From IMG/VR virus record IMGVR_UViG_3300044712_001463: a DNA stretch of 64,000 nt. The stretch is one strand, 5' to 3'. This document shows positions 1 to 64,000 of the stretch, in pieces. The position numbers and the translations under genes are program-made. This stretch comes from a virus (taxonomy: Duplodnaviria; Heunggongvirae; Uroviricota; Caudoviricetes). How positions within the stretch are numbered: position 1 is the stretch's first letter; each line of letters opens with the position of its first letter. The notes under the pieces were generated by a model that had not been told where the DNA came from, searched no databases, and worked only from the letters and a program-made list of their open reading frames with translations.

Positions 1-2
1 TC

Positions 3-950
3 TCTTATATAAGAGGAACGATTGAAGGAGTCAAATTAGTAAAGGATGCATTCAGATTTTATACAAACTATTATAGTAATGTTGAAAATGGAAGAGGTCG
101 ATTTTTTGTTAATAGATTCATAGGTGGGTATGCTGAAAATTCAAATGGCAGTAAGAAAAAAATAGAATCAGAAGTCAGTCAAAGAGATTCTGGAGAAATA
201 ACGGCTGGAAAATCTTTGGATTGGGATAAAGAAGATCTAAACCAATGCCTCGTTCAAAACAATTTCGAGAATCTTTGCTTTTCAAAGCAAATCGTAGAAT
301 CTTTTGATTTTATCAAAAGGTGGTATAACTCAAAAGAATGGTACAAAGAAAGGGGCATTCCCTGGAAGATTGGACTTCTTCTTCATGGCAAGCCTGGAAC
401 TGGCAAGTCTTCCTATGTAAGAAGCCTTGGGCAAGAGATAGATGTTCCAGTATTTGTTTTTGATATTGCAACAATGTCCAACTCTGAATTTTCAGAGTTT
501 TGGAGAGAAGCCCAATGTTTTTCTCCTTGTATCTGTTTGATTGAAGACTTTGATAGAGTCTTCGATAAGGATAAGAACACAGTAACAGCAGATCTTATGA
601 AGCAGAAGTTAACCCTAGATTGTATTCTAAATGAAATCTCTGGTGTTGAAAACGGAGATGGAATAGTTACAATCATTACGGCTAACAATGCTGATAGAAT
701 AGATGAATCATTGGGTCAAATAGGAACCGATGGCAAGGTTTCTAGACCAGGTCGTATTGATATGATTCTTGAGTTTGATATACTTGAGGAAGGTTGTAGG
801 AAAACCATTGCCGAAAGAATGCTCAAGGATAGCCCTGAACATATAGATAGGATTGTCAAAGAGGGCGATGGTGACACTGGTGCGCAGTTTGTCAATCGGT
901 GTTCTGTTTTTGCCCTTAATGATTATTGGAAGCACAAGAAACAAAAGTAA
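3..950 (+). CDS. AAA-family ATPase, 5' partial (frame open from window start; listed TTG start at 216 is an artefact)
   Basis: No stop in frame from nt 3; Walker A GKPGTGKSS, Walker B CLIEDFD, RPGRID second-region motif. Confidence 0.75.
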   Translation, partial: SYIRGTIEGVKLVKDAFRFYTNYYSNVENGRGRFFVNRFIGGYAENSNGSKKKIESEVSQRDSGEITAGKSLDWDKEDLNQCLVQNNFENLCFSKQIVESFDFIKRWYNSKEWYKERGIPWKIGLLLHGKPGTGKSSYVRSLGQEIDVPVFVFDIATMSNSEFSEFWREAQCFSPCICLIEDFDRVFDKDKNTVTADLMKQKLTLDCILNEISGVENGDGIVTIITANNADRIDESLGQIGTDGKVSRPGRIDMILEFDILEEGCRKTIAERMLKDSPEHIDRIVKEGDGDTGAQFVNRCSVFALNDYWKHKKQK

Positions 951-953
951 TAC

Positions 954-981
954 TTGACAAGTTTCGCAGAGTGGATATAAT
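954..981 (+). promoter_or_regulatory. consensus sigma70-type promoter TTGACA-16-TATAAT(A)
   Basis: acTTGACAagt...ggaTATAATAgag. Confidence 0.7.
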
Positions 982-1008
982 AGAGTTATATCCGCTCTGG
1001 AGATTACA

Positions 1009-2031
1009 ATGCAAGTGTGTGTAGCCATGAGCGGCGGCGTAGATTCTTCTACGACCGCCGCTTTGCTTAAGAGTCAAGGGCATGAAGTCTTAGGTCTTAC
1101 CATGAAGTTATTTCATGATAAGGACCAAAAGGTTTCTTGTGATAAGAAACTTTGTTGTGGTGATAAGGACCGGGGAGATGCCGTTTCTGTCGCTAGGCGC
1201 ATGGACTTCTCGCATTTCTCGGTCAATTATGAGAAAGAGTTCAAACAATTCGTCATTGATTATTTTATCGAGTCTTACAAGGTTGGAAGGACTCCAAACC
1301 CTTGTGTTCTTTGCAATGATAGGTTGAAGTTTGATTTTTTGCTCAAAAAGGCATTGGAATTGGGCAATGACAAACTTGCTACGGGTCATTATGCAAGGGT
1401 TGTTGAAAAGGATGGTAAGTTTCATCTTTATAAGGCAAAGCATCTTCCCAAGGATCAGTCTTATTTCCTTCATGGTGTAACCCAGGAGCAATTGTCAAAG
1501 ATTCTCTTTCCACTTGGCGAGTTTACCAAGGATGAAGTCAGAAAGATGGCTGAAGAATTTAATCTAGTCAACGCAAACAAGCCAGAGTCAATGGATATTT
1601 GCTTTGTTAGGGATGGAAACTACGCTAACTTGATTGGTTCTGTTGGCGACGGTTTGATTGTAGACAAGAGTGGCAAGGTTCTTGGAAAGCATAATGGTTT
1701 TTATCATTTCACCATTGGTCAGCGCAAGGGACTTGGTTTGAATGCTTTTGTTATTCAAATCATTCCAGACAAGAATATTGTAGTTGTTGGAGAAGAGTCT
1801 GACCTATATAAGAGTGAATGTTCTCTAAAAAGCATCAATTGGATTTCGGGAGAGACTCCTTCTAGTCCAGTTGAGTGTGAAGTTAAGATTAGAAGTGGAG
1901 CAGATGTTGTTCCCGCTATTGTAGATGGAATGACTGTTCGGTTCAAGAATCCAATCAAGTCAATAACACCTGGGCAGTTTGCCGTGTTCTATAATGGTGA
2001 CGAGTGTCTAGGTGGAGGGGAAATACAATGA
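1009..2031 (+). CDS. mnmA: tRNA 2-thiouridylase MnmA (s2U34 synthesis)
   Basis: PP-loop SGGVDSS near N-term; CVLCN, GHYAR and QSYFL motifs characteristic of MnmA/TrmU. Confidence 0.85.
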   Translation: MQVCVAMSGGVDSSTTAALLKSQGHEVLGLTMKLFHDKDQKVSCDKKLCCGDKDRGDAVSVARRMDFSHFSVNYEKEFKQFVIDYFIESYKVGRTPNPCVLCNDRLKFDFLLKKALELGNDKLATGHYARVVEKDGKFHLYKAKHLPKDQSYFLHGVTQEQLSKILFPLGEFTKDEVRKMAEEFNLVNANKPESMDICFVRDGNYANLIGSVGDGLIVDKSGKVLGKHNGFYHFTIGQRKGLGLNAFVIQIIPDKNIVVVGEESDLYKSECSLKSINWISGETPSSPVECEVKIRSGADVVPAIVDGMTVRFKNPIKSITPGQFAVFYNGDECLGGGEIQ

Positions 2032-2399
2032 GTCTAGAGCAATTCCTTAATGGTAAGTATGGAAAGGTTTTGGTTGAGGAACCCCATCCTCAATCAAGAG
2101 CATCTTTAGTTATGCTTAAAAAGCATCTTGCTATGCAGTTTGATCCTAAAGATGAAAAACTCCAGACTGTTAAATGGCTAGTCTTTCGAGATATAGTCTT
2201 AAAAGAGGTTCTTGCCAAGGAAGGGTCTCTTACTTGTCATTATTGCAAGCAAGAGAACCTTCTTATGGAATCTGTTGACTTAGACTTTCTTGCAACCCTT
2301 GACCATGTTGTTCCTGTGTCAAAGGGCGGAAAGGTGTATGATAGGGCGAACCTAGTTGTCGCTTGTCATAATTGCAACAATAACAAAGGAAACAAATAG
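2004..2399 (+). CDS. HNH endonuclease
   Basis: C-terminal HVVPVSKGG...ANLVVACHNCNNNKGN HNH motif; overlaps mnmA 3' end. Confidence 0.7.
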   Translation: MSRWRGNTMSLEQFLNGKYGKVLVEEPHPQSRASLVMLKKHLAMQFDPKDEKLQTVKWLVFRDIVLKEVLAKEGSLTCHYCKQENLLMESVDLDFLATLDHVVPVSKGGKVYDRANLVVACHNCNNNKGNK

Positions 2400-2402
2400 T
2401 AC

Positions 2403-2430
2403 TTGACAAGTTCTCGGACTTAGGTATAAT
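2403..2430 (+). promoter_or_regulatory. consensus promoter
   Basis: acTTGACAagt-16-TATAATgtag. Confidence 0.7.
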
Positions 2431-2503
2431 GTAGTCATGAGCCAGAGTCAACTCAACCGAAAGGAGACCAAAATGCTCGCCTGATTATTAGAACGGAGGA
2501 AAT

Positions 2504-3382
2504 ATGAGTCCTAGGAAGAAACCATCTAATAAACCACCACTATCTGGAGAATCAAAAATGGAAAAGCTCATTGGTTTCGGTATTGCACTGGCAATCGCTC
2601 TTATGCTTGCTTTCAGCACTTTCTTCACCGTTGATCCTGGTGCTGTGGGAGTCACCTTCAACCGCCTCACTGGTAAGACCGAAGTGTGTGAGCAGGGTGT
2701 TCACGGCAAGATTCCCCTTATCACGGCAGTTTGGGAGTATGATGTTCGGACTCAGAAGGACGAGCTTGAGGCTCAGAGTTCTTCCAAGGACTTGCAGAGC
2801 GTCAAGATTTCCCTCGCGGTCAACTACCACCTTCTGTATGACAAGGTGAACGAAATCCACACCAAGGTCGGTCCCGATTACGCTAACAGGGTTATTCATC
2901 CTGCCGTTTTCGAGTCCGTCAAGGCTGCTTCCGCGCTCTTCCCCGTTGAGCAGATTATCGTTCAGCGTGAGACTCTTAAGGGTCTTATCGAGAAGGCGTT
3001 GGGTGAGCGACTCACTGCTTATCACGTTGTTCTTGAGAGCGTCAACCTTGTGAATATCGAGTTCGACCCCGAGTTCTCCAAGGCTGTCGAGAGCAAGCAG
3101 ATTGAGGAGCAGAAGATTAAGACTGCCCAGTATCAGCGCCTCCAGGCAGAGGAATACAAGAAGAAGACCATTCTTGAGGCTGAGGCTGAATCGCAGAGCC
3201 AGAGGCTTCTCGCCTTGGCTACCACCAAGGACGTTATCGCCCTCAAGATGATTGAGAAGTGGGATGGTCAGATGCCGCAGATTATGACTGGTGGCGGCTC
3301 GAACATGCTGATGAACATCGGCAACCTTCCTACGAGGGCTCCGAAGCCAAAGTCGGAGTCTAAGGAAGCCGACAAGGAGTAA
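2504..3382 (+). CDS. SPFH/band-7 (prohibitin-like) protein
   Basis: N-terminal TM helix, SPFH core, coiled-coil QIEEQKIKTAQYQRLQAEE; good RBS. Confidence 0.7.
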   Translation: MSPRKKPSNKPPLSGESKMEKLIGFGIALAIALMLAFSTFFTVDPGAVGVTFNRLTGKTEVCEQGVHGKIPLITAVWEYDVRTQKDELEAQSSSKDLQSVKISLAVNYHLLYDKVNEIHTKVGPDYANRVIHPAVFESVKAASALFPVEQIIVQRETLKGLIEKALGERLTAYHVVLESVNLVNIEFDPEFSKAVESKQIEEQKIKTAQYQRLQAEEYKKKTILEAEAESQSQRLLALATTKDVIALKMIEKWDGQMPQIMTGGGSNMLMNIGNLPTRAPKPKSESKEADKE

Positions 3383-3403
3383 GTAGTTTAATTAAGCAAA
3401 TAA

Positions 3404-3433
3404 AAGCCCATGGCTAACGCTGTGGGCTTTTTT
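3404..3433 (+). terminator. rho-independent terminator
   Basis: agcccatgg...ctgtgggctttttt. Confidence 0.6.
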
Positions 3434-3435
3434 GC

Positions 3436-3463
3436 TTGACAAGTATCGCATCCTGGATATAAT
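3436..3463 (+). promoter_or_regulatory. consensus promoter
   Basis: gcTTGACAagt-16-TATAATAgag. Confidence 0.7.
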
Positions 3464-3497
3464 AGAGTCATGGAAGCAAACTCTCTAGGAGGAAGCC

Positions 3498-3788
3498 ATG
3501 ACTATCTTCTCGAAACTCCGTCAGGAAATGGAAAACACCTATCAATCAAAGCACCTTGCTCTTGTTAGGTTATACAGCCACAAGATAGTCTCAATGCAGG
3601 TGGCTGTATGGTCAATGTTGATTCTAGGAGCCCTTCTAGGGCTCTCTAGCCGCCTTGTAGAGGGCTTTAGCGGTGTTATCCTTATCGTTATCGGGTTTGC
3701 AGCCTGGATAGTAGCCTTCTTCTATCAAAGGGAGTTAGAAGAGGTCTTGGACCGGCTTATCAGGTTTAAGGAGAATTACAATCTTTAA
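3498..3788 (+). CDS. small membrane protein (2 TM helices)
   Basis: RBS aggagg; hydrophobic helices; own promoter and terminator. Confidence 0.5.
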   Translation: MTIFSKLRQEMENTYQSKHLALVRLYSHKIVSMQVAVWSMLILGALLGLSSRLVEGFSGVILIVIGFAAWIVAFFYQRELEEVLDRLIRFKENYNL

Positions 3789-3809
3789 AAACCGCATCGT
3801 GGAACCTAA

Positions 3810-3843
3810 AAAGAGAGGATAAATATCCTCTCTTTTTTTATTT
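3810..3843 (+). terminator. rho-independent terminator
   Basis: aagagaggat-aaat-atcctctcttttttttt. Confidence 0.7.
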
Positions 3844-3878
3844 AAAAATACTAAAAATTTAGTATAGTAGTAACAACC

Positions 3879-4097
3879 ATGGAGGATTTAAAAATGGCAA
3901 ATGATTTTGGTCTAAATGACATCATTTCCCCAATCTTGGAGACGGAGCATGGAAAAACCCAGTATGTTGTTTTTAAGATAGACTTGGTAAACAATGCCTT
4001 CTTCTTAAAAAACATGCATACTCAAGAAATCAAGATTGAATCCCAGGAAACAATGAACGCACAGTATTCAAAAGTATTCTCACGCTATAAGGAGTAA
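3879..4097 (+). CDS. hypothetical protein
   Basis: RBS ggagg upstream; 72 aa. Confidence 0.4.
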   Translation: MEDLKMANDFGLNDIISPILETEHGKTQYVVFKIDLVNNAFFLKNMHTQEIKIESQETMNAQYSKVFSRYKE

Positions 4098-4101
4098 TAA
4101 A

Positions 4102-4464
4102 ATGATTAAAGTAACCGTCGTTGAAAAGGAAGTTGGTAAGGAGTTCAGGATTAGCCTTGGTCTTGTTGACCAGAACACAAATGACATGGTCTGGAAGAAG
4201 GACGTTGTCGTTGTGAGGGTCGATGGAAAGGGTCCAAGGGTTTCTGGTCCCGCATTTGCCGACTTAAAGGTTGTTGAACTTGAAGGCTTCGCCGCCATCT
4301 TCCAGAAGGCTGTTCAAATCATAGAGTCGGATGGACACAACCTTTCTGGTATGCAGGTTGAAGTCGGTGGTGTTCCTAAGTCTGGAGAGGCAACTGCCCC
4401 TGCCGAAACTGCGCCCAAGAAGCGTGGTCGTCCAAAGAAGGTAGTTCTGGATGCCAAGGAGTAG
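4102..4464 (+). CDS. putative DNA-binding protein with C-terminal AT-hook (KKRGRPKK)
   Basis: GRP AT-hook core in basic tail. Confidence 0.5.
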   Translation: MIKVTVVEKEVGKEFRISLGLVDQNTNDMVWKKDVVVVRVDGKGPRVSGPAFADLKVVELEGFAAIFQKAVQIIESDGHNLSGMQVEVGGVPKSGEATAPAETAPKKRGRPKKVVLDAKE

Positions 4465-4467
4465 GAA

Positions 4468-4971
4468 ATGATAAGTTATAGGGAATCATCCTCTAATCCA
4501 ATACCATTGGATAAAAAAGTAGCACGACAACTTTCTAATGATTTATATAATTTGATTTATGAAAGAGTAAGCAAAAATAAATCAGATAAAATAGAAAGCC
4601 ATATCCAAAATGGTGAAACAATTTATACGGAAATAAACCTTAAAAATGTTAAGGGAGAGGATGTTTCCTGTAAGATAATAATCTTTTCAGAAAAAGAAGA
4701 AAGAAATGTTTTTGATGATGAGATTGTAGTTGGTTCTAATTTTTACAAAAAAGACAATGAAAACATAATAACAATAAACTTAAATACAAACAAAACTGGA
4801 AAAGAAATAGAAGACAACAAAGATGAAACAGAGAAACAGATATACTATAAATTACTTCATGAGATGACTCATTTAGTTGATGTTGATGTAAAAAATGACT
4901 ATCAAGATGATGGAAGAATAAACCCAGAGAAATACTTTAAAAATAAGTTTGAACAAAATGCATTTATTTAA
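4468..4971 (+). CDS. MISYRE-leader protein with HExxH (HEMTHLVD) zincin-like motif
   Basis: Starts MISYRE like array family but lacks NLFESLNKQ; HExxH motif. Confidence 0.5.
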   Translation: MISYRESSSNPIPLDKKVARQLSNDLYNLIYERVSKNKSDKIESHIQNGETIYTEINLKNVKGEDVSCKIIIFSEKEERNVFDDEIVVGSNFYKKDNENIITINLNTNKTGKEIEDNKDETEKQIYYKLLHEMTHLVDVDVKNDYQDDGRINPEKYFKNKFEQNAFI

Positions 4972-4989
4972 ACAATAGTTGAAGAGTTT

Positions 4990-5178
4990 TTGGATGAAAT
5001 AAAATTATCAAATGTTAAGTTTTCAGAATTGAGCCAAAATCAAAAGTATGATTTTATAAATAGAATACTATTTAACATTGAAGATTATCAGAATAATTTA
5101 AACATCCTAAATGAAGAAATAAAAAAGAGAATCATACAAGTAATATATCATCAATTGGATAAAAATGAAAAACGGTGA
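4990..5178 (+). CDS. hypothetical protein
   Basis: AT-rich small ORF. Confidence 0.35.
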   Translation: MDEIKLSNVKFSELSQNQKYDFINRILFNIEDYQNNLNILNEEIKKRIIQVIYHQLDKNEKR

Positions 5179-5455
5179 TATTTATAAATCAAAAAATAGC
5201 AATGAGTATATTAGAATAATAGGCTGTAATCCTATTGGCACAACTATTTTATCGAAAAAAACAGCCAAGAAAAACATGATAGAAAATGATGCGGATAGAT
5301 TTCTTCCTCCAAAGATATTGGCTTGTAAAGAGAATGGATCTTTAACATTGATTGGTTTTTCAAAAATGATTGAAGATTATGTTTTCTGCAATGAAAAGTT
5401 TGAAAAAGATTTTTGTTATCCTTCTATTTTTAAAAATGATAAAACTCCTCAATAA
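5165..5455 (+). CDS. hypothetical protein
   Basis: 96 aa ORF coupled to upstream. Confidence 0.4.
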   Translation: MKNGDIYKSKNSNEYIRIIGCNPIGTTILSKKTAKKNMIENDADRFLPPKILACKENGSLTLIGFSKMIEDYVFCNEKFEKDFCYPSIFKNDKTPQ

Positions 5456-5462
5456 AGACATA

Positions 5463-6029
5463 GTGATTACCGAGTTGCAGCATCAGAAATGCAGAGAGTT
5501 TGCAGAACAATCTGCCGCGACTCATTTTCAGCACTATGAAAAGAGGGGTCAGTCAGACCATAATAGGATTGTCGAGCAAATCCTTGTAGGCAAACTCGGA
5601 GAAGTTGCAGTATATAAGTTTCTGAGTCAATACAAGGATTGCTCGAAGCCTGATTTCAATATTTATCCAAGTGGTAAAACATTTGATTCAGATATAAAGT
5701 GGAGACACTATAGAGTTCATGTGAAGACTCAAGACAAAGAGTCCGCTGAACTATTTGGTTTATCTTGGACCTTTCAAAAGTCAAATGCTACTGGAAATGA
5801 CTCGCGTGGGCATAATGACCACGGAGTTTTTAAGAACTATGACAAGGATGATCTCATATTCTTTTGCAATATAAAAAACGATAGGCTTGTTAGAATTTGT
5901 GCATCAGTTGATGCAAAGACCCTCCATGAAAAACACCTGTTTGCCCTCCCAGTCAAACAATCTCTTCAAGAATCCAAACGCTGCGTCTATTATAATATGC
6001 TTGAAGAGTCCCTAAATGAAAAGCAATGA
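5463..6029 (+). CDS. putative PD-(D/E)xK (restriction-endonuclease-fold) nuclease; start uncertain (GTG 5463; alternatives TTG 5370 / ATG 5379)
   Basis: GKLGEVAV...SKPDFNIY...DSDIKW = E / PD / (D)xK spacing like Hjc-type nucleases; 3' end overlaps dam start. Confidence 0.45.
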   Translation: MITELQHQKCREFAEQSAATHFQHYEKRGQSDHNRIVEQILVGKLGEVAVYKFLSQYKDCSKPDFNIYPSGKTFDSDIKWRHYRVHVKTQDKESAELFGLSWTFQKSNATGNDSRGHNDHGVFKNYDKDDLIFFCNIKNDRLVRICASVDAKTLHEKHLFALPVKQSLQESKRCVYYNMLEESLNEKQ

Positions 6030-6825
6030 CCTCGGACATATTTTCCGCTATCCTGGCGGAAAAAAGAAACTCTTCCCTAAAATACAGCCTTTTCTATTTC
6101 CTTTAATAGAGAAGAATAAATCATTTGCCGAGCCATTTGTAGGTGGCGGTTCTGTTATGATTGAAGTTGCTAAGGCTTTCAATGATATCCCTATTTTCAT
6201 TAATGATAAAAACGAAGGAGTGTCTGCGTTTTGGGAAATGATTAATTCACCAGAAGAAGATGTTAACGCATTATTCGAATTAATAAAGAGGCGTCCGACT
6301 ATTGATATATTTAATCAGCTCAGAATAAATAGCCATAAAACGAAAATACAAAAGGCTTATAACCTATTATTCATGAACAGATGTTGTTTCAGTGGTATTG
6401 AAACTGCTGGTCCTATTGGCGGTATGGAGCAATCTAGTAAATGGAAAATTGATTGCAGATATAATGCCGATAAAATAATTGCGAGCATTAATTATCTAAG
6501 AGATTTATTAAAGGGAAGATTAATTGTCTCCAATGATGATGTAATTGATTTTATTAAAAGAAATAAACCGGCATTTTATTTAGATCCTCCCTATTATGAA
6601 AAGGGGGATTCTCTTTATCCAGTTAAAATGGACCATGATGAGCATTTGAAGTTAGCGGATTTACTTAAATCAAAAGAAGACTGGGTATTATCATATGATG
6701 AACATCCTGAAATAAGAAAGATTTATGACTTTGCAACAATAAAAGAAATTAATGCTCGATATTCAATTGACGGCAAAAAAGATAATTGGAAAAATACACA
6801 TGAATTAATTATTTATCGGGGATAA
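6016..6825 (+). CDS. dam: DNA adenine methyltransferase, Dam/D12 class
   Basis: YPGGKKKL, EPFVGGGS (SAM site), DPPY catalytic motif. Confidence 0.85.
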   Translation: MKSNDLGHIFRYPGGKKKLFPKIQPFLFPLIEKNKSFAEPFVGGGSVMIEVAKAFNDIPIFINDKNEGVSAFWEMINSPEEDVNALFELIKRRPTIDIFNQLRINSHKTKIQKAYNLLFMNRCCFSGIETAGPIGGMEQSSKWKIDCRYNADKIIASINYLRDLLKGRLIVSNDDVIDFIKRNKPAFYLDPPYYEKGDSLYPVKMDHDEHLKLADLLKSKEDWVLSYDEHPEIRKIYDFATIKEINARYSIDGKKDNWKNTHELIIYRG

Positions 6826-6827
6826 AT

Positions 6828-7403
6828 ATGAAAAAGATAATCAATGTAGGCTGTGATTTAGATGGTTGTGTATTTGATTTTTCTGATAATTTCAGGAAAA
6901 GCATGCTGAAGTATTATAGTACCGTTGCATTAAGTAGGGACCAGAAGAAATGCAGAGAATTATTAATGGCATTTATTGATGAACACACAAAAGAATGCTT
7001 TGAACTTCCTATTTATTCTGATTGTGATAAAGTATTATCCAAATTAAATAAAATGGGCAAGAAAATAACCTTTATTACGGCTAGGGGAACCCATAACAAG
7101 GGAAAGGTATTAAAAGAAATAAAACAAATTACAAAAAATAGTCTTAATAAAAAAATGAAATTCCCATATAAATTAAAATATAGCGATGAAAAATTCTTGT
7201 TTGCCAAAAATAAAAAGATTGATATAATGATTGAGGATGATATAGACAATGCAATTGCAATGAGTGAGTTTTGCCCAGTTATATTTTTTCCGAGACCGTG
7301 GAATTATGGAGAGAAAATAATAAATAAGAATATAATTCCAGTTACTAATTGGAGAGAGGTTTTATTTCTTTTAGAGAATTGGGAATTAATATATTATGAA
7401 TAG
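6828..7403 (+). CDS. HAD-family 5'(3')-deoxyribonucleotidase-like phosphatase
   Basis: N-terminal DLDGCVFDF (DxDG motif I), downstream ITFITARG and MIEDD motifs. Confidence 0.6.
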   Translation: MKKIINVGCDLDGCVFDFSDNFRKSMLKYYSTVALSRDQKKCRELLMAFIDEHTKECFELPIYSDCDKVLSKLNKMGKKITFITARGTHNKGKVLKEIKQITKNSLNKKMKFPYKLKYSDEKFLFAKNKKIDIMIEDDIDNAIAMSEFCPVIFFPRPWNYGEKIINKNIIPVTNWREVLFLLENWELIYYE

Positions 7404-7596
7404 ATACAAGTTTGTATTAAAAACAAAAAAAGAAGAAACATGTCCTTGGTGTGATGTTGAAATAAAGGACTGTAAGTGCTTTAAAAGAAAACCATTAAAC
7501 ATACCGGATTTAGATAAATACCAAATACCAGAAAATCTTAGAATTAAATTTCCACATACGGAGGAAGGTAATGATAAAGGCAAAAAAGAAGATTAA
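7396..7596 (+). CDS. small Cys-containing protein (CPWC...CKC)
   Basis: 66 aa; overlaps neighbours. Confidence 0.35.
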   Translation: MNRYKFVLKTKKEETCPWCDVEIKDCKCFKRKPLNIPDLDKYQIPENLRIKFPHTEEGNDKGKKED

Positions 7597-7942
7597 TTCT
7601 TATGGAATGAAGAATTATGAGATGATTTCCCTTGACACAATAAAAGGGACTAGCGGAATTACATTTTATTTAATGGACGATGACATTGTTCCTCCAAAGC
7701 CATATACGACCTATAGCGCCATTGAGGAGAGTTCTCAGAAGGCAATAGAGGTTCTTAGGAATAGAATGCTCCTTAATAAGGATGGTTCGGTATTTTTAAT
7801 GCCAGACCATGGTTGGCCTTTAATGGTAACGATGCCATGGCACCAAGAAGCCTGGATGGTTGGGTGTTGGCTTCATAAAGAAGAGTTCGAAAAGTGGGTT
7901 TTAGATGGTAAGATTGAAAAGAAGCAGATAGCGAAGTTTTGA
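7571..7942 (+). CDS. hypothetical protein
   Basis: 123 aa; followed by strong terminator. Confidence 0.4.
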   Translation: MIKAKKKINSYGMKNYEMISLDTIKGTSGITFYLMDDDIVPPKPYTTYSAIEESSQKAIEVLRNRMLLNKDGSVFLMPDHGWPLMVTMPWHQEAWMVGCWLHKEEFEKWVLDGKIEKKQIAKF

Positions 7943-7964
7943 TTGAAAAACAAGCAAAAACATA

Positions 7965-7998
7965 AGAGGGGATTCTTCGGAATCCCCTTATTTTTTTT
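7965..7998 (+). terminator. rho-independent terminator
   Basis: gaggggattc-ttcg-gaatccccttatttttttt. Confidence 0.75.
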
Positions 7999-8087
7999 AT
8001 AAAAAAGTAATAGTAAGAAGCCTTAAAATCTCTCAAAAAGGATTGAAATGAAACGGGAATCTTCCCTCAAGTCTTTAAAAGAGATAA

Positions 8088-8618
8088 ATGAATAAATCAT
8101 ACGAAGAAGAAGAAGTTGCAAGAAATCCAGAAACGCAAGCTTATAAACTCATCGAACTAAGCAGAAGCCTCAAGTCTCATGTTCGTGGGATTATAGCAAA
8201 AAACCCAAGCACCCCAAAGGATGTTCTTGGAAGACTTTCTAAGGACTCTGACTGGACCATTAGGGATGCTGTTGCTTGTAATGTTGAATGTCCGAGCAAG
8301 ATAATACAAGATTTGATTGAAGACGAAAATCTTAGAGTAAGACTTTCAGCTCTTAAGAATCCAAATTGCACAGCGAACATGTTATCAGAGTATGTGAATA
8401 GTGAAAATGTAAGAATAAGGTGTTCGGTCGCTTGCAACAAAAATCTTCTTCCAACTTCCTTGTTAGAACTTAGCAAGGATTCTAACTGGGAAGTCAGATT
8501 GTCGCTTGTTCACAATAAAGGACTTACAAGAGAAGCAATAGAAAATCTTACACAAGATGAATGTGAGTCTGTAAGAGAAGAAGCAAAAATAAAATTATTG
8601 GAGTTTGATAACAAATGA
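8088..8618 (+). CDS. HEAT/LRV-type alpha-helical repeat protein
   Basis: Repeated ~30 aa units (IRDAVACN, VRLSALKNPN, VRIRCSVACN, VRLSLVHN). Confidence 0.5.
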   Translation: MNKSYEEEEVARNPETQAYKLIELSRSLKSHVRGIIAKNPSTPKDVLGRLSKDSDWTIRDAVACNVECPSKIIQDLIEDENLRVRLSALKNPNCTANMLSEYVNSENVRIRCSVACNKNLLPTSLLELSKDSNWEVRLSLVHNKGLTREAIENLTQDECESVREEAKIKLLEFDNK

Positions 8619-9034
8619 TTTCTTACCGAGCAAATCTATTTGATAGTATAAAAAAGCAGATTCCATTGGAGCCTGGTGATTTGGTTATAATTCCTGGTTC
8701 AGATAGAGAATTTCAACACTATATTATTGTCGCTCCCCAAGGAGAATCAGTAGGAAAAAGACAATGTAAAAAAGATGAGATATATGCATACTATTTTAAT
8801 CTCGGATCAAAAGCAAGCGCATGGTTAGAACCGCTCGAAGTAAGAAAAATTAAAAAAGTAAATCCTATAAATATTGGCAGACCAAAATATAGAGTTAGGC
8901 AAAAGATAGGCAAAGAAATAATTCAAGCTCTAACATTTGATAAGGGATGGAAATATCTTTTTTGTACTAATAATAATGAGTCTTGCGAATGGATAAGAGA
9001 ACAGAGCCTAGAATTAGGAGCAAATCCAATATGA
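8615..9034 (+). CDS. MISYRANLF(E/D)S-leader family protein (first array member)
   Basis: N-term MISYRANLFDSIKKQ; ATGA overlap with upstream gene. Confidence 0.65.
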   Translation: MISYRANLFDSIKKQIPLEPGDLVIIPGSDREFQHYIIVAPQGESVGKRQCKKDEIYAYYFNLGSKASAWLEPLEVRKIKKVNPINIGRPKYRVRQKIGKEIIQALTFDKGWKYLFCTNNNESCEWIREQSLELGANPI

Positions 9035-9486
9035 TTTCTTACCGTAATGCAAACCTATTCGAGTCGTTGAATAAACAGCTTTCGGACCCAAAAGAAATTG
9101 GGGCAATATTTGTATTTGATGACGAAGAAGAAGGTTATATTGATTTCATTCAAACTTCTTATAAGGGAGCGAATAACTTTTATAGACTGAACTATGGGAA
9201 AAACATATTTAAGGAAAATGGATTTTATGATGAGGTAAAAACTACCACTGCTCAATTTTCCCAGCAAAACTTATGTAAGCTTTTCAAAATAAAACCATCA
9301 GATGTTGACAGAATTGAATTTGGATGGGATTCGGATACTCATGAGGAATTTTTGAGAGAAATAAGAGAAAAGAATGGAATCATAGAAAAAGCTAAGCATC
9401 TTAAGATGCTTAACAACATATCATTTTATACGAAAAAAGGAAAGAGAATTTATACTAATAAAGGGACGGTCGAAGGAAATGATTAA
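9031..9486 (+). CDS. leader family protein (MISYRNANLFESLNKQ)
   Basis: Start set at internal ATG 9031 with ATGA coupling; listed 8983 start overlaps upstream. Confidence 0.65.
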   Translation: MISYRNANLFESLNKQLSDPKEIGAIFVFDDEEEGYIDFIQTSYKGANNFYRLNYGKNIFKENGFYDEVKTTTAQFSQQNLCKLFKIKPSDVDRIEFGWDSDTHEEFLREIREKNGIIEKAKHLKMLNNISFYTKKGKRIYTNKGTVEGND

Positions 9487-9841
9487 CAAAACTATAAAAA
9501 AAATAAAAGAAACCTCTGATGCGATTGCAGCGATACTAAAAGATTTCGCTAGTATAGTTGCTAGCATAGCTGCTATAGGAACGGCGTCTATAACTGGATA
9601 CATAGAAATTAAGAAACTAACAGTTGTCGCTCTTCAAACAAGAAAAGAAACCAACAAACAAATAAAAGAAATCAGAAGTTCTAGTCCTCTAGGGCACGCA
9701 ACATCTACCACAGAAACCGCTGCGATAGTTGGGATTCCTTCTCCAATCGAAACATATAAGATGGACTACAATACTGGAATACTCGCCTTCTCTCTGCTTG
9801 TCATTCCTGTCATCTGGTTCTTCAAGAAAAAGAAGTCATGA
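9479..9841 (+). CDS. membrane protein (N-amphipathic, C-terminal TM)
   Basis: Hydrophobic C-term LAFSLLVIPVIWFF + KKKK. Confidence 0.45.
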   Translation: MINKTIKKIKETSDAIAAILKDFASIVASIAAIGTASITGYIEIKKLTVVALQTRKETNKQIKEIRSSSPLGHATSTTETAAIVGIPSPIETYKMDYNTGILAFSLLVIPVIWFFKKKKS

Positions 9842-10269
9842 ACTTAATCTCCTTCAGAAAAATTGGAAGTTCTGTTGAGTTATTTTCTTTAGGAGAAAGC
9901 AAGGATACTAGTTGGATTGGCTATGGCGTCTACTTTACAGACAATATTGATAAGATAAAAGAAAAAGGCTTGAGTGACATATTCTCAATTTATATTCCAA
10001 ATAAAGATCGTTTTTTGAACTTAGATAAATCATTAAAAGAACAAAGTGATTATATAAAAGAACTTTTGTCTAAGTTTGATTCAGAAATCTCTGGTAGCCA
10101 ATTATATGATTCGTTTCGCAGGTCTATGGGTAGCGCAGAAAATGTTTCTAAGCATTTGAATGATTTAGGAATTAACGGACTATATACAAGCAGAGATAAT
10201 TCCTTATGGTCCACAATGTTTGTGATATGGGACGATTCAATTCTTGAAAACATGAGGAGAGTAGAATGA
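9838..10269 (+). CDS. hypothetical protein
   Basis: 143 aa coupled ORF. Confidence 0.45.
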   Translation: MNLISFRKIGSSVELFSLGESKDTSWIGYGVYFTDNIDKIKEKGLSDIFSIYIPNKDRFLNLDKSLKEQSDYIKELLSKFDSEISGSQLYDSFRRSMGSAENVSKHLNDLGINGLYTSRDNSLWSTMFVIWDDSILENMRRVE

Positions 10270-11564
10270 GAATTGACCCAATTGTTTTTAAGAACAACCC
10301 ATTGGAGGTTCCTCCAATCAAAGAGATTGAATCTCCTAAGATAAAGAAAAAGAAACAGGATTCAAAAAAACAAAACTTTAAAGATGAATTTCAAGAAGCA
10401 GTTGATAAAATAAAGAAACACTCAAACAGGAAGATAAACAAATACGCTTCGTCAAACAACAAAGGAGAGAATCAAATGAAGAACCAAAGGGATGAAAGAA
10501 TTGAGGAGATGAATAGGATATTTGCGGTGAGCAATATTGAGCACTTGTTTGCTCTTGCTGCCAAGAAAAAAGATGACGACGAAGAAGAGGAAGATACATG
10601 GAGAGAGGAAAAGGATCCTACTGAACTAGAAGACGAAGATGTTGTGATAGAAGATGAAGAAGAGAATCCAGTAGACACTCTTGCTATAGACGCCGACAAA
10701 GAGACTGGAACCGCCGACCCAGTAGATGGCAAAGGAGCGTTTGATGAAGCCGATCATTTTAGCCGCATGCAAGAGAGGCTTGAGACAATAAAGCGTCTTC
10801 TGAACAAGCGCAAGAAGAAGGAAGAGGGAAAGCCAGTTGAGCATGGTCCAGAATCTTCTTTGGAAACCATTCTCAATGAGACTCCAGAAGAAACCAAAAA
10901 GCGTCTTGAAGAACAAGGGCTTACTGTAAAGCCTAAGCGCGATGAGAATGCGATTGAAGAGATGGAAAAGTGGAAGAAGGAAAGATTGGATGCATTTGAT
11001 GCCAAGGTTAAGAGAGAGAAAGAGACAGGAGTGGTAGAAGAACCAAAAGACGAGTTCGATGATAGTATTTTTGAGGAAACTGAGACAGCAGAAGATGAGG
11101 ATGTCTCAGGTAAAAAGAAAAGACAGGAAGTTAACATCCAGTCAAATCTTTTACCAATTGAAGAAGTCATAGAGTTAGCCATTGGAGAAGGAGTTCTAGA
11201 AGACGCAGACGATGCGGTTACGAATGAGTCTAAAGATAAACTAAAAGAAACCCTAGATGAGATTTATGACTTGCTCAAAGAAAACGCAAAAATTTCAAAG
11301 AGACATAAGAGTGAAGAGAGCAAGGGTAAGCACCTAGCACATCTAGATGAAGTGCTTGCCGAAGAAAAAAAGAAAATAGAAGCACAGGTTGACAAAGAAG
11401 ATGTATGTCAATATCTGTTAGCCTACTATCGTAGACAATTAAGATCTCTTAGAATGGAAGAGGACCGAGCATTGCTTATGAGCATAGATGCAGATAAAAA
11501 GACAAAGAAAACCGAAGAGGAGACGGAGCCTCCCAAAGAAGAGGAACCTAAAGAAGAGGAATAA
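10266..11564 (+). CDS. highly acidic KE-rich coiled-coil protein
   Basis: 432 aa, long E/D/K runs (EEEEDTWREEKDPTELEDED). Confidence 0.5.
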   Translation: MRIDPIVFKNNPLEVPPIKEIESPKIKKKKQDSKKQNFKDEFQEAVDKIKKHSNRKINKYASSNNKGENQMKNQRDERIEEMNRIFAVSNIEHLFALAAKKKDDDEEEEDTWREEKDPTELEDEDVVIEDEEENPVDTLAIDADKETGTADPVDGKGAFDEADHFSRMQERLETIKRLLNKRKKKEEGKPVEHGPESSLETILNETPEETKKRLEEQGLTVKPKRDENAIEEMEKWKKERLDAFDAKVKREKETGVVEEPKDEFDDSIFEETETAEDEDVSGKKKRQEVNIQSNLLPIEEVIELAIGEGVLEDADDAVTNESKDKLKETLDEIYDLLKENAKISKRHKSEESKGKHLAHLDEVLAEEKKKIEAQVDKEDVCQYLLAYYRRQLRSLRMEEDRALLMSIDADKKTKKTEEETEPPKEEEPKEEE

Positions 11565-11565
11565 T

Positions 11566-12270
11566 ATGTATTTTGAAATAAAAGACCAAATAAAGATAAT
11601 CGCAGCATTGTCCCTAGCAGATAAAAAGACTGCTAGGGACAATGGCATTTCTTATCGTGAAGCAAATTTATTTGAATCAATTAATAAAATAACCAATACG
11701 TCTAAGAGTGGTGACTATTATTTTAATCCAAAGACTAGAGCTTTTATGATACTCATGCCGCCTAGCAAGGATGCCGAAGCAGAAGATAAAAGCGGTAAGC
11801 CTAAGTGGAAATACATAGAAAGATTGCTAGGAAGAGGTGGAAGAGGTATTTCTGATAACGAGGCGCCGGCAGAGTTTGTTGCTGCTTTAAAAAAACCAGA
11901 ATACTACAAGGGAAATATTATAGAAGCTGGAACCCAAGAAATTAAAGATAAAATTATTCCAGGAAAAGAATATAAATTTAGATTTAAAGAGCCAGATGAG
12001 GAACAGGAAGAAGAAGATTCTATTATAAGAGTAATATTTGAAAGAGTTGGAATGTCAAGAGGCTGGTATAATGCTGGCTCAATATTTTCTCATATAAATG
12101 AACCTGAGAGACTCTACAGATATTTTGGACCAGAATACTATTATAAGTTTAAAACACCAGAAGATGGTATAAAATATAATGCGGTTCCTTTTTCACGGGG
12201 AAATTCATTTGATGGTGGAGTAGACTTAAATGATTACATCTTAAGAGATTATATTGAGGCAGATAAATGA
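11566..12270 (+). CDS. leader family protein with 24-aa N-terminal extension (…GISYREANLFESINK)
   Basis: Leader motif internal at aa ~25; start chosen after upstream stop. Confidence 0.5.
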   Translation: MYFEIKDQIKIIAALSLADKKTARDNGISYREANLFESINKITNTSKSGDYYFNPKTRAFMILMPPSKDAEAEDKSGKPKWKYIERLLGRGGRGISDNEAPAEFVAALKKPEYYKGNIIEAGTQEIKDKIIPGKEYKFRFKEPDEEQEEEDSIIRVIFERVGMSRGWYNAGSIFSHINEPERLYRYFGPEYYYKFKTPEDGIKYNAVPFSRGNSFDGGVDLNDYILRDYIEADK

Positions 12271-12725
12271 TTTCTTATAGAGAAAGAGTTATCAATTTAG
12301 TCAACGATCTCTTGAAAGAAAGAGGAATTAATTATTTGCGCCTTAATGACATTAAATTTGAAGAACCGCCAGCGGTTAGGCTCTCAGAATTTCTTTGGAA
12401 CAAACTTAAATGGGTAGGTAATTCAAAAACAGTCCCAGCTGAAGGCATTCTTTTTATTAAGGGCAACCATAAACTAGAGCCAGGTTGGGAAATTCATGAA
12501 AAAACACATCTTGAGAATCCCGTAGAAGAAGTCACAGACAAATATCCAATAAATGAACAAGAGATAAGACCATTTACAGAACAAATAAAGTTTTATTTAA
12601 CCAAGGGGCTTTCTAAATGGCATATTATTGATTTAATAAAGCAGGATTATGGAAATGATTGGAAAAAAGAATGGGAATCAGTTTTCTCGGATTTAATTGA
12701 TTCAATTAGAGAGGGCTCAAAATGA
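12267..12725 (+). CDS. MISYRE-variant family protein (lacks NLFESLNKQ)
   Basis: N-term MISYRERVINL; ATGA coupling. Confidence 0.6.
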   Translation: MISYRERVINLVNDLLKERGINYLRLNDIKFEEPPAVRLSEFLWNKLKWVGNSKTVPAEGILFIKGNHKLEPGWEIHEKTHLENPVEEVTDKYPINEQEIRPFTEQIKFYLTKGLSKWHIIDLIKQDYGNDWKKEWESVFSDLIDSIREGSK

Positions 12726-13174
12726 TTTCCTATAGAGCAAATCTATTTGAGTCTTTGAATAAGCAAATAGATAATAGCATAAAAATCGGAGACATTTTAT
12801 TTAATAAAGAAAAATGCTCTGTTTTATTTTATCAGGCGCCAGAAAATAGCTACTTTTATTCCTTTGCTATAATCTCTCCAAAAACAAGAAGATTTGTTCC
12901 AGAAGAGACCAATGCAAATAATTTGCTAAATGACAAATCGTATAAAAAAATAGGAAATATATTCCAAATTAAAAACGTTGACATCAATAAATGCGCAGCA
13001 GTTCAGTTCAAATCCCTTATTAATCTTGCTAGTCTTTTAACAAATATAAGTGAGGACACGGAAATAACTCCAGAAATTATAATTAATTATCTTAGACACC
13101 ACTATAAATCGGCTAATTTTATATCAAAAGACCATTTTAAAAAATTAAATGAAATATATGGAGAGAAGAAATGA
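12722..13174 (+). CDS. leader family protein
   Basis: MISYRANLFESLNKQIDNS; ATGA coupling. Confidence 0.7.
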   Translation: MISYRANLFESLNKQIDNSIKIGDILFNKEKCSVLFYQAPENSYFYSFAIISPKTRRFVPEETNANNLLNDKSYKKIGNIFQIKNVDINKCAAVQFKSLINLASLLTNISEDTEITPEIIINYLRHHYKSANFISKDHFKKLNEIYGEKK

Positions 13175-13641
13175 TTTCCCACAGAGCAAATCTATTTGAG
13201 TCTTTGAATAAACAGATTAAAGTTAATATAGGAGAGGACTGGATTGAAATAATAAATCCCTCATCCTTTATTAGTCTTGGAATACATGAGTCACTTGCTG
13301 TAAAATCGGTCCCATTTCTAGTGGGATATAAAGACTTGCGTGAAGTAAATAGCGTTGTCACTCTGATGTCGAATCAAGGGATACATGGAAATTGGAGTAA
13401 TCATCAAATAGATATAGAAGGGTTTTTGAAAATACCATTTTCTTCATATAAAAAAATAAACCCACCAATAAAATATGCTTTTAAAATCAATGAAGAGGTT
13501 ATTTACAAAACCAAGAAACAAAAAACAAAAATCATAAGCCATGTAACTGGAGCCCATGGATGGGGAAATCCAGAATATCTTTTGGATATACAAAATATTG
13601 GCGGTCCCCAGGACGAAGAAAGAATCGAGAGAGTAAAATGA
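13171..13641 (+). CDS. leader family protein, subtype A (WIEII...PIKYAFKINEEV)
   Basis: MISHRANLFESLNKQ; ATGA coupling. Confidence 0.7.
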   Translation: MISHRANLFESLNKQIKVNIGEDWIEIINPSSFISLGIHESLAVKSVPFLVGYKDLREVNSVVTLMSNQGIHGNWSNHQIDIEGFLKIPFSSYKKINPPIKYAFKINEEVIYKTKKQKTKIISHVTGAHGWGNPEYLLDIQNIGGPQDEERIERVK

Positions 13642-14135
13642 TTTCCTACAGAGCAAATCTATTTGAGTCTATAAATAAACAGATTACCATACAGCGCGGC
13701 GCTGTATATGAATGCACAGTATCGTTTTGGGCAAAAGCAGTCAACGAATTGATTACTGGAAATGCTAATAGGTCAATCAATACAAAGGTTTCAGAAAAAT
13801 ATTTATGCATTGGAGGCAAAGACGGAAAGTCATTTTTAAGAGAAAAAATGAATTATGGGCTTGTTCTTTCCGTTGATTCTGTTCAATTAAAAAATAACTT
13901 TAAAAAAATAGGACAATTTAATCTAGATAAATTTAAAAAAGGTGATGAGGTAATTTGGAGTTCTGAAAAGTTTATTTTCTTGGATTATGGATTAAATCCA
14001 GATGGCGAATTAAAAAGTTACTTAATATACAAAAAAGACTATAGAGATAACTCTGACTTATTATTTCTTTCTCCTTCTGCTAATCCAGATGTCAAATATA
14101 TTAAAAAAGAAGGAGATTCAAATGATCTCCTATAG
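13638..14135 (+). CDS. leader family protein
   Basis: Start at internal ATG 13638 (MISYRANLFESINKQ), listed start overlaps upstream. Confidence 0.7.
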   Translation: MISYRANLFESINKQITIQRGAVYECTVSFWAKAVNELITGNANRSINTKVSEKYLCIGGKDGKSFLREKMNYGLVLSVDSVQLKNNFKKIGQFNLDKFKKGDEVIWSSEKFIFLDYGLNPDGELKSYLIYKKDYRDNSDLLFLSPSANPDVKYIKKEGDSNDLL

Positions 14136-14550
14136 AGTCTCAAATCTATTTGAATCACTCAATAAGCAAATGCCGGAAAAAGCACAAGATGCTCCTGGAA
14201 GCATTTATTGGAATGGGTCCAATGGCAGTCTTTATATTAAACTGTATGGTGATGTTTGGGAGACATATCATTACGATTACGATGAACAGTCTTATAGGCA
14301 ATCTGTTAGTTTCGATGGAGTAGATTTGAACGGATTCAAATATATAGGAAATGTTTTTATTCTGAAGAAAACAAAAATCACTAAAGAAATAAAGGGCATA
14401 AATCTTACAGCCGTAGCAGTATTAGAATTAAAAACATTTTTAAATCGAAATAGAAATAAAATGGATATAGAAAATTTGAAGGAAACTATTAAAAATGCTC
14501 TTTTCACAATAGAGTATTTAGATGGAAAAATGGGGAGCTTTAAACAGTGA
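14122..14550 (+). CDS. leader family protein, subtype C (GSIYWNG)
   Basis: MISYRVSNLFESLNKQ; RBS aaggag. Confidence 0.7.
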   Translation: MISYRVSNLFESLNKQMPEKAQDAPGSIYWNGSNGSLYIKLYGDVWETYHYDYDEQSYRQSVSFDGVDLNGFKYIGNVFILKKTKITKEIKGINLTAVAVLELKTFLNRNRNKMDIENLKETIKNALFTIEYLDGKMGSFKQ

Positions 14551-15047
14551 TTTCCTATAGAACCTCAAATCTATTCGATTCTTTGAATAAACAAGTCCCA
14601 AAAATGATTTTTGGACAGACTTGGATTGAAATTATAGATTATAATCCTTTCATTAAAATGCCAGGAGTATCTAGAGTTGCAAATGGAGATATATTCCTTG
14701 TGTCTTATAGAAGAAGGCGCCATATAATAGAGAAACGTCTAGTGCTAATGGGTTTAAAAGAAGAAAATTTCATATGGGATGAGCATGAATTAAGTGTAGA
14801 AGAATTTAATTCATTGCCAAAAACTTCATATAGAATTGTGCCATCTCCGTTGAATTATAAGTTCAAGATAGGTCAAGAAGTAAGGTATGAAGCACTTATG
14901 TATGGAACAGATATAATACCTTATGGAAAAGTAATTAGTTATGCTACTGGTATTGGAAGAGTTGAAGCAAAGTGTTATTTGGTTGAAAAGTCGCCTCAAG
15001 ATGAGCCAATTTTAGAAGATGAATTAATAGCAATGGGTGAAAAATGA
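14547..15047 (+). CDS. leader family protein, subtype A (FGQTWIEIID...NYKFKIGQEV); GTG start
   Basis: GTGA overlap; MISYRTSNLFDSLNKQ. Confidence 0.65.
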   Translation: MISYRTSNLFDSLNKQVPKMIFGQTWIEIIDYNPFIKMPGVSRVANGDIFLVSYRRRRHIIEKRLVLMGLKEENFIWDEHELSVEEFNSLPKTSYRIVPSPLNYKFKIGQEVRYEALMYGTDIIPYGKVISYATGIGRVEAKCYLVEKSPQDEPILEDELIAMGEK

Positions 15048-15499
15048 TCTCCTATAGAACCTCAAATCTATTTGATTCTTTGAATAAACAAATAAGTCCC
15101 TTTAAACTAGGTGACGTATTTACTGTTAAAGAAAATAAAAATGTAACTCTAAATAGTGGTTTCACAGTTTATTCATCAGGAGAATATATTTATTCTCATA
15201 ATGCAAACGGCAAACTTGTATTTCAAATATGTAGAAATTATAAAGATTATGGACTAGTTGATTTATCAGAAGTAAATATGTTTTTTAATAAAATAGGACA
15301 TGCTGAGTTGTATGGCTTCAAGGTTGGAGACCAAATATCTGCTGGTCAAAAAACCGCTAGCATCGATGGTCTATATATAGCGAGAATAGGGTTTACTATT
15401 GATTCAGGACCCAAATTTACTGCTAGAGCATACTTATCTGATACAAAAGACTCAGAAGTCCCAGTTCATGGATGGGATCTTAAGGATGTAAAACGATGA
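15044..15499 (+). CDS. leader family protein, subtype B (LGDVF...FGFKVGD)
   Basis: MISYRTSNLFDSLNKQ. Confidence 0.7.
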   Translation: MISYRTSNLFDSLNKQISPFKLGDVFTVKENKNVTLNSGFTVYSSGEYIYSHNANGKLVFQICRNYKDYGLVDLSEVNMFFNKIGHAELYGFKVGDQISAGQKTASIDGLYIARIGFTIDSGPKFTARAYLSDTKDSEVPVHGWDLKDVKR

Positions 15500-16362
15500 T
15501 TTCCTACAGAGCAAATCTATTTGAGTCTTTGAATAAGCACCTTGGCGGATTTCGGCTTGGGGATATATTTGAAAATAGCGGAAATTCGCATCATTCGCTT
15601 TTTGTATATTCACATAATGTTTCCAATAAAGCAATTTTTATAAGACAGGACCATTCCCAAGACGTTATGGAAATAGATTTAAAAGAAATAAAAGAAGAAT
15701 CCTTAAAAAACCATAATCTTAAATTTGTTAGACATGGAGATTACCAAGGAATAAAAGTTGGTGACCAATATACTTTGAATGAATTAAATTATTTTGTTAT
15801 TGGGCTTGGATTGAATGAATCAGAAGTAGAAAAATTATATCTCAGTTTAGGCAAAATGATTAATATTACAGAAAAAAACACAGTTAGTGTTGCTAGAGAA
15901 GGAATTGAATTCGCGACTTTACCGACTAAAAAAACCGCAAACCTATTTGATTCTATAAATAAGCATCTACAAACTCAAGTGCCGAAGGAGCCACAGGCTG
16001 GCGACATTTTTTGGAATAAGCACTCAGAGAAGATTTGCATATGTTATGCTCCTAAAAATAGATTTTGGTATAGATGGGCAATAATATCGGGTAATGTTCG
16101 CGTTGACCATCAAGATTATAACTCAGACCTAGAAGGATTTACTTATTTGGGAAATATATTCAAAATTCGTCCCGAAGGTGAGAAATTTAAAAAAGAAGGA
16201 TTTGATGCGTGCGGCTTTGAGGACAGTTCCAATGAGGTGCTAGATTGGGTAAGAAGAACAGGAATTGAAAATGTAACAGGTCAAGGTATTATTCAATTTA
16301 TAAAAGATACTGACAAAATTATATGGAAAAATTCCTCAAGCGGAGACATTCAAGAGCCATGA
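15496..16362 (+). CDS. two-module leader family protein (B-like + C-like); internal motif KKTANLFDSINKHL at ~15937
   Basis: Leader core repeated internally after KK. Confidence 0.7.
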   Translation: MISYRANLFESLNKHLGGFRLGDIFENSGNSHHSLFVYSHNVSNKAIFIRQDHSQDVMEIDLKEIKEESLKNHNLKFVRHGDYQGIKVGDQYTLNELNYFVIGLGLNESEVEKLYLSLGKMINITEKNTVSVAREGIEFATLPTKKTANLFDSINKHLQTQVPKEPQAGDIFWNKHSEKICICYAPKNRFWYRWAIISGNVRVDHQDYNSDLEGFTYLGNIFKIRPEGEKFKKEGFDACGFEDSSNEVLDWVRRTGIENVTGQGIIQFIKDTDKIIWKNSSSGDIQEP

Positions 16363-17222
16363 TCTCCTACAGAGCAAACCTATTTGAATCCTTGAATAAG
16401 TTAAATGTTCCACAACTCGGAGACATAGTTGAGACTATTACACCGAATGGAATAAAAATAGCTGGAATAGTTGCGACTGAGGATGGGGCGGACATTGATA
16501 AATCATATGAAGGGAAAAAAGGATATATCTATGTTTATCAGTTTCATTTCTATGATAAGAGTGGATCAGGATTATTTAGAGTTCCAATAAATAGTTTAAA
16601 AAAAATACCAGGAAAACAATTACCAACAAGACCTAAATATTCACCCGGACAGGAAATTGGTCGTGCAAAAATATTAGCAGTAAATTATTCAACAACTGAT
16701 TATCACTATCTTTGTGATGACAGAGGAAATAACAGGATTTGGGTGTATGAAAGTGATTTTGATAAAATCAAATTAAACAAAAAAGCCAATCTATTTGATT
16801 CCTTAAATAAACAAATAAATCCATTTAAGCCAGGCGATGTCTTCGTTCTCAAAAGCTCGAACTTTTTAAATGGAAAAGAATATCCATCTAATTCAATGTG
16901 GATTTATTCTCACAATAATAAATCCACGGGCTTGGCAGTTATGCAAATGAAGCATAGTGAAGAAGATGTTATTGAGATTAGTACTTCAAAAATAGGCTCC
17001 TTATTTAAATTTGTAAGACACTGCGATTTAATGGGATTCGAAATTGGGGATAAGGTAAGGTCTCCGCATGGTGAAGAATATTATATAAAATCCTTTGGCA
17101 TGAACGAAGTCGGAGATGGACAAGCCAAGGCTTATTGTTATAATTCTTTTCGTGGAATTAATCAAAAAGGATATGCGGATTGTGATGCCCAGTTATCCGA
17201 GTTAAAGAAGGTAAAAGAATGA
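16359..17222 (+). CDS. two-module leader family protein (D + B); internal KKANLFDSLNKQI at ~16785
   Basis: Start at ATG 16359; leader repeated internally. Confidence 0.7.
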   Translation: MISYRANLFESLNKLNVPQLGDIVETITPNGIKIAGIVATEDGADIDKSYEGKKGYIYVYQFHFYDKSGSGLFRVPINSLKKIPGKQLPTRPKYSPGQEIGRAKILAVNYSTTDYHYLCDDRGNNRIWVYESDFDKIKLNKKANLFDSLNKQINPFKPGDVFVLKSSNFLNGKEYPSNSMWIYSHNNKSTGLAVMQMKHSEEDVIEISTSKIGSLFKFVRHCDLMGFEIGDKVRSPHGEEYYIKSFGMNEVGDGQAKAYCYNSFRGINQKGYADCDAQLSELKKVKE

Positions 17223-17581
17223 TCTCCTACAGAGCAAATCTATTTGAGTCTCTTCAGAAACAAGTGCCTGTAAAATTTACTACAGGGGATATTATTTATA
17301 TTCCAAACAAAGAAATAGGTGTTTATTATAATGAAAATAGGATGTTTGTTCTTGATAGTGTCTTTGACAATAGAAGACATTCAATTCAAAACTTATTACC
17401 AGGCACTATTGATTCTAGAATAAATTGTCCTAAAGTAGCTTCAAATATAAATCAAAACTATGGCTTTCACTTTACTAACCTTGTTGTGAAATATAATCTA
17501 CATGGAAAAAACGTAGACACAAATATACAAAGATTAAAAGAAATGGCCAAAGACTTTGAAAATGAAAATTTCGAGGCATAA
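17219..17581 (+). CDS. leader family protein (MISYRANLFESLQKQ)
   Basis: ATGA coupling. Confidence 0.7.
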   Translation: MISYRANLFESLQKQVPVKFTTGDIIYIPNKEIGVYYNENRMFVLDSVFDNRRHSIQNLLPGTIDSRINCPKVASNINQNYGFHFTNLVVKYNLHGKNVDTNIQRLKEMAKDFENENFEA

Positions 17582-17583
17582 GA

Positions 17584-18558
17584 ATGATCTCCCATAGAGC
17601 AAATTTATTTGAGTCTATAAATAAACAAATGCCAAAAGTTGTTTTTGGACAAACTTGGATTGAGATAATTGACCCTAAGCCTTTCAATGAAATTTCTGAT
17701 TCTGATAACTACAAATCCAAACAAGTTTATTTACTTGGGTATGCTGGAATCGAATATATTGATGCACATAGAATTCAATTAATGGGAATAACCGATGAGA
17801 CACAACTTTGGGCAGAACATGAGATGGAAGAGGATAATTTTAATAAAATACCAAAAACAGCTTATAGAATAATATCATCACCATTACAATACAAATATAA
17901 AATAGGACAGCTAGTTTATAGTGATAGACAAGGGAACATATGGGAGATAGTAGGTTTTGTAACTGGAGAGCATTCTCCTGAATCAAAGGAATATTTGTGC
18001 AAAGATGTTGTAAGAGATGGTTTAGATACTGTTGTGCGAGAACAAGTAATATATGATCAATTAAAAAAATTAGGTCCAGCCAAAAAAGAGATTCGCAATG
18101 CAAATCTATTTGAATCTCTTAACAAGCATACAAATGCTTATCAGCCTGGGGATGTATTTGAAGCCAAAGGAACAAAGATAGTTAATGGGCTTTGGCATAT
18201 CTCAACAAAATATAGATATGTTTTTTCTCATAAAACTCTCCTAGGTAATATCATAATGCAAAGAGGCGGACACTCAAATGATTGGTCTGTCTTAAGCCTA
18301 GACCAAATAAAAGAATATTTTATTAAAGTTGGTCATGTAGAACTTTATGGATTCAAAGTAGGTGACTTTATACCGAAAGAACCTAATGCCTCCGAATCAG
18401 TATTGAGAAGAGAAATTATTGAAAAGTATCTTATAAGAATAGGTCTTGATTCAAATGACCTTAATTTAGCTAGAGGTTATTTCTCTCCTGAAAAAAATTC
18501 TGATGTGGCTACAGATGGCGTTGCTTTATTATTTATAAAGGACATAAAAAAACAATGA
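17584..18558 (+). CDS. two-module leader family protein (A + B); internal RNANLFESLNKH at ~18100
   Basis: MISHRANLFESINKQ; FGQTWIEIID. Confidence 0.7.
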   Translation: MISHRANLFESINKQMPKVVFGQTWIEIIDPKPFNEISDSDNYKSKQVYLLGYAGIEYIDAHRIQLMGITDETQLWAEHEMEEDNFNKIPKTAYRIISSPLQYKYKIGQLVYSDRQGNIWEIVGFVTGEHSPESKEYLCKDVVRDGLDTVVREQVIYDQLKKLGPAKKEIRNANLFESLNKHTNAYQPGDVFEAKGTKIVNGLWHISTKYRYVFSHKTLLGNIIMQRGGHSNDWSVLSLDQIKEYFIKVGHVELYGFKVGDFIPKEPNASESVLRREIIEKYLIRIGLDSNDLNLARGYFSPEKNSDVATDGVALLFIKDIKKQ

Positions 18559-19034
18559 TCTCCTACAGAGCAAATCTATTTGAGTCACTTCAGAAGCATA
18601 TAAATCTTTATACACCTGGAGATTTATTTGAATCTATTGTTGAATATAAGGAATTCCCACATCAAGGCGATATCGCTGGTAATATTAGAAAGGAAAAAGG
18701 CTACGCTTACCTTTTTTCACATATGAGCGTTGGTAAAATGATTTTAGTTCAAAGAAATCATGGGGCGAATATTATTGACCTAGACCCAAAAGATGTAAAA
18801 AAATATTTAAAGATTATAAGTCATATTGATTTTCTAGGATTCAAGGTTGGTGATGAAATTGTTCAAACTAATTATGAATTAACTGGCAGGCATTATAAAA
18901 TAACCTGCCTAGGACTAAGGTCTGATAATACACCTAAAGCCTATTGTCATGATGCAAGAGATAATGTTTTATATAGATGGGATCCTACTAGAAGTTGCAC
19001 TGAAATAGATCTTTCATTATATAAGAAGGTATAA
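18555..19034 (+). CDS. leader family protein, subtype B
   Basis: MISYRANLFESLQKH; GFKVGDEI. Confidence 0.7.
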   Translation: MISYRANLFESLQKHINLYTPGDLFESIVEYKEFPHQGDIAGNIRKEKGYAYLFSHMSVGKMILVQRNHGANIIDLDPKDVKKYLKIISHIDFLGFKVGDEIVQTNYELTGRHYKITCLGLRSDNTPKAYCHDARDNVLYRWDPTRSCTEIDLSLYKKV

Positions 19035-19038
19035 TCAA

Positions 19039-19491
19039 ATGATTTCTTACAGAACCTCAAATCTATTTGACTCCATTAAGAAACAAATGAATCCATTTAA
19101 GCCTGGAGATGTATTCACGGCTAAAGAAAAATTTCGTTTCCGTGATAGATTTGTTATAGAGCCAGGAATTAATTATATTTTTTCGCATATGAAAGATGAT
19201 AAAATTGTAATGCAAGAACAGGCAGAATGGAGAAGTTGGGGAGAGATTTCTCCTCAAGAAGTCATGAAGTATTTTAATAAAGTAGGAGAAGCAAACTTAT
19301 TTGGCTTTAAGGTAGGAGATAAAGTTGATATTCCTAGTGGAAGTGTAGTAAATCCACGTATAAATGGTTTATATATCATAAGAATAGGGCTTGCTGGTGG
19401 AGAGCCGTTTTCTGCAAGAGGATATTTTAATAGAGGAAAAGAATCAGAAACTCCAGATTATGGATATGATCTTAAGGACATAAAAAAATGA
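19039..19491 (+). CDS. leader family protein, subtype B
   Basis: MISYRTSNLFDSIKKQ; FGFKVGDKV. Confidence 0.7.
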   Translation: MISYRTSNLFDSIKKQMNPFKPGDVFTAKEKFRFRDRFVIEPGINYIFSHMKDDKIVMQEQAEWRSWGEISPQEVMKYFNKVGEANLFGFKVGDKVDIPSGSVVNPRINGLYIIRIGLAGGEPFSARGYFNRGKESETPDYGYDLKDIKK

Positions 19492-19934
19492 TTTCTTACA
19501 GAGCAAATTTATTTGAATCACTTAATAAGCAATTAAATCTCGGTCTTCAAGATGGAGACTTTATAGAATTTAGGGGAAGAACCTATGTTGTCATGCAAAA
19601 TTATATATGGCAACAAGGGAAAGAATTGTTTTTAGAATGTATGGACGATACTGGTAAAAATATTGCGATTAAAAAAGAAGACCTTGAAAAGGAAAAATAT
19701 AAAAAAATAAATCCGCCAATAAAGCCTGCACACAAAGTAGGAGACATGATTGATGGTTGGAAGATAATATCAATTCTATATTCAATTGGTTCTAAAAAAT
19801 TTCAATATGCCGCTATAAATGATGAATTAAAAGAAGCCGTAGAGTTTTATGATTTTGAAGATTTGAAAAGAAAGAAAAGGTCTAATTATAGTAGCCATTA
19901 TTACACAACTTATAAAGAATGGACTTCAAGATGA
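19488..19934 (+). CDS. leader family protein
   Basis: MISYRANLFESLNKQ; PPIKPAHKVGDMI. Confidence 0.7.
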   Translation: MISYRANLFESLNKQLNLGLQDGDFIEFRGRTYVVMQNYIWQQGKELFLECMDDTGKNIAIKKEDLEKEKYKKINPPIKPAHKVGDMIDGWKIISILYSIGSKKFQYAAINDELKEAVEFYDFEDLKRKKRSNYSSHYYTTYKEWTSR

Positions 19935-20374
19935 TTTCCTATAGAGCAAACCTATTTGATTCGATTAGAAAACAAACGTTCTTTAATGGAGAGCCTAAGA
20001 TAGGTGATATATTCTGGGACGGTAAAAATATACATATTTATTTGTGTGAATTGAATGATCATAATTGGACATGGGTTCATTATCTTTATTCAAAAGATCT
20101 TAAAAACTATAGTTATCTTAGCAACGATGAAAAACCACAAAATCTTAAAAATTACAGATTAATAGGAAATGTATATAAGTTAAAAAATATAGAAAGCAGA
20201 AGGGATTCCACCTTCGGCTTAGCGTCATTTCCAGGATTTTCAGATTTTATCGCATGGTTAAATCTAAATGAAGATAAAAATCTAAAAGAACAAGATATAT
20301 TAAACAAAATAAAAGAACTTCCATTTATGATTTGGGCAGCAAAAACACCAAATCGTTATGAGGAAATTAAATGA
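19931..20374 (+). CDS. leader family protein, subtype C (GDIFWDGKN)
   Basis: Start at ATG 19931. Confidence 0.7.
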   Translation: MISYRANLFDSIRKQTFFNGEPKIGDIFWDGKNIHIYLCELNDHNWTWVHYLYSKDLKNYSYLSNDEKPQNLKNYRLIGNVYKLKNIESRRDSTFGLASFPGFSDFIAWLNLNEDKNLKEQDILNKIKELPFMIWAAKTPNRYEEIK

Positions 20375-20874
20375 TTTCTTACAGAGCAAATTTATTTGAG
20401 TCTTTGAATAAACAAATACCAAAGGTCATCTTTGGGCAAACCTGGATTAAGATAATTAATCCTGAATTATTCAATAAATATTCAAATGCCTTGTCTAGTC
20501 TCCAGACTTATAAAGCTGGCGAAGTTTATCTTATCAGTTCTACTGCAAGGCTAAAGAAATCTGGTAAGATAATACTCATGGGTATTGTAAGTACAATGTG
20601 GGCTTCGCATATTTTAAAGGAAGAAGACTTTAATAAAATACCCAAACAAGATTATTTAATAGTACCATCTCCATTAGACTATAAATACAAAATAGGACAA
20701 AAGGTTAGATTCGGTGCCGTAAGAATAGAATATAAGATTATCTATTTCGCCACGGGCAATAAGCGCCCAGGCTCTAAGGATTATGCTATACAATCTGCCG
20801 AGGAAGAGCGTAATAATGATTTTTCTATAACCTCTGAGGAGACTTTAACTCCTTGGGAGGAGAGCGCACAATGA
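20371..20874 (+). CDS. leader family protein, subtype A
   Basis: MISYRANLFESLNKQIPKVIFGQTWIKII. Confidence 0.7.
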   Translation: MISYRANLFESLNKQIPKVIFGQTWIKIINPELFNKYSNALSSLQTYKAGEVYLISSTARLKKSGKIILMGIVSTMWASHILKEEDFNKIPKQDYLIVPSPLDYKYKIGQKVRFGAVRIEYKIIYFATGNKRPGSKDYAIQSAEEERNNDFSITSEETLTPWEESAQ

Positions 20875-21356
20875 TTTCTTACAGAGCCAACCTATTTGAG
20901 TCCCTTAATAAACAAATACCAAGAGTTGTCTTTGGACAAACGTGGATTGAGGTAATTGATCCAAAATCATTTGAACCATTTATCTCAGAGCGATACGCCA
21001 ACAAAGGCGTGCCATTTTTAGTGGGAGCACCATATATAGGTGATTTCCAAAGAAAAAGAATAACACTAATGGCGGCTAGTGGTTCTGCGGCTGATTGGAG
21101 TAATCGTAGTTTATCATTTGAAGATTTCCAAAAAATACCAAAGCAAGCCTACAAAATAGTGCCCTCTCCAATACCATATAAATTTAAAATTGGCGACGAG
21201 GTCATGTCAAATGTAGTTGGCAATAAAGGAAAAGTTGTTGCTTATTATTGTAATGGACAGAAAAGTGAAAACAAGCAAGCATATTGGATACAATTAAATG
21301 ATGGGACTAAGATGCAGAAATATGAAGAACATATTACAGGAGTATCTAATTCATGA
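20871..21356 (+). CDS. leader family protein, subtype A
   Basis: Start at ATG 20871; FGQTWIEVID...PYKFKIGDEV. Confidence 0.7.
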   Translation: MISYRANLFESLNKQIPRVVFGQTWIEVIDPKSFEPFISERYANKGVPFLVGAPYIGDFQRKRITLMAASGSAADWSNRSLSFEDFQKIPKQAYKIVPSPIPYKFKIGDEVMSNVVGNKGKVVAYYCNGQKSENKQAYWIQLNDGTKMQKYEEHITGVSNS

Positions 21357-21817
21357 TTTCCTACAGAGCAAATTTATTTGATTCCTTGAATAAACAAATA
21401 AATCCCTATAAGTCAGGAGATTTATTTAAGGCTATTGATTTTTTTAATATTAATGGCATGATAGATAAAAGAGGTAGAAATGTTAATAAAAATGATATAT
21501 TTATTCTGTCACACAAAATAGGAAATAAGTGTGTAATGCAAAGACAAGACTGTGAAGGTTGTGTTGTTTTATTTGACAAGAAGCAAATAGATGAACATTT
21601 TAAGTTATATAAACATGAGGATTTTGGACAATTTTCCATAGGGCAGAAGGTTTGCCCAAGAGATTTGTCAGATCGTCGCGCAGGAGAAGCAAGATATATC
21701 ATTAGATTTGGATTAACAGGAGAATTAGAACCTAAAGCCTATTTAGCATGGAGTCCTAGCGAAAATACTGCGGATGCTGGAGACTATAAACTTATAGATT
21801 TGAGGATTATAGAATGA
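21353..21817 (+). CDS. leader family protein, subtype B
   Basis: MISYRANLFDSLNKQ. Confidence 0.7.
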   Translation: MISYRANLFDSLNKQINPYKSGDLFKAIDFFNINGMIDKRGRNVNKNDIFILSHKIGNKCVMQRQDCEGCVVLFDKKQIDEHFKLYKHEDFGQFSIGQKVCPRDLSDRRAGEARYIIRFGLTGELEPKAYLAWSPSENTADAGDYKLIDLRIIE

Positions 21818-22479
21818 TTTCCTACAGACATTCAAACCTATTTGAATCCATTAAGAAGCAAATGCCCGCGAATCCAAAAATCGGGGATATTTATTATTGT
21901 CCTACAAGAAAATCCTTTGCTATTTTAAGATCGATAAGGGATATGTCCTGGGCCATCGTATATCGGGTAAGGGATAATAGATATACTACATGGAATAATA
22001 AGTCTTTAAACATCCCGGGTAGTATGTCCAAAATAGGAAATATGTTCGAATTAAAAAATTTGGAAATCCCTGAGCCGCCATATATAATATCATCTTTATC
22101 TTTATCATCTATGGTAAGAAAAATACGACAAGGCCAAGACCCTACAAAAGAATGGGTTCTTGATGAATTTAAAAACCTAACAAGCGCAGAAATCGCAAAA
22201 GAGGTCTTAGGCCAAGAGCATTATGAAAGAGAAGATAAAAAGACAGTAGCCAACCTATTTGAATCTCTTAATAAACATATAAATCATAAATATGTTATTA
22301 TAGGTCGGTATAATCCTAAGTCTCCTGATATATATTACTTTGGAAAAGAAAGAGGAACAAAGACATATACCTACGACATACAACTAGCAAAGGTATTCAA
22401 TAGTAGGGCAGAGGCCGAGAAAATTTTGAACAGTATATCGGATAAAAGATATTACAGAATCATAGAGGTCAATTCATGA
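21814..22479 (+). CDS. two-module leader family protein; internal KKTVANLFESLNKHI at ~22249
   Basis: MISYRHSNLFESIKKQ. Confidence 0.7.
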   Translation: MISYRHSNLFESIKKQMPANPKIGDIYYCPTRKSFAILRSIRDMSWAIVYRVRDNRYTTWNNKSLNIPGSMSKIGNMFELKNLEIPEPPYIISSLSLSSMVRKIRQGQDPTKEWVLDEFKNLTSAEIAKEVLGQEHYEREDKKTVANLFESLNKHINHKYVIIGRYNPKSPDIYYFGKERGTKTYTYDIQLAKVFNSRAEAEKILNSISDKRYYRIIEVNS

Positions 22480-23387
22480 TTTCTTACAGAGCAAACCTAT
22501 TTGAGTCCCTTCAGAAGCAAATGCCTGTCAATCTAGGAGATATAGTTGAAACTACTGCTACTGGTGGATATAGAATAGTTGGAATAGTTGCCACTAGAGA
22601 AGGGCAAGATATAAGTGACAAAAACAAAGGTGAAAAGGGATATGTATATATTTATGGATTTAATACAAAACTCAAGGAAGGTAATGGATTATTTCTAGTG
22701 CCAATAAGTAGTTTGAAAAAAATACCAGGTGAGCAATTGCCAACAAGACCCAAATACTCCCCAGGCCAAACGATTGGGAACAACATAAAAATCATTGCGG
22801 TTAATTATGCAAAAGATGATTATAGTTATCTTTGTGATAGTAGTGAAGATGGTCGGCGTTGGGGTCGGTGTTGGTATGATGAAAAAGAAATCGATCAAAT
22901 GCAATTATCCAAGAAGGCCAACCTATTTGAATCTATTAAGAAACAAATACCTAATGTTATCTTTGGAGAGACTTGGATTGAGATAATCGATCCAAAGCCA
23001 TTTAATTCGGCTAACATGCATAATTCATTTAATAATGGAGATGTATATTTAGTATCTTATCATGATAGAGAAAATATAGAAAGAGGATTGCTTTATTTAA
23101 TGGGAATAACTAGCAGGACATTCTCATGGGGTGAACACGAACTTACAAAAGAGCAATTTAATAAAATTCCTAAATCAGCTTATAAAGTAATACCATCGCC
23201 ATTAGAATATAAATATAAGATAGGCCAAGAGTTTAATGATTATGAACTAACTTTTAAAATAATCGCCCTCGTAACTGGATACAATGGAATAGAGCATCAA
23301 GATTATCTATGCGAGCAAGTAGGCTCTAGGGAAACTAGAATTTACAAACAAGAGGTTATTGATGGGCTTATGGGAGAGAACCAATGA
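22476..23387 (+). CDS. two-module leader family protein (D + A); internal KKANLFESIKKQI at ~22917
   Basis: MISYRANLFESLQKQ; FGETWIEIID. Confidence 0.7.
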   Translation: MISYRANLFESLQKQMPVNLGDIVETTATGGYRIVGIVATREGQDISDKNKGEKGYVYIYGFNTKLKEGNGLFLVPISSLKKIPGEQLPTRPKYSPGQTIGNNIKIIAVNYAKDDYSYLCDSSEDGRRWGRCWYDEKEIDQMQLSKKANLFESIKKQIPNVIFGETWIEIIDPKPFNSANMHNSFNNGDVYLVSYHDRENIERGLLYLMGITSRTFSWGEHELTKEQFNKIPKSAYKVIPSPLEYKYKIGQEFNDYELTFKIIALVTGYNGIEHQDYLCEQVGSRETRIYKQEVIDGLMGENQ

Positions 23388-23848
23388 TATCCTACAGGGC
23401 AAATCTATTCGAATCACTTAATAAGCAAAATCCAGTAATCTTTGGACAGACCTGGATTAAAATAATCGACTCTAAGCCTTTCCTTGAAATTCCAAATGTA
23501 AAGGATATTAGTGATGGAGATATTTTTCTTGTTTCTTATAAAAGTAAAGTTGATATGAGGGATGGTATTATATCACTTATGGGACTGAAGGTCGAAAACC
23601 TTATATGGGATAATCATAGTTTAAGAATAGATAGATTTAAATCTATATCTAGATCCGCATATAGAATCGTGCCATGCCCATTGAATTATAAATACAAAAT
23701 AGGGCAGACGGTTTATACTGGTCGCCCTGACAAGGTAATATCCCTTGCAACTGGCATCGGAGAACCAGAAACAAAATGTTATTTATTAGAACATAGTGCC
23801 CCTTATCCTATCCAAGAAAGTCAATTATCGGAAAGGGCTAGGAAATGA
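23384..23848 (+). CDS. leader family protein, subtype A
   Basis: MISYRANLFESLNKQNPVIFGQTWIKII. Confidence 0.7.
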   Translation: MISYRANLFESLNKQNPVIFGQTWIKIIDSKPFLEIPNVKDISDGDIFLVSYKSKVDMRDGIISLMGLKVENLIWDNHSLRIDRFKSISRSAYRIVPCPLNYKYKIGQTVYTGRPDKVISLATGIGEPETKCYLLEHSAPYPIQESQLSERARK

Positions 23849-24336
23849 TCTCTTACCGAGCAAATCTATTTGAGTCTCTTAATAAGCAAATAAATACCCT
23901 TAGGCCAGGGGACATACTTGAGCCTAAGTCTAATATTATGGAGGCTATTATTTCCAAAAAAGGGATAAGATGGGTTTTAGCTCCTAATGATATGTACAAC
24001 ATATCGCATATAAAAGGGAATTATTCAGTATTCGTAATAAACGGCAGTAGACAGACTTGGATTGAATTAACGCCAGAAGAAATACATAAATACTATAACA
24101 AAATAGGTGAGGCCAACCTATATGGATTTAAGGCAGGGGATAAGATTCCAATTTCTTGTGTTGAGAGAATGACAAATGTTCGGACACCTACAAATGAACT
24201 ATTTTTATATGAAATAATGGTTGTTGGAAAAGAAAGCCCACTATCAATTGGATTATTAGGAGCGGAAAATAGATTAGACCAAGCTTTTGCAACCTATCTT
24301 CCCCTAGAAGATCTAGCAAAGAGGTGTGGTAAATGA
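23845..24336 (+). CDS. leader family protein, subtype B
   Basis: MISYRANLFESLNKQ; YGFKAGDKI. Confidence 0.7.
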   Translation: MISYRANLFESLNKQINTLRPGDILEPKSNIMEAIISKKGIRWVLAPNDMYNISHIKGNYSVFVINGSRQTWIELTPEEIHKYYNKIGEANLYGFKAGDKIPISCVERMTNVRTPTNELFLYEIMVVGKESPLSIGLLGAENRLDQAFATYLPLEDLAKRCGK

Positions 24337-24794
24337 TCTCCTATAGAAATTCAAACCTATTTGAATCTATTAAGAAACAAATACTTCCTACTCCTGGGAT
24401 TATTTATCAGCCTATTGAAGATAAGCCTTGGCCTAACCCCTATTTAAATGTTAGTTTTTCAAAACAATGTTTTTATTTGTTCTCGCATATTAGGGATGGT
24501 AAGATGGTTCTTATTAGGAGAATGGCAGGAGATTGGGTTTTCGAAGTAAGTCATGATGAGATAAATAGTATTTTAAAGCCCGTAGGCCAAGCCGATTTAA
24601 AGGGTTTCAAAGTCGGGGATAAGATTCGCCGTAAAGGATTAAGTGAAATATTTATAATAGTAGGATTCGGCTTGACTGGCGATAATACCCCGAAAGCCTA
24701 TTGTATTCAAGAAGGAGCAGATATTGAACCTATCTGGGACTTCCATTTTACTAGTGCAATTTCATTAATGGTAATGGAAAAGGTATCCCAATGA
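24333..24794 (+). CDS. leader family protein, subtype B (PWPNP)
   Basis: MISYRNSNLFESIKKQ; KGFKVGDKI. Confidence 0.7.
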   Translation: MISYRNSNLFESIKKQILPTPGIIYQPIEDKPWPNPYLNVSFSKQCFYLFSHIRDGKMVLIRRMAGDWVFEVSHDEINSILKPVGQADLKGFKVGDKIRRKGLSEIFIIVGFGLTGDNTPKAYCIQEGADIEPIWDFHFTSAISLMVMEKVSQ

Positions 24795-25267
24795 TCTCCT
24801 ACCGGACCTCAAACCTATTCGATTCTATTAAGAAACAAATACCCTTTAGGTCAGGGGACATACTCAAACCTATTTCACCTACCAAAATGGATTGGAACGG
24901 ATGGGAGATAAATCCCGATAGGCCATACAATGTTTCGCATATAACGGAGAATGGATTAGTAGTCGTTCAAAATGGATTCTTATCTAGTGATTTCGCCAAA
25001 CTAACACTAGAAGATGCAAAATTGCTATTTGAAAAAATAGGTGAGTCCAACCTCTATGGTTTCAAGGTAGGGGATATGGTCTGTCCTGAATATGTTCGCG
25101 GGGTAAGGCAAACTGAAAAGACTTGTTATTACCTAAATAAAATACTTGTCAACGCAGCAGGTAAAGCATTTGGATTCTTTACTAAAGATAATAATAATGA
25201 TGCTAAGAAATTTGATTCATATTGTGAATTATCTAAATTGCAAAAACAAGGCGGTTCTGTCCAGTAA
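24791..25267 (+). CDS. leader family protein, subtype B
   Basis: MISYRTSNLFDSIKKQ; YGFKVGDMV. Confidence 0.7.
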   Translation: MISYRTSNLFDSIKKQIPFRSGDILKPISPTKMDWNGWEINPDRPYNVSHITENGLVVVQNGFLSSDFAKLTLEDAKLLFEKIGESNLYGFKVGDMVCPEYVRGVRQTEKTCYYLNKILVNAAGKAFGFFTKDNNNDAKKFDSYCELSKLQKQGGSVQ

Positions 25268-25584
25268 TCGGGTTTTACCCCGTAGGCCAAAGCATTAATT
25301 TTGTCCGGCGATTGGAAACATTGTAAAACTTTATAAGAAACTAGTAGTGTGTGGTAAAGTAATAAAAGCCCATAGGCCAAAGGATAAATTGAGTAATTGT
25401 TGCAAATGGTCTATTGTGGTTTATTGTGGGTAGGAATAGGATAGATTGGATAAGAGGGGAGGTGTAGTGTCATTCACCTCTCTTAATAAGATCTACAAAT
25501 CACCACCCTACCCTGGTTTGTTAAGTCATATTAAGTTTTGTCTATCGTTAATTAATAAATCTTAATAAGAAGGATTTATACAAC

Positions 25585-26118
25585 ATGATAAGTTATAGGA
25601 ATGCAAATATATTTGAATCATTAAAGAAGCAGATGTATCCTCTTGTTGGAGGCATATATATTTGTTTAGAGGATAAGCCCTGGCCTAACCCACGGAACAG
25701 GCATTTGGCTATTATAGAAGGTGAGAGATATATCTTTTCACATGTAAGAGATGGCAAGATGGTTCTAGTGCAAAAGATGCAGGGTGGGAATGTTTTCGAG
25801 GTAGGTCCAGGGGATATAAAAAAATACTTTAGTTTTCTTGACCAGGGTGATTTAAGAGGTTTCAAAGTAGGAGACATGGTTGTAAGGGGAGACGTTGAGG
25901 TTCTTGAAGTTCCAGGTAGAATGCATGAGGCCGGCAGGTCAATTCCTAGATATAAAATAATGGCATTCGGATTAGGAATAAGACTAGCACCCAAGGCATA
26001 TTGTTTAAGAGAGGGCTCTGGAACTGAAGAGGGAATTGGACTAGAATATTTGAAATGGAGTTTCGCCCATTGCGACTCAGAACTTCTTTTAGAACAGATA
26101 AAGAAGGCTGACAAATGA
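25585..26118 (+). CDS. leader family protein, subtype B (PWPNP); first gene after internal non-coding gap
   Basis: MISYRNANIFESLKKQ. Confidence 0.7.
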   Translation: MISYRNANIFESLKKQMYPLVGGIYICLEDKPWPNPRNRHLAIIEGERYIFSHVRDGKMVLVQKMQGGNVFEVGPGDIKKYFSFLDQGDLRGFKVGDMVVRGDVEVLEVPGRMHEAGRSIPRYKIMAFGLGIRLAPKAYCLREGSGTEEGIGLEYLKWSFAHCDSELLLEQIKKADK

Positions 26119-26591
26119 TCTCTTACAGAGCAAATCTATTCGAATCTATTAATAAGATAAATGCGCCTAGGCCCGGGGTTGTTTATGAAGGTATTGTGAA
26201 TAAGGATTGGCCTAACCCGAGGCACAATGATATTGGGATTACAGAAGGGGAGCAATATATTTTCTCTCATATGAGAAATGGCAAGATGGTTCTTGTTAGA
26301 AAAATGGCTGGTTCTTGGATTTTTGAAGTAAGTCCTAACGAGATAAATAAATACTTTAAACCCATAGGCCAAGCAAACTTACAGGGGTATGAAATAGGAG
26401 ATAAGATATATAGTGAAATGTATGGCAATGGAACCATAACAGGGTTCGGCCTAGCGGATATTGAAAGAATAAAAGCATATATAATTAGAGAAGGGATTGT
26501 TGAGGATGAGGATGACAAATGGGATTTTATATCTGGTAACGGTCACGATGATCCTTTATTGAGCAGAGTAGAAAAAGGATGGAAGAAATGA
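26115..26591 (+). CDS. leader family protein, subtype B
   Basis: MISYRANLFESINKI; KPIGQANLQGYEIGDKI. Confidence 0.7.
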   Translation: MISYRANLFESINKINAPRPGVVYEGIVNKDWPNPRHNDIGITEGEQYIFSHMRNGKMVLVRKMAGSWIFEVSPNEINKYFKPIGQANLQGYEIGDKIYSEMYGNGTITGFGLADIERIKAYIIREGIVEDEDDKWDFISGNGHDDPLLSRVEKGWKK

Positions 26592-27073
26592 TTTCTTATC
26601 GTAAGTCCAACTTATTTGAATCCTTAAACAAAATGAACATCTGTAGTCCAGGTGATATTTTTGAAGGCATTGCAAATATGCCCTGGCCTCATAGCGAAAA
26701 GCAGGTATGGATATGGAAGGGAACTCGTTATATATTTTCACATATGTATAATGGTAAGATGGTTCTCATACAGAAGAACGAAGGTAGCAGGATTTTCTTT
26801 GTATCACCTAGCGAATTAAATAAATATTTTAAGCGCATAGGCCATGCTGATTTTCAAGGACTTAAAGTAGGGGATTATGTTTATACTGAGAGCAGGGAGA
26901 CTGGGACTTTCAGGCATTATATAATAACTGCCCTGGGCCTATACGATGATGACAGTCCGATGCCCTGGTGTAGGTGGATACATGATTCAGTTCCATTTAA
27001 TCCAGAGAGGCCAACAAACAGAGCAGAAAGATTTTACTTAAAAGAGATTATTAAGAATCCACATCAGGGGTAG
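26588..27073 (+). CDS. leader family protein, subtype B
   Basis: Start at ATG 26588; MISYRKSNLFESLNKM. Confidence 0.7.
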   Translation: MISYRKSNLFESLNKMNICSPGDIFEGIANMPWPHSEKQVWIWKGTRYIFSHMYNGKMVLIQKNEGSRIFFVSPSELNKYFKRIGHADFQGLKVGDYVYTESRETGTFRHYIITALGLYDDDSPMPWCRWIHDSVPFNPERPTNRAERFYLKEIIKNPHQG

Positions 27074-27078
27074 GCCAA

Positions 27079-27618
27079 ATGATTTCTTATCGTGCAAATT
27101 TATTTGAATCCTTGAACAAGGTTGTCAAAAAGATTACTGAGTCTGGGCAATACTGCGTAGGCCCAGACGGAATTGTTTATTTTGTTAATGCTGGCGAAAA
27201 CATAGGGGACTTTTATTTAATGTCCGAAAAGGGTAATGTTACTAAGACCACGAACCTTGATGAGATTAATAAGAATTATCAATATACGACACCTAGGCCA
27301 GGGTGGGTAACTAAGAAAGTCAAAGACGGAACTCGATATGCTCATTATCCTCATAGGGCTGGGGATAAATATGAGGCAAGAGGTGCTGACGGAAGCTATA
27401 GGCTTATATGGATTTCATGCGGTTGCTATATAACTTCATTTAAGAATTTTTCTAAGATGATGTTAAGTTATAGAGCTGCAACTATGCCAAATCCGGAAGC
27501 AAGGAAGCCAGAAAGAAAACCTAGTTCGATAACGCACGAAGATGTTCTCATCAAAGATATATTGGATGATAATAATCAATGGGTTAATAATGATACAAGA
27601 GGCCCAGGGGGATACTGA
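27079..27618 (+). CDS. leader family protein
   Basis: MISYRANLFESLNKV; internal MMLSYRAA echo. Confidence 0.65.
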   Translation: MISYRANLFESLNKVVKKITESGQYCVGPDGIVYFVNAGENIGDFYLMSEKGNVTKTTNLDEINKNYQYTTPRPGWVTKKVKDGTRYAHYPHRAGDKYEARGADGSYRLIWISCGCYITSFKNFSKMMLSYRAATMPNPEARKPERKPSSITHEDVLIKDILDDNNQWVNNDTRGPGGY

Positions 27619-27621
27619 TAA

Positions 27622-28059
27622 ATGATTTCTTATCGTGCAAATTTATTTGAATCCTTAAAGAAGCAAATCAACCCTGGGCCTCCTAGGGTTGGTGATTTCT
27701 TTTGGGATAGCGAGAACCAGGTATTTATTCTCAAGACATGTGACCAGAACAATTCAAAATATGTTTTCGGACAGGCTTATAAAGATAGGGAAGATGGTGA
27801 GTTCCTATATAAATTCAGAGATAATGCTACTATCACTGGCAGACGTTTGGGCAATGTTCTAGATATGAATCCTAAAGCGGCTGAGGCTTTTAAAAGGAAT
27901 GAGATAAATTGCATAGAAACATTCAAGTTCATACAAAACCTTTGTGAATGGCTTGACAAGGCAAATATAACCGAGCGTGGTATCATAGAATATGTAAGAG
28001 CCTATAAGTTCGGCTGGATTAAAATAACTGCTGGTGGTGAAGCAGGAGTAGAACTATGA
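27622..28059 (+). CDS. leader family protein, subtype C (GDFFWDSEN)
   Basis: MISYRANLFESLKKQ. Confidence 0.7.
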   Translation: MISYRANLFESLKKQINPGPPRVGDFFWDSENQVFILKTCDQNNSKYVFGQAYKDREDGEFLYKFRDNATITGRRLGNVLDMNPKAAEAFKRNEINCIETFKFIQNLCEWLDKANITERGIIEYVRAYKFGWIKITAGGEAGVEL

Positions 28060-28502
28060 TTTCTTACCGGGCAAACTTATTTGAATCCTTGAACAGGGTG
28101 GTGGCTAAACAGTATCAGCCTGGGGATGTATTTAAGGAAAGTGGTATTGCTGATAGTTTTTCCATCTTAATGATTGAACGGGTAGGTAGAGAAAGAGGTG
28201 GACAAACTCTTTATTGGCTTCATAGAAAAGGTCTTCCCGATCAGAACATAAAGCTTACCCAGAAACAATTAGATGACAAGGCTAGTTTTAATTATATTAG
28301 GCACTTGGACTTGGGTGACTGGAAGGTAGGAGACTTTTGTAAATTAAACGAATCCTTCCAGGGAGATCAAGAAACATATAAAATAGAAACAATATTCCTA
28401 GATAACTTCGATATGGTCAGGGTAGGCTTAAATAAAAACTGGAGTTATCATAATGTTGCTGAAAAAACCGTGCTGCTTGTCCATATAAAAAAGCCTTCCT
28501 AG
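28056..28502 (+). CDS. leader family protein (last array member)
   Basis: MISYRANLFESLNRV; ATGA coupling. Confidence 0.7.
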   Translation: MISYRANLFESLNRVVAKQYQPGDVFKESGIADSFSILMIERVGRERGGQTLYWLHRKGLPDQNIKLTQKQLDDKASFNYIRHLDLGDWKVGDFCKLNESFQGDQETYKIETIFLDNFDMVRVGLNKNWSYHNVAEKTVLLVHIKKPS

Positions 28503-28646
28503 TTCTTGGTAAGATTTTTTAGCACAGGCTAAAGGCTTTTTCGGACTAGAACCTGACATAATACATATAATATGCACACAAAGAAGACTGCTCTGTAACA
28601 GCAGTCTTTTTCTTTGTCTGGGGATCTTCTGGGGATCATATTAGAA

Positions 28647-28666
28647 CCTACTTAAATATAAGTAGA
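28647..28666. repeat. inter-cassette palindrome CCTACTTA-AATA-TAAGTAGa (imperfect right arm)
   Basis: Member of 14-copy family. Confidence 0.7.
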
Positions 28667-28691
28667 ATGCGGATAGCCTAGGCTAGGTGTC

Positions 28692-28719
28692 TTGACATGT
28701 GTCCTAGGGCGAGTATAAT
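28692..28719 (+). promoter_or_regulatory. promoter (TTGACAtgt variant)
   Basis: -35/-10 consensus. Confidence 0.6.
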
Positions 28720-28889
28720 CAGGGTATGAATCAACCACTTCTCAGGAGGCTCTCATGGCGACTTTTAGGAAAGTTCATAAGAAGGGGACTTGGCGATAAA
28801 AGGTGTTTATTTATTACTCCTTTTTTGATATAATTTGATCCAGGAGGTAGTTCTCCATTTCGGAGGACGGATCAAAAAGGGGCAATCAA

Positions 28890-29141
28890 ATGAGAAACCT
28901 ATATCGCTGGGTTCTAGAAAAGGAGATAAAGAGGATAGGCTTGCATGAGGGCTCGGTCTGCATTGTTCCTTTGGGCAAGGATGTCTATCTAGTTGGGGAC
29001 GGCAACAGATTCATTGAAGCCAAGGGGCATAAGATTCTTAGAATCCTTAAGAAGGTGCCTAATAAGGCTGGATACGATTTTCTGTGGCAGTCATTGAAGC
29101 CACTGCGGAAGCCAAAGAAAGTAGCTGACAAAACAAGATAA
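28890..29141 (+). CDS. hypothetical small basic protein (first GC-rich cassette)
   Basis: Promoter 28692; terminator downstream. Confidence 0.5.
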   Translation: MRNLYRWVLEKEIKRIGLHEGSVCIVPLGKDVYLVGDGNRFIEAKGHKILRILKKVPNKAGYDFLWQSLKPLRKPKKVADKTR

Positions 29142-29152
29142 TTGAGTATAAT

Positions 29153-29192
29153 AAGGGGTGAGGCTATTCGGCTTTCACCCCTTCTTATTTTA
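29153..29192 (+). terminator. rho-independent terminator
   Basis: aaggggtgaggc...gctttcaccccttcttatttt. Confidence 0.6.
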
Positions 29193-29203
29193 GGAGTACA
29201 TAT

Positions 29204-29512
29204 ATGGGAACCGCAACTGAGACTTTGAGGAACATCATCTACAGGTGGAGGATCTCCCGGGATGAGGCTGATGCCATCAACCTGGTAGACAAGGGCGACG
29301 AGTTTGGGGCTCCTCAGACCACCTACATTCTGATGACCGACGAAGAGAATGGCGCTGCTGTTTGGATCGGAACTGAGAGGGGCGAGATCAGACGCTTCCT
29401 CAGGTTCTATGATGACAAGACACGAGCCATACGTTGGGCTGTCCGCGAAGCCGAGAAGTATGTTAGAGAGCGGAACATCCCTGAAGCCTCACCAGATGCA
29501 ACGAACGACTAA
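29204..29512 (+). CDS. hypothetical protein
   Basis: RBS taggag; terminator downstream. Confidence 0.5.
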   Translation: MGTATETLRNIIYRWRISRDEADAINLVDKGDEFGAPQTTYILMTDEENGAAVWIGTERGEIRRFLRFYDDKTRAIRWAVREAEKYVRERNIPEASPDATND

Positions 29513-29537
29513 GATTCACACAGGGAATTAGGAATTA

Positions 29538-29573
29538 AAGAGCCGCTCTCTTTACGGGAGTGGCTCTTTTTTC
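29538..29573 (+). terminator. rho-independent terminator
   Basis: agagccgctctc...gagtggctctttttt. Confidence 0.6.
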
Positions 29574-29602
29574 TTGACAAGATGGGTAGGCTTATGCATA
29601 AT
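29574..29602 (+). promoter_or_regulatory. cassette promoter (-10 CATAAT)
   Basis: ctTGACAaga...tgCATAATg. Confidence 0.6.
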
Positions 29603-29621
29603 GTAGGCAAGGAGGTGTGAT

Positions 29622-29846
29622 ATGAGACGCAAGCGTTGTCCTGTATGTGGAGACCTTCCCGAGTATTGTTGCAGTGGAGATAAGATCGGTTTCTATGGTC
29701 ACTTCTTGGAGTGCCCTAGACATAGGTGTAGGCTCAGGACCCAGTATTATGATCATCCAGACAAAGCATTGCAAGCCTGGAACGAACGACTCGCACTCTG
29801 TTATGCAGGAAAGTTAGCTGACCTGAAGCCTAAGAGGAAGTCATGA
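29622..29846 (+). CDS. Cys-rich zinc-finger-like protein (CPVCG...CPRHRC)
   Basis: Promoter 29574, RBS aaggagg; ATGA coupled to tilS. Confidence 0.55.
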   Translation: MRRKRCPVCGDLPEYCCSGDKIGFYGHFLECPRHRCRLRTQYYDHPDKALQAWNERLALCYAGKLADLKPKRKS

Positions 29847-30475
29847 TCCGTTTTGAAAAGCGACTAGTGGATAAGAGCAAGCATGTGCACGTAGCGTGCT
29901 CAGGTGGAGTTGACTCCATGGCAGTGTGTGACTTCCTGAAGAGGGGTGGCTTCAATGTCCGCCCCGTCTTCTTCAACCATGGCACTGAGACGAGTCGTGC
30001 GGCGGAGATCTTCCTGGAGAACTATTTCACTGTAGGCTTCACCAAAGGCAAGTTGTATGGCGAGAAGCCTAAGGATAAGTCCTGGGAGGAATACTGGCGC
30101 GATGAGCGCTATAAGTTCTTCAACAGCCTAGGCTTGGAGACAATTGTCACTGCGCATCACCTAGATGACTGTGTCGAATCTTACGTCTTCAGTGCACTGC
30201 ATGGGAATGCCAAACTTCCCATGGTTCACCGTAGGCTCGGGCGCAGTATCGTCGTCCGCCCCTTCATGATGACCTCGAAGAGCGACCTAGTCGCCTGGGC
30301 TAAGCAGCATAATGTGCCCTGGATGGAAGATGCTAGCAACTTCGATGTCTCAGTGGGAACCCGGAACTACGTGCGGCATGCGTTGATGCCTGGCATCCTT
30401 CGAGTCAACCCTGGTATTTCCAAGGTGGTGGCTAAGAAGGTTAGAGAATTATACTTGACAAGTTTGGCGAAGTGA
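29843..30475 (+). CDS. tilS: tRNA(Ile)-lysidine synthetase TilS-like (N-terminal catalytic domain only, 210 aa)
   Basis: PP-loop ACSGGVDSMAV; FNHGT; TAHHLDDCVESYVFSALHG; RPFMM..K.DLVAWAK.H..PWMEDASN. Confidence 0.75.
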   Translation: MIRFEKRLVDKSKHVHVACSGGVDSMAVCDFLKRGGFNVRPVFFNHGTETSRAAEIFLENYFTVGFTKGKLYGEKPKDKSWEEYWRDERYKFFNSLGLETIVTAHHLDDCVESYVFSALHGNAKLPMVHRRLGRSIVVRPFMMTSKSDLVAWAKQHNVPWMEDASNFDVSVGTRNYVRHALMPGILRVNPGISKVVAKKVRELYLTSLAK

Positions 30476-30482
30476 GTATAAT
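30455..30482 (+). promoter_or_regulatory. cassette promoter driving tRNA(CAT)
   Basis: Overlaps tilS 3' end. Confidence 0.7.
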
Positions 30483-30493
30483 AGTAAGTGTTC

Positions 30494-30570
30494 GGGAACC
30501 TAGCTCAATTGGTTAGAGCAAGCGACTCATAATCGCTAGGTTCAGGGTTCAAGTCCCTGGGTTCCCACCA
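30494..30570 (+). tRNA. tRNA with CAT anticodon (Met elongator or Ile2/lysidine substrate)
   Basis: Cloverleaf, acceptor GGGAACC/GGTTCCC, loop CTCATAA, CCA encoded; directly downstream of tilS and promoter 30455. Confidence 0.8.
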
Positions 30571-30595
30571 CCTTTTCTTCTTCTAGGAGTCCGCA

Positions 30596-30739
30596 ATGCG
30601 CAAGTATTCTGCAAACAAGGGTCGGGAAGCCGCACTGAAGGCGTGGAAGACCATCCGCCGCAAGAAGGCTGCTGAAGCCAAGAAGTGGCGTGAGGCTGGG
30701 CTCAAGGCATGGAAGACCCGCAAGCGCAACGGCAACTAA
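30596..30739 (+). CDS. small basic protein (47 aa) with AALKAWKT / AGLKAWKT internal repeat
   Basis: RBS taggagt; not in ORF track (<60 aa); terminator follows. Confidence 0.45.
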   Translation: MRKYSANKGREAALKAWKTIRRKKAAEAKKWREAGLKAWKTRKRNGN

Positions 30740-30758
30740 AGAAGGCAAATCAAGGCAG

Positions 30759-30797
30759 AAAAGACCAGGGGCTAGCAACCTCTGGTCTTTTTGTTTG
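30759..30797 (+). terminator. rho-independent terminator
   Basis: aagaccagg...cctctggtctttttgtttg. Confidence 0.65.
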
Positions 30798-30800
30798 GGC

Positions 30801-30828
30801 TTGACAAGTGGTCTGGGAAGTGTATAAT
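30801..30828 (+). promoter_or_regulatory. cassette promoter
   Basis: consensus. Confidence 0.7.
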
Positions 30829-30856
30829 AGAGCCATACCTACTTTAGGAGGAAGTC

Positions 30857-31063
30857 ATGGACAACAAGATGAATAAGTTGCTTGAAAGGGTCAAGAAGGA
30901 ACTGAAGGAAGAGAAGGTGAAATACGCTGACAGGACCAAGCAACGCGAAGAGGACCCTGAGTTGGACTGCGACCACGAATTCATGGACTCCTACATCGCT
31001 CAAGAGGGCTACATCGTCGCCCTCGAAGAGATGATCAAGTGGATTCGCTACTACGGGAGGTAG
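30857..31063 (+). CDS. hypothetical protein
   Basis: Promoter 30801; RBS taggagg. Confidence 0.5.
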   Translation: MDNKMNKLLERVKKELKEEKVKYADRTKQREEDPELDCDHEFMDSYIAQEGYIVALEEMIKWIRYYGR

Positions 31064-31065
31064 TC

Positions 31066-31266
31066 ATGGCTGGTAAATACGGCAACTATACCTTCACCAT
31101 TACCATCGGAGCATATGGCAATGGACCTGACGACGCCTTCAACAGCGCCGTCCAGATGCTCTGCGAGGACCCTGGAGCCACCCCTGAGGACTACGAGTTT
31201 GAGGAAGATGAAGAGAGTGACGAGGACGACGAGGAGACCGAAGACGGGGAGGACGACCATGACTAA
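31066..31266 (+). CDS. small protein with poly-acidic C-terminus
   Basis: Start at ATG 31066 (ggagg upstream). Confidence 0.5.
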   Translation: MAGKYGNYTFTITIGAYGNGPDDAFNSAVQMLCEDPGATPEDYEFEEDEESDEDDEETEDGEDDHD

Positions 31267-31576
31267 GCCCTATAAGCCTAAGATGTTTTTCCGATACAGA
31301 ATCGTTGGGATGTCTAATTCCCCTTGGTTTGCCACTCTCGTTCAAAAGATTGAGCGGCAATGGGGAAAGTTTGATTCAAAGAGTAAAGAAAAGCGCTATG
31401 GGCAGTGGCTAGCGGATGAAGAGGGACACAATATCGAATGGCAGTTTACCAATAAACTCCCAAAGAAAGAATGGGAGCAACTTAAGGACCAACTTAAAGA
31501 TAGAATGGAAGATGCCAAGTCTGACTATAACGCAATCATGGACCACAAACTTTATGGAAAGGTGGTGAAGTCATGA
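31259..31576 (+). CDS. hypothetical protein
   Basis: Start at ATG 31259 overlapping upstream stop. Confidence 0.45.
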   Translation: MTKPYKPKMFFRYRIVGMSNSPWFATLVQKIERQWGKFDSKSKEKRYGQWLADEEGHNIEWQFTNKLPKKEWEQLKDQLKDRMEDAKSDYNAIMDHKLYGKVVKS

Positions 31577-32007
31577 CTAGGGATGAAGCCAAGAAGGTTT
31601 ACGACGAGGCTGAGGCACTCCTGACTGCCCTTGCTGCAAAGCATGGGTTTCAACTAGACCGTGGTGTTGGTGGCACGTTCGGCATCGATGAACTGAACCT
31701 GCGTGCCAGGTTTACTTCTGCGGTCAGTCCTGAACAGAAGGAAGAGAAGCGCAAGAGGGACTTCGAATTCAACTGCTTCCATTATGGGGTTGACAAGAAG
31801 CATTACCGTGCGACTCTGCTGTATGGTGGAAAGAGGTATCTCCTGGTGGGATTCAATACTCGGAAGCCGAAGTATTGCGTCATGGCTGAGGATGTTGCGA
31901 CAGGCAAGGTCTGGGGTCTTCCCGAGTTAGCGCTCGGCAAACTTCAGAAGAAGGGTTTCCGTGACCTCGATGACGAGGCTTGGAAGGCAGAGGGAAAGGC
32001 ATCTTAG
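31573..32007 (+). CDS. hypothetical protein
   Basis: ATGA coupling; 144 aa. Confidence 0.5.
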   Translation: MTRDEAKKVYDEAEALLTALAAKHGFQLDRGVGGTFGIDELNLRARFTSAVSPEQKEEKRKRDFEFNCFHYGVDKKHYRATLLYGGKRYLLVGFNTRKPKYCVMAEDVATGKVWGLPELALGKLQKKGFRDLDDEAWKAEGKAS

Positions 32008-32010
32008 CCC

Positions 32011-32038
32011 TTGACAAGTTTTACGAATCGGATATAAT
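32011..32038 (+). promoter_or_regulatory. cassette promoter
   Basis: consensus. Confidence 0.7.
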
Positions 32039-32073
32039 AGGTCTATCAGACTTCTCTCTTTAAGAGGTGTGTC

Positions 32074-32340
32074 ATGGCGAAGACCAAGGTCAACATCGAC
32101 ATCTACTACACACTGAATTCGGGCTCCTTGGCTGATTCACGCGCCAAGAAGATCTTGAAGGAGTTCCTGTTCTTCAAGGGTCTGGGAAAGCCCAGGCTCC
32201 TGGAGCAGGGCTCTGGCTTCTGCTTCCTGAACAAGGAGCGGGACATCTCGTTCTGCACCACGGTCAACAAGTCCCTCCCTCGGAACATCGTCGGCAAGAC
32301 CTACAAGAACCTGCGCATCTACATAAGGAAGGCGGTCTAG
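32074..32340 (+). CDS. hypothetical protein
   Basis: Promoter 32011; leader ctctttaagaggtgtgtcATG. Confidence 0.5.
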   Translation: MAKTKVNIDIYYTLNSGSLADSRAKKILKEFLFFKGLGKPRLLEQGSGFCFLNKERDISFCTTVNKSLPRNIVGKTYKNLRIYIRKAV

Positions 32341-32342
32341 CC

Positions 32343-32519
32343 ATGATGCGCAAAGCGAAAGTCGGAGATGTTGTCCAGGTCTCTGGCTATGTAGATACTG
32401 CTACTGTCGTTGATGTCCTCAAGGATGTTCCTGGCGGGGTTCGTCTCGACAAGTACATCGGTGATTTCAGGTATTGGAACATCGATGAACTTACTCTTGT
32501 GTGGAGGAAGAGGTCATGA
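32343..32519 (+). CDS. small protein (58 aa)
   Basis: ATG follows upstream stop; not in ORF track. Confidence 0.4.
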   Translation: MMRKAKVGDVVQVSGYVDTATVVDVLKDVPGGVRLDKYIGDFRYWNIDELTLVWRKRS

Positions 32520-32746
32520 TGAAACAGGAACTCTACGATGTTTGCTTTGGCTCTGGTGTCATGGCGGTCGCCGTCATCAACATAAACGATGATAAGCCCT
32601 TTGATTGGGGAGCCTATATCGGAGTCCAGGCTACTGGGGACCAGATGCTCGACAGGGAGCACATTGCGAAACACGGAGTCAAGCTGACCAAGAAGGTGGC
32701 TGAGGCTATCTTTCCTTTCGGCGGAATCGTGAAATACCGCGATTAG
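32516..32746 (+). CDS. hypothetical protein
   Basis: ATGA overlap. Confidence 0.45.
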   Translation: MMKQELYDVCFGSGVMAVAVININDDKPFDWGAYIGVQATGDQMLDREHIAKHGVKLTKKVAEAIFPFGGIVKYRD

Positions 32747-32749
32747 CTC

Positions 32750-32777
32750 TTGACAAGTTTCCCAAAAGGCATATAAT
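32750..32777 (+). promoter_or_regulatory. cassette promoter
   Basis: consensus. Confidence 0.7.
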
Positions 32778-32815
32778 ATACCTTGACAGACAAAACTCTC
32801 TCTAAGAGGTCGGTC

Positions 32816-33073
32816 ATGGCGAAGAAAAAGGTCGAGAAGGTCAAGAAGTATGTCCCAGGTCGCCACATCAAGAGGGGCTTCTCGGTCCTGAAGCAGGCTG
32901 AGGGCGGTCCCTGCCTGACCAACGCTGACCTCAAGTGCTTCGCTCGCATCACCAAGGGCATCGTGTCCATCAAGCGGGTTTACTCCTGCTACGTCGGGCA
33001 CACGGGTATCGAGGTCTGCGGGACCCCCAAGGCTGTCAACAAGTGGGCTCTCGACTACCTCGGCTTCAACTAA
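32816..33073 (+). CDS. hypothetical basic protein
   Basis: Promoter 32750; leader ctctctaagaggtcggtcATG. Confidence 0.5.
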   Translation: MAKKKVEKVKKYVPGRHIKRGFSVLKQAEGGPCLTNADLKCFARITKGIVSIKRVYSCYVGHTGIEVCGTPKAVNKWALDYLGFN

Positions 33074-33080
33074 CATCTTC

Positions 33081-33157
33081 GTCCCTGTAGCTCAGTTGGA
33101 TAGAGTACTGGTTTCCTAAACCGGGGGTCGCGTGTTCGAATCACGCCGGGGACACCA
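33081..33157 (+). tRNA. tRNA-Arg (anticodon CCT)
   Basis: Cloverleaf; acceptor GTCCCTG/CGGGGAC; TTCGAAT T-loop; CCA encoded. Confidence 0.75.
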
Positions 33158-33175
33158 TCTTCTAAGAGGTCTCAG

Positions 33176-33436
33176 ATGAAGGATGTCAAGTGGGTCATCG
33201 AGAACGTCATCAACCAGGGCAAACACGCCTGCTACGATGGTGAGGACATCAAGGGCGGCTTCCACAGCGCTCTTGAGGCTGAACTCAGGCGCCAAGGCTG
33301 GACGTATCACGAGACGGGATCGTATTGCACCAAGGCTTCGGGCGAGACGCATCTTCAGAAGGATGGGTTGGCTGTCGAGATTATCTCAGCCAGTTTCCTG
33401 GGCTCCTTCACTCAGATTCATACGGTGCGTATCTAG
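33176..33436 (+). CDS. hypothetical protein
   Basis: RBS aagagg; abuts next tRNA. Confidence 0.5.
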   Translation: MKDVKWVIENVINQGKHACYDGEDIKGGFHSALEAELRRQGWTYHETGSYCTKASGETHLQKDGLAVEIISASFLGSFTQIHTVRI

Positions 33437-33511
33437 GCTCTTGTAGGCTAATGGATAAACCTGGGGGCTCCGAACCTCCGATTCCAAGTTCGATTCTTGG
33501 CAAGAGCACCA
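33437..33511 (+). tRNA. tRNA-Arg (anticodon CCG), somewhat non-canonical D-arm
   Basis: Acceptor GCTCTTG/CAAGAGC, T-arm CCAAG-TTCGATT-CTTGG, CCA. Confidence 0.6.
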
Positions 33512-33519
33512 AATAAAGC

Positions 33520-33547
33520 TTGACAAGTTCCTGAAAGTAAGTATAAT
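33520..33547 (+). promoter_or_regulatory. cassette promoter
   Basis: consensus. Confidence 0.7.
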
Positions 33548-33615
33548 GAAGACAAAGGGTAAGGCTTTCCCCTTCTAACGAAAGCCAACAAAGAACATCT
33601 CTCTACGAGGCAGTC

Positions 33616-33852
33616 ATGTCGAACGAGACCCCCCGCAAGGCAGGTCGTCCCGCTGAGTGGACGGAGACCGAGGTCAACGCGGTTCTCACGCTCAGCACCG
33701 ATCGCAACATCTCCTGCAAGAAGGCTTGCGCGATGGCGCACAAGTCCTACCCCTCCTTCGTCTCCGCTGCGCATCGGCTGAACATCGCCCTCCCCAAGCG
33801 CGGTCGGCGTCCGGTGGTCAAGGCTGAGAAGACCCCCGAGGTCGCAGCCTGA
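33616..33852 (+). CDS. small putative DNA-binding protein, paralog of 40785
   Basis: Shared GRP...RNISC(K/Q)KACAM.HKSY...SAAHR...LP.RGRR with 40785..41027. Confidence 0.55.
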   Translation: MSNETPRKAGRPAEWTETEVNAVLTLSTDRNISCKKACAMAHKSYPSFVSAAHRLNIALPKRGRRPVVKAEKTPEVAA

Positions 33853-33882
33853 AGATCCAACACAACTGAATATAGACAAGTT

Positions 33883-33920
33883 CAAGCCCTTGGAGAAATC
33901 CGAGGGCTTTCTTGTTTTTG
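33883..33920 (+). terminator. rho-independent terminator (duplicate of 44802)
   Basis: aagcccttggagaaatccgagggctttcttgtttttg. Confidence 0.6.
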
Positions 33921-33974
33921 CTATGCATCTCCAGGAGGATCAATACGATCGATCATATGTCCCTGGGTATATAA

Positions 33975-33998
33975 AACCTACTTAAATATAAGTAGGTT
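33975..33998. repeat. inter-cassette palindrome AACCTACTTA-AATA-TAAGTAGGTT
   Basis: 10 bp perfect arms. Confidence 0.8.
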
Positions 33999-34040
33999 CT
34001 GAAGAGGCGCCGCTGTAACTTCAACATCTTAAAATAGTAG

Positions 34041-34068
34041 CTGACAAGCACAAGAATCTGCGTATAAT
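34041..34068 (+). promoter_or_regulatory. degenerate cassette promoter (CTGACA -35)
   Basis: gctgacaagc-16-TATAATA. Confidence 0.45.
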
Positions 34069-34112
34069 ATAAGGGAATCGATGATGACGAAACTCCACAT
34101 ATGAGGTGTAAC

Positions 34113-34349
34113 ATGCACATCCTTCAGGCACTAGAACTTAAGAAGAGTTACGACGCAGGAAAGCCATCACCAGAGGTGTGGTATCTTGGGCAGCCAGGGG
34201 AGATTACCGATGCTGACCAGGACGGAAATACCGTATCCTTCTGGTGGGTATCCAAGAATGGGCTCAAATTCGGTCAATATTCATATAAAGAACTCACTTT
34301 GTATGACGAAAATAGTCCTAGGAAACAACCTAAACCAGTAATTGACTAG
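34113..34349 (+). CDS. hypothetical protein
   Basis: Start ATG 34113 with GAGGTG SD. Confidence 0.45.
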   Translation: MHILQALELKKSYDAGKPSPEVWYLGQPGEITDADQDGNTVSFWWVSKNGLKFGQYSYKELTLYDENSPRKQPKPVID

Positions 34350-34380
34350 GAATAAAACCCCATACATTGAGGAGAATACA

Positions 34381-34491
34381 ATGGCAAAGGCTAATACAAC
34401 TAAGAACATTTACGTGTATGTGAACATTCGACCAGGTTACAACAAGACTTCCAAACGCAAACCCATCACGGAACTTGAAAACAAGAAATAA
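34381..34491 (+). CDS. small protein (36 aa)
   Basis: RBS gaggag; not in ORF track. Confidence 0.35.
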   Translation: MAKANTTKNIYVYVNIRPGYNKTSKRKPITELENKK

Positions 34492-34494
34492 ATC

Positions 34495-34522
34495 TTGACA
34501 AGTTCCCTAATGTGAGTATAAT
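34495..34522 (+). promoter_or_regulatory. cassette promoter driving tRNA cluster
   Basis: consensus; 14 nt upstream of tRNA-Lys. Confidence 0.7.
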
Positions 34523-34535
34523 AAAGCTCACAGAT

Positions 34536-34611
34536 GGGTGTGTAGCTCAGTTGGTAGAGTAGCGGACTTTTAATCCGTTTGTCGTGAGTTCGATCCTCAC
34601 CGCACCCACCA
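34536..34611 (+). tRNA. tRNA-Lys (anticodon TTT)
   Basis: Cloverleaf, loop CTTTTAA, CCA; own promoter 34495. Confidence 0.8.
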
Positions 34612-34937
34612 TATCTTTGAACCAGGGAATCCCTCCTGGTAATCAGTCCTAGGGGAGACCATCGAGTTCGTCGTCGTAAGAGGTGCGGTGGGAGACCAAA
34701 TAAGCCTTTCAAGCTCTGGGTATGAGAAGTGATATCCCTCATATCATAGCCTTGATAGCATGTGTCCTCCCACCCACAGCCCATGGTGTAATACTCTCCA
34801 AGAGTAGCAAGTAAAACGCGGCGTCGGTACACGCCGACCCTAGGACAGGGTGAATAGATTTACCCAGGACTCGGTTCTTTAAGGCAGCGAGTTGGTGCCT
34901 ACGAGGAATCGGTGCTTCTGAGTCTTGGGCGTATTTT

Positions 34938-35012
34938 GCAGGCTTAATTCAGTGGTAGAATGTCTCGTTGCCAACGAGAATGTCACCGGTTCGAGCCCGG
35001 TAGCCTGCTCCA
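34938..35012 (+). tRNA. tRNA-Gly (anticodon GCC)
   Basis: Acceptor GCAGGCT/AGCCTGC, loop TTGCCAA, CCA. Confidence 0.75.
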
Positions 35013-35020
35013 ATAGTTTC

Positions 35021-35096
35021 GCCGCGATAGCTCAGTTGGTAGAGCACCTGCCTGAAGAGCAGGGTGTCGGGGGTTCGACTCCCTCTTGCGGCACCA
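35021..35096 (+). tRNA. tRNA-Phe (anticodon GAA)
   Basis: Acceptor GCCGCGA/TTGCGGC, loop CTGAAGA, CCA. Confidence 0.75.
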
Positions 35097-35106
35097 AAAG
35101 TTATGA

Positions 35107-35183
35107 TGCGGGATAGAGCAGCCCGGTAGCTCGTCAGGTTCATACCCTGAAGGTCGCTGGTTCAAATCCAGCTCCCGCACCCA
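35107..35183 (+). tRNA. tRNA with CAT anticodon (Met or Ile2), U1-A72
   Basis: Acceptor TGCGGGA/TCCCGCA, loop TTCATAC, T-loop TTCAAAT, CCA. Confidence 0.65.
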
Positions 35184-35477
35184 ATATTCCAAGAAGTAAA
35201 ACACATACTCGTTTTCATAGGTGCTCACATGGGATGCATGCCACATTTTAATTAGTAAGGTGCCCTTAGAGTTCTCTTCCAGAGCCTGGGGACCAAAGTC
35301 AGCGACCGCCCCTGAAGCGACGGTATCGGGACAGAGGTTCTAGTCAGGGACAGTGAAGAGAGTGTCAACGGTGTCGAGCCGGGGTAAAATCCGTAGAGAC
35401 GCAACCGCTTTGAGAGGGAGTCCTGCCCCAATAGGTATAGTATCAAAAATTAGGTCTAGGAAGACTTTCTTAGACGA

Positions 35478-35556
35478 GACTCCCTGGTAGTTTAGTGGCA
35501 AAACGCCCGCATTATAAGCGGGAAACGTCCGGCATCGAAGCCGAACCCTAGGAGTA
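35478..35556 (+). pseudogene. tRNA-like remnant with TAT anticodon loop (possible degenerate tRNA-Ile UAU)
   Basis: Good D-arm (GTTT/AAAC) and anticodon arm (CCCGC-ATTATAA-GCGGG) but defective T-arm and acceptor; embedded in long hairpin. Confidence 0.3.
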
Positions 35557-35671
35557 GTCTTAGAAAGCACAACACCTAGAAGCCTTATGGCTCTTCGAGT
35601 CGTTGAGAGACGGAGAGAAGTCCTAAGTTTTGATACTCAATTATGTTTATATATAATACTATGGAAGACAA

Positions 35672-35712
35672 TAAGCCCTCGGACGCATTAGCGACTGTGG
35701 GCTTTTATTTTG
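35672..35712 (+). terminator. rho-independent terminator ending tRNA-cluster transcript
   Basis: aagccctcgg...ctgtgggcttttatttt. Confidence 0.55.
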
Positions 35713-35715
35713 CCC

Positions 35716-35743
35716 TTGACAAGTAGGCTAGGATATGTATAAT
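35716..35743 (+). promoter_or_regulatory. cassette promoter
   Basis: consensus. Confidence 0.7.
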
Positions 35744-35768
35744 AGAGCCATCACTCAAGGAGGCTGCG

Positions 35769-36095
35769 ATGTCAGACCGTCGAATCATCGAGTATGAAGA
35801 CTTGCTTCACCCTGGCACTCTTGTTCGGCTCTATTACAAGGGTTCGGTTCTTCAGAACATGACCGAGATGGTGAAACTCGATGCGCCTGGCACCGATTGG
35901 GTGGTTCGCAGGACGAACTCCAATTCCTACCAGCGGCGCAGGGTTGCAGACAATGCTCGCAGGAAGCATGAGGCTGAGGTCTACGGGGATCAGACGCCCC
36001 CGAAGAAGAAGGAGATGCCATTGGATGCGGCTGAGATCATGAAGGCTTTTGAGGCGGCGGGTTCGCCTCCTCCAACCCCAGAGGTTGCGGCATAA
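35769..36095 (+). CDS. hypothetical protein
   Basis: Promoter 35716; RBS aaggagg. Confidence 0.5.
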   Translation: MSDRRIIEYEDLLHPGTLVRLYYKGSVLQNMTEMVKLDAPGTDWVVRRTNSNSYQRRRVADNARRKHEAEVYGDQTPPKKKEMPLDAAEIMKAFEAAGSPPPTPEVAA

Positions 36096-36116
36096 AAGGG
36101 GGTAGAAAGGTAAGTC

Positions 36117-36482
36117 GTGAAAAACTTCATTGACTACAAAATGGATCCCTACGTTGAGTATGACTACTCCCATAATTTCTTTAAGACAGATGGGATGGAT
36201 AGTTTTTTGAAAAGTATCCCAACTAGGGAGGCTAAGATGAACAGGAAATCGGGCAAGGCTGTCAGGGCTACGGTTAGCGGCACGGTTCCGCTGACCTTGA
36301 CCGAGAGCATCAACAAGATCACCAAGTCGGTGGGAAAGAAACATCCCAACGTCAAGGTCCAGGTGGTTCTTGAGGGAATCGTCACCGTGACCTACAAGGT
36401 TATCGGGACGAGCCTTGACAAGGCAGAGGTCGAAGCCTTTACCCAGGACTTGGTTGGCAAAATTAAGTCAGCCATCGCCTAA
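36117..36482 (+). CDS. hypothetical protein (start uncertain: GTG 36117, ATG 36141 or ATG 36237 with AGGGAGG SD)
   Basis: 121 aa frame. Confidence 0.4.
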   Translation: MKNFIDYKMDPYVEYDYSHNFFKTDGMDSFLKSIPTREAKMNRKSGKAVRATVSGTVPLTLTESINKITKSVGKKHPNVKVQVVLEGIVTVTYKVIGTSLDKAEVEAFTQDLVGKIKSAIA

Positions 36483-36489
36483 AAAAGAC

Positions 36490-36517
36490 TTGACAAGTTC
36501 CGAGAAACAGGTATAAT
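36490..36517 (+). promoter_or_regulatory. cassette promoter
   Basis: consensus. Confidence 0.7.
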
Positions 36518-36536
36518 AGTATCATCACCTTCATTC

Positions 36537-36782
36537 ATGGAGAACATCGTGGCAGATGTGTTGGCTACTCCGGCTACGGAGCAGAAGAAAGAACCGAAGC
36601 AGTCGTGGAACGCCCCCAAGGTGGCTGTCTATCCAGGCTACCGCAACACCAAGTTCGACAAGATCTTGATCGGAGCCAAGGGCGACAAGAACCGCAAGGG
36701 CTGGTATCGCCTGATGAACCAGGGTTGGGGTGAGGCTATCCCTGCCCGCAGGCGTGGTCCGGGTCAGCGCAGGACTGTGTAA
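36537..36782 (+). CDS. hypothetical basic protein
   Basis: Promoter 36490; weak SD. Confidence 0.45.
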   Translation: MENIVADVLATPATEQKKEPKQSWNAPKVAVYPGYRNTKFDKILIGAKGDKNRKGWYRLMNQGWGEAIPARRRGPGQRRTV

Positions 36783-36986
36783 GTTGGGAGTAGACCAGAT
36801 AGGATGTCCGAGACCGGGCACCTGAGCGCGAATGCTGGCTACCGTGCGCTACATTCTGAAAGCGCCACATCTTCGAGTCCTCGTAGGGAAACGGTCCAAC
36901 CCTGTTAAGAGCAGGTATCGAAAAATGCGGAAGCCCTCCGTTCCCTTCGGGGCGATAATAGAGGAAACCACTACGAGAGATAGGGA

Positions 36987-37016
36987 GAGGAGCCATTAGA
37001 GGCTCCTCTTCTTTGT
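36987..37016 (+). terminator. rho-independent terminator
   Basis: agaggagccattagaggctcctcttctttg. Confidence 0.6.
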
Positions 37017-37018
37017 AC

Positions 37019-37046
37019 TTGACAAGTTAGCGAGTCCGTGCATAAT
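37019..37046 (+). promoter_or_regulatory. cassette promoter (-10 CATAAT) driving ORF-less RNA
   Basis: acTTGACAagt...tgCATAATg. Confidence 0.6.
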
Positions 37047-37290
37047 GGAGTTGTAAGCACACAGGCTCCCTCGGGCTCAACTAGGCGAATCGCTGAGGGC
37101 ATTGAAGGGAGCCATTCGATACTGAGGCTCGTCATGAGCATAATTCGGAAAGCCAAAGGAGTCAAAGTCAAGGTGCGGTCTGGCGGACGCCCTTTACTTA
37201 TCTCCAAGTAAAGTCTTCGAGGGGCTACCTTCGGAGTGGTGCGCGAGGCGCTAGAGCCCTGGGAAATACTCCTGGGGCTCTATGCTTTTG
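37047..37290 (+). ncRNA. candidate small structured RNA (promoter + terminator unit with no ORF)
   Basis: Promoter 37019, terminator 37253-37290, no +-strand ORF >=60 aa, multiple UUCG-loop hairpins. Confidence 0.4.
37253..37290 (+). terminator. rho-independent terminator of ORF-less RNA unit
   Basis: agagccctgggaaatactcctggggctctatgcttttg. Confidence 0.6.
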
Positions 37291-37292
37291 TC

Positions 37293-37320
37293 TTGACAAG
37301 TAGCCCTAGATATGTATAAT
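37293..37320 (+). promoter_or_regulatory. cassette promoter
   Basis: consensus. Confidence 0.7.
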
Positions 37321-37349
37321 AGAGTCATCCTTCTTCTAAGAGGCTAGCC

Positions 37350-37811
37350 ATGTTCTTCAAGGACCTGCCAGGCGATGTCAAAGCCATCGTGGGTATCGCC
37401 AAGACCAACCTTGAAAGCGACGGTGAGTTGGTTCCTGTTGTCTTCTTGGGATGTAGGGGCTCCGTCAAGATTGTCCCTCTTGACATGTTCAATGATGAAA
37501 CCAAGTCTCTGATGGTCAGGACGGTCAGCATGCTCTACAAGGAGTCCAAGCCTGAGTGGGCTCTGCACATCTCTGAGTGCTGGATGAAGAAGTTCGAGAA
37601 GGATGAGGCTGTCCCTGAAAATGGTCGGGTCAGGGATGTCCCTGGTCGCATCGAGGCTGTCCTGTTTCATCTGAAGGTGAAAGACAAGTGCTACTTGGCT
37701 ACGGCTCCTATCATCGAAAACGCTGGCGAAAAGACCTTCACCATCGATGACATCGAGTTCATCGATGCCGATGGAATGGGTGGCAACTTTGCCGACATGT
37801 TTAAGGAGTAG
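37350..37811 (+). CDS. hypothetical protein
   Basis: Promoter 37293; leader ttcttctaagaggctagccATG. Confidence 0.55.
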   Translation: MFFKDLPGDVKAIVGIAKTNLESDGELVPVVFLGCRGSVKIVPLDMFNDETKSLMVRTVSMLYKESKPEWALHISECWMKKFEKDEAVPENGRVRDVPGRIEAVLFHLKVKDKCYLATAPIIENAGEKTFTIDDIEFIDADGMGGNFADMFKE

Positions 37812-37814
37812 GTC

Positions 37815-38006
37815 ATGACCAAACAGGAGATGGAGAAGGAACTTCAGGAACAAGCAAGGCTCCTCGGCATCAGCGGGAGTCGGGAAGCGGCTTTGATGGC
37901 AAAGAACGACGAACTCAGAAAGGCTCTTAGGCAGATTGCCAAATTGGATGCGAAGGTTCACCCGACATCCGTGGCAATCCTCATTGCTGAAGAGGCGCTT
38001 AAGTAG
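37815..38006 (+). CDS. small coiled-coil protein
   Basis: RBS aaggag; terminator follows. Confidence 0.5.
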   Translation: MTKQEMEKELQEQARLLGISGSREAALMAKNDELRKALRQIAKLDAKVHPTSVAILIAEEALK

Positions 38007-38027
38007 AATACTTCCCTCCCTGTGAAC

Positions 38028-38069
38028 AAAGAGAGCCCTGGGCGTAATAGCCTGGGGCTCTTTTGTTTG
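38028..38069 (+). terminator. rho-independent terminator
   Basis: agagccctgggcgtaatagcctggggctcttttgtttg. Confidence 0.65.
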
Positions 38070-38113
38070 TACTGGCGGAGGTCAGGACATTCTGCTGTGG
38101 CGCCTTCAATAGA

Positions 38114-38133
38114 ACTACTTATATATAAGTAGG
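38114..38133. repeat. inter-cassette palindrome aCTACTTA-TATA-TAAGTAGG
   Basis: Flank agaactactt identical to copy at 53464. Confidence 0.75.
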
Positions 38134-38166
38134 ATTAAGATCCTAGCTCTCCGGGAAGCTTTCTTC

Positions 38167-38194
38167 TTGACAAGCCAGGCTATTTGTGTATAAT
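38167..38194 (+). promoter_or_regulatory. cassette promoter
   Basis: consensus. Confidence 0.7.
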
Positions 38195-38212
38195 ATACCT
38201 AGGAGGTTAGCC

Positions 38213-38968
38213 ATGGAACTCAACATCTTCCATACATCGGACAATCACGGCAAGATGAAGAAGGGTGTGTCTTCCAAGTGGGAGGCTAAGCCCATTGACC
38301 TTGCTCTCCTTTCCGGGGATCACTGTCCGAACTATGTCCGGAACTTCTCCTTTGACCAGCACTACCTGCGCCATGTGAATCGCGATGAGGAGAAGATCCT
38401 TCAGCGCTCCTGGAACAAGAAGGTTCTGAAGTCATGGTTAGCCAGGAAGGGATGGCTTGATAAGACGGTCATCTGTCCGGGAAATCATGACTTCGCTGCC
38501 TTCCATGAGTTCCCAAACACTGTTGCTACTGGATCCAAGACCATCACCCTGGATATCAAAGGCGTGCAGGTGAAGATTGGCATCCTGGTGGGGACTAACA
38601 TCATCCCCACAGGAGGCATAGCCGGTGGCTGGTATGAGGAAGTTGATGAGTCGGAGTTCGAGCGTCGGATCTACGCGCTTGATTCCGATATCGATATCCT
38701 GCTGAGTCATCGCCCTCCATATGGCATCCTGGATATGGGATACGGCGAGCACATCGGTAGCCAACATCTGACTCGTGCCATCTTCGGCGGTGTCTTTGGA
38801 TCTACAGCACCGCACTTCAGCAAGTTGAAGTTGCACTGTTTTGGGCACGCACATGAATCCGGTGCCCAGAGGTTGCATCACAGCTTTGCCGGAGATGACC
38901 GGAGAAAGGGATCCATACTCTTCAGTAACGCTGCGTGCAGTTATGAGTTCCTGAGCATCGAAGTGTAG
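38213..38968 (+). CDS. calcineurin-like metallophosphoesterase
   Basis: FHTSDNHG, GDHCPNY, GNHDFAAF, GHAHE motifs; start ATG 38213 with aggagg SD. Confidence 0.7.
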   Translation: MELNIFHTSDNHGKMKKGVSSKWEAKPIDLALLSGDHCPNYVRNFSFDQHYLRHVNRDEEKILQRSWNKKVLKSWLARKGWLDKTVICPGNHDFAAFHEFPNTVATGSKTITLDIKGVQVKIGILVGTNIIPTGGIAGGWYEEVDESEFERRIYALDSDIDILLSHRPPYGILDMGYGEHIGSQHLTRAIFGGVFGSTAPHFSKLKLHCFGHAHESGAQRLHHSFAGDDRRKGSILFSNAACSYEFLSIEV

Positions 38969-38990
38969 TTCAATAAAATCAAGGCAATCC

Positions 38991-39027
38991 AAGAAGACCA
39001 TCTCCTAACCGAGGTGGTCTTCTTACG
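38991..39027 (+). terminator. terminator-like hairpin (weak U-tract)
   Basis: aagaagaccatctcctaaccgaggtggtcttctt. Confidence 0.4.
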
Positions 39028-39057
39028 TACGTGAACGATCATTTATGGGTCCTAATT

Positions 39058-39083
39058 AAACCTACTTAAATATAAGTAGGTTT
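39058..39083. repeat. inter-cassette palindrome AAACCTACTTA-AATA-TAAGTAGGTTT
   Basis: 11 bp perfect arms. Confidence 0.8.
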
Positions 39084-39135
39084 GATGTCCGGGCAGCCCA
39101 GTAACCCAGAACTTCTGGGGAGATGAGAGTTCTCC

Positions 39136-39163
39136 TTGACAAGTTCCAGAGAATATGTATAAT
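39136..39163 (+). promoter_or_regulatory. cassette promoter
   Basis: consensus. Confidence 0.7.
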
Positions 39164-39191
39164 AGGGTTACACTCACTCAAGAGGTTTATC

Positions 39192-39746
39192 ATGAAGGCT
39201 AGAGTTATGGTTACTCTTAACTGCAATCGGAAGTGTGATGGATGTTGCAATAAAGGTCCAGTCTTTAATTTACACCAAGTTGCCGAGAATCTTGATGAGA
39301 TTCTGAAGGCAGATGAAATTATGATTACTGGTGGTGAACCCATGCTTTTACCGATTAAGGTTTTTGAATTCATCAAGATGTTGCGCTATCATAGGCAATA
39401 CAAGGGAAAGATTTATCTCTACTCTGCCTACTATCCTTCAACGGATAGAGAAAAAGAACACTTCTGGTATTGTGCAGACCTTTGCGATGGTGTGCATTTT
39501 ACCTTGCACGCTGAGGCTACGGACAGGGATGTGGCGGACCTTAAAAGGCTGTCAGAAGATTTAGGGGAGTGGGATAAAAAGCACCGCTCTTTCCGTCTTG
39601 CCATTGACAAGCGCCTCTATGAAAAGTTTGATTTCTCCAACATTGATTTCACCTTTTGGGATGTGGTCAGAAAGTTAGTTTGGATGACTGACTGCCCTCT
39701 GCCTAAAGATGAGAAACTATTCCTTTATGACTTGACAAGTCTTTAA
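39192..39746 (+). CDS. small radical-SAM domain protein (NrdG- or QueE-like)
   Basis: CNRKCDGC = CxxxCxxC; ITGGEPML glycine-rich SAM motif; start ATG 39192. Confidence 0.6.
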   Translation: MKARVMVTLNCNRKCDGCCNKGPVFNLHQVAENLDEILKADEIMITGGEPMLLPIKVFEFIKMLRYHRQYKGKIYLYSAYYPSTDREKEHFWYCADLCDGVHFTLHAEATDRDVADLKRLSEDLGEWDKKHRSFRLAIDKRLYEKFDFSNIDFTFWDVVRKLVWMTDCPLPKDEKLFLYDLTSL

Positions 39747-39759
39747 GAATATGTATAAT
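39732..39759 (+). promoter_or_regulatory. cassette promoter (unit near-identical to 54441)
   Basis: consensus; overlaps upstream stop. Confidence 0.7.
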
Positions 39760-39788
39760 AAAGTTACACTCAAACAAAGGAGGCTGTC

Positions 39789-40160
39789 ATGCGCGGTGCG
39801 GTCGTAGTCACCATCAAGCAGGAAGGCATGGTTGCAGAGAACGAGGTCTTCCTAGTCGGTCATCGCGGTCGTGGCTCGAAGGCGACCTGGAACAAGGCTA
39901 TGGGATACTTCATCCACAGCATCGAGTTCGCCTTCAAGAACGCTGACGACCTTTCTGGTCTTCGGGAGTTTCGGAAGCAGTTGAAGGCGAAGACCGAAAT
40001 GACTTCCGAGTTCGAGGAGTCAGAGGACGGTGGATGGCACAAGGTCGTCAAGCCTCTCTACGCTAGCGAGGATGAGTGGTTCGAGGACATCTTTGGGGAT
40101 GGCTTGTATGAACTCCCCAACGGTGAGGAAATCACCATCGCTTGGGCTAGCGTCAAGTAA
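39789..40160 (+). CDS. hypothetical protein
   Basis: Promoter 39732; RBS aaggagg. Confidence 0.5.
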   Translation: MRGAVVVTIKQEGMVAENEVFLVGHRGRGSKATWNKAMGYFIHSIEFAFKNADDLSGLREFRKQLKAKTEMTSEFEESEDGGWHKVVKPLYASEDEWFEDIFGDGLYELPNGEEITIAWASVK

Positions 40161-40179
40161 CCCTATTCAGGAGTCTGTC

Positions 40180-40689
40180 ATGGGCTGGATCAAGATGGGT
40201 GAGTTTGAGGTTGCTTCCAAGCGAGTCATGATCAGTGACCCCTGCTATGAGTCAGGGCAATCCCTCACGGCACTCAACGGAACCTACGATGCCTACATCT
40301 TCAAGAACAAGGAAGGTCGGGTCATGAAGTTGAAGGCGGTCAGGAAGGGATCCAAGGTCGTGGGTGGAATGCAGGAGGCTAGGATTGCAGGCGTGGACTC
40401 AGGTCAGATGAGCATCACGGACTACCTGCAATACCGCGAGAGCAACCCCAATGACCTGCGCCTGGTCACTTCGCTCTGGCAGGACACGCTCAAGGATCCT
40501 GATGGTGGTCAGTTCTACGCCGTGTGTTGCTCCCTGACCTGTGGCGATGACAACGGTCAGACCCAGCAGGGAGGCGTCTTCGCTAGTGGGTGCGTTTCGC
40601 AGTCAGGCTATGGGGATGGGGGATATCCCATTTTCTATGGTGAGGATGAGAACGGCGATTCGGTGGCTTTTGAGGTCAGGTTCAAATAA
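40180..40689 (+). CDS. hypothetical Gly/Cys-rich protein
   Basis: Start ATG 40180 with caggag SD. Confidence 0.45.
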   Translation: MGWIKMGEFEVASKRVMISDPCYESGQSLTALNGTYDAYIFKNKEGRVMKLKAVRKGSKVVGGMQEARIAGVDSGQMSITDYLQYRESNPNDLRLVTSLWQDTLKDPDGGQFYAVCCSLTCGDDNGQTQQGGVFASGCVSQSGYGDGGYPIFYGEDENGDSVAFEVRFK

Positions 40690-40692
40690 AGC

Positions 40693-40720
40693 TTGACAAG
40701 TTTCCAAAAGTAAGTATAAT
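40693..40720 (+). promoter_or_regulatory. cassette promoter
   Basis: consensus. Confidence 0.7.
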
Positions 40721-40784
40721 CATACTTACAAGAGGCAAGGGTTCCCCTCTCCACAAGTGAATCCACTCTCTCTAGGAGGTCGTC

Positions 40785-41027
40785 ATGTCCGAGAACACCC
40801 CGCAGGTCGAGCAGGCTCCCCGCAAGGTCGGTCGTCCCGTCACCATGACCAAGGAGGAGGTCGAGAAGATCCTCTCCCTGGGCGCCGAGCGCAACATCTC
40901 GTGTCAGAAGGCGTGCGCCATGGTCCACAAGAGCTACAGCACCTTCATCAGCGCGGCTCACCGCTACGGCGTGGCTCTCCCCGCCCGTGGTCGCCGGTCG
41001 AGCAAGAAGGATGAGGTCGCCGCCTAA
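40785..41027 (+). CDS. small putative DNA-binding protein, paralog of 33616
   Basis: Promoter 40693; shared motifs with 33616. Confidence 0.55.
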   Translation: MSENTPQVEQAPRKVGRPVTMTKEEVEKILSLGAERNISCQKACAMVHKSYSTFISAAHRYGVALPARGRRSSKKDEVAA

Positions 41028-41054
41028 CAACCGGTCACAGCCGAGAAACACCCA

Positions 41055-41090
41055 AAGGGAGGCAGAGAAATCTGCCTCTCTTTATTTTAT
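41055..41090 (+). terminator. rho-independent terminator
   Basis: gggaggcagagaaatctgcctctctttatttt. Confidence 0.6.
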
Positions 41091-41111
41091 AAATAAGTAA
41101 TTAAATAGGGC

Positions 41112-41139
41112 TTGACAAGTCCTAGGGAATAGATATAAT
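41112..41139 (+). promoter_or_regulatory. cassette promoter
   Basis: consensus. Confidence 0.7.
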
Positions 41140-41157
41140 AGAATCAGGAGGAAAGTC

Positions 41158-41982
41158 ATGAGTCTTTTTGACGCGCTCAACAAACATCTGAAACCCACGT
41201 TCGAGGTCGGAACCTTCTTTGTCTGGGAGGGCTCCGTATTCTTTATTTGCGGCAAACAGAATACGCAGTATTTGATTGAGTTGGTTGACAAGGGAGAAAA
41301 CAGAAGGGTTCATATCTGCAATTGTGAATCTTCGAATGGATTTGCCTGGTATATCAACGAAGGCACACATGAAAGCATAGACATTGTAAAGAAAGACGGA
41401 ACCGAGATTCGTAAAACTATTAAAGAGATAAAAGCAGATAACACCAAGACATATCCGCATTCCCTTCCAGCATTTAAGATTGGCGAAAAAGCAATGCGTG
41501 GTCGTGCAGGAAAGAAAACTATTGTAATAGTAAAATACAATCCTGCTGATGACTCTTTCTATTATGGTGATGGAGTTGAGAGCACTTTCGGCAGTCATAA
41601 CGACAGATTTAATTATGGGCGTAACGAATACAAGGAATCTGAATACTCGAAGATAGAGGAACCAAAGCCCGAGGCTCCAGCCGCCGTAACTCCAATGCGT
41701 GTAATATCTCCCATGGCTGTGACCCCCATTTCGCATAGGGAAACTCCTGACCATGGTGCAGGAGCAGGTTACAGGCGTGACGCCATATCAGGACTTGGTC
41801 GTTACGAAATGACTGAGAATGGTCATAACAAGTTCTGGTCTATCCGCCAACTTCCTTCAGGAAACTACGAAGCCACCTGGGGAAGGATTGGAACGGCTGG
41901 TCAGTCTATTATTTATTCAGCCGTAGAAGCAGCAAAGAAAATCAGAGAGAAAATAGCCAAAGGCTATGTTTTCGTGGAGTAA
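41158..41982 (+). CDS. MSLFDALNKH-leader protein with C-terminal WGR domain
   Basis: Leader variant; PAFKIGEKA; C-term FWSIRQL...YEATWGRIGTAGQ...AKKIREKIAKGY = WGR. Confidence 0.6.
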   Translation: MSLFDALNKHLKPTFEVGTFFVWEGSVFFICGKQNTQYLIELVDKGENRRVHICNCESSNGFAWYINEGTHESIDIVKKDGTEIRKTIKEIKADNTKTYPHSLPAFKIGEKAMRGRAGKKTIVIVKYNPADDSFYYGDGVESTFGSHNDRFNYGRNEYKESEYSKIEEPKPEAPAAVTPMRVISPMAVTPISHRETPDHGAGAGYRRDAISGLGRYEMTENGHNKFWSIRQLPSGNYEATWGRIGTAGQSIIYSAVEAAKKIREKIAKGYVFVE

Positions 41983-42478
41983 TGCCGTGAGCCTATTTGA
42001 TGCTATTAACAAACAACTTAAGCCTGTCATTGAAGCAGGGAACATGTTTTCCATAGATGGAAACGTGTTTCTTATTTGCTATATGCCAGAAAACGATACC
42101 GTTTTATTGCAGATAGTCGAAAGGAAAAGTCAAGACCTTGCTATGTATAGGCACAATCCTAATCCTGGAGACGCATGGTATAGCGGCGATTGTTCGAATA
42201 GAATGTATTGGTTTAGGATTGATGGCAAACAGTATTTCTATAAGGACGTAAAGCAACAGGCAAAACCAGTCTTTAATTATCCGAAATCCCCTTTCAAGAT
42301 TGGGGAAAGGGTAAGGGTTAAAAATCCTAAAAAGGTTAACAGCAATCGTGAGGAATTTGTTATTGTATCCTGCCACTTCGAAAATGGTAAATACTACTAT
42401 TCAGCGGGCGACTTTAACACCCATGTCGCCAACTATCCCCATCACTATAATTCCCAAGATGAGTTAGAAAAGGCTTGA
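41966..42478 (+). CDS. MSLFDAINKQ-leader protein (GC-rich family homologue); probable GTG start at 41987
   Basis: VSLFDAINKQLKP; PFKIGERVRV SH3-like motif. Confidence 0.5.
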   Translation: MFSWSNAVSLFDAINKQLKPVIEAGNMFSIDGNVFLICYMPENDTVLLQIVERKSQDLAMYRHNPNPGDAWYSGDCSNRMYWFRIDGKQYFYKDVKQQAKPVFNYPKSPFKIGERVRVKNPKKVNSNREEFVIVSCHFENGKYYYSAGDFNTHVANYPHHYNSQDELEKA

Positions 42479-42502
42479 CAAGTTCCAGTTATTCGGTATA
42501 AT
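42475..42502 (+). promoter_or_regulatory. cassette promoter
   Basis: consensus; -35 overlaps upstream TGA. Confidence 0.7.
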
Positions 42503-42544
42503 AGGATACATGAGAAGTTTCAAACCCATTCTTATGAGGCGGTC

Positions 42545-42934
42545 ATGGACGAGAAGGAGATGGTGAAGTTCCTGGATCAGCGCATCGTGGAGATCAAGGC
42601 GCTCACGGACGACAGCCCCCAGGGTGTCAACAAGTTCCTTGAGTTGGCTCAGGCGGTCGGCACGGAGCACATCCTGCGGGCAACCTTCTTCAAGGACAAG
42701 GAAGTGGTCATGAAGGCGGCGGAGTATCTCTGCGAGGTCGCTGACATGATGAACCGCTTCGAACTCGATGCTCGGATGCAGCAGGTCGGTCCGGGCGTCC
42801 TCGCCCTCGCGGTTGGCAAGAAGGGTGCCTTCGATGCCCAGCCCAAGGAGCCCGTCAAGGCAACGGACGAGGCGCTCAGGGCTCTCCTCGCCCAGGCGCT
42901 CAAGGAGAACGAGAAGCCCGACACGGCTGCTTAA
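42545..42934 (+). CDS. hypothetical protein
   Basis: Promoter 42475; leader cttatgaggcggtcATG. Confidence 0.5.
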   Translation: MDEKEMVKFLDQRIVEIKALTDDSPQGVNKFLELAQAVGTEHILRATFFKDKEVVMKAAEYLCEVADMMNRFELDARMQQVGPGVLALAVGKKGAFDAQPKEPVKATDEALRALLAQALKENEKPDTAA

Positions 42935-42956
42935 GAACCAAATCCCAAGCGAGAAC

Positions 42957-42997
42957 GAGAAGACCCAGGTGCAACTAGCCTGGGTCTTTTTGTTTGT
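42957..42997 (+). terminator. rho-independent terminator
   Basis: agacccaggtgcaactagcctgggtctttttgtttg. Confidence 0.65.
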
Positions 42998-43036
42998 CAC
43001 GACGGAGGACTTCTGACTCAGTCGGGTACCTACTCG

Positions 43037-43056
43037 CCTACTTAAAAATAAGTAGG
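43037..43056. repeat. inter-cassette palindrome CCTACTTA-AAAA-TAAGTAGG
   Basis: Lies inside a shadow ORF; partial extra half-site upstream (acctactcg). Confidence 0.75.
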
Positions 43057-43090
43057 TCTGAAGTACCCCAGCCCTGTAGATCAAAAGAGC

Positions 43091-43118
43091 TTGACAAGTA
43101 TCCAGGTTTATATATAAT
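43091..43118 (+). promoter_or_regulatory. cassette promoter
   Basis: consensus. Confidence 0.7.
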
Positions 43119-43137
43119 AGAGTCATGGAGGAAAGCC

Positions 43138-43659
43138 ATGAGTCTCTTTGATGCCATAGCCAAACATACCAAGAAAGAGGTTGATTGGAATAAGGCTGGC
43201 GAGTTTTTCGAACTCGATGGCGTTATCTTTTCAATCAATCATATTTCTGACATTGGCAGTCACAACCAATCTGCGTATGTAGGCGTTCATTCCAATCCCC
43301 TTAAGAAAAAGGTCATGGTTGGGAGGTTCAGGTCTGGAGATTTTTCAGGACAACATGATTTGACTAGGATTACGGCAGGCGAAGGTAATTGCCATATGTA
43401 TAAAAGCGCATCGGATGGACCCAACGCCATTCAGGTTGATGGGAAAGTCTTTGTTATTGGCAGAGACATGTTCACTTCCTGCACTAAAAGGTTCCCTCTG
43501 TTTGGGCTCTTCGGCAAGACAATGAGGATCAAGGGAGGCGGCTACGGCGACTTTAAGGTTCAGACTGCCTGGTTGATGCCTGATGGCACTTGGCTGTGTT
43601 CAGCGGGACAGCATCCTAGGCGCTCACATAAAGTCAGCGATCTTGAAGTTATAGATTGA
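43138..43659 (+). CDS. MSLFDAIAKH-leader protein
   Basis: Promoter 43091; SD ggagga; start at ATG 43138. Confidence 0.55.
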   Translation: MSLFDAIAKHTKKEVDWNKAGEFFELDGVIFSINHISDIGSHNQSAYVGVHSNPLKKKVMVGRFRSGDFSGQHDLTRITAGEGNCHMYKSASDGPNAIQVDGKVFVIGRDMFTSCTKRFPLFGLFGKTMRIKGGGYGDFKVQTAWLMPDGTWLCSAGQHPRRSHKVSDLEVID

Positions 43660-43683
43660 CAAGTAAAGGGATTTAGATATAAT
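43656..43683 (+). promoter_or_regulatory. cassette promoter (ATTGACA)
   Basis: -35 overlaps upstream stop. Confidence 0.65.
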
Positions 43684-43701
43684 AGAGTCATGGAGGAAGT
43701 C

Positions 43702-44211
43702 ATGAGTCTTTTTGATGCACTCGCCAAACAACTTGTTTTGCCCTTCTCTACGAAAGAGAGTGAAGGGCGTATTCTGACCATCCCTGGAACGAAAATCAAG
43801 TTCCTTTTTCGTGTTTATGACCATAGCGATAACACCTGCTATCTTCAAATTTACAAGATGCCCGAAGATGTGAAATATATTCATGGCTTTATTAAGGGTA
43901 GTGATGACAATGTGGTTTGCAAGTGGGATGAAGAAGGGGAATGCCAATGGGTTAATCTTGCTCAAACAGACCTTGCTATTGTTTACAAGAACAAGAAGGT
44001 TAAAAAACTCTCGATTCAGGATGGCAGAGAAGGGTTTATTGTTGACCTGCAAGACCCGAAACCCAAGTTTTGGCACCAGAAGGTCAAGTTTGTCAATTCA
44101 AAGAAGCGGGCTTTTAAGATTGAAGAATATCGGATTAATGACGGAGTGTTTGAATACAGGGACTTCGATGGAAACTGGCAACAGGAAGAAAACCTCAAGG
44201 CGGCGGAGTAG
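43702..44211 (+). CDS. MSLFDALAKQ-leader protein
   Basis: Promoter 43656; SD ggaggaag; start ATG 43702. Confidence 0.55.
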   Translation: MSLFDALAKQLVLPFSTKESEGRILTIPGTKIKFLFRVYDHSDNTCYLQIYKMPEDVKYIHGFIKGSDDNVVCKWDEEGECQWVNLAQTDLAIVYKNKKVKKLSIQDGREGFIVDLQDPKPKFWHQKVKFVNSKKRAFKIEEYRINDGVFEYRDFDGNWQQEENLKAAE

Positions 44212-44214
44212 GTC

Positions 44215-44490
44215 ATGGGTAAGTTAAAGGTTGGCAAGCCCATCATCATTCAGCGTCCCATCTACGCAATCCTGCCGCCTAATGCCACACCTGAACAGTC
44301 TAGGCGATACCAGGAGGCTCTTGCCGCCCTTCGCAAGAGATACCCGAAGCCCTTTGAACCTAGCCTGAATCAAAAGTATCATCCTGATGCCATCGAAAAT
44401 ACACATGATACATTCGAGGAATATGTAAGCGCCTTAACTAAAGCCGCAATCAAAGAAGGAAAGATTCTATTCCCGTATCTTTGCTCTTGA
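44215..44490 (+). CDS. hypothetical protein
   Basis: SD ggagtagg; 91 aa. Confidence 0.45.
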   Translation: MGKLKVGKPIIIQRPIYAILPPNATPEQSRRYQEALAALRKRYPKPFEPSLNQKYHPDAIENTHDTFEEYVSALTKAAIKEGKILFPYLCS

Positions 44491-44514
44491 CAAGTTTCCT
44501 GAAATAGATATAAT
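44487..44514 (+). promoter_or_regulatory. cassette promoter
   Basis: consensus. Confidence 0.7.
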
Positions 44515-44545
44515 AACATCATCACCCATTCATAGGAGGTCGGTC

Positions 44546-44773
44546 ATGAAGCATTTGACACCGCCAGAGATGGTGGCGCGGAAGATGGTGCTGGACCAGA
44601 TCAAGGAGTTGACCGCCACGGTCGCCTCCAAGCCCGAGAACGAGAAGTTCATGATCGCCCTGCACTACGCCGCCTTCATCGGGTTCGTCCGCGAACAGCA
44701 GGACAAGGAAGCGGAGCAGGTCGGCATCGCCCTCTACAAGGAACTCGGCGTCGAGATCCCCGCCGAACTCTGA
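44546..44773 (+). CDS. hypothetical protein
   Basis: Promoter 44487; leader cataggaggtcggtcATG. Confidence 0.5.
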   Translation: MKHLTPPEMVARKMVLDQIKELTATVASKPENEKFMIALHYAAFIGFVREQQDKEAEQVGIALYKELGVEIPAEL

Positions 44774-44801
44774 GATCCTCCACAACTCATGAAAGACCCT
44801 T

Positions 44802-44835
44802 GAAGCCCTCGGAGAAATCCGGGGGCTTTCTGTTG
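44802..44835 (+). terminator. rho-independent terminator (duplicate of 33883)
   Basis: gaagccctcggagaaatccgggggctttctgttg. Confidence 0.55.
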
Positions 44836-44880
44836 TACTCTTCAGAACTCTCCGGCAACTACTTGCGGCGCCTGGATAGT

Positions 44881-44900
44881 TCTACTTATATATAAGTAGG
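44881..44900. repeat. inter-cassette palindrome tCTACTTA-TATA-TAAGTAGG
   Basis: family member. Confidence 0.75.
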
Positions 44901-44944
44901 TCTTAATATGATCGTACGATGAGTGCATCTCCGGCAAAACACTG

Positions 44945-44973
44945 CTTTAAAAACCCCTATATTTTGGTATAAT
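44945..44973 (+). promoter_or_regulatory. weaker promoter (TATAAT -10 at 44968, poor -35)
   Basis: ggTATAATAaaatag. Confidence 0.35.
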
Positions 44974-45004
44974 AAAATAGACCATAAACTCAAAGGAGCC
45001 CCAT

Positions 45005-45544
45005 ATGTTTAGAGATATCGCATTCTTCACGAGCATGTCATCGCACGATAAGAACATCCAGAAGGTAATCGATGACAGCTTCATAAACTACCTTACGAAG
45101 AGAGTTGTTGATGTGAAGAACTCGAAGGAGATCTTCCTCATCTTGTCCATGATTGAGATGCAGAACAAATACACGCGTGCGATGGAGTTGCTCAGGTCTA
45201 TCGAACTCGCAGTGCCGATGCTAGCAACTGTTCTCATCATGGCAGCAGGTGGCAAAAGTCTTCCGTTCTGGTTGTTCTTGCCTCTAGTGCTTGCCATCTT
45301 CTGGTCGTTCGATTTCTTTATCATGCGCCCAATCAAAATCCAGGTCATCCAGGGCTACCAGTTCAGGTTGATGTGCGATCTCACGCAGCAAGAAGACGCA
45401 GTCATCTGCCGGGAAGACTCAACTGATGACAGCAAGATTATAGTCAATAAAGACCCTGAGAAATCAGTGTATCTCCAGGAGTTCATTTCCAATGGTGAGA
45501 AGCTCCTCGAACAGTTCCGGCAAGACCTACTTAAAGGTAAGTAG
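45005..45544 (+). CDS. membrane protein (2 TM)
   Basis: RBS aaaggagcc; weaker promoter (-10 at 44968). Confidence 0.5.
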   Translation: MFRDIAFFTSMSSHDKNIQKVIDDSFINYLTKRVVDVKNSKEIFLILSMIEMQNKYTRAMELLRSIELAVPMLATVLIMAAGGKSLPFWLFLPLVLAIFWSFDFFIMRPIKIQVIQGYQFRLMCDLTQQEDAVICREDSTDDSKIIVNKDPEKSVYLQEFISNGEKLLEQFRQDLLKGK

Positions 45545-45653
45545 GCAGTCAATCTGCATTCACGGGCGCACACTGAGCAATGTCTGCAAAGCTTGCTTTG
45601 ACTCAGTGTGGCGTTCGGGGGAAGTTGCTGGATTCAAATATGATTTCACCAAG

Positions 45654-45830
45654 ATGGGCATCCCCAAAACATTCATGTGGGGTATGCGGTTGGTGTACGA
45701 AGAGAGTTCGGGTATAACCTGGACGATTAATACTGAGCGTTTGGATTCAGCCCCGGCGGATGTCGGGACTAATCATTTAGATGTCATCCTGGAAATCATT
45801 AAACTCTACTTGACAAGTTTGCGAGAATAG
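45654..45830 (+). CDS. possible small ORF (start unclear; GTG 45606 alternative)
   Basis: No SD; low support. Confidence 0.25.
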   Translation: MGIPKTFMWGMRLVYEESSGITWTINTERLDSAPADVGTNHLDVILEIIKLYLTSLRE

Positions 45831-45837
45831 ATATAAT
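45810..45837 (+). promoter_or_regulatory. cassette promoter
   Basis: consensus. Confidence 0.7.
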
Positions 45838-45860
45838 AGGAACTGTGAGATGCAGCAGGT

Positions 45861-45954
45861 GGTAGGGAGAAACGCTAGCGGTTATCACGGTCGAAGAACA
45901 TTCTCCGCCGACGGGAGACAAGGATAACCAAGACCTAGATTCCCTACCACCATC
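45861..45954 (+). promoter_or_regulatory. structured 5' leader: 11 bp inverted repeat GGTGGTAGGGA ... TCCCTACCACC enclosing ~72 nt, upstream of Cys-rich protein gene
   Basis: Between promoter 45810 and ATG 45974; no ORF. Confidence 0.4.
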
Positions 45955-45973
45955 CAAAACATTGAGGTTTCAA

Positions 45974-46261
45974 ATGTATAACTGTTGCAAGTGTGGGCGC
46001 AAGGGCATCACCTACGATGAAGATGTTCTTCGTGAAAACTGTCATGACTGTGGGGCAAAGGTCGGTCGGTGCCATAAGGCGGGATGCGATGTTGAGCGTT
46101 GTTCGGTCTGCAAGGGTCAGCGCCTCGGATGCGACTGTAAGGGTCATTCCCGCAAAGCCTCCAAGTGGACAGGTTTTTGGCCAGGAACCAAGGAAGCCGC
46201 CGCCAAGAAAATCTGTCTGAACTGCCTGACCATTGATGAAATGACAGGAGCCCAATCATGA
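45974..46261 (+). CDS. Cys-rich putative zinc-binding protein
   Basis: 14 Cys in CxxC-like pairs; structured 5' leader. Confidence 0.5.
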   Translation: MYNCCKCGRKGITYDEDVLRENCHDCGAKVGRCHKAGCDVERCSVCKGQRLGCDCKGHSRKASKWTGFWPGTKEAAAKKICLNCLTIDEMTGAQS

Positions 46262-46626
46262 AATCCCTTCGCATCGGTCTGACCATCCTGAATTGGCTCA
46301 TCATCATTGGCATTGTCGCCCTGCACAGGCATTACAATGTCCCTGCTAGCATTGGCTTTTTTAGCATCATGGCTGGCATGGCTATTCTTGGTTTAGGGAT
46401 GGTCATTGATGATTGTAAAAAGCAGGAGAGGAATGACAAGAAACAGTTATACATTAACGCCTACCATGCGGCAAAGGAACGGGTTCAGAAGGAAATGGCT
46501 GAATTTCCGAGACCTACTACTCCAGAAAAGTGTGAATGGGCGCAGGTTTCACATATTCATGATACTAATCTTGTCACACTCCTTCACAAGAAGGCGTGTG
46601 AACTTCAAGACAAGAAGGAGGATTAG
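46258..46626 (+). CDS. membrane protein
   Basis: ATGA coupling; 2 TM helices. Confidence 0.5.
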   Translation: MKSLRIGLTILNWLIIIGIVALHRHYNVPASIGFFSIMAGMAILGLGMVIDDCKKQERNDKKQLYINAYHAAKERVQKEMAEFPRPTTPEKCEWAQVSHIHDTNLVTLLHKKACELQDKKED

Positions 46627-46628
46627 CC

Positions 46629-47015
46629 ATGCTGGTCCAGCGTATCATCGCCCTTTCCTTTCTTGGTCTTATCATCTGGTTCTTTGTTTGGGTCTTCAAG
46701 AGCGCGGCAAAAGATAGGAGTAAGGCGATTGCCGACTTCAACCTTCAGGTTGCAGAATTCGCCGCTGAAGCAAGGATTATTCTTGCCAAGGCAAACATCA
46801 GTCTTTACGAAGTCTCTGAACCGAGCAAGATTCTTGGCGATGCCCCCATCGATTACTTCAAGGTTAACATTACTCCGAAAACCAGCCGCATGTTTCGGAA
46901 GGACAGGATAGGGCTCTTTTCTTTCAAGGCGTATGTATATGGCGTGGCTGATGCCCTGCAAACCCAAGAGCAACGCGATGATTTGGAAGAGCAAAAGAAG
47001 TCTCTTGACAAGTAA
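46629..47015 (+). CDS. membrane-anchored protein
   Basis: N-terminal TM; RBS aggagg. Confidence 0.5.
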   Translation: MLVQRIIALSFLGLIIWFFVWVFKSAAKDRSKAIADFNLQVAEFAAEARIILAKANISLYEVSEPSKILGDAPIDYFKVNITPKTSRMFRKDRIGLFSFKAYVYGVADALQTQEQRDDLEEQKKSLDK

Positions 47016-47032
47016 ACGGATATAGATATAAT
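47005..47032 (+). promoter_or_regulatory. cassette promoter
   Basis: consensus. Confidence 0.7.
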
Positions 47033-47060
47033 AGAGCCATACCCCAACTTAGAGGGCGTC

Positions 47061-47225
47061 ATGGTTGCCTTTCTCTCACTCGTAGTCGGTCTGCTCGTTG
47101 GCGCTGGGAGCACTTTCATCTTCGTTCTCCGTCCGCCTCGCCATCAGGTCAAGGCGACAGCCCCCATCGGTTTCGTGCCTGTGGCGGCAACGACAGCCTC
47201 CCGCAAGTCTACCATCGGTTTCTGA
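47061..47225 (+). CDS. small hydrophobic peptide (54 aa)
   Basis: Promoter 47005; leader cttagagggcgtcATG; not in ORF track. Confidence 0.4.
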   Translation: MVAFLSLVVGLLVGAGSTFIFVLRPPRHQVKATAPIGFVPVAATTASRKSTIGF

Positions 47226-47268
47226 GGTAGCCATGACCCGTCCATTCTATGATGGTGAGAGGTAATTC

Positions 47269-47769
47269 ATGAAAAAGATCCGTCCCATGACCATGAAGCA
47301 ATACAAGAAGATGGAAGCCTCTTCCATGCGGGTTCACGAAACCTTCCATGGGCTCTATGCCTATTTGAAGCGTTTCCCTGAATACTGCGATCTGCAACAT
47401 GGCACGCTTTGCAAGACGGTCTTCACCAAGAATCCCATTCCCACCAAGCGGCAATACCGAGTCCTGAACCCTGCCAAGATTCACGGCTACAGGGCAATGC
47501 TCCGTGTCAAGCGCTACGCCCAGAAGCACCCGAAGGAAGTCATCGAATGCCATGTGGATGATGCCTTTCATGCAGGTTCGAGCGTCTTTCTCATCGCTCA
47601 TCGGGACAGGAAGTCTAGGAAGGGTCATTGGATGGGCGTCACTGCTCTTTACATCCCGCAGTGCACTACCCAACAGAATGAGTTCTTCCTCTACCCTGGT
47701 GATCTTCAGGGGCTCATTGCTGGTCTTCAGCAGATGCAGAAGTTGCAAGGCAAGGATGAAGATGTCTAG
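47269..47769 (+). CDS. hypothetical protein
   Basis: SD gagagg; 166 aa. Confidence 0.5.
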   Translation: MKKIRPMTMKQYKKMEASSMRVHETFHGLYAYLKRFPEYCDLQHGTLCKTVFTKNPIPTKRQYRVLNPAKIHGYRAMLRVKRYAQKHPKEVIECHVDDAFHAGSSVFLIAHRDRKSRKGHWMGVTALYIPQCTTQQNEFFLYPGDLQGLIAGLQQMQKLQGKDEDV

Positions 47770-47806
47770 AATCCGAATCAAATCAAAGAGAAAAATGCGC
47801 TAGCCC

Positions 47807-47846
47807 AAAGGAGCCACCTCTAACCCAGGTGGCTCTTCTGTTTTCC
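47807..47846 (+). terminator. rho-independent terminator
   Basis: ggagccacctctaacccaggtggctcttctgttttcc. Confidence 0.6.
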
Positions 47847-47877
47847 GGCGACCGCCAGTCGGGTACCCGATGTCTAG

Positions 47878-47897
47878 CCTACTTACTTTTAAGTAGG
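47878..47897. repeat. inter-cassette palindrome CCTACTTA-CTTT-TAAGTAGG
   Basis: family member. Confidence 0.75.
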
Positions 47898-47942
47898 TGG
47901 TCACAGATCGTTACCGGCTAGCCAGGCGCCTTGAGTTCACTC

Positions 47943-47970
47943 TTGACAAGTCGCTCGCTTTGGATATAAT
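47943..47970 (+). promoter_or_regulatory. cassette promoter
   Basis: consensus. Confidence 0.7.
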
Positions 47971-47994
47971 AGAGATACACTCAAGGAGGCGGTC

Positions 47995-48159
47995 ATGGAA
48001 AAGTTATGGGTTTGGATTTCGCTTTACGGCTGCACTTTTTGCGGAATACTCATCGGGTTGGGCGTAGCCAAGTCCAATCCCAGGTTGGTTTTGTGCGGTA
48101 TCTTCATGGCGCTGATTTACTCTTTGATTGCTTTATTCAACCTGAACAAACTCAAGTAA
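47995..48159 (+). CDS. small TM peptide (54 aa)
   Basis: Promoter 47943; RBS aaggagg. Confidence 0.4.
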   Translation: MEKLWVWISLYGCTFCGILIGLGVAKSNPRLVLCGIFMALIYSLIALFNLNKLK

Positions 48160-48170
48160 GGAGAGTCGTC

Positions 48171-48365
48171 ATGCACCTCATCTGCCCCAAGAACAAGAAA
48201 CACAAGTTGTTCAGTGTCACGGCGCACGAAGTTCACGACTGGACCGTGGATGAAGATGGCGAGTTCGTTGCCGACATGGGCTGTTCCGAGATGGCTCACC
48301 GCCCTGATGCCAACGACTCCTACCATTGCCTCAAATGTGGGGCGGTGGCTAAAGTTCGCTCTTGA
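48171..48365 (+). CDS. small zinc-ribbon-like protein (CPKNKKH...CLKCG)
   Basis: RBS aaggag. Confidence 0.45.
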   Translation: MHLICPKNKKHKLFSVTAHEVHDWTVDEDGEFVADMGCSEMAHRPDANDSYHCLKCGAVAKVRS

Positions 48366-48389
48366 CAAGTTCTCCCGAATAGATATAAT
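48362..48389 (+). promoter_or_regulatory. cassette promoter
   Basis: consensus. Confidence 0.7.
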
Positions 48390-48421
48390 AAAGTCATAAC
48401 CCTTCACTCAAGAGGTCGGTC

Positions 48422-48613
48422 ATGGCTCGGAACAAGAAGATCCGCATCTCGGAACAGGACTTCAAGCGGTATGTGCGGGTTCAGATGAGCGGCGTCACCA
48501 ACATGTTCGCCATCGACACCGTGCGGCGTCTGACGGGTCTGACCGAGCAGAAGATCAAGTCCATCATGGACAACTACGACTCCCTCTGCGATGCCTACCC
48601 TTCGGTCGGGTAA
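48422..48613 (+). CDS. hypothetical protein
   Basis: Promoter 48362; leader ctcaagaggtcggtcATG. Confidence 0.5.
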   Translation: MARNKKIRISEQDFKRYVRVQMSGVTNMFAIDTVRRLTGLTEQKIKSIMDNYDSLCDAYPSVG

Positions 48614-48656
48614 GTCAGCACCTCGTTCTAGTTCCGAGGATACCAAGCAACTAGCA

Positions 48657-48697
48657 AGAAAGACCTCTCTTAACCGAGAGGTCTTTTTGTTTGTCTT
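48657..48697 (+). terminator. rho-independent terminator
   Basis: agacctctcttaaccgagaggtctttttgtttg. Confidence 0.65.
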
Positions 48698-48753
48698 CAG
48701 TTATCTGGAATTTCCGGATACCTGCCACCTCCGTCGTAACCCCGGTCTCATCT

Positions 48754-48776
48754 AACCTACTTATTTTTAAGTAGGT
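48754..48776. repeat. inter-cassette palindrome ACCTACTTA-TTTT-TAAGTAGGT
   Basis: family member. Confidence 0.8.
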
Positions 48777-48828
48777 GCCTGCTAGCGACGCGCTCTTCAG
48801 AATTCTGGAGCAATTGTTGTATAAACCC

Positions 48829-48856
48829 TTGACAGGTTTTCATATCTATGTATAAT
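48829..48856 (+). promoter_or_regulatory. cassette promoter (TTGACAggt)
   Basis: consensus hexamers. Confidence 0.65.
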
Positions 48857-48900
48857 ACAACTATCAGCCCTGAATCACTTCTCTCTAAAGAGGCATCGTC

Positions 48901-49749
48901 ATGGCAAAGGACAGGTTCAACAGCGGGGACGAAGGAAAGAAGATGGACTGGCGGGCTCTTGAGTTGATTCAGGTCGAGAAGGTTCTCGGTTCCATTCCCA
49001 AGGGTCAGGTGTATGTGAGCCTCACCCACAAGTTCATGAAGCACGGCAAGATTGACCCCAAGTCGGAAGTCGGCATGGGGATTCGCCTTGGCATCTTCAG
49101 CCCCAAGCAGGTTGTGAGCGTGGATATGAATCCCTCTATCTGCGTTCTCAATCACCTTGGCAACCGTCAGGGAGTCAGCATCAAGCAGGGCGACCTCGCT
49201 CATGTGGTCAAGCGTCTTGTCGCGCAGGGCGTCAAGATTGCTTGGGTGTCGGCAGACCTCATGGCAATGCCCAAGAAGGTTGCTCCGTGGATTGCTTCCA
49301 TCATGGAGAGCCTGAACACCAAGGGACAGCCCGAAAAGGCAGGGCTGTTCGTCAACGCGGTGTCGCAGTCCCATGCCTACGATGTTCGGCACACCACCAT
49401 CCACAAGGTCATGGTGGCAGAGAGCGAAGAATTCAGGGCGGCATACCGCAAGTCGTCCTGCAAGCCCTCGGAGTGGCAGGAAGAAGATTGTCTGCTCTCC
49501 CACATCAACCACAGGACGGCAAAGGAGTGGATGCAGTCAGCCCTCTACATCAAGACACCCAACAAGGGATACAATCCCAACAAGAAGGTCGAACCCCCCA
49601 AGGCATCCGTTTACGCCATGCTCAAGAACGGGCAAAAGAAGCGCTACACGCGCATCGTCAACGAAATCGAGTGCCTCCGTTCTTCGGGCAAGAAAGCCGC
49701 CCGCCGCAGGTATCTCAACAGCCTCGTTGCAGGTTGGCTCGGCAAGTAA
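48901..49749 (+). CDS. hypothetical protein (282 aa, largest cassette gene)
   Basis: Promoter 48829; leader ctctctaaagaggcatcgtcATG; terminator. Confidence 0.55.
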   Translation: MAKDRFNSGDEGKKMDWRALELIQVEKVLGSIPKGQVYVSLTHKFMKHGKIDPKSEVGMGIRLGIFSPKQVVSVDMNPSICVLNHLGNRQGVSIKQGDLAHVVKRLVAQGVKIAWVSADLMAMPKKVAPWIASIMESLNTKGQPEKAGLFVNAVSQSHAYDVRHTTIHKVMVAESEEFRAAYRKSSCKPSEWQEEDCLLSHINHRTAKEWMQSALYIKTPNKGYNPNKKVEPPKASVYAMLKNGQKKRYTRIVNEIECLRSSGKKAARRRYLNSLVAGWLGK

Positions 49750-49769
49750 GCCCCAAACATCCTGAAGCA

Positions 49770-49810
49770 AACCAAGACCTTCCTAAATCGGGAAGGTCTT
49801 TTTCTTTCCC
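49770..49810 (+). terminator. rho-independent terminator
   Basis: agaccttcctaaatcgggaaggtctttttctttcc. Confidence 0.65.
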
Positions 49811-49847
49811 GGTCATCGCTGCGACTGGAGTGGCGCCTGGTCTCATC

Positions 49848-49872
49848 TGACCTACTTAAATATAAGTAGGTC
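49848..49872. repeat. inter-cassette palindrome GACCTACTTA-AATA-TAAGTAGGTC
   Basis: family member. Confidence 0.8.
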
Positions 49873-50038
49873 TTATCCGGGCAGCCCGCTGCAACTGATG
49901 TCCCAGGTGAGTAGTACTTTATTCTGAGGGCTCCCCTAATCTAGGTTCAAAACCTACTATAGATAGTTAGGGAATAATGTCCTACCCCTGCCCTTTATAT
50001 ATCAGGAAGACAAAACAACCCATTCTCTGAGGTGAGTC

Positions 50039-50353
50039 ATGTGGCACTACTCCATCAAGCAGTTCAACTACCAGACGGGGCAGTTCGAGTTTTACTCCCA
50101 CGGAGTCTCGACAGAGCACGAGGGGTGGGAGGTCGTCTTTGCCAATGCCGAGCAGTTCAGGTTGGTGGAGGCACCCCGGAAGTTCGGGCAGGTGCGACAC
50201 GGTATGCGTGCCACACTGACGGATAGGGCAACGCGGGAGGTAGTCTTTGTCGCACGGGTCTTTGAGGACGGAAACCCTGAGCAGCACGAACCCCTTCCTG
50301 GCGAGCCGCTCGAATACGAAGACCTCGCATCTCCCCTGGATTCTGAAGACTAG
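50039..50353 (+). CDS. hypothetical protein
   Basis: SD gaggtgag; no consensus promoter upstream. Confidence 0.45.
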   Translation: MWHYSIKQFNYQTGQFEFYSHGVSTEHEGWEVVFANAEQFRLVEAPRKFGQVRHGMRATLTDRATREVVFVARVFEDGNPEQHEPLPGEPLEYEDLASPLDSED

Positions 50354-50362
50354 TAGTCAAGT

Positions 50363-50397
50363 AAAAGAAGCCCCTAGAAATAGGGGCTTTTCTTTTG
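50363..50397 (+). terminator. rho-independent terminator
   Basis: gaagcccctagaaataggggcttttcttttg. Confidence 0.65.
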
Positions 50398-50444
50398 CGC
50401 AAACAACCAGGCGTCAGTTTGCCGGAGCTCCTGGGGACTCATAT

Positions 50445-50466
50445 ACCTACTTATATATAAGTAGGT
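50445..50466. repeat. inter-cassette palindrome ACCTACTTA-TATA-TAAGTAGGT
   Basis: family member. Confidence 0.8.
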
Positions 50467-50520
50467 CAGATGTCTCCTCCGCCAGCTAGCCGGGATCGAT
50501 CTGACTGGCGTCATCTCTTC

Positions 50521-50548
50521 TTGACAAGTTCTCATATTCATGTATAAT
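50521..50548 (+). promoter_or_regulatory. cassette promoter
   Basis: consensus. Confidence 0.7.
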
Positions 50549-50577
50549 AGACTTACACCCAAACCAAGGAGTAAGTC

Positions 50578-50751
50578 ATGGGATGCGATAACTGCAAATA
50601 CCTTAAGAGGCAGATATACGGTCTTCGCATGGATGGAACTGTTGATACTATCGGTTCCTGTATGTTCCTCGTCAATGGCATCAAGATTCGTGGCGCTAAG
50701 AAAGAAACCGACACCTGCGCCGACTTCGAAGAAACCCCAACCAAGGAGTAA
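50578..50751 (+). CDS. small Cys-containing protein (57 aa)
   Basis: Promoter 50521; SD aaggagtaag. Confidence 0.4.
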   Translation: MGCDNCKYLKRQIYGLRMDGTVDTIGSCMFLVNGIKIRGAKKETDTCADFEETPTKE

Positions 50752-50754
50752 GTC

Positions 50755-50991
50755 ATGAACAATCAAGAGCGCCAAGCCCTCATCAACGAACTGAACGCCA
50801 ACCTCAAGTCCATCCACAAGTGCTCCCGCCACACCCGCCGTGAACGGGCAGTCAGCGCAATGAAGGTCTGCCTTGCGCTCGGCAAGGACACGGACAACCG
50901 TGAGGATGGCGTCATCGACCTCTGCAAGAGCATCGTCAAGGCATCGGGGTATGCCTACGAGCGAATCGTCAACCTCGCCTTCATCCTCTGA
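50755..50991 (+). CDS. hypothetical protein
   Basis: SD aaggagtaag. Confidence 0.5.
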   Translation: MNNQERQALINELNANLKSIHKCSRHTRRERAVSAMKVCLALGKDTDNREDGVIDLCKSIVKASGYAYERIVNLAFIL

Positions 50992-50998
50992 GCAGGTC

Positions 50999-51175
50999 AT
51001 GGAAATCGTCATCCTCGAAAAATACACAGGCGGCAACCTCGTCAAGAAAGAACTTGCCGCCTTGAAGCAGGGGAAGAATCCGTGGAAGGGAGTAAGCGGA
51101 TTGAGCCCCTTGGTTAAGAAGATACAAAAGAGGAATGAAAAACTTCAGAACTTCAAAAAGCAATTCTCTTACTAG
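50999..51175 (+). CDS. small protein (58 aa)
   Basis: ATG after upstream stop. Confidence 0.35.
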   Translation: MEIVILEKYTGGNLVKKELAALKQGKNPWKGVSGLSPLVKKIQKRNEKLQNFKKQFSY

Positions 51176-51185
51176 GAGCGCCATC

Positions 51186-51425
51186 ATGCAAATCCACCTG
51201 TTGGTCATGGAAGAGATGAAACCCATCCCCAAGAACATCAAGGTTCTGTTTGACTGGGATGAAGTGGGCATCGTCACGGACAAGAAAACCACCGTCTCGG
51301 GGACGCACATGATGGTGGAAGGCACCGAGGAAGCGCTCAAGGCATGGCTGTCGCCGTTCGATGCTGTCTGGGTGGGCAAGGGAGCGCCCCAACTTCAGAA
51401 CTTCCAAGTCATGCACATCGCCTAG
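51186..51425 (+). CDS. hypothetical protein
   Basis: SD taggag. Confidence 0.45.
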   Translation: MQIHLLVMEEMKPIPKNIKVLFDWDEVGIVTDKKTTVSGTHMMVEGTEEALKAWLSPFDAVWVGKGAPQLQNFQVMHIA

Positions 51426-51436
51426 GGAGCCCTGTC

Positions 51437-51712
51437 ATGGAAATTACCAACATCGAGCAGTTGTATGACACCATGAGGGATTGCGGCATCTGCACCCCTG
51501 GTGAACGTTGGGCAGGTGGTCTTTCCCATCATCCCAAGTCCATCGCACTGTTCAATGCGCTTTCCGTCATCGATATGGTGACGAACAAGGGCGAAGGGGA
51601 TTGGACCTCTGGTGGTGACGGAGACAACGGAGAGCAGTTGATGTATCTTTTCGACATCATTTTCGAACTCGAAGGACTCGGATATACCGTCAGCAAAGAT
51701 GCGTGGATGTAG
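51437..51712 (+). CDS. hypothetical acidic protein
   Basis: SD tagggag. Confidence 0.45.
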   Translation: MEITNIEQLYDTMRDCGICTPGERWAGGLSHHPKSIALFNALSVIDMVTNKGEGDWTSGGDGDNGEQLMYLFDIIFELEGLGYTVSKDAWM

Positions 51713-51759
51713 TCATGGCACATATCCGACTTAGGTCAACCCGAAAAATGCGCTGAACT

Positions 51760-51800
51760 AAAAGAGGGCTCTCTTAACTGGGAGCCCTCTTCAGTTTTCC
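51760..51800 (+). terminator. rho-independent terminator
   Basis: agagggctctcttaactgggagccctcttcagttttcc. Confidence 0.6.
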
Positions 51801-51831
51801 GGTCATCTCCTCCCGGGGATCACCGGTAATA

Positions 51832-51854
51832 GACCTACTTACTTTTAAGTAGGT
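51832..51854. repeat. inter-cassette palindrome GACCTACTTA-CTTT-TAAGTAGGT
   Basis: family member. Confidence 0.8.
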
Positions 51855-51896
51855 ATAGCCTACCTAGCCAGGGAACCCGACCTGGTCATCTCGAGC

Positions 51897-51924
51897 TTGA
51901 CAAGTTCAAAGATTTCGGTATAAT
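51897..51924 (+). promoter_or_regulatory. cassette promoter
   Basis: consensus. Confidence 0.7.
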
Positions 51925-51944
51925 AGAATCAAGGAGATAGCCCA

Positions 51945-52352
51945 ATGCAAATCCACCAAACAATCGGCAAGGTGCGTAGCGCTCTAGAGATTTATGCTAG
52001 CCGCCATCATCTGCTCGGAGCAGACGAAAGTCTGACCTGCTGGTGTGCCATTGGGTCATCCGTTCTCAAGCGCATCCTGAAGGAAAAGCACAATCTCAAT
52101 CCCAAGTTTGTCCGAGGTGCGTGTCTCAATGGCAATCACTGCTGGATTGAATTAGAGGAATACGCGATTGATATAACCGCGTCGCAGTTCTTCAATCAGA
52201 AGGTAAAGATATTCAAGACCAAGAAATACAACAAGGATGAATACGACCCTATCGAAGTCCTAGAGAACGAATACAAACTTGATTGGGGAGACCAAGCACC
52301 CAAACCCAAGCACCTCAAGGCAGTAAAGGCAATCCTCAAAACCCTCTCTTAA
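51945..52352 (+). CDS. hypothetical protein
   Basis: Promoter 51897; SD aaggag. Confidence 0.5.
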   Translation: MQIHQTIGKVRSALEIYASRHHLLGADESLTCWCAIGSSVLKRILKEKHNLNPKFVRGACLNGNHCWIELEEYAIDITASQFFNQKVKIFKTKKYNKDEYDPIEVLENEYKLDWGDQAPKPKHLKAVKAILKTLS

Positions 52353-52375
52353 TCGGAGAGGGTTTTCTCTTTCCC
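52339..52375 (+). terminator. rho-independent terminator
   Basis: aaccctctcttaatcggagagggttttctctttcc. Confidence 0.65.
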
Positions 52376-52411
52376 GGCGATCTCTTCCGGTACGCGTGCA
52401 GCACTGCCAAA

Positions 52412-52433
52412 ACCTACTTATCTTTAAGTAGGT
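52412..52433. repeat. inter-cassette palindrome ACCTACTTA-TCTT-TAAGTAGGT
   Basis: family member. Confidence 0.8.
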
Positions 52434-52476
52434 GCCTGCCACCACCAGGATGTCCTCCCAGCGGGCGACTTTCTCC

Positions 52477-52504
52477 TTGACAAGTTCGCCTATTTATGTA
52501 TAAT
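52477..52504 (+). promoter_or_regulatory. cassette promoter (unit near-identical to 53528)
   Basis: consensus. Confidence 0.7.
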
Positions 52505-52534
52505 ATAATCATACCCAAACAAAGAGGTGCTCAA

Positions 52535-52756
52535 ATGAATCCGTGGGTTTCCTCAATCATCTTCCTCTCCTTCATCCTCATCTGCGCCAAGGACAAGATT
52601 CTTGCTCTGTTCTGTATCCTGCTCTTCATCGCAGAGAACACCTACTTCGGGTGGAACCTGCATCCTTCCTGCACAGGGGAAGAGGTCTGCGACTTGTTCG
52701 TTCTCATCGTTGGCATCTTTGCCCTCTTCCACGAACCCAAGACAAAGGAGAATTAA
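52535..52756 (+). CDS. small membrane protein
   Basis: Promoter 52477; start ATG 52535. Confidence 0.5.
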   Translation: MNPWVSSIIFLSFILICAKDKILALFCILLFIAENTYFGWNLHPSCTGEEVCDLFVLIVGIFALFHEPKTKEN

Positions 52757-52758
52757 CC

Positions 52759-53169
52759 ATGTCCATCCTCAAGCAAGCGCTCGACCTGTCAGGCGTCATC
52801 GACAAGAACGAAACAGCGAAGCAGGTGAATGAAGTCATCGACACCCTCGACCTTCACAGCAAGGAAGGAACCGCTGTCGGCAAGAACCTCGGTGTCCTGC
52901 TCTCGGCAACCAAGTTCGCTCATCACCTCGGAACCTTCAAGGCACTCTTCATCGTCATCCTCAACCTCGCTCTCTACAACAACATCCCTAATCACCTGCT
53001 CGCCATCTCTCTCGCCGTCCTCATCGACTTCCTCTTTCTCAGGTCTATGAAGTCCGTCCAAGAACGGTTCATGGTGGTCTGCATGGCATGGACTACCGAC
53101 TTCACCCTCGGCAGGTTCGACATGGAAGGCAATTCAGTCAAGACCTACACGAAGTTGATTCGGAAGTAG
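52759..53169 (+). CDS. membrane protein
   Basis: SD aaggag; start ATG 52759. Confidence 0.5.
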   Translation: MSILKQALDLSGVIDKNETAKQVNEVIDTLDLHSKEGTAVGKNLGVLLSATKFAHHLGTFKALFIVILNLALYNNIPNHLLAISLAVLIDFLFLRSMKSVQERFMVVCMAWTTDFTLGRFDMEGNSVKTYTKLIRK

Positions 53170-53382
53170 GACCATCGCAGTTCAGGTGTCCCTTCACAGG
53201 GTAAGACGACAAAAGGGTTCGCGTTTCATGGTAACGTCGAAGGATGTGGGTTCCTATTAGGAATTGCTAGGGACCAAGGTTAGAACCCCATTACCTACTT
53301 CACATCCGCAAGGGTAAGATAATCCCTGCATCTGACAAGCGTAATCTCATTCCCGTTCTGAGAAAACCAAGCAACGGGCAAT

Positions 53383-53420
53383 AATGAAACCCTCTCCTGC
53401 AAGAGAGGGTTTTTTGTTTG
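53383..53420 (+). terminator. rho-independent terminator
   Basis: aaaccctctcctgcaagagagggttttttgtttg. Confidence 0.7.
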
Positions 53421-53463
53421 TCAGCAGTCCCCACTGGTACCGGACATCTCCGACGGCAATAGA

Positions 53464-53483
53464 ACTACTTATATATAAGTAGG
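53464..53483. repeat. inter-cassette palindrome aCTACTTA-TATA-TAAGTAGG
   Basis: family member. Confidence 0.75.
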
Positions 53484-53527
53484 TAGGACATCCCAAGAAG
53501 TTCTCCTCCCAGGGGACTACTTCGCCC

Positions 53528-53555
53528 TTGACAAGTATTCGAATTTATGTATAAT
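53528..53555 (+). promoter_or_regulatory. cassette promoter
   Basis: consensus. Confidence 0.7.
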
Positions 53556-53585
53556 ATAATCATACCCACCAAACAGGAGACTTCC

Positions 53586-53825
53586 ATGACCAAGAACATC
53601 TTCAATGCAATCGTCATCACCTACATGCTCATCGCCATCGCTGTCTCCTGCTACTGCAATATCATCAAGGGGTTCCGAATCTTCGACCTGCCCATGCAGT
53701 TTCGGGAAGAGGTCTACACCGCTTCAGGTCTGCTGTGGAACCACATCACCACCGATTTCGCCCTGCTCTGCCTGATTCCCACCCTGCTTGTTGGGGTCTA
53801 CATCATCTTCTTTGTGAAGGACTAG
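53586..53825 (+). CDS. small membrane protein
   Basis: Promoter 53528 with leader near-identical to 52477 unit; start ATG 53586. Confidence 0.5.
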   Translation: MTKNIFNAIVITYMLIAIAVSCYCNIIKGFRIFDLPMQFREEVYTASGLLWNHITTDFALLCLIPTLLVGVYIIFFVKD

Positions 53826-53827
53826 TC

Positions 53828-54046
53828 ATGTTGACCTTCAAGGAAAACGTCAAGAAGTTCGGCAAACCCATTCAGGGCAAGGTCTATGACTGCAAACTCC
53901 AAAGTTTCACCTCGGGCAAGATTGTCGAGGAAAAGTTAGTCGCGGTCTTCAAGGATGACTGTGCGTGGAGAACGGCAGATGACTTCTCGGAAATCAACGA
54001 GATGAATTGGAACGTCATCGAATGGCATCTTGCCAAGGAGAAGTAG
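53828..54046 (+). CDS. hypothetical protein
   Basis: SD gaagga. Confidence 0.4.
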   Translation: MLTFKENVKKFGKPIQGKVYDCKLQSFTSGKIVEEKLVAVFKDDCAWRTADDFSEINEMNWNVIEWHLAKEK

Positions 54047-54048
54047 TC

Positions 54049-54294
54049 ATGAGCAATCCTCTGCGACAGGACAGACTTCCCAAGGACAAGAAGACCAAGC
54101 GGTGCCCTGCTTACATCCGTGAGAAGTATGGACTTGACAGGAGGGGCAAGGGGAAGAACGGGGAACTCTCCCTGCTTCAGGCATCCCACATCCTCGCTCA
54201 CCGCCCTGAACCTACCCTGCGTGAACACATCGAAACCTTCATCGCCAAGGTTTTCGGATATGAAGGCAACCTTCCTTGGAATGAGAGGATGTAA
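54049..54294 (+). CDS. hypothetical basic protein
   Basis: SD aaggag. Confidence 0.45.
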   Translation: MSNPLRQDRLPKDKKTKRCPAYIREKYGLDRRGKGKNGELSLLQASHILAHRPEPTLREHIETFIAKVFGYEGNLPWNERM

Positions 54295-54437
54295 TGACTA
54301 CCTTCGTTCTTATCCTCATAGTGTTTGCTTCCCTTACCTTCCTCTTTGGCATGATTGGTCTTGCCTTGTGGGGAATGGGGTTCATCAAGGGAACCATGCC
54401 CCTAACCAAAGCAAACACTGTTGGTCTTCGCCTTTAA
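54294..54437 (+). CDS. small TM peptide (47 aa)
   Basis: TAATG overlap; hydrophobic. Confidence 0.3.
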   Translation: MTTFVLILIVFASLTFLFGMIGLALWGMGFIKGTMPLTKANTVGLRL

Positions 54438-54440
54438 TCC

Positions 54441-54468
54441 TTGACAAGTCTTTAAGAATAGATATAAT
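54441..54468 (+). promoter_or_regulatory. cassette promoter
   Basis: consensus. Confidence 0.7.
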
Positions 54469-54498
54469 AAAGATACACCCCAACAAAGGAAGTCAGTC

Positions 54499-54744
54499 AT
54501 GAAACTCACGTGGACAGTCTCTAAGGTTCCTGGGTGCTCCTCCAAACACTACATCTCCAATCCGCACCCCATGGTCAAGTTCGTCATCACCACTGCCTGT
54601 GGTTCATCCAAGGAAGGAAGGGTCTACATGTTCGGGGGTTGCATTCCCCACATCGGGTTCGGCAGTCTAGACAACTGCAAGAAAGCATGCGAAGATTTCT
54701 ACAACGGTCTCCTCGCTCTCTCTTCCCCTCCCTCAGGAGTCTAA
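54499..54744 (+). CDS. Cys-containing hypothetical protein
   Basis: Promoter 54441 (near-identical to 39732 unit); SD aaggaag. Confidence 0.5.
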   Translation: MKLTWTVSKVPGCSSKHYISNPHPMVKFVITTACGSSKEGRVYMFGGCIPHIGFGSLDNCKKACEDFYNGLLALSSPPSGV

Positions 54745-54815
54745 CATGTCCGTCGTCCGAGTCACTTCCCATCGCAAGATGCACTAGAATCCTGGAAAAC
54801 CCTTGTAACTCAAGC

Positions 54816-54846
54816 ACAAAGCCCCAGAAATGGGGCTTTTTTGCGT
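54816..54846 (+). terminator. rho-independent terminator
   Basis: aaagccccagaaatggggcttttttgcg. Confidence 0.65.
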
Positions 54847-54912
54847 GCCATAGACTGCCATAAGGCGCCTTATGACCTGTACCGGCTAGAAATGCGGGCA
54901 AAATACTTCATT

Positions 54913-54932
54913 TCTACTTAAATATAAGTAGT
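54913..54932. repeat. inter-cassette palindrome tCTACTTA-AATA-TAAGTAGt (last copy, at GC-rich/AT-rich boundary)
   Basis: family member. Confidence 0.7.
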
Positions 54933-55028
54933 TTTAACTGGAGAAAAAGGGCTTGATCTGGATAAGAAATTCGAGTTTTCTGAGGAAAGCGAGCCAGGTC
55001 CCCATATCCACGCTTTATAACTTTTCGT

Positions 55029-55158
55029 CAAAAGTTTTGTCCAATGCAAATCAATAAATGTACTTGGCTATTTAAAAAATTTTGCCATTAGAAATCAAAA
55101 CCTTTTGTCCAAAAAGTAGTTCGCTATTTTTTTATTGGGAAAATTTCGCGCCAAAACC
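55029..55158. repeat. four iteron-like direct repeats aaa(N)TTTTG(T/C)CCAa in AT-rich non-coding DNA
   Basis: caaaagttttgtccaa; aaaaaattttgccatt; aaaaccttttgtccaaaaa; gaaaatttcgcgccaaaacc. Confidence 0.5.
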
Positions 55159-55209
55159 CTTTTATAATAGCACCTAGTCCAAACCCCGTCCTTATCAGTT
55201 CTTGGCAAA

Positions 55210-55253
55210 GTGTGACACCAGTACTGTTATGGGTAGTATGTATGGTGTCACAC
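55210..55253. repeat. 10 bp perfect inverted repeat GTGTGACACC-N24-GGTGTCACAC
   Basis: Read directly; at boundary between cassette array and AT-rich operon. Confidence 0.7.
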
Positions 55254-55329
55254 TAATTAAAAATCTTTTAAAAGGTAAGAAAATTGAGTATAGTAGAAAG
55301 CGAGAACTTCTAACTTTCGGGGGCTACAG

Positions 55330-55650
55330 ATGGTTATTGCATTTGCATATGTATTGTTTTTAATAGTGATGTCCATTATAACCAAGGTATGGTATAAATG
55401 GTATAAAATGAAGTTGGATAGTTCGAATTCATTTTATATGGACATGCCTAGGATACATAGGCAGATTTATTCTGTGCTTGAGGATATAGCAGATGACATG
55501 TTCATTATATATGTTTTGCTTATGCCTATTTTTTTAATAGGCTTTTTGGTTATTGGTATCTTTGTATTATTCGTTTATGTAATAGATTTATTATCAGAAA
55601 AGATTTTTATTATAGCGACATCTAAAAATAAATTAAATAAGAAGGGGTAG
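55330..55650 (+). CDS. small membrane protein
   Basis: 2 TM helices. Confidence 0.45.
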   Translation: MVIAFAYVLFLIVMSIITKVWYKWYKMKLDSSNSFYMDMPRIHRQIYSVLEDIADDMFIIYVLLMPIFLIGFLVIGIFVLFVYVIDLLSEKIFIIATSKNKLNKKG

Positions 55651-55652
55651 AC

Positions 55653-55901
55653 ATGCATTTGCCGTATAAGGGCAAAATCCTAGCCTTCGATTCTGACGGG
55701 TTTGTTTATAGGACCGACCAAGAGGGCGAGTTTAGTATAATAAAGGGTTTAAAGGGCAACTGGATGCCAAATAGCGTGTATGTGGAAGGGGATTGGACGG
55801 TCTATTTATCAGAAGGAATAACAATAAATCAAGTAACAGAATGGCAGGGGACTTGGATACTTGAAAACTTAAGAAATCCACCTGGGACTAGCAATGGCTA
55901 A
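55653..55901 (+). CDS. hypothetical protein
   Basis: Coupled ORF. Confidence 0.45.
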   Translation: MHLPYKGKILAFDSDGFVYRTDQEGEFSIIKGLKGNWMPNSVYVEGDWTVYLSEGITINQVTEWQGTWILENLRNPPGTSNG

Positions 55902-56106
55902 GCGTGTATATCGAAAGGTTATTGGCAAGACATTTGTTATCAAGAAAAAGCATCGTAGTAAAATCATTGATTTTACTACTGGGGATGTTATTAATAGAAT
56001 AAAGATTATAGGTTTTCTAGACAATGGTTATGAAGGGTTTTTTAAAAGAAACCTTATTTACAAGATGACCTACTATCAATTGAAAAAGTATTATAAAGAG
56101 GTCTAG
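55894..56106 (+). CDS. hypothetical protein
   Basis: Overlap coupling. Confidence 0.4.
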   Translation: MAKRVYRKVIGKTFVIKKKHRSKIIDFTTGDVINRIKIIGFLDNGYEGFFKRNLIYKMTYYQLKKYYKEV

Positions 56107-56109
56107 ACC

Positions 56110-56349
56110 ATGCGCATACTTGGCGAGATGTTTAAATGCAGGATGAATGTAGATGAATTATCTGATTGTATGCCTAAGTATGTTCTTGTCATGCGTCGAG
56201 AGACCCATGCATCTAGAGGCAAGGCATATCATATTCTTTTTGCCGATGACAAGCAAACGCTTTTAAAGCGAACCCATCGTCGGGATTTTCTTTACGCTCG
56301 GATATCGCCATATATCCTAAAGACTTACTATGATAGGGTCAAAAGGTGA
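56110..56349 (+). CDS. hypothetical protein
   Basis: Coupled ORF. Confidence 0.4.
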   Translation: MRILGEMFKCRMNVDELSDCMPKYVLVMRRETHASRGKAYHILFADDKQTLLKRTHRRDFLYARISPYILKTYYDRVKR

Positions 56350-56367
56350 GAAAATTTTTAATTTTTT

Positions 56368-56604
56368 GTGTTTCGGATGAATTTGTATATACCCCGACCC
56401 TCGGATGATATAACAATGGCTTCCAAGAGACACATTAGAAGAAAGATGTGCAACGGCAAGACCGCATACAAAGAGCAGCAATTTGCTGTGCTAGCGCTTA
56501 TTAATATGAAACGTAATGACGATTGCGAAAATATGTGCTCCTATAAATGTTCATTTTGCAAACAATGGCACATTGGACATTTTGATCCAAAGAGAAGGCA
56601 ATGA
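56368..56604 (+). CDS. small Cys4 zinc-ribbon-like protein
   Basis: CENMCSYKCSFCKQWH. Confidence 0.4.
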   Translation: MFRMNLYIPRPSDDITMASKRHIRRKMCNGKTAYKEQQFAVLALINMKRNDDCENMCSYKCSFCKQWHIGHFDPKRRQ

Positions 56605-56834
56605 AGATAATCGGAAAAGTATTCAAAAGAGTCGGTGGCTCCCATAGATGGAAGTATATGAAGGTTCAATCAAGAACCTTCTATGGAGGTTTGGGAGCCG
56701 CTGCCGGATACAGTGCAGGGAAATACAGCTATAATGTTCGTTGCTCTGATAAGATCAGTGAACTTAATGAAGTCGATGGCTCATGGGATTTTCTTTCATA
56801 TTACGAACTAAAAAGAGATTACATACCAGTATAG
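56601..56834 (+). CDS. hypothetical protein
   Basis: ATGA coupling. Confidence 0.4.
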   Translation: MKIIGKVFKRVGGSHRWKYMKVQSRTFYGGLGAAAGYSAGKYSYNVRCSDKISELNEVDGSWDFLSYYELKRDYIPV

Positions 56835-56933
56835 GAGAATTGAAAATGATAAGAGAATTCCTGGAAGCAATCGGCAAAACCAAAGAACAGCATTATCAAG
56901 AATGCTTTGATAATTTTCACTTAGAGGTCTCGT

Positions 56934-57155
56934 GTGAATAAGCTAATGTTAGCATTTGCTTTGGTTCTGATGCTGAGAGTGACCTGGACCGACAGTCCTC
57001 CCATCGGGAAAAATTCAGACATGGATGGCGTGGTTGTTGGGTCGCTTGCCATTGCAAATGTGCCTCATTTTCTAGTCAGAACTGATGATGGCAAGATTCA
57101 TCAGGTTGTTGTTGATTATATTTATAGTAGCAAATGGGCGGAGGTAAAGCAATGA
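56934..57155 (+). CDS. secreted small protein (signal peptide), paralog of 61360
   Basis: LMLRVTWT signal segment; shared motifs with 61360. Confidence 0.45.
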   Translation: MNKLMLAFALVLMLRVTWTDSPPIGKNSDMDGVVVGSLAIANVPHFLVRTDDGKIHQVVVDYIYSSKWAEVKQ

Positions 57156-57367
57156 AGAAACTATTGAAGAAGTTTGATGGCGACTTATGGATATATAACG
57201 ATGACTTTGTTAATAAGAACTTCAATGAGGCCGACAAGCGGGATATTATCTTTTGGCGCTGGGAGATTAGAGTTCTCAAACTTATATTTTTTGTTACTAT
57301 GACTGCATCTGTATTAGGAATGATCTATTGCCTTTACAAACTTTTCAAGGGGATGATTCATGGATAA
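57134..57367 (+). CDS. membrane protein
   Basis: TM helix. Confidence 0.4.
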   Translation: MGGGKAMKKLLKKFDGDLWIYNDDFVNKNFNEADKRDIIFWRWEIRVLKLIFFVTMTASVLGMIYCLYKLFKGMIHG

Positions 57368-57629
57368 TAAAGAAATTCAAGAGTTGTCAAGAATCTTCGC
57401 ATTCGAAATTATTAATAAAATGAATGAACGAAGCAGATGGGGATGGGATTATCTAAACTTTGAAATTGGACCCCTTATTCCAGAAGAAGCCATCAAGGGC
57501 GTTGTTGCTTTCTTAAATGACCCTGGAAGATGCGAACACCTAGCAACAGGAAAAGAAATCGCCTATCGTGGCGTTCACTATACCAATGGTGAAACAAAGA
57601 ATTGGCTGATAAGTATTTCCTGGGCTTAA
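57360..57629 (+). CDS. hypothetical protein
   Basis: Coupled ORF. Confidence 0.4.
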   Translation: MDNKEIQELSRIFAFEIINKMNERSRWGWDYLNFEIGPLIPEEAIKGVVAFLNDPGRCEHLATGKEIAYRGVHYTNGETKNWLISISWA

Positions 57630-57646
57630 CCTAAAGGAGAAATTAA

Positions 57647-57946
57647 ATGAATATGTGCGCCGTTAAAAAGACTGCAAGGGATTTTGGTGTTTTTTTTGGA
57701 ATAACTGCTGGGATTTTTTTATTTGGCGGGCTATTAGTTTCCTGGGTCAATTTTTGCGTCGAACATAAATGGGGTCCATTTATTGGGCTTATTCCCATGT
57801 ATCCAATTTGTGCTTTTCTTTGTTTTATGGTTATTAAAGCTGAATATAATCACAATGTTATGTTATGCGAATGTGCCGCTGAACGAGAAAAGCAATATGC
57901 AGAACGAGAGAAGAAGGCAAACAAAAAGAAGAGGAGTAAGCGATGA
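57647..57946 (+). CDS. membrane protein
   Basis: RBS aaggag; 2 TM. Confidence 0.45.
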   Translation: MNMCAVKKTARDFGVFFGITAGIFLFGGLLVSWVNFCVEHKWGPFIGLIPMYPICAFLCFMVIKAEYNHNVMLCECAAEREKQYAEREKKANKKKRSKR

Positions 57947-58425
57947 AGAATTTTAAAGTTTTAGGTATATCTATATTGGCTATTTTTTTAATTTTATTAT
58001 CTGTAATATTGTTTAATAAAACTCACAAGAAAATGTTTGATGTAAAACTTATCGACAGTCCTTTTGTAGACGAAGCCATGGATGCCCAAAAGCATAAACT
58101 GACTTACACCGAACGGCTTGGCGATATCTATGGTGGAAAAATTATTGGAAAGTATTACGACAGAGGAGACCAGGACTCATGTATGATGGTAACTGATAGG
58201 CGTTGGGGAATAGTGGCTAGTGATAAGAACTTCTTGATTGATACCAATGTTGGCGATAAGGTCTGGTTTCACTATGACTACAGCAGAAACATCTGGTATA
58301 CCAAAACAGAGAAAAGTGCAATCGAATACAAACATCCAATTATGAATGGAATTGATGGCGGAGCTGGGATATCCGAAATTACAAAAGAACAATTCAATAA
58401 GATTAAAGCAAAAACGGAGAAATAA
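57943..58425 (+). CDS. signal-anchored protein
   Basis: N-terminal TM; ATGA coupling. Confidence 0.45.
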   Translation: MKNFKVLGISILAIFLILLSVILFNKTHKKMFDVKLIDSPFVDEAMDAQKHKLTYTERLGDIYGGKIIGKYYDRGDQDSCMMVTDRRWGIVASDKNFLIDTNVGDKVWFHYDYSRNIWYTKTEKSAIEYKHPIMNGIDGGAGISEITKEQFNKIKAKTEK

Positions 58426-58426
58426 G

Positions 58427-58651
58427 ATGAATAAGACTATTAAAACCAGCATCAGTGGACCTCGCTGGGCAAATATTACTAACTTCCTTTTTCAAGCCAG
58501 TGTTGCTTATGGTTTTGATTTAGAGATACTTTATCGTGACAAAGGCTGGTTTAGGGAAGAAGTATTTTTTAAGATGAGTGGAGAGAGGAATATGGTAGAA
58601 GGTGCTTATAATGAAATAGTCAGACAACTTGAGGAGCATAACAAATCATGA
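58427..58651 (+). CDS. hypothetical protein
   Basis: Start ATG 58427. Confidence 0.4.
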   Translation: MNKTIKTSISGPRWANITNFLFQASVAYGFDLEILYRDKGWFREEVFFKMSGERNMVEGAYNEIVRQLEEHNKS

Positions 58652-58869
58652 GTAAACTAGATGCGCTTATATCAGAAATAGAGAAAAAAGGTTTTGATTG
58701 GAAATATGATTCCTTACATGGATGTGCTGAAATATGTAAATATAATAAAACTAGTTGTACATATTATGATGGTGAAGGCAAGAGTTGTTTAGAAGCCCTA
58801 GAAGATGCTTATAAAAAGTATAAGCAAAAAAAGGGAATCAAATCAGGTCCAGGAGATTGGGCGTTATAA
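58648..58869 (+). CDS. small Cys-containing protein
   Basis: ATGA coupling. Confidence 0.4.
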   Translation: MSKLDALISEIEKKGFDWKYDSLHGCAEICKYNKTSCTYYDGEGKSCLEALEDAYKKYKQKKGIKSGPGDWAL

Positions 58870-58882
58870 AAGGAAAATCAAA

Positions 58883-59074
58883 ATGAAAACCATCCTATTA
58901 GTATTGTCTTTAGTTCTGCTTTCTGGCTGTGTTACAGTGAAGCCAGTCCAGCCAATTACTAGACAACAACTGGTTTCCAATATGGTTGCTGAGATGATTT
59001 ATTGTTGGGACCGTGGATATCTAGATCAATGTCAGTGTTATAAAAACCTATTGAACAAACCATGCTCGGAGTAG
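58883..59074 (+). CDS. putative lipoprotein (lipobox LLSGC)
   Basis: Signal peptide + Cys lipobox. Confidence 0.45.
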   Translation: MKTILLVLSLVLLSGCVTVKPVQPITRQQLVSNMVAEMIYCWDRGYLDQCQCYKNLLNKPCSE

Positions 59075-59078
59075 TAAA

Positions 59079-59297
59079 ATGAAAGCCATCATTTGTAAGT
59101 GCGGACATGAGGAATGGAAACACGATGATGGTTTTATAGATCAAGAATGTGGGGTTATTTATCAGGAAAAAGGTTGTAGGGAGTGTGATTGCAAAGAAGG
59201 TTATGAACAACTTATTATCGAGCGCCTTGAATCACTTGAAACCGAAAACGAAGAACTCAAGACTAAATTAAATACAAAGCAAGGAGTAGCAAAATGA
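59079..59297 (+). CDS. zinc-ribbon + coiled-coil protein, paralog of 60838
   Basis: MKAIICKCGHEEWKHDD...GCRECDCKEG. Confidence 0.5.
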   Translation: MKAIICKCGHEEWKHDDGFIDQECGVIYQEKGCRECDCKEGYEQLIIERLESLETENEELKTKLNTKQGVAK

Positions 59298-59536
59298 AAA
59301 TTATCCTACTAGCACTCCTATTATCACTTGGCATTGGTCTAGCCGCTCAAGATGTTAAAGTAGTTTGTTCCACTGGATCATTTTTTGGGCTAGAGGATGA
59401 ATTAAATAACAAATTAGTTAAGCTTATTAAATCTGGATATAAAGCGCAGGGAGGCGTTTCGGTTTCAGTATGCAATCTTGATCTAGGTGGTGGTTTTAGA
59501 TATATAATCTGCCAAACAATGGTAAAGGAGAAATAA
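59294..59536 (+). CDS. secreted small protein
   Basis: Signal peptide. Confidence 0.45.
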   Translation: MKIILLALLLSLGIGLAAQDVKVVCSTGSFFGLEDELNNKLVKLIKSGYKAQGGVSVSVCNLDLGGGFRYIICQTMVKEK

Positions 59537-59537
59537 A

Positions 59538-59876
59538 ATGGGATTCCTATCAAAACTATTCCCTCCAGATCCGCCACATGTTCCGAAGTGGTATGCTATG
59601 TCAAGGAAGCGATATGAAGAATATGATAAAAGGCATTTGGAGGAATGCGGGAGTGTCATTAAAAAGAATATATATACAATTTCTAGAAATCAATCATTCG
59701 TAATATATTTCAATGGAAGTAAGGAGATTGATCGTGGATATATTACAGACATAAGTAATATGGACTTTGAAGAAGTAACTGACAAAGAGGCTATAAAGAG
59801 ACTAGATAAGATTTATGCTGATTTTAAAAAGAAGACAGAGCAGGAATATAGAAAACACATGCTTGCGGAGGATTGA
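59538..59876 (+). CDS. hypothetical protein
   Basis: Coupled ORF. Confidence 0.4.
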   Translation: MGFLSKLFPPDPPHVPKWYAMSRKRYEEYDKRHLEECGSVIKKNIYTISRNQSFVIYFNGSKEIDRGYITDISNMDFEEVTDKEAIKRLDKIYADFKKKTEQEYRKHMLAED

Positions 59877-60245
59877 GTGACGCCAAAATTTACAGCAACT
59901 ATAGGTAATATACGTTTTGGACAGACTCCTATGGGAACCGGTCCACATGGAGGTCATGCCGGAGATCAATGGATGGGTGACGTTTTTATAAGGAAAGATA
60001 AAAAAACAGTTAAGGTAATTAAAAATGTAGTCATTGATTATAATAGCGACGAGACTATTGCGCCTTCGGAAAGCAAGTTAAAAAGCAGGTGCGCCGACAA
60101 ACTACATGATTACATTCGAAACATTGAGTCTGAAAAACTAGAAGAACAATTTGAAGTCGATTATAAACGAAAGAAGAGGATGGCAAAACAGAAGGCTAAT
60201 GATATCGCAAAAACAGTAAAAGTTGAAATCGGAGGATTAAAATGA
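59877..60245 (+). CDS. hypothetical protein (GTG start)
   Basis: TGAGTG junction. Confidence 0.35.
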   Translation: MTPKFTATIGNIRFGQTPMGTGPHGGHAGDQWMGDVFIRKDKKTVKVIKNVVIDYNSDETIAPSESKLKSRCADKLHDYIRNIESEKLEEQFEVDYKRKKRMAKQKANDIAKTVKVEIGGLK

Positions 60246-60652
60246 ATAATAAATATGTACTAATTTTGATTTTTATTACTGTCGCTATTTTAGCCATCGG
60301 TTTAAATTATTATAAGAATCATCCAAAAGTTCAAACCATATCAATCATGAAAGACGAAAACTCCACACCATTGCCAAACCTAGAAGCCCTTAAGTGGTAT
60401 TGTGTAGGGCTCAATCAAGCCGCATGTTATGTTGTAGACGATAAAAAGAAGTATAAGGACTTGTCAATTATATTCATCAATGATGGTCCTGGATTTAACT
60501 TTGATAGAAAAGAAATACAGGAAATCATTGAGTTAGGTCGTTATGATATCTCAAGAACAGTTGAGGCTCCAGTAAAGCTTAACGACTACACCGTAAATGC
60601 GACTGGATACTTTCTTAAGGAGAAAAAAAATGAACATAGAAACCGTCGTTAG
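60242..60652 (+). CDS. signal-anchored protein
   Basis: N-terminal TM. Confidence 0.45.
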   Translation: MNNKYVLILIFITVAILAIGLNYYKNHPKVQTISIMKDENSTPLPNLEALKWYCVGLNQAACYVVDDKKKYKDLSIIFINDGPGFNFDRKEIQEIIELGRYDISRTVEAPVKLNDYTVNATGYFLKEKKNEHRNRR

Positions 60653-60836
60653 TGTAAGCAACAAGGATTTGAAAGATTCTGCAAAAGATAAGCAAGTTGG
60701 AGATGTTTCATTTTTTGACTTTACAGTTCCAATTGAACTTTTTGAAAAAGCAGACAGGGTAATATATGAAGGAGATAATTTTAGAAAGATTATAAAGGAT
60801 AGACGCAATTCAGTTGGTGTTATTTTTAGGAGTTGA
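60630..60836 (+). CDS. hypothetical protein
   Basis: SD aaggag; start ATG 60630. Confidence 0.4.
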   Translation: MNIETVVSVSNKDLKDSAKDKQVGDVSFFDFTVPIELFEKADRVIYEGDNFRKIIKDRRNSVGVIFRS

Positions 60837-60837
60837 A

Positions 60838-61194
60838 ATGAAACCGATTATCTGTAAGTGCGGGCATGATTGGTGGCGACATGATGAAGCCAACTCTGAT
60901 CTTGAGCAGAAAAAAGGTTGCAGAAAATGTGATTGTAAAAAAGGAGACGATGAACTTATCTTTGAAAGAATAGAGTCTCTAGAAAATAGAGTAAGGGCTT
61001 ATAGAAAGGCTTGGGCTGACAAACGGTTACATTGGAAAATTGCCGATAACTGTGCAAAACAATTCGTTAAATCAAATATGAACCTTATTGATAAAAATAG
61101 TAAATTAGAAGCAAAGTTAAATCCTAAATGCACTTGTCAAAAGTGTTCGGGTCTACCAGAAGAACTTAGTGATGCCAATCTTTACAAGGAGTAG
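60838..61194 (+). CDS. zinc-ribbon + coiled-coil protein, paralog of 59079
   Basis: MKPIICKCGHDWWRHDE...GCRKCDCKKG. Confidence 0.5.
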   Translation: MKPIICKCGHDWWRHDEANSDLEQKKGCRKCDCKKGDDELIFERIESLENRVRAYRKAWADKRLHWKIADNCAKQFVKSNMNLIDKNSKLEAKLNPKCTCQKCSGLPEELSDANLYKE

Positions 61195-61198
61195 TAAG

Positions 61199-61360
61199 GT
61201 GAAATATATTTATATTGTCAAAAATAAACATAATCCCTTGGCTTATTTTACTACAAAAGAATTAGCTGAAGAATTCATCGAAATGAATGACTGGGCTTGC
61301 AATATGTGGATTACCAAAGAAGAAATTGATGCACCAATTGAAAAAATGGAGTTGGCGTAA
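61199..61360 (+). CDS. hypothetical protein (GTG start)
   Basis: SD aaggag. Confidence 0.35.
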   Translation: MKYIYIVKNKHNPLAYFTTKELAEEFIEMNDWACNMWITKEEIDAPIEKMELA

Positions 61361-61584
61361 TGAAAACTCTGCTTTCAGTTCTCTTACTGACTGTTATGCT
61401 TCGTGTTTGGTGGACAGAGCACGACCACTTAGGAATGCATTACAAAGCTGGTAGTGGTATTTTGATAAATGTAGGAGGCTATGGTCTTCTTTATGTGGTA
61501 AATGATAGTGGTGGTCTTATAACAATAAAATCAAAGGTTATTAATAAAATGAAATGGGTTGAAGTTAATGCTGAGAAGTCATAA
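61360..61584 (+). CDS. secreted small protein, paralog of 56934
   Basis: VMLRVWWT signal segment. Confidence 0.45.
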   Translation: MKTLLSVLLLTVMLRVWWTEHDHLGMHYKAGSGILINVGGYGLLYVVNDSGGLITIKSKVINKMKWVEVNAEKS

Positions 61585-61867
61585 AGTTTTGAAAAGGAGT
61601 AGTTATGCATTTTGGACACTTTAGTTTTACGCACTTCTTTGAGTTCCTGGCGGCTATCATTGCTTCGAGGATTGTCTGGCATTATATCAGAAAGTATCTA
61701 CCATAGGAGAATAAAATGTACGTATTCGTTGTTATAGGAAAGCCATGGGAAGAGCCAGTCGTATTTGCCGAAAGGGAAAAGGCTGAAATGTATTGCGAAG
61801 ATGCAAATGGATATGAAGAATTGAATGATGGTTTCGAATATAAAGTCTTTCCTTGTGAGGTGATAAA

Positions 61868-62152
61868 ATGAAATGGTCATACGAGGCTCCGCAGCAAGCA
61901 AATCCAAAATACTTTCCAGGTTGCCATTGGTTTAGCGTGGAAGACAAGAAGTTTCATATCTCCTTTCTAGTAGAAGTCCTTGTGTTTCCCAAAGAGGTCT
62001 ATAAAGCAAATGTTGGTTTTAAATCTCCAGAACATATTGAAAGTATTTATCAAAAGCAGTTTAAAGATTTGAACGCCGCAAAGAAATGGTGTGAAAGCAA
62101 AGTTCGTAGCACTATTGCCAATATGTTAAAACAGGTCCCGAAGACATTATGA
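61868..62152 (+). CDS. hypothetical protein
   Basis: 94 aa. Confidence 0.4.
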   Translation: MKWSYEAPQQANPKYFPGCHWFSVEDKKFHISFLVEVLVFPKEVYKANVGFKSPEHIESIYQKQFKDLNAAKKWCESKVRSTIANMLKQVPKTL

Positions 62153-62391
62153 TTAAGTCGATAAGACAATTCTTTTCAGGATGTCTTACTCCGATTTTAT
62201 TTTCGGCAGTATTTGTTATTGTATTTAACATTGGCGATATAGCAAAAAACCCCATGGTTTTCTTTAAAAGGTTTATAGAGCTTTGGGTAATCATAATAAC
62301 GGTTCTTTGGAAGTTCGTTTCTTTCTATTCAGTTTGGATTGTAACACATTTAGATGATATTCAAAATTGGTTAAGGAGCGCATTCCTATGA
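62149..62391 (+). CDS. membrane protein
   Basis: 2 TM. Confidence 0.4.
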   Translation: MIKSIRQFFSGCLTPILFSAVFVIVFNIGDIAKNPMVFFKRFIELWVIIITVLWKFVSFYSVWIVTHLDDIQNWLRSAFL

Positions 62392-62648
62392 ACAGGTTCG
62401 CAATGCTAAATAAAACAAAAGAAAGTGAATTAATAATTGCCCTAAAGACAAGAGTTGCTGAATTGGAAAAAGAAATACTGATTTTAAAAAATGAAAAAAG
62501 AGAATTAGAAGTAGCAAGGATAATAAATAGAGCTAGCACCAATAGGGCAACTTATGAATACAAACAAAGTGACGCCATGTCATCAAGGGATGATATGTCA
62601 AATCCTTTCAGTAATTTTAATGGAGGTCAAAATGAAGACGGTAGATGA
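62388..62648 (+). CDS. coiled-coil protein
   Basis: Start ATG 62388 (ATGA). Confidence 0.4.
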   Translation: MNRFAMLNKTKESELIIALKTRVAELEKEILILKNEKRELEVARIINRASTNRATYEYKQSDAMSSRDDMSNPFSNFNGGQNEDGR

Positions 62649-62898
62649 ACTCTGGAAGTCTTTTGAGAAGGCAATTATACCAGAAGGTGCGCCTGATTTA
62701 CAAAGGCGTGAAATGAAGAAGGCTTTCTATGGTGGTGCCTGGAGCATGATGCATACTTTTCTTGCAATGACTGAGATTGCGGAGAAGCTTGAAAAAGAAA
62801 ATAAGGGACAAGAAGCAAAGGAACAAGCAATGAATCAATTGGATGCAATAATGAAAGAGATGGAAGAATACATTTCATCTGAATCAAAGGGAGCATAG
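62632..62898 (+). CDS. hypothetical protein
   Basis: SD ggaggt; start ATG 62632. Confidence 0.4.
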   Translation: MKTVDELWKSFEKAIIPEGAPDLQRREMKKAFYGGAWSMMHTFLAMTEIAEKLEKENKGQEAKEQAMNQLDAIMKEMEEYISSESKGA

Positions 62899-62899
62899 A

Positions 62900-63133
62900 A
62901 TGATAACAAAAGATGATATCGTTCCAGGCGCAAGACTATATCTAGAGACAGATGAGATTAAGACCATCATATCTGTTAGCGAAATAACAGATGATGGTAA
63001 GGTTAATGGTGGAGTCATAACAAACTATAAGACTGGCAGATATGCTGGGGCTCATAGAATGTCTATGCTCGGTGCTGAAAACACCGTTGAGGAATGCGCT
63101 GAAATTTGGAAGGATTTCTCAAAGGGTGATTGA
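62900..63133 (+). CDS. hypothetical protein
   Basis: 77 aa. Confidence 0.4.
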   Translation: MITKDDIVPGARLYLETDEIKTIISVSEITDDGKVNGGVITNYKTGRYAGAHRMSMLGAENTVEECAEIWKDFSKGD

Positions 63134-63744
63134 TGCAAGCCAATAGAATTTACGATGTTTTTAATCGAGATTATGTCAAGAGGCTTTTTACAAAGAAAAA
63201 GTCTAGACAATTTTTATTGCCGCAAGGCTGTGTTTCTCCAAACGATGTAAAGGTGTATTCTCGTACATTTTCTATTACAGTAGCACGATTTATGCCCATG
63301 TCAGATTGGCAATTCAAAAGATGGTTTTATAAAAAAGTAAATAAACTTATAGATGCCGTTCATAGCGATAAGAATGCTGACACCTTTTATCATCGCGGTC
63401 TTTTAAATATTGAAACTAGGAATAATGTAAAATCCTTTAAGATACACTTTCAAATATATATAATTGGAGAATGGGCTCCAAAAGGATTCATTAAGAGAAA
63501 TAATAGGAAAATTAAGAACCAAGTTTTTACAGATGTTAATGGAAAGGTAATCAAGATTGTTGGCTACGATAATGGTTATTACATTACAGAACAAAAAGAG
63601 ATGATAAGCAGAAAAGACTTTAAACATTACCATAACATAACTCCTATTGTCAACGCACTTAAGAAACCATTGATGCGAGAAGTTTTATATCCCTCCGTCT
63701 CTAGGATTTTAAATGAAAATCATATCAAACAAAGTAAATCATAG
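63130..63744 (+). CDS. hypothetical protein
   Basis: 204 aa. Confidence 0.45.
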   Translation: MMQANRIYDVFNRDYVKRLFTKKKSRQFLLPQGCVSPNDVKVYSRTFSITVARFMPMSDWQFKRWFYKKVNKLIDAVHSDKNADTFYHRGLLNIETRNNVKSFKIHFQIYIIGEWAPKGFIKRNNRKIKNQVFTDVNGKVIKIVGYDNGYYITEQKEMISRKDFKHYHNITPIVNALKKPLMREVLYPSVSRILNENHIKQSKS

Positions 63745-64000
63745 TTTCAGGCGTGATGAGATTGTATGTCCTTATTGTCATAGTAAAAAGCATACCTATT
63801 CTCAATCTCATACACAAACTTTAGTTGGCGGAACTCCAGATCCAAATCATCACACTTTGATTTGCTTTTGTTCTTTTTGTGCCAAAAAGTTTGTAATGGA
63901 ATACAAGCATGCTAATGTTTGGTATTCAGAGCAGATGCCTGGTAGCAAGGATTTAAAACTACTTGCTGGTATCCCAAACTGTTTCGAAGATTGGGTTTAT
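63713..64000 (+). CDS. zinc-ribbon-like protein, 3' partial (runs off window)
   Basis: CPYCH...CFCSFC. Confidence 0.35.
   Translation, partial: MKIISNKVNHSFRRDEIVCPYCHSKKHTYSQSHTQTLVGGTPDPNHHTLICFCSFCAKKFVMEYKHANVWYSEQMPGSKDLKLLAGIPNCFEDWVY

Follow-up and report, generated by a model that had tools for sequence, protein, structure and literature searches.

The region of interest, positions 54933–55320, lies within a 64,000 nt stretch of Caudoviricetes DNA (hereafter, the window), which belongs to a contig of 94.8 kb. It is contained in a 585 bp gap between genes (54745–55329), bordered on the 5' side by the last early gene and on the 3' side by the first gene of an AT-rich, tightly packed block (Table 1). 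Both genes were called on an independent Logan assembly. The 81 aa product of the 5' gene has no match in Pfam or PHROG, and the 3' gene is preceded by a G-rich, Shine-Dalgarno-like run at 55318–55323. An earlier note on this DNA, made from the sequence alone, described the region as non-coding, and this description holds: positions 54745–55329 contain no ATG-initiated ORF on the + strand and no ORF of more than 53 aa, and neither tblastx nor Rfam gave a signal. Small ORFs were considered and dropped (TTG starts only, at most 53 aa), as was a pseudogene remnant (no tblastx signal). Comparison of the region with the covariance models of Rfam 15 returned no match; the sub-threshold hits (E ≥0.13) all fall outside the repeats described below. 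The Logan assembly is base-for-base identical to the window across 45653–59228, and hence the junction at 54.9 kb is not a chimera; both assemblies run uninterrupted through the gap.

Table 1. Features of the gap and its surroundings; positions, sequence features and statistics are direct observations, and functional names are predictions.
Feature	Position	Strand	Description
Composition block	about 1–3.8 kb		roughly 37–45% GC, genes up to about 51%
Composition block	4–28.5 kb		about 33% GC
Composition block	29–54.9 kb		about 50% GC
Composition block	55–64 kb		about 35% GC
Last early promoter	54440..54468	+	CTTGACAAG, 14 nt, TATAAT (TTGACA-16-TATAAT); PWM score 47.0, within the range of the other 34
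Last gene of GC-rich early block	54499..54744	+	81 aa, ORFan; gene call on independent Logan assembly
Phased A/T tracts	54760..54930		strongest 10–11 bp AA/TT periodicity of the 64-kb window; predicted curved DNA
Intrinsic terminator	54818..54842	+	AAAGCCCCA-GAAA-TGGGGCTTT, then T-run; 9-bp perfect stem plus T6; aligns with the terminators of other cassettes
Last of 15 CTACTTA-N4-TAAGTAG palindromes	54914..54931		cassette homology stops here
"Iteron-like" A repeats (55030, 55074, 55098, 55140), interleaved with B repeats (55056–55073, 55112–55129)	55030..55156	+	AT-rich, A4-N1-3-T4 motifs
-10 and initial-transcribed half of early-type promoter, without -35	55161..55190	+	TTTATAATAGCACCTAGTCCAAAC; half-PWM score 12.7
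Perfect inverted repeat	55209..55254		AGTGTGACACCA (55209–55220) / TGGTGTCACACT (55243–55254); 12/12 bp, 22-nt spacer
Boundary promoter motif, 31 bp	55266..55296	+	TTTTAAAAGGTAAGAAAATTGAGTATAGTAG; -35 TTTAAA 55267–55272, 16-nt spacer, -10 TATAGT 55289–55294
First gene of AT-rich block 2	55330..55650	+	106 aa, predicted membrane ORFan; gene call on Logan assembly

The window is bimodal in GC content, and all of its genes are on the + strand. At the gap, GC content falls from 0.52–0.53 (54500–54899) to 0.32–0.35 (54900–55399). The sharp drop from 52% to 33% given in the earlier note is therefore real, but it is not local: GC content stays at 0.34–0.38 from the gap through to the end of the window (64000), so that the DNA is AT-rich for at least 9 kb and the drop is the edge of a compositional block rather than a local AT island. 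The AT-richest 60–100 bp of the gap (GC 0.23–0.25, at 55047) rank in the lowest 6–7% of AT-block windows, and coding DNA elsewhere goes down to a GC content of 0.13–0.17.

Upstream of the gap is an array of early-gene cassettes. Scanning the window with a position weight matrix (PWM) identified 35 near-identical sigma70 consensus promoters, all on the + strand and all in GC-rich blocks; the AT-rich blocks have none. The promoter module, cTTGACAag-N14-TATAATAgagtcAt, is near-perfect for sigma70. Cassettes in the 29–55 kb block are built in the order terminator hairpin, about 50 nt, palindrome CTACTTA-N4-TAAGTAG, 33–55 nt, promoter. The palindrome occurs at 15 sites (30 matches over both strands, against 0.09 expected), the first of which (28648) lies in an AT-to-GC transition zone that is more gradual than the edge at 55 kb. 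With 35 promoters, 15 palindromes, terminators in register and ORFan genes, the array passes as a set of early cassettes resembling the promoter-early stem-loop (PeSL) cassettes of T4-type phages. Similar promoter cassettes are present on either side of the upstream AT block.

The array ends in the gap. The full PWM match of the last early promoter spans 54435–54468, and no match to CTTGACAAG-N14-TATAAT was found 3' of 54435. In other cassettes the palindrome stands 33–55 nt 5' of CTTGACAAG, whereas no promoter follows the copy at 54914–54931. The region of interest begins 1 nt past this last palindrome; it is precisely here that alignment to the other cassettes fails, with cassette homology and GC content both breaking within 1–2 nt of the palindrome end at 54931. 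A decayed early promoter at 54938 was considered and dropped (PWM score 0.9, at the wrong distance from the palindrome). Nor does the region itself pass as a PeSL-like cassette: it holds only a -10/UTR half-site at 55161, and no full promoter.

So abrupt a break could be a recombination scar or spacer, that is, mostly functionless DNA at the point where the cassette array acquired an AT-rich module at its end. The joining might have been PeSL-type or illegitimate recombination at or beside the CTACTTA palindrome. On this account the TATAAT without a -35 (55163) would be the relic of a lost last promoter, the direct repeats would have arisen by chance, and the inverted repeat would be what is left of a hairpin or terminator. 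The coincidence of the two breaks at 54931 favours a scar, as do the position of the first palindrome copy (28648) in a transition zone of the opposite direction, the half-promoter at 55161–55190, direct repeats at chance level, and the documented use of PeSL cassettes as sites of recombination in T4-type phages (PMC2839356). We nevertheless rate this account as unlikely, on evidence from the 3' part of the gap that is presented below.

The earlier note reported four direct repeats in the region, which it called iteron-like. This was not borne out: two copies are good and two are degenerate, and shuffled sequence does as well in 13–21% of cases. Exact TTTTGYCCA occurs only twice in the region (55035 and 55103), and the A-repeat copies at 55074 (AAAAAATTTTGCCAT) and 55140 (AAAATTTCGCGCCAA) are the degenerate ones. 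Among Markov shuffles, 21% contained four copies of a 15-mer at ≥11/15 and 19% a best pair of 13/15; gapped self-alignment of the repeat region gave p = 0.13, and Tandem Repeats Finder reported nothing in the region. The repeat sequences are present but not above chance. The start-to-start spacings of the A repeats (44, 24 and 42 bp) do not place them in one helical phase, and none of the other candidate promoters in the window carries the A-repeat box. Repeat A1 with its flank has a 21/28 match 5' of gene 25585 (p about 0.04); an element common to the gap and the 25.3-kb intergenic region was, however, dropped, given this level of identity and a p value obtained post hoc.

These repeats bear directly on whether the region is a replication origin, one of the roles put forward in the earlier note. 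Such an origin could take one of two forms: (i) an initiator would bind the direct repeats, with unwinding of the AT-rich DNA assisted by curved DNA and the inverted repeat, in the manner of lambda-type or plasmid iteron origins, or (ii) replication would be primed by transcription next to a promoter, as in T7 or T4. T7 and T4 origins adjoin promoters, and promoters are adjacent here too. The region is gene-free and AT-rich, with repeats followed by an inverted repeat, and phased A-tracts give their strongest signal in the window just 5' of it (normalised power 10–13.9 at 54760..54930, compared with a window-wide 99th percentile of 7.3). Curvature within the repeat region itself was dropped as a candidate; periodicity is unremarkable there, the strong signal being 5', at 54700–54920. 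In addition, the cumulative GC skew—the check suggested in the earlier note, applied here to the 64-kb window of the 94.8-kb contig—does have a local minimum, at about 55.0–55.2 kb.

The skew minimum tracks composition, however. The change at 55 kb coincides with the change in block composition, a comparable rise is seen at the GC-to-AT boundary at 4 kb, and genes do not switch strand at 55 kb. An iteron origin would be expected to carry at least three iterons of about 17–22 bp, clearly above chance and usually in helical phase; the region has two exact 10-mers and two degenerate copies, at chance level and out of phase. Neither the DnaA-box consensus (TTWTNCACA) nor an exceptional DNA-unwinding element was found in the region, the AT-richness of which is unexceptional for its block (minimum GC in the lowest 6–7%). 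Finally, Pfam and PHROG recognised no gene for an initiator, helicase or primase over about 9 kb on either side; the flanking ORFs are all ORFans, among which a novel initiator is conceivable. With chance-level repeats, no DnaA boxes, ordinary AT content and no recognisable initiator gene, we find no positive support for an origin and consider both of its forms highly unlikely.

The inverted repeat fares differently. It is perfect, as the earlier note had it, and longer than was claimed (12 bp with a 22-nt spacer, rather than 10 bp with N24); perfect inverted repeats of ≥12 bp arose in 2/300 Markov shuffles of the region (p about 0.007). Each arm carries a 9-bp palindrome, GTGT-S-ACAC. The spacing of the TGTGA half-sites is indeed wrong for CRP: TGTGA (55211–55215) and TCACA (55248–55252) are 32 nt apart instead of 6, which excludes a CRP/FNR-type site (TGTGA-N6-TCACA). 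Most other long inverted repeats in the window are terminators or cassette palindromes. The one at 55209–55254 differs in that its stem is followed by AATTAAAAATCTTTT and not by a T-run; it does not qualify as an intrinsic terminator and is absent from the terminator scan. It stands between the -10 half-site and the boundary motif, its proximal arm 12 nt 5' of TTTAAA, and encloses a GTGACA-16-TAGTAT sequence with a 9/12 consensus score, a score of chance-level frequency. No counterpart of the inverted repeat is present at the 3.8-kb boundary, where there is a canonical terminator instead. A scan of a genome collection for the inverted repeat was set aside; the 52 hairpins recovered are mostly a dispersed repeat of high-GC Actinomycetota MAGs, in unrelated sequence context.

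As RNA, the inverted repeat would fold into an 18-bp bulged hairpin with G-U pairs in its inner stem (-23.4 kcal/mol, z = -3.8). This stability, together with the early-promoter -10 and downstream half that precede it at 55161–55190, brings in the reading of the region as a small non-coding RNA. Such an RNA would start about 7 nt past the TATAAT at 55163, run for about 90 nt and end at the 55209–55254 hairpin; alternatively, the hairpin would be an RNase III or stability element in a 155-nt 5' UTR of the 55330 mRNA. The TATAAT has neither a -35 element nor an extended -10, though, and the stem lacks the U-run of a terminator. Rfam shows no match, and the gap as a whole folds no better than shuffled sequence (z = -1.2). 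Both versions of this reading strike us as improbable.

Two promoter-like motifs occupy the 3' half of the gap. The first, at 55161–55190, matches TATAATAG-N8-CCAAAC of the early promoter module. Its half-PWM score of 12.7 (true promoters: minimum 6.0, median 19.7) is the highest in the window among matches that lack an attached -35 element. The -35 position of its TATAAT is taken up by the fourth "iteron", A4. The second is the 31-bp boundary motif, whose only other copy in the window is at 3840–3870, at the other GC-to-AT boundary; 0/100 shuffles contained any match. An unbiased scan of the 150 bp 5' of 55330 against every 150-bp window likewise ranked the 3.8-kb boundary first; it scored 30 where the mean was 16.1 (sd 2.8), and these values give a z-score of about 4.9. 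At that boundary the terminator of the last early gene is followed at once by the motif copy (3840–3870), and AT block 1 opens with its first ORF 8 nt further on; both copies have a hairpin on their 5' side and the first ORF of an AT block immediately 3'. Their 16-nt spacer equals that of the early promoters of the same phage, and a closely related sequence, AATTGAGTATAAT, is the -10 of a promoter-like site at 29124–29152. By consensus alone TTTAAA-16-TATAGT scores 9/12 and is no commoner than chance in AT-rich DNA. With the bare consensus at chance level, the case for a promoter would rest on the two copies of one motif.

It is these elements that count against a mere scar. The 31-bp motif, present at both boundaries, and the 12-bp inverted repeat, which is significant, speak for a function of at least the final 120 bp of the gap; moreover, with a good terminator on its 5' side, the downstream block cannot do without some promoter. 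For 54932–55208 a scar and a transcriptional leader are compatible; they differ mainly on whether 55209–55296 is functional.

On the 3' side of the gap, the genes of 55330–64000 overlap or abut. Promoter-like matches (39, against 33 ± 6 in shuffled sequence) and terminator-like matches (6, against 5.2) are at shuffle level throughout this stretch, which leaves the gap as the only distinctive control region of an operon of at least 8.7 kb.

Taken together, the reading that we favour, at a probability of about 0.5, is that the gap supplies the promoter and regulatory leader of the AT-rich polycistronic block, directly after the last PeSL-like cassette. Transcripts from the last early promoter (54440) would end at the terminator at 54818–54842. 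Cassette homology ceases at the palindrome (54914–54931), and the next 400 bp belong compositionally to the AT block. The 55330 block would be transcribed from a sigma70-type promoter with a weak -35, TTTAAA-16-TATAGT (55267–55294), of a class apparently confined to the two GC-to-AT boundaries. The inverted repeat, centred at about -70, may act in one of two ways: (i) as a protein-binding operator or activator site, or (ii) as a hairpin in the RNA, for insulation against or processing of transcripts that come in from the 5' side, among them any that start at the -35-less TATAAT at 55163. Either action would delay or modulate expression relative to that of the early genes. The "iterons" would be AT-rich, low-complexity sequence and, at most, an UP-like or architectural element.

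In this proposed leader, promoter activity, the timing of expression and the molecule that would read the inverted repeat are what we infer from the sequence; no gene for a DNA-binding protein or regulator was recognised in the window. The leader reading leaves about 280 bp (54932–55208) with no demonstrated role. It does agree with one entry in the list of roles drawn up in the earlier note: an operator of an early-to-middle switch is the sole candidate there that the evidence fits, given that the array of 35 promoters ends at this point, a long gene block free of such promoters and without terminators above shuffle level starts, and a boundary motif is present. The other entries (origin, packaging and partition) are without support.

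The switch can be imagined in a more elaborate form, as a new mode of early-to-middle control. A phage activator would bind AAAAnTTTTGYCCAA boxes, the proximal box replacing the -35 of the TATAAT at 55163; a second factor, acting on the GTGT-S-ACAC palindromes, would gate the boundary promoter, and control would pass from the 35 host-type early promoters to the AT-rich blocks. The logic would be MotA-like without MotA homology. We hold this elaborate version to be distinctly unlikely. Its closest model is the T4 middle-mode promoter, in which a sigma70 -10 is combined with a MotA box in place of the -35 (PMC2988021). The resemblance consists of a good -10 (TATAAT, 55163) without a -35, the A4 box over the -35 position, and a location at the boundary between early and later genes. 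T4 is different on three counts: here the other candidate promoters in the window lack the box, homologues of MotA and AsiA were not detected, and what recurs at the two boundaries is a motif with a weak -35 and no activator box.

There remain the proposals of a packaging (pac/cos) site, a partition site or a T5-like injection-stop site at the boundary between gene classes. The iss region of T5 measures 1.2–1.7 kb and contains eight DnaA boxes and 131-bp inverted repeats near the terminal repeat (10.1101/866236). The present gap is superficially similar, in that it is an untranslated, repeat-bearing region between what may be temporal gene classes—a border between two expression blocks—in a large phage with strong sigma70 early promoters. 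Yet it is shorter (0.4–0.6 kb, or 585 bp for the whole gap, versus 1.2–1.7 kb in T5), has no DnaA box and no large inverted repeats (the longest is 12 bp), and no terminase or Par genes are seen nearby. Moreover, two assemblies read straight across the site, and cassettes flank the upstream AT block on both sides, so that this is not a unique site close to a genome end. A role of any of these kinds is very improbable, and packaging and partition, as suggested in the earlier note, find no support.

Searches for relatives of the phage covered several collections. Neither megablast nor blastn against 50,697 phage records matched the DNA of the window, and pattern and protein scans of IMG/VR gave no match. 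A metagenome scan for the palindrome plus promoter returned 0 matches; a scan for the promoter module returned 35 single matches, which were rejected as relatives (no palindrome, and no common proteins except one TilS-like). An 82-aa neighbouring protein and a profile built from an alignment of 18 paralogues, searched against 5.8 billion proteins, found only the phage's own 94,861-bp contig, and look-ups of encoding contigs yielded two Logan contigs only, identical to the window and adding no extension. The phage has no relatives in any collection searched.

Next to lambda-type and plasmid iteron origins, the likeness is superficial: the gap has direct repeats and AT-rich DNA, an inverted repeat beside them and bent DNA close by, but the repeats are irregular and at chance level, no recognisable initiator gene is adjacent and DnaA boxes are missing. 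Rejecting the "iteron origin" prevents a false origin annotation.

The closest parallel lies in the PeSL cassettes, described in the T4-type phages RB49 and phi1 (Arbiol et al. 2010, PMC2839356; Comeau et al. 2014, PMC4122927), where they flank ORFans, carry strong promoters and terminators, and mediate modular shuffling (PMC2839356). The present array likewise consists of dozens of repeated intergenic cassettes, each of which joins a stem-loop or terminator to an early promoter of sigma70 consensus type; the cassettes flank small ORFan genes in a plastic region, and their terminators would shield downstream blocks from early transcription. It differs from the PeSL systems in several respects. 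The phage has no protein or DNA homology to T4-type phages; its cassettes add a strictly conserved palindrome, CTACTTA-N4-TAAGTAG, between terminator and promoter; and the array occupies a 50% GC block in an otherwise 33% GC genome.

Against this background, the region of interest takes over from the truncated cassette that closes a PeSL-like array. It is most likely an ordinary intergenic control region at the edge of that array, and the unusual part is the genome that surrounds it. The gap shows exactly where a highly regular array, with its 35 consensus promoters, its terminators and its 15 conserved palindromes, comes to an end, and reveals a second, boundary-specific promoter-like motif. 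Should the phage or its host be recovered, the two promoter classes and the inverted repeat would provide handles on temporal gene control in a new lineage, one whose early cassettes recall those of the T4-type phages.

The window is bimodal in composition: blocks of ~33% and ~50% GC alternate within a single co-directional genome, and some tiny early genes reach a GC3 of 0.85–0.89 (e.g., 32074–32340, 44546–44773 and 48422–48613). An N-terminal motif shared by a family of paralogues occurs in blocks of both types, so the window is not a chimera.

Features of the window and their positions
Feature	Position	Remarks
Composition block boundaries	near 3.8, 28.6 and 54.9 kb	
Sigma70 early promoters	948–3463 and 28686–54468	+ strand, 35/35
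Palindrome CTACTTA-N4-TAAGTAG(GT)	28648–54931, e.g. 33978, 39062, 49852, 54914	15 sites, strictly conserved
Paralogue array	12267–28502; also 8.6–9.5 kb, 11.6 kb, 41158, 43120	~25 tandem members, ATGA overlaps
Auxiliary gene set	216–3382, 6016–6825, 29843–35183	

The early promoters are consensus sigma70 promoters, near-identical to one another (cTTGACAag-N14-TATAATAgagtcAt), and a brief conserved 5' UTR (...ctctaagaggtcggtc ATG) comes after every one of them. Within the window all of them lie in GC-rich blocks and none in AT-rich blocks. The palindrome always follows a terminator and precedes the next early promoter; its distance to the -35 element varies from 33 to 55 nt. Its first and last copies, which enclose a 26-kb GC-rich block, are identical and carry an AAATA loop. 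The palindrome may serve as a site for protein binding or for recombination. The last copy, together with the last terminator, is covered by the stretch 54700–54920, just upstream of the AT-rich, non-coding repeat region at 54933–55320; here, AA/TT periodicity of 10–11 bp reaches its window-wide maximum, with a normalised power of up to 13.9 against a 99th percentile of 7.3, and the DNA is accordingly predicted to be intrinsically curved.

All ~25 paralogues begin with the invariant peptide MISYRANLFESLNKQ, behind which their bodies are highly divergent; some are duplicated two-domain forms. Searching a profile of the family against 5.8 billion proteins returned no match outside its own contig.

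Several further repeats were observed. The paralogue array is interrupted by a 317-bp non-coding gap (25268–25584) with repeats of its own (TAGGCCAAAG and ATTGTGG, two copies each) and a hairpin lacking a T-run (25456–25483). Just upstream of the gene at 25585, positions 25533–25560 match 21 of 28 nucleotides of 55032–55059, which comprises the first iteron-like repeat of the 54933–55320 region and its flank (p ~0.04). At 11606–11644, in coding sequence and directly ahead of the ISYREANLFESINK motif of ORF 11488–12270, lies the window's longest perfect inverted repeat, with 15-bp arms and a 9-nt loop. Among the matches from a genome-collection scan for the region's 12-bp inverted repeat, loci L042–L089 carry a dispersed nested-palindrome repeat (CACGGTGTGACACCGTG...) with the hairpin base GTGTGACACC...GGTGTCACAC, found across numerous contigs in some high-GC Actinomycetota MAGs (e.g., JBKPQU01 contigs). 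This repeat is unrelated to the phage and appears to be an uncharacterised REP or MITE-like element.

The auxiliary genes encode an MnmA-like tRNA 2-thiouridylase, an HNH endonuclease, a Dam-type methyltransferase, an AAA ATPase, an SPFH/Band-7 protein and a TilS-like PP-loop protein. They are joined by seven tRNA genes (two Met, two Arg, Lys, Gly and Phe), some of these directly under predicted early promoters (30454, 34494). Such an auxiliary gene set is typical of large phages.
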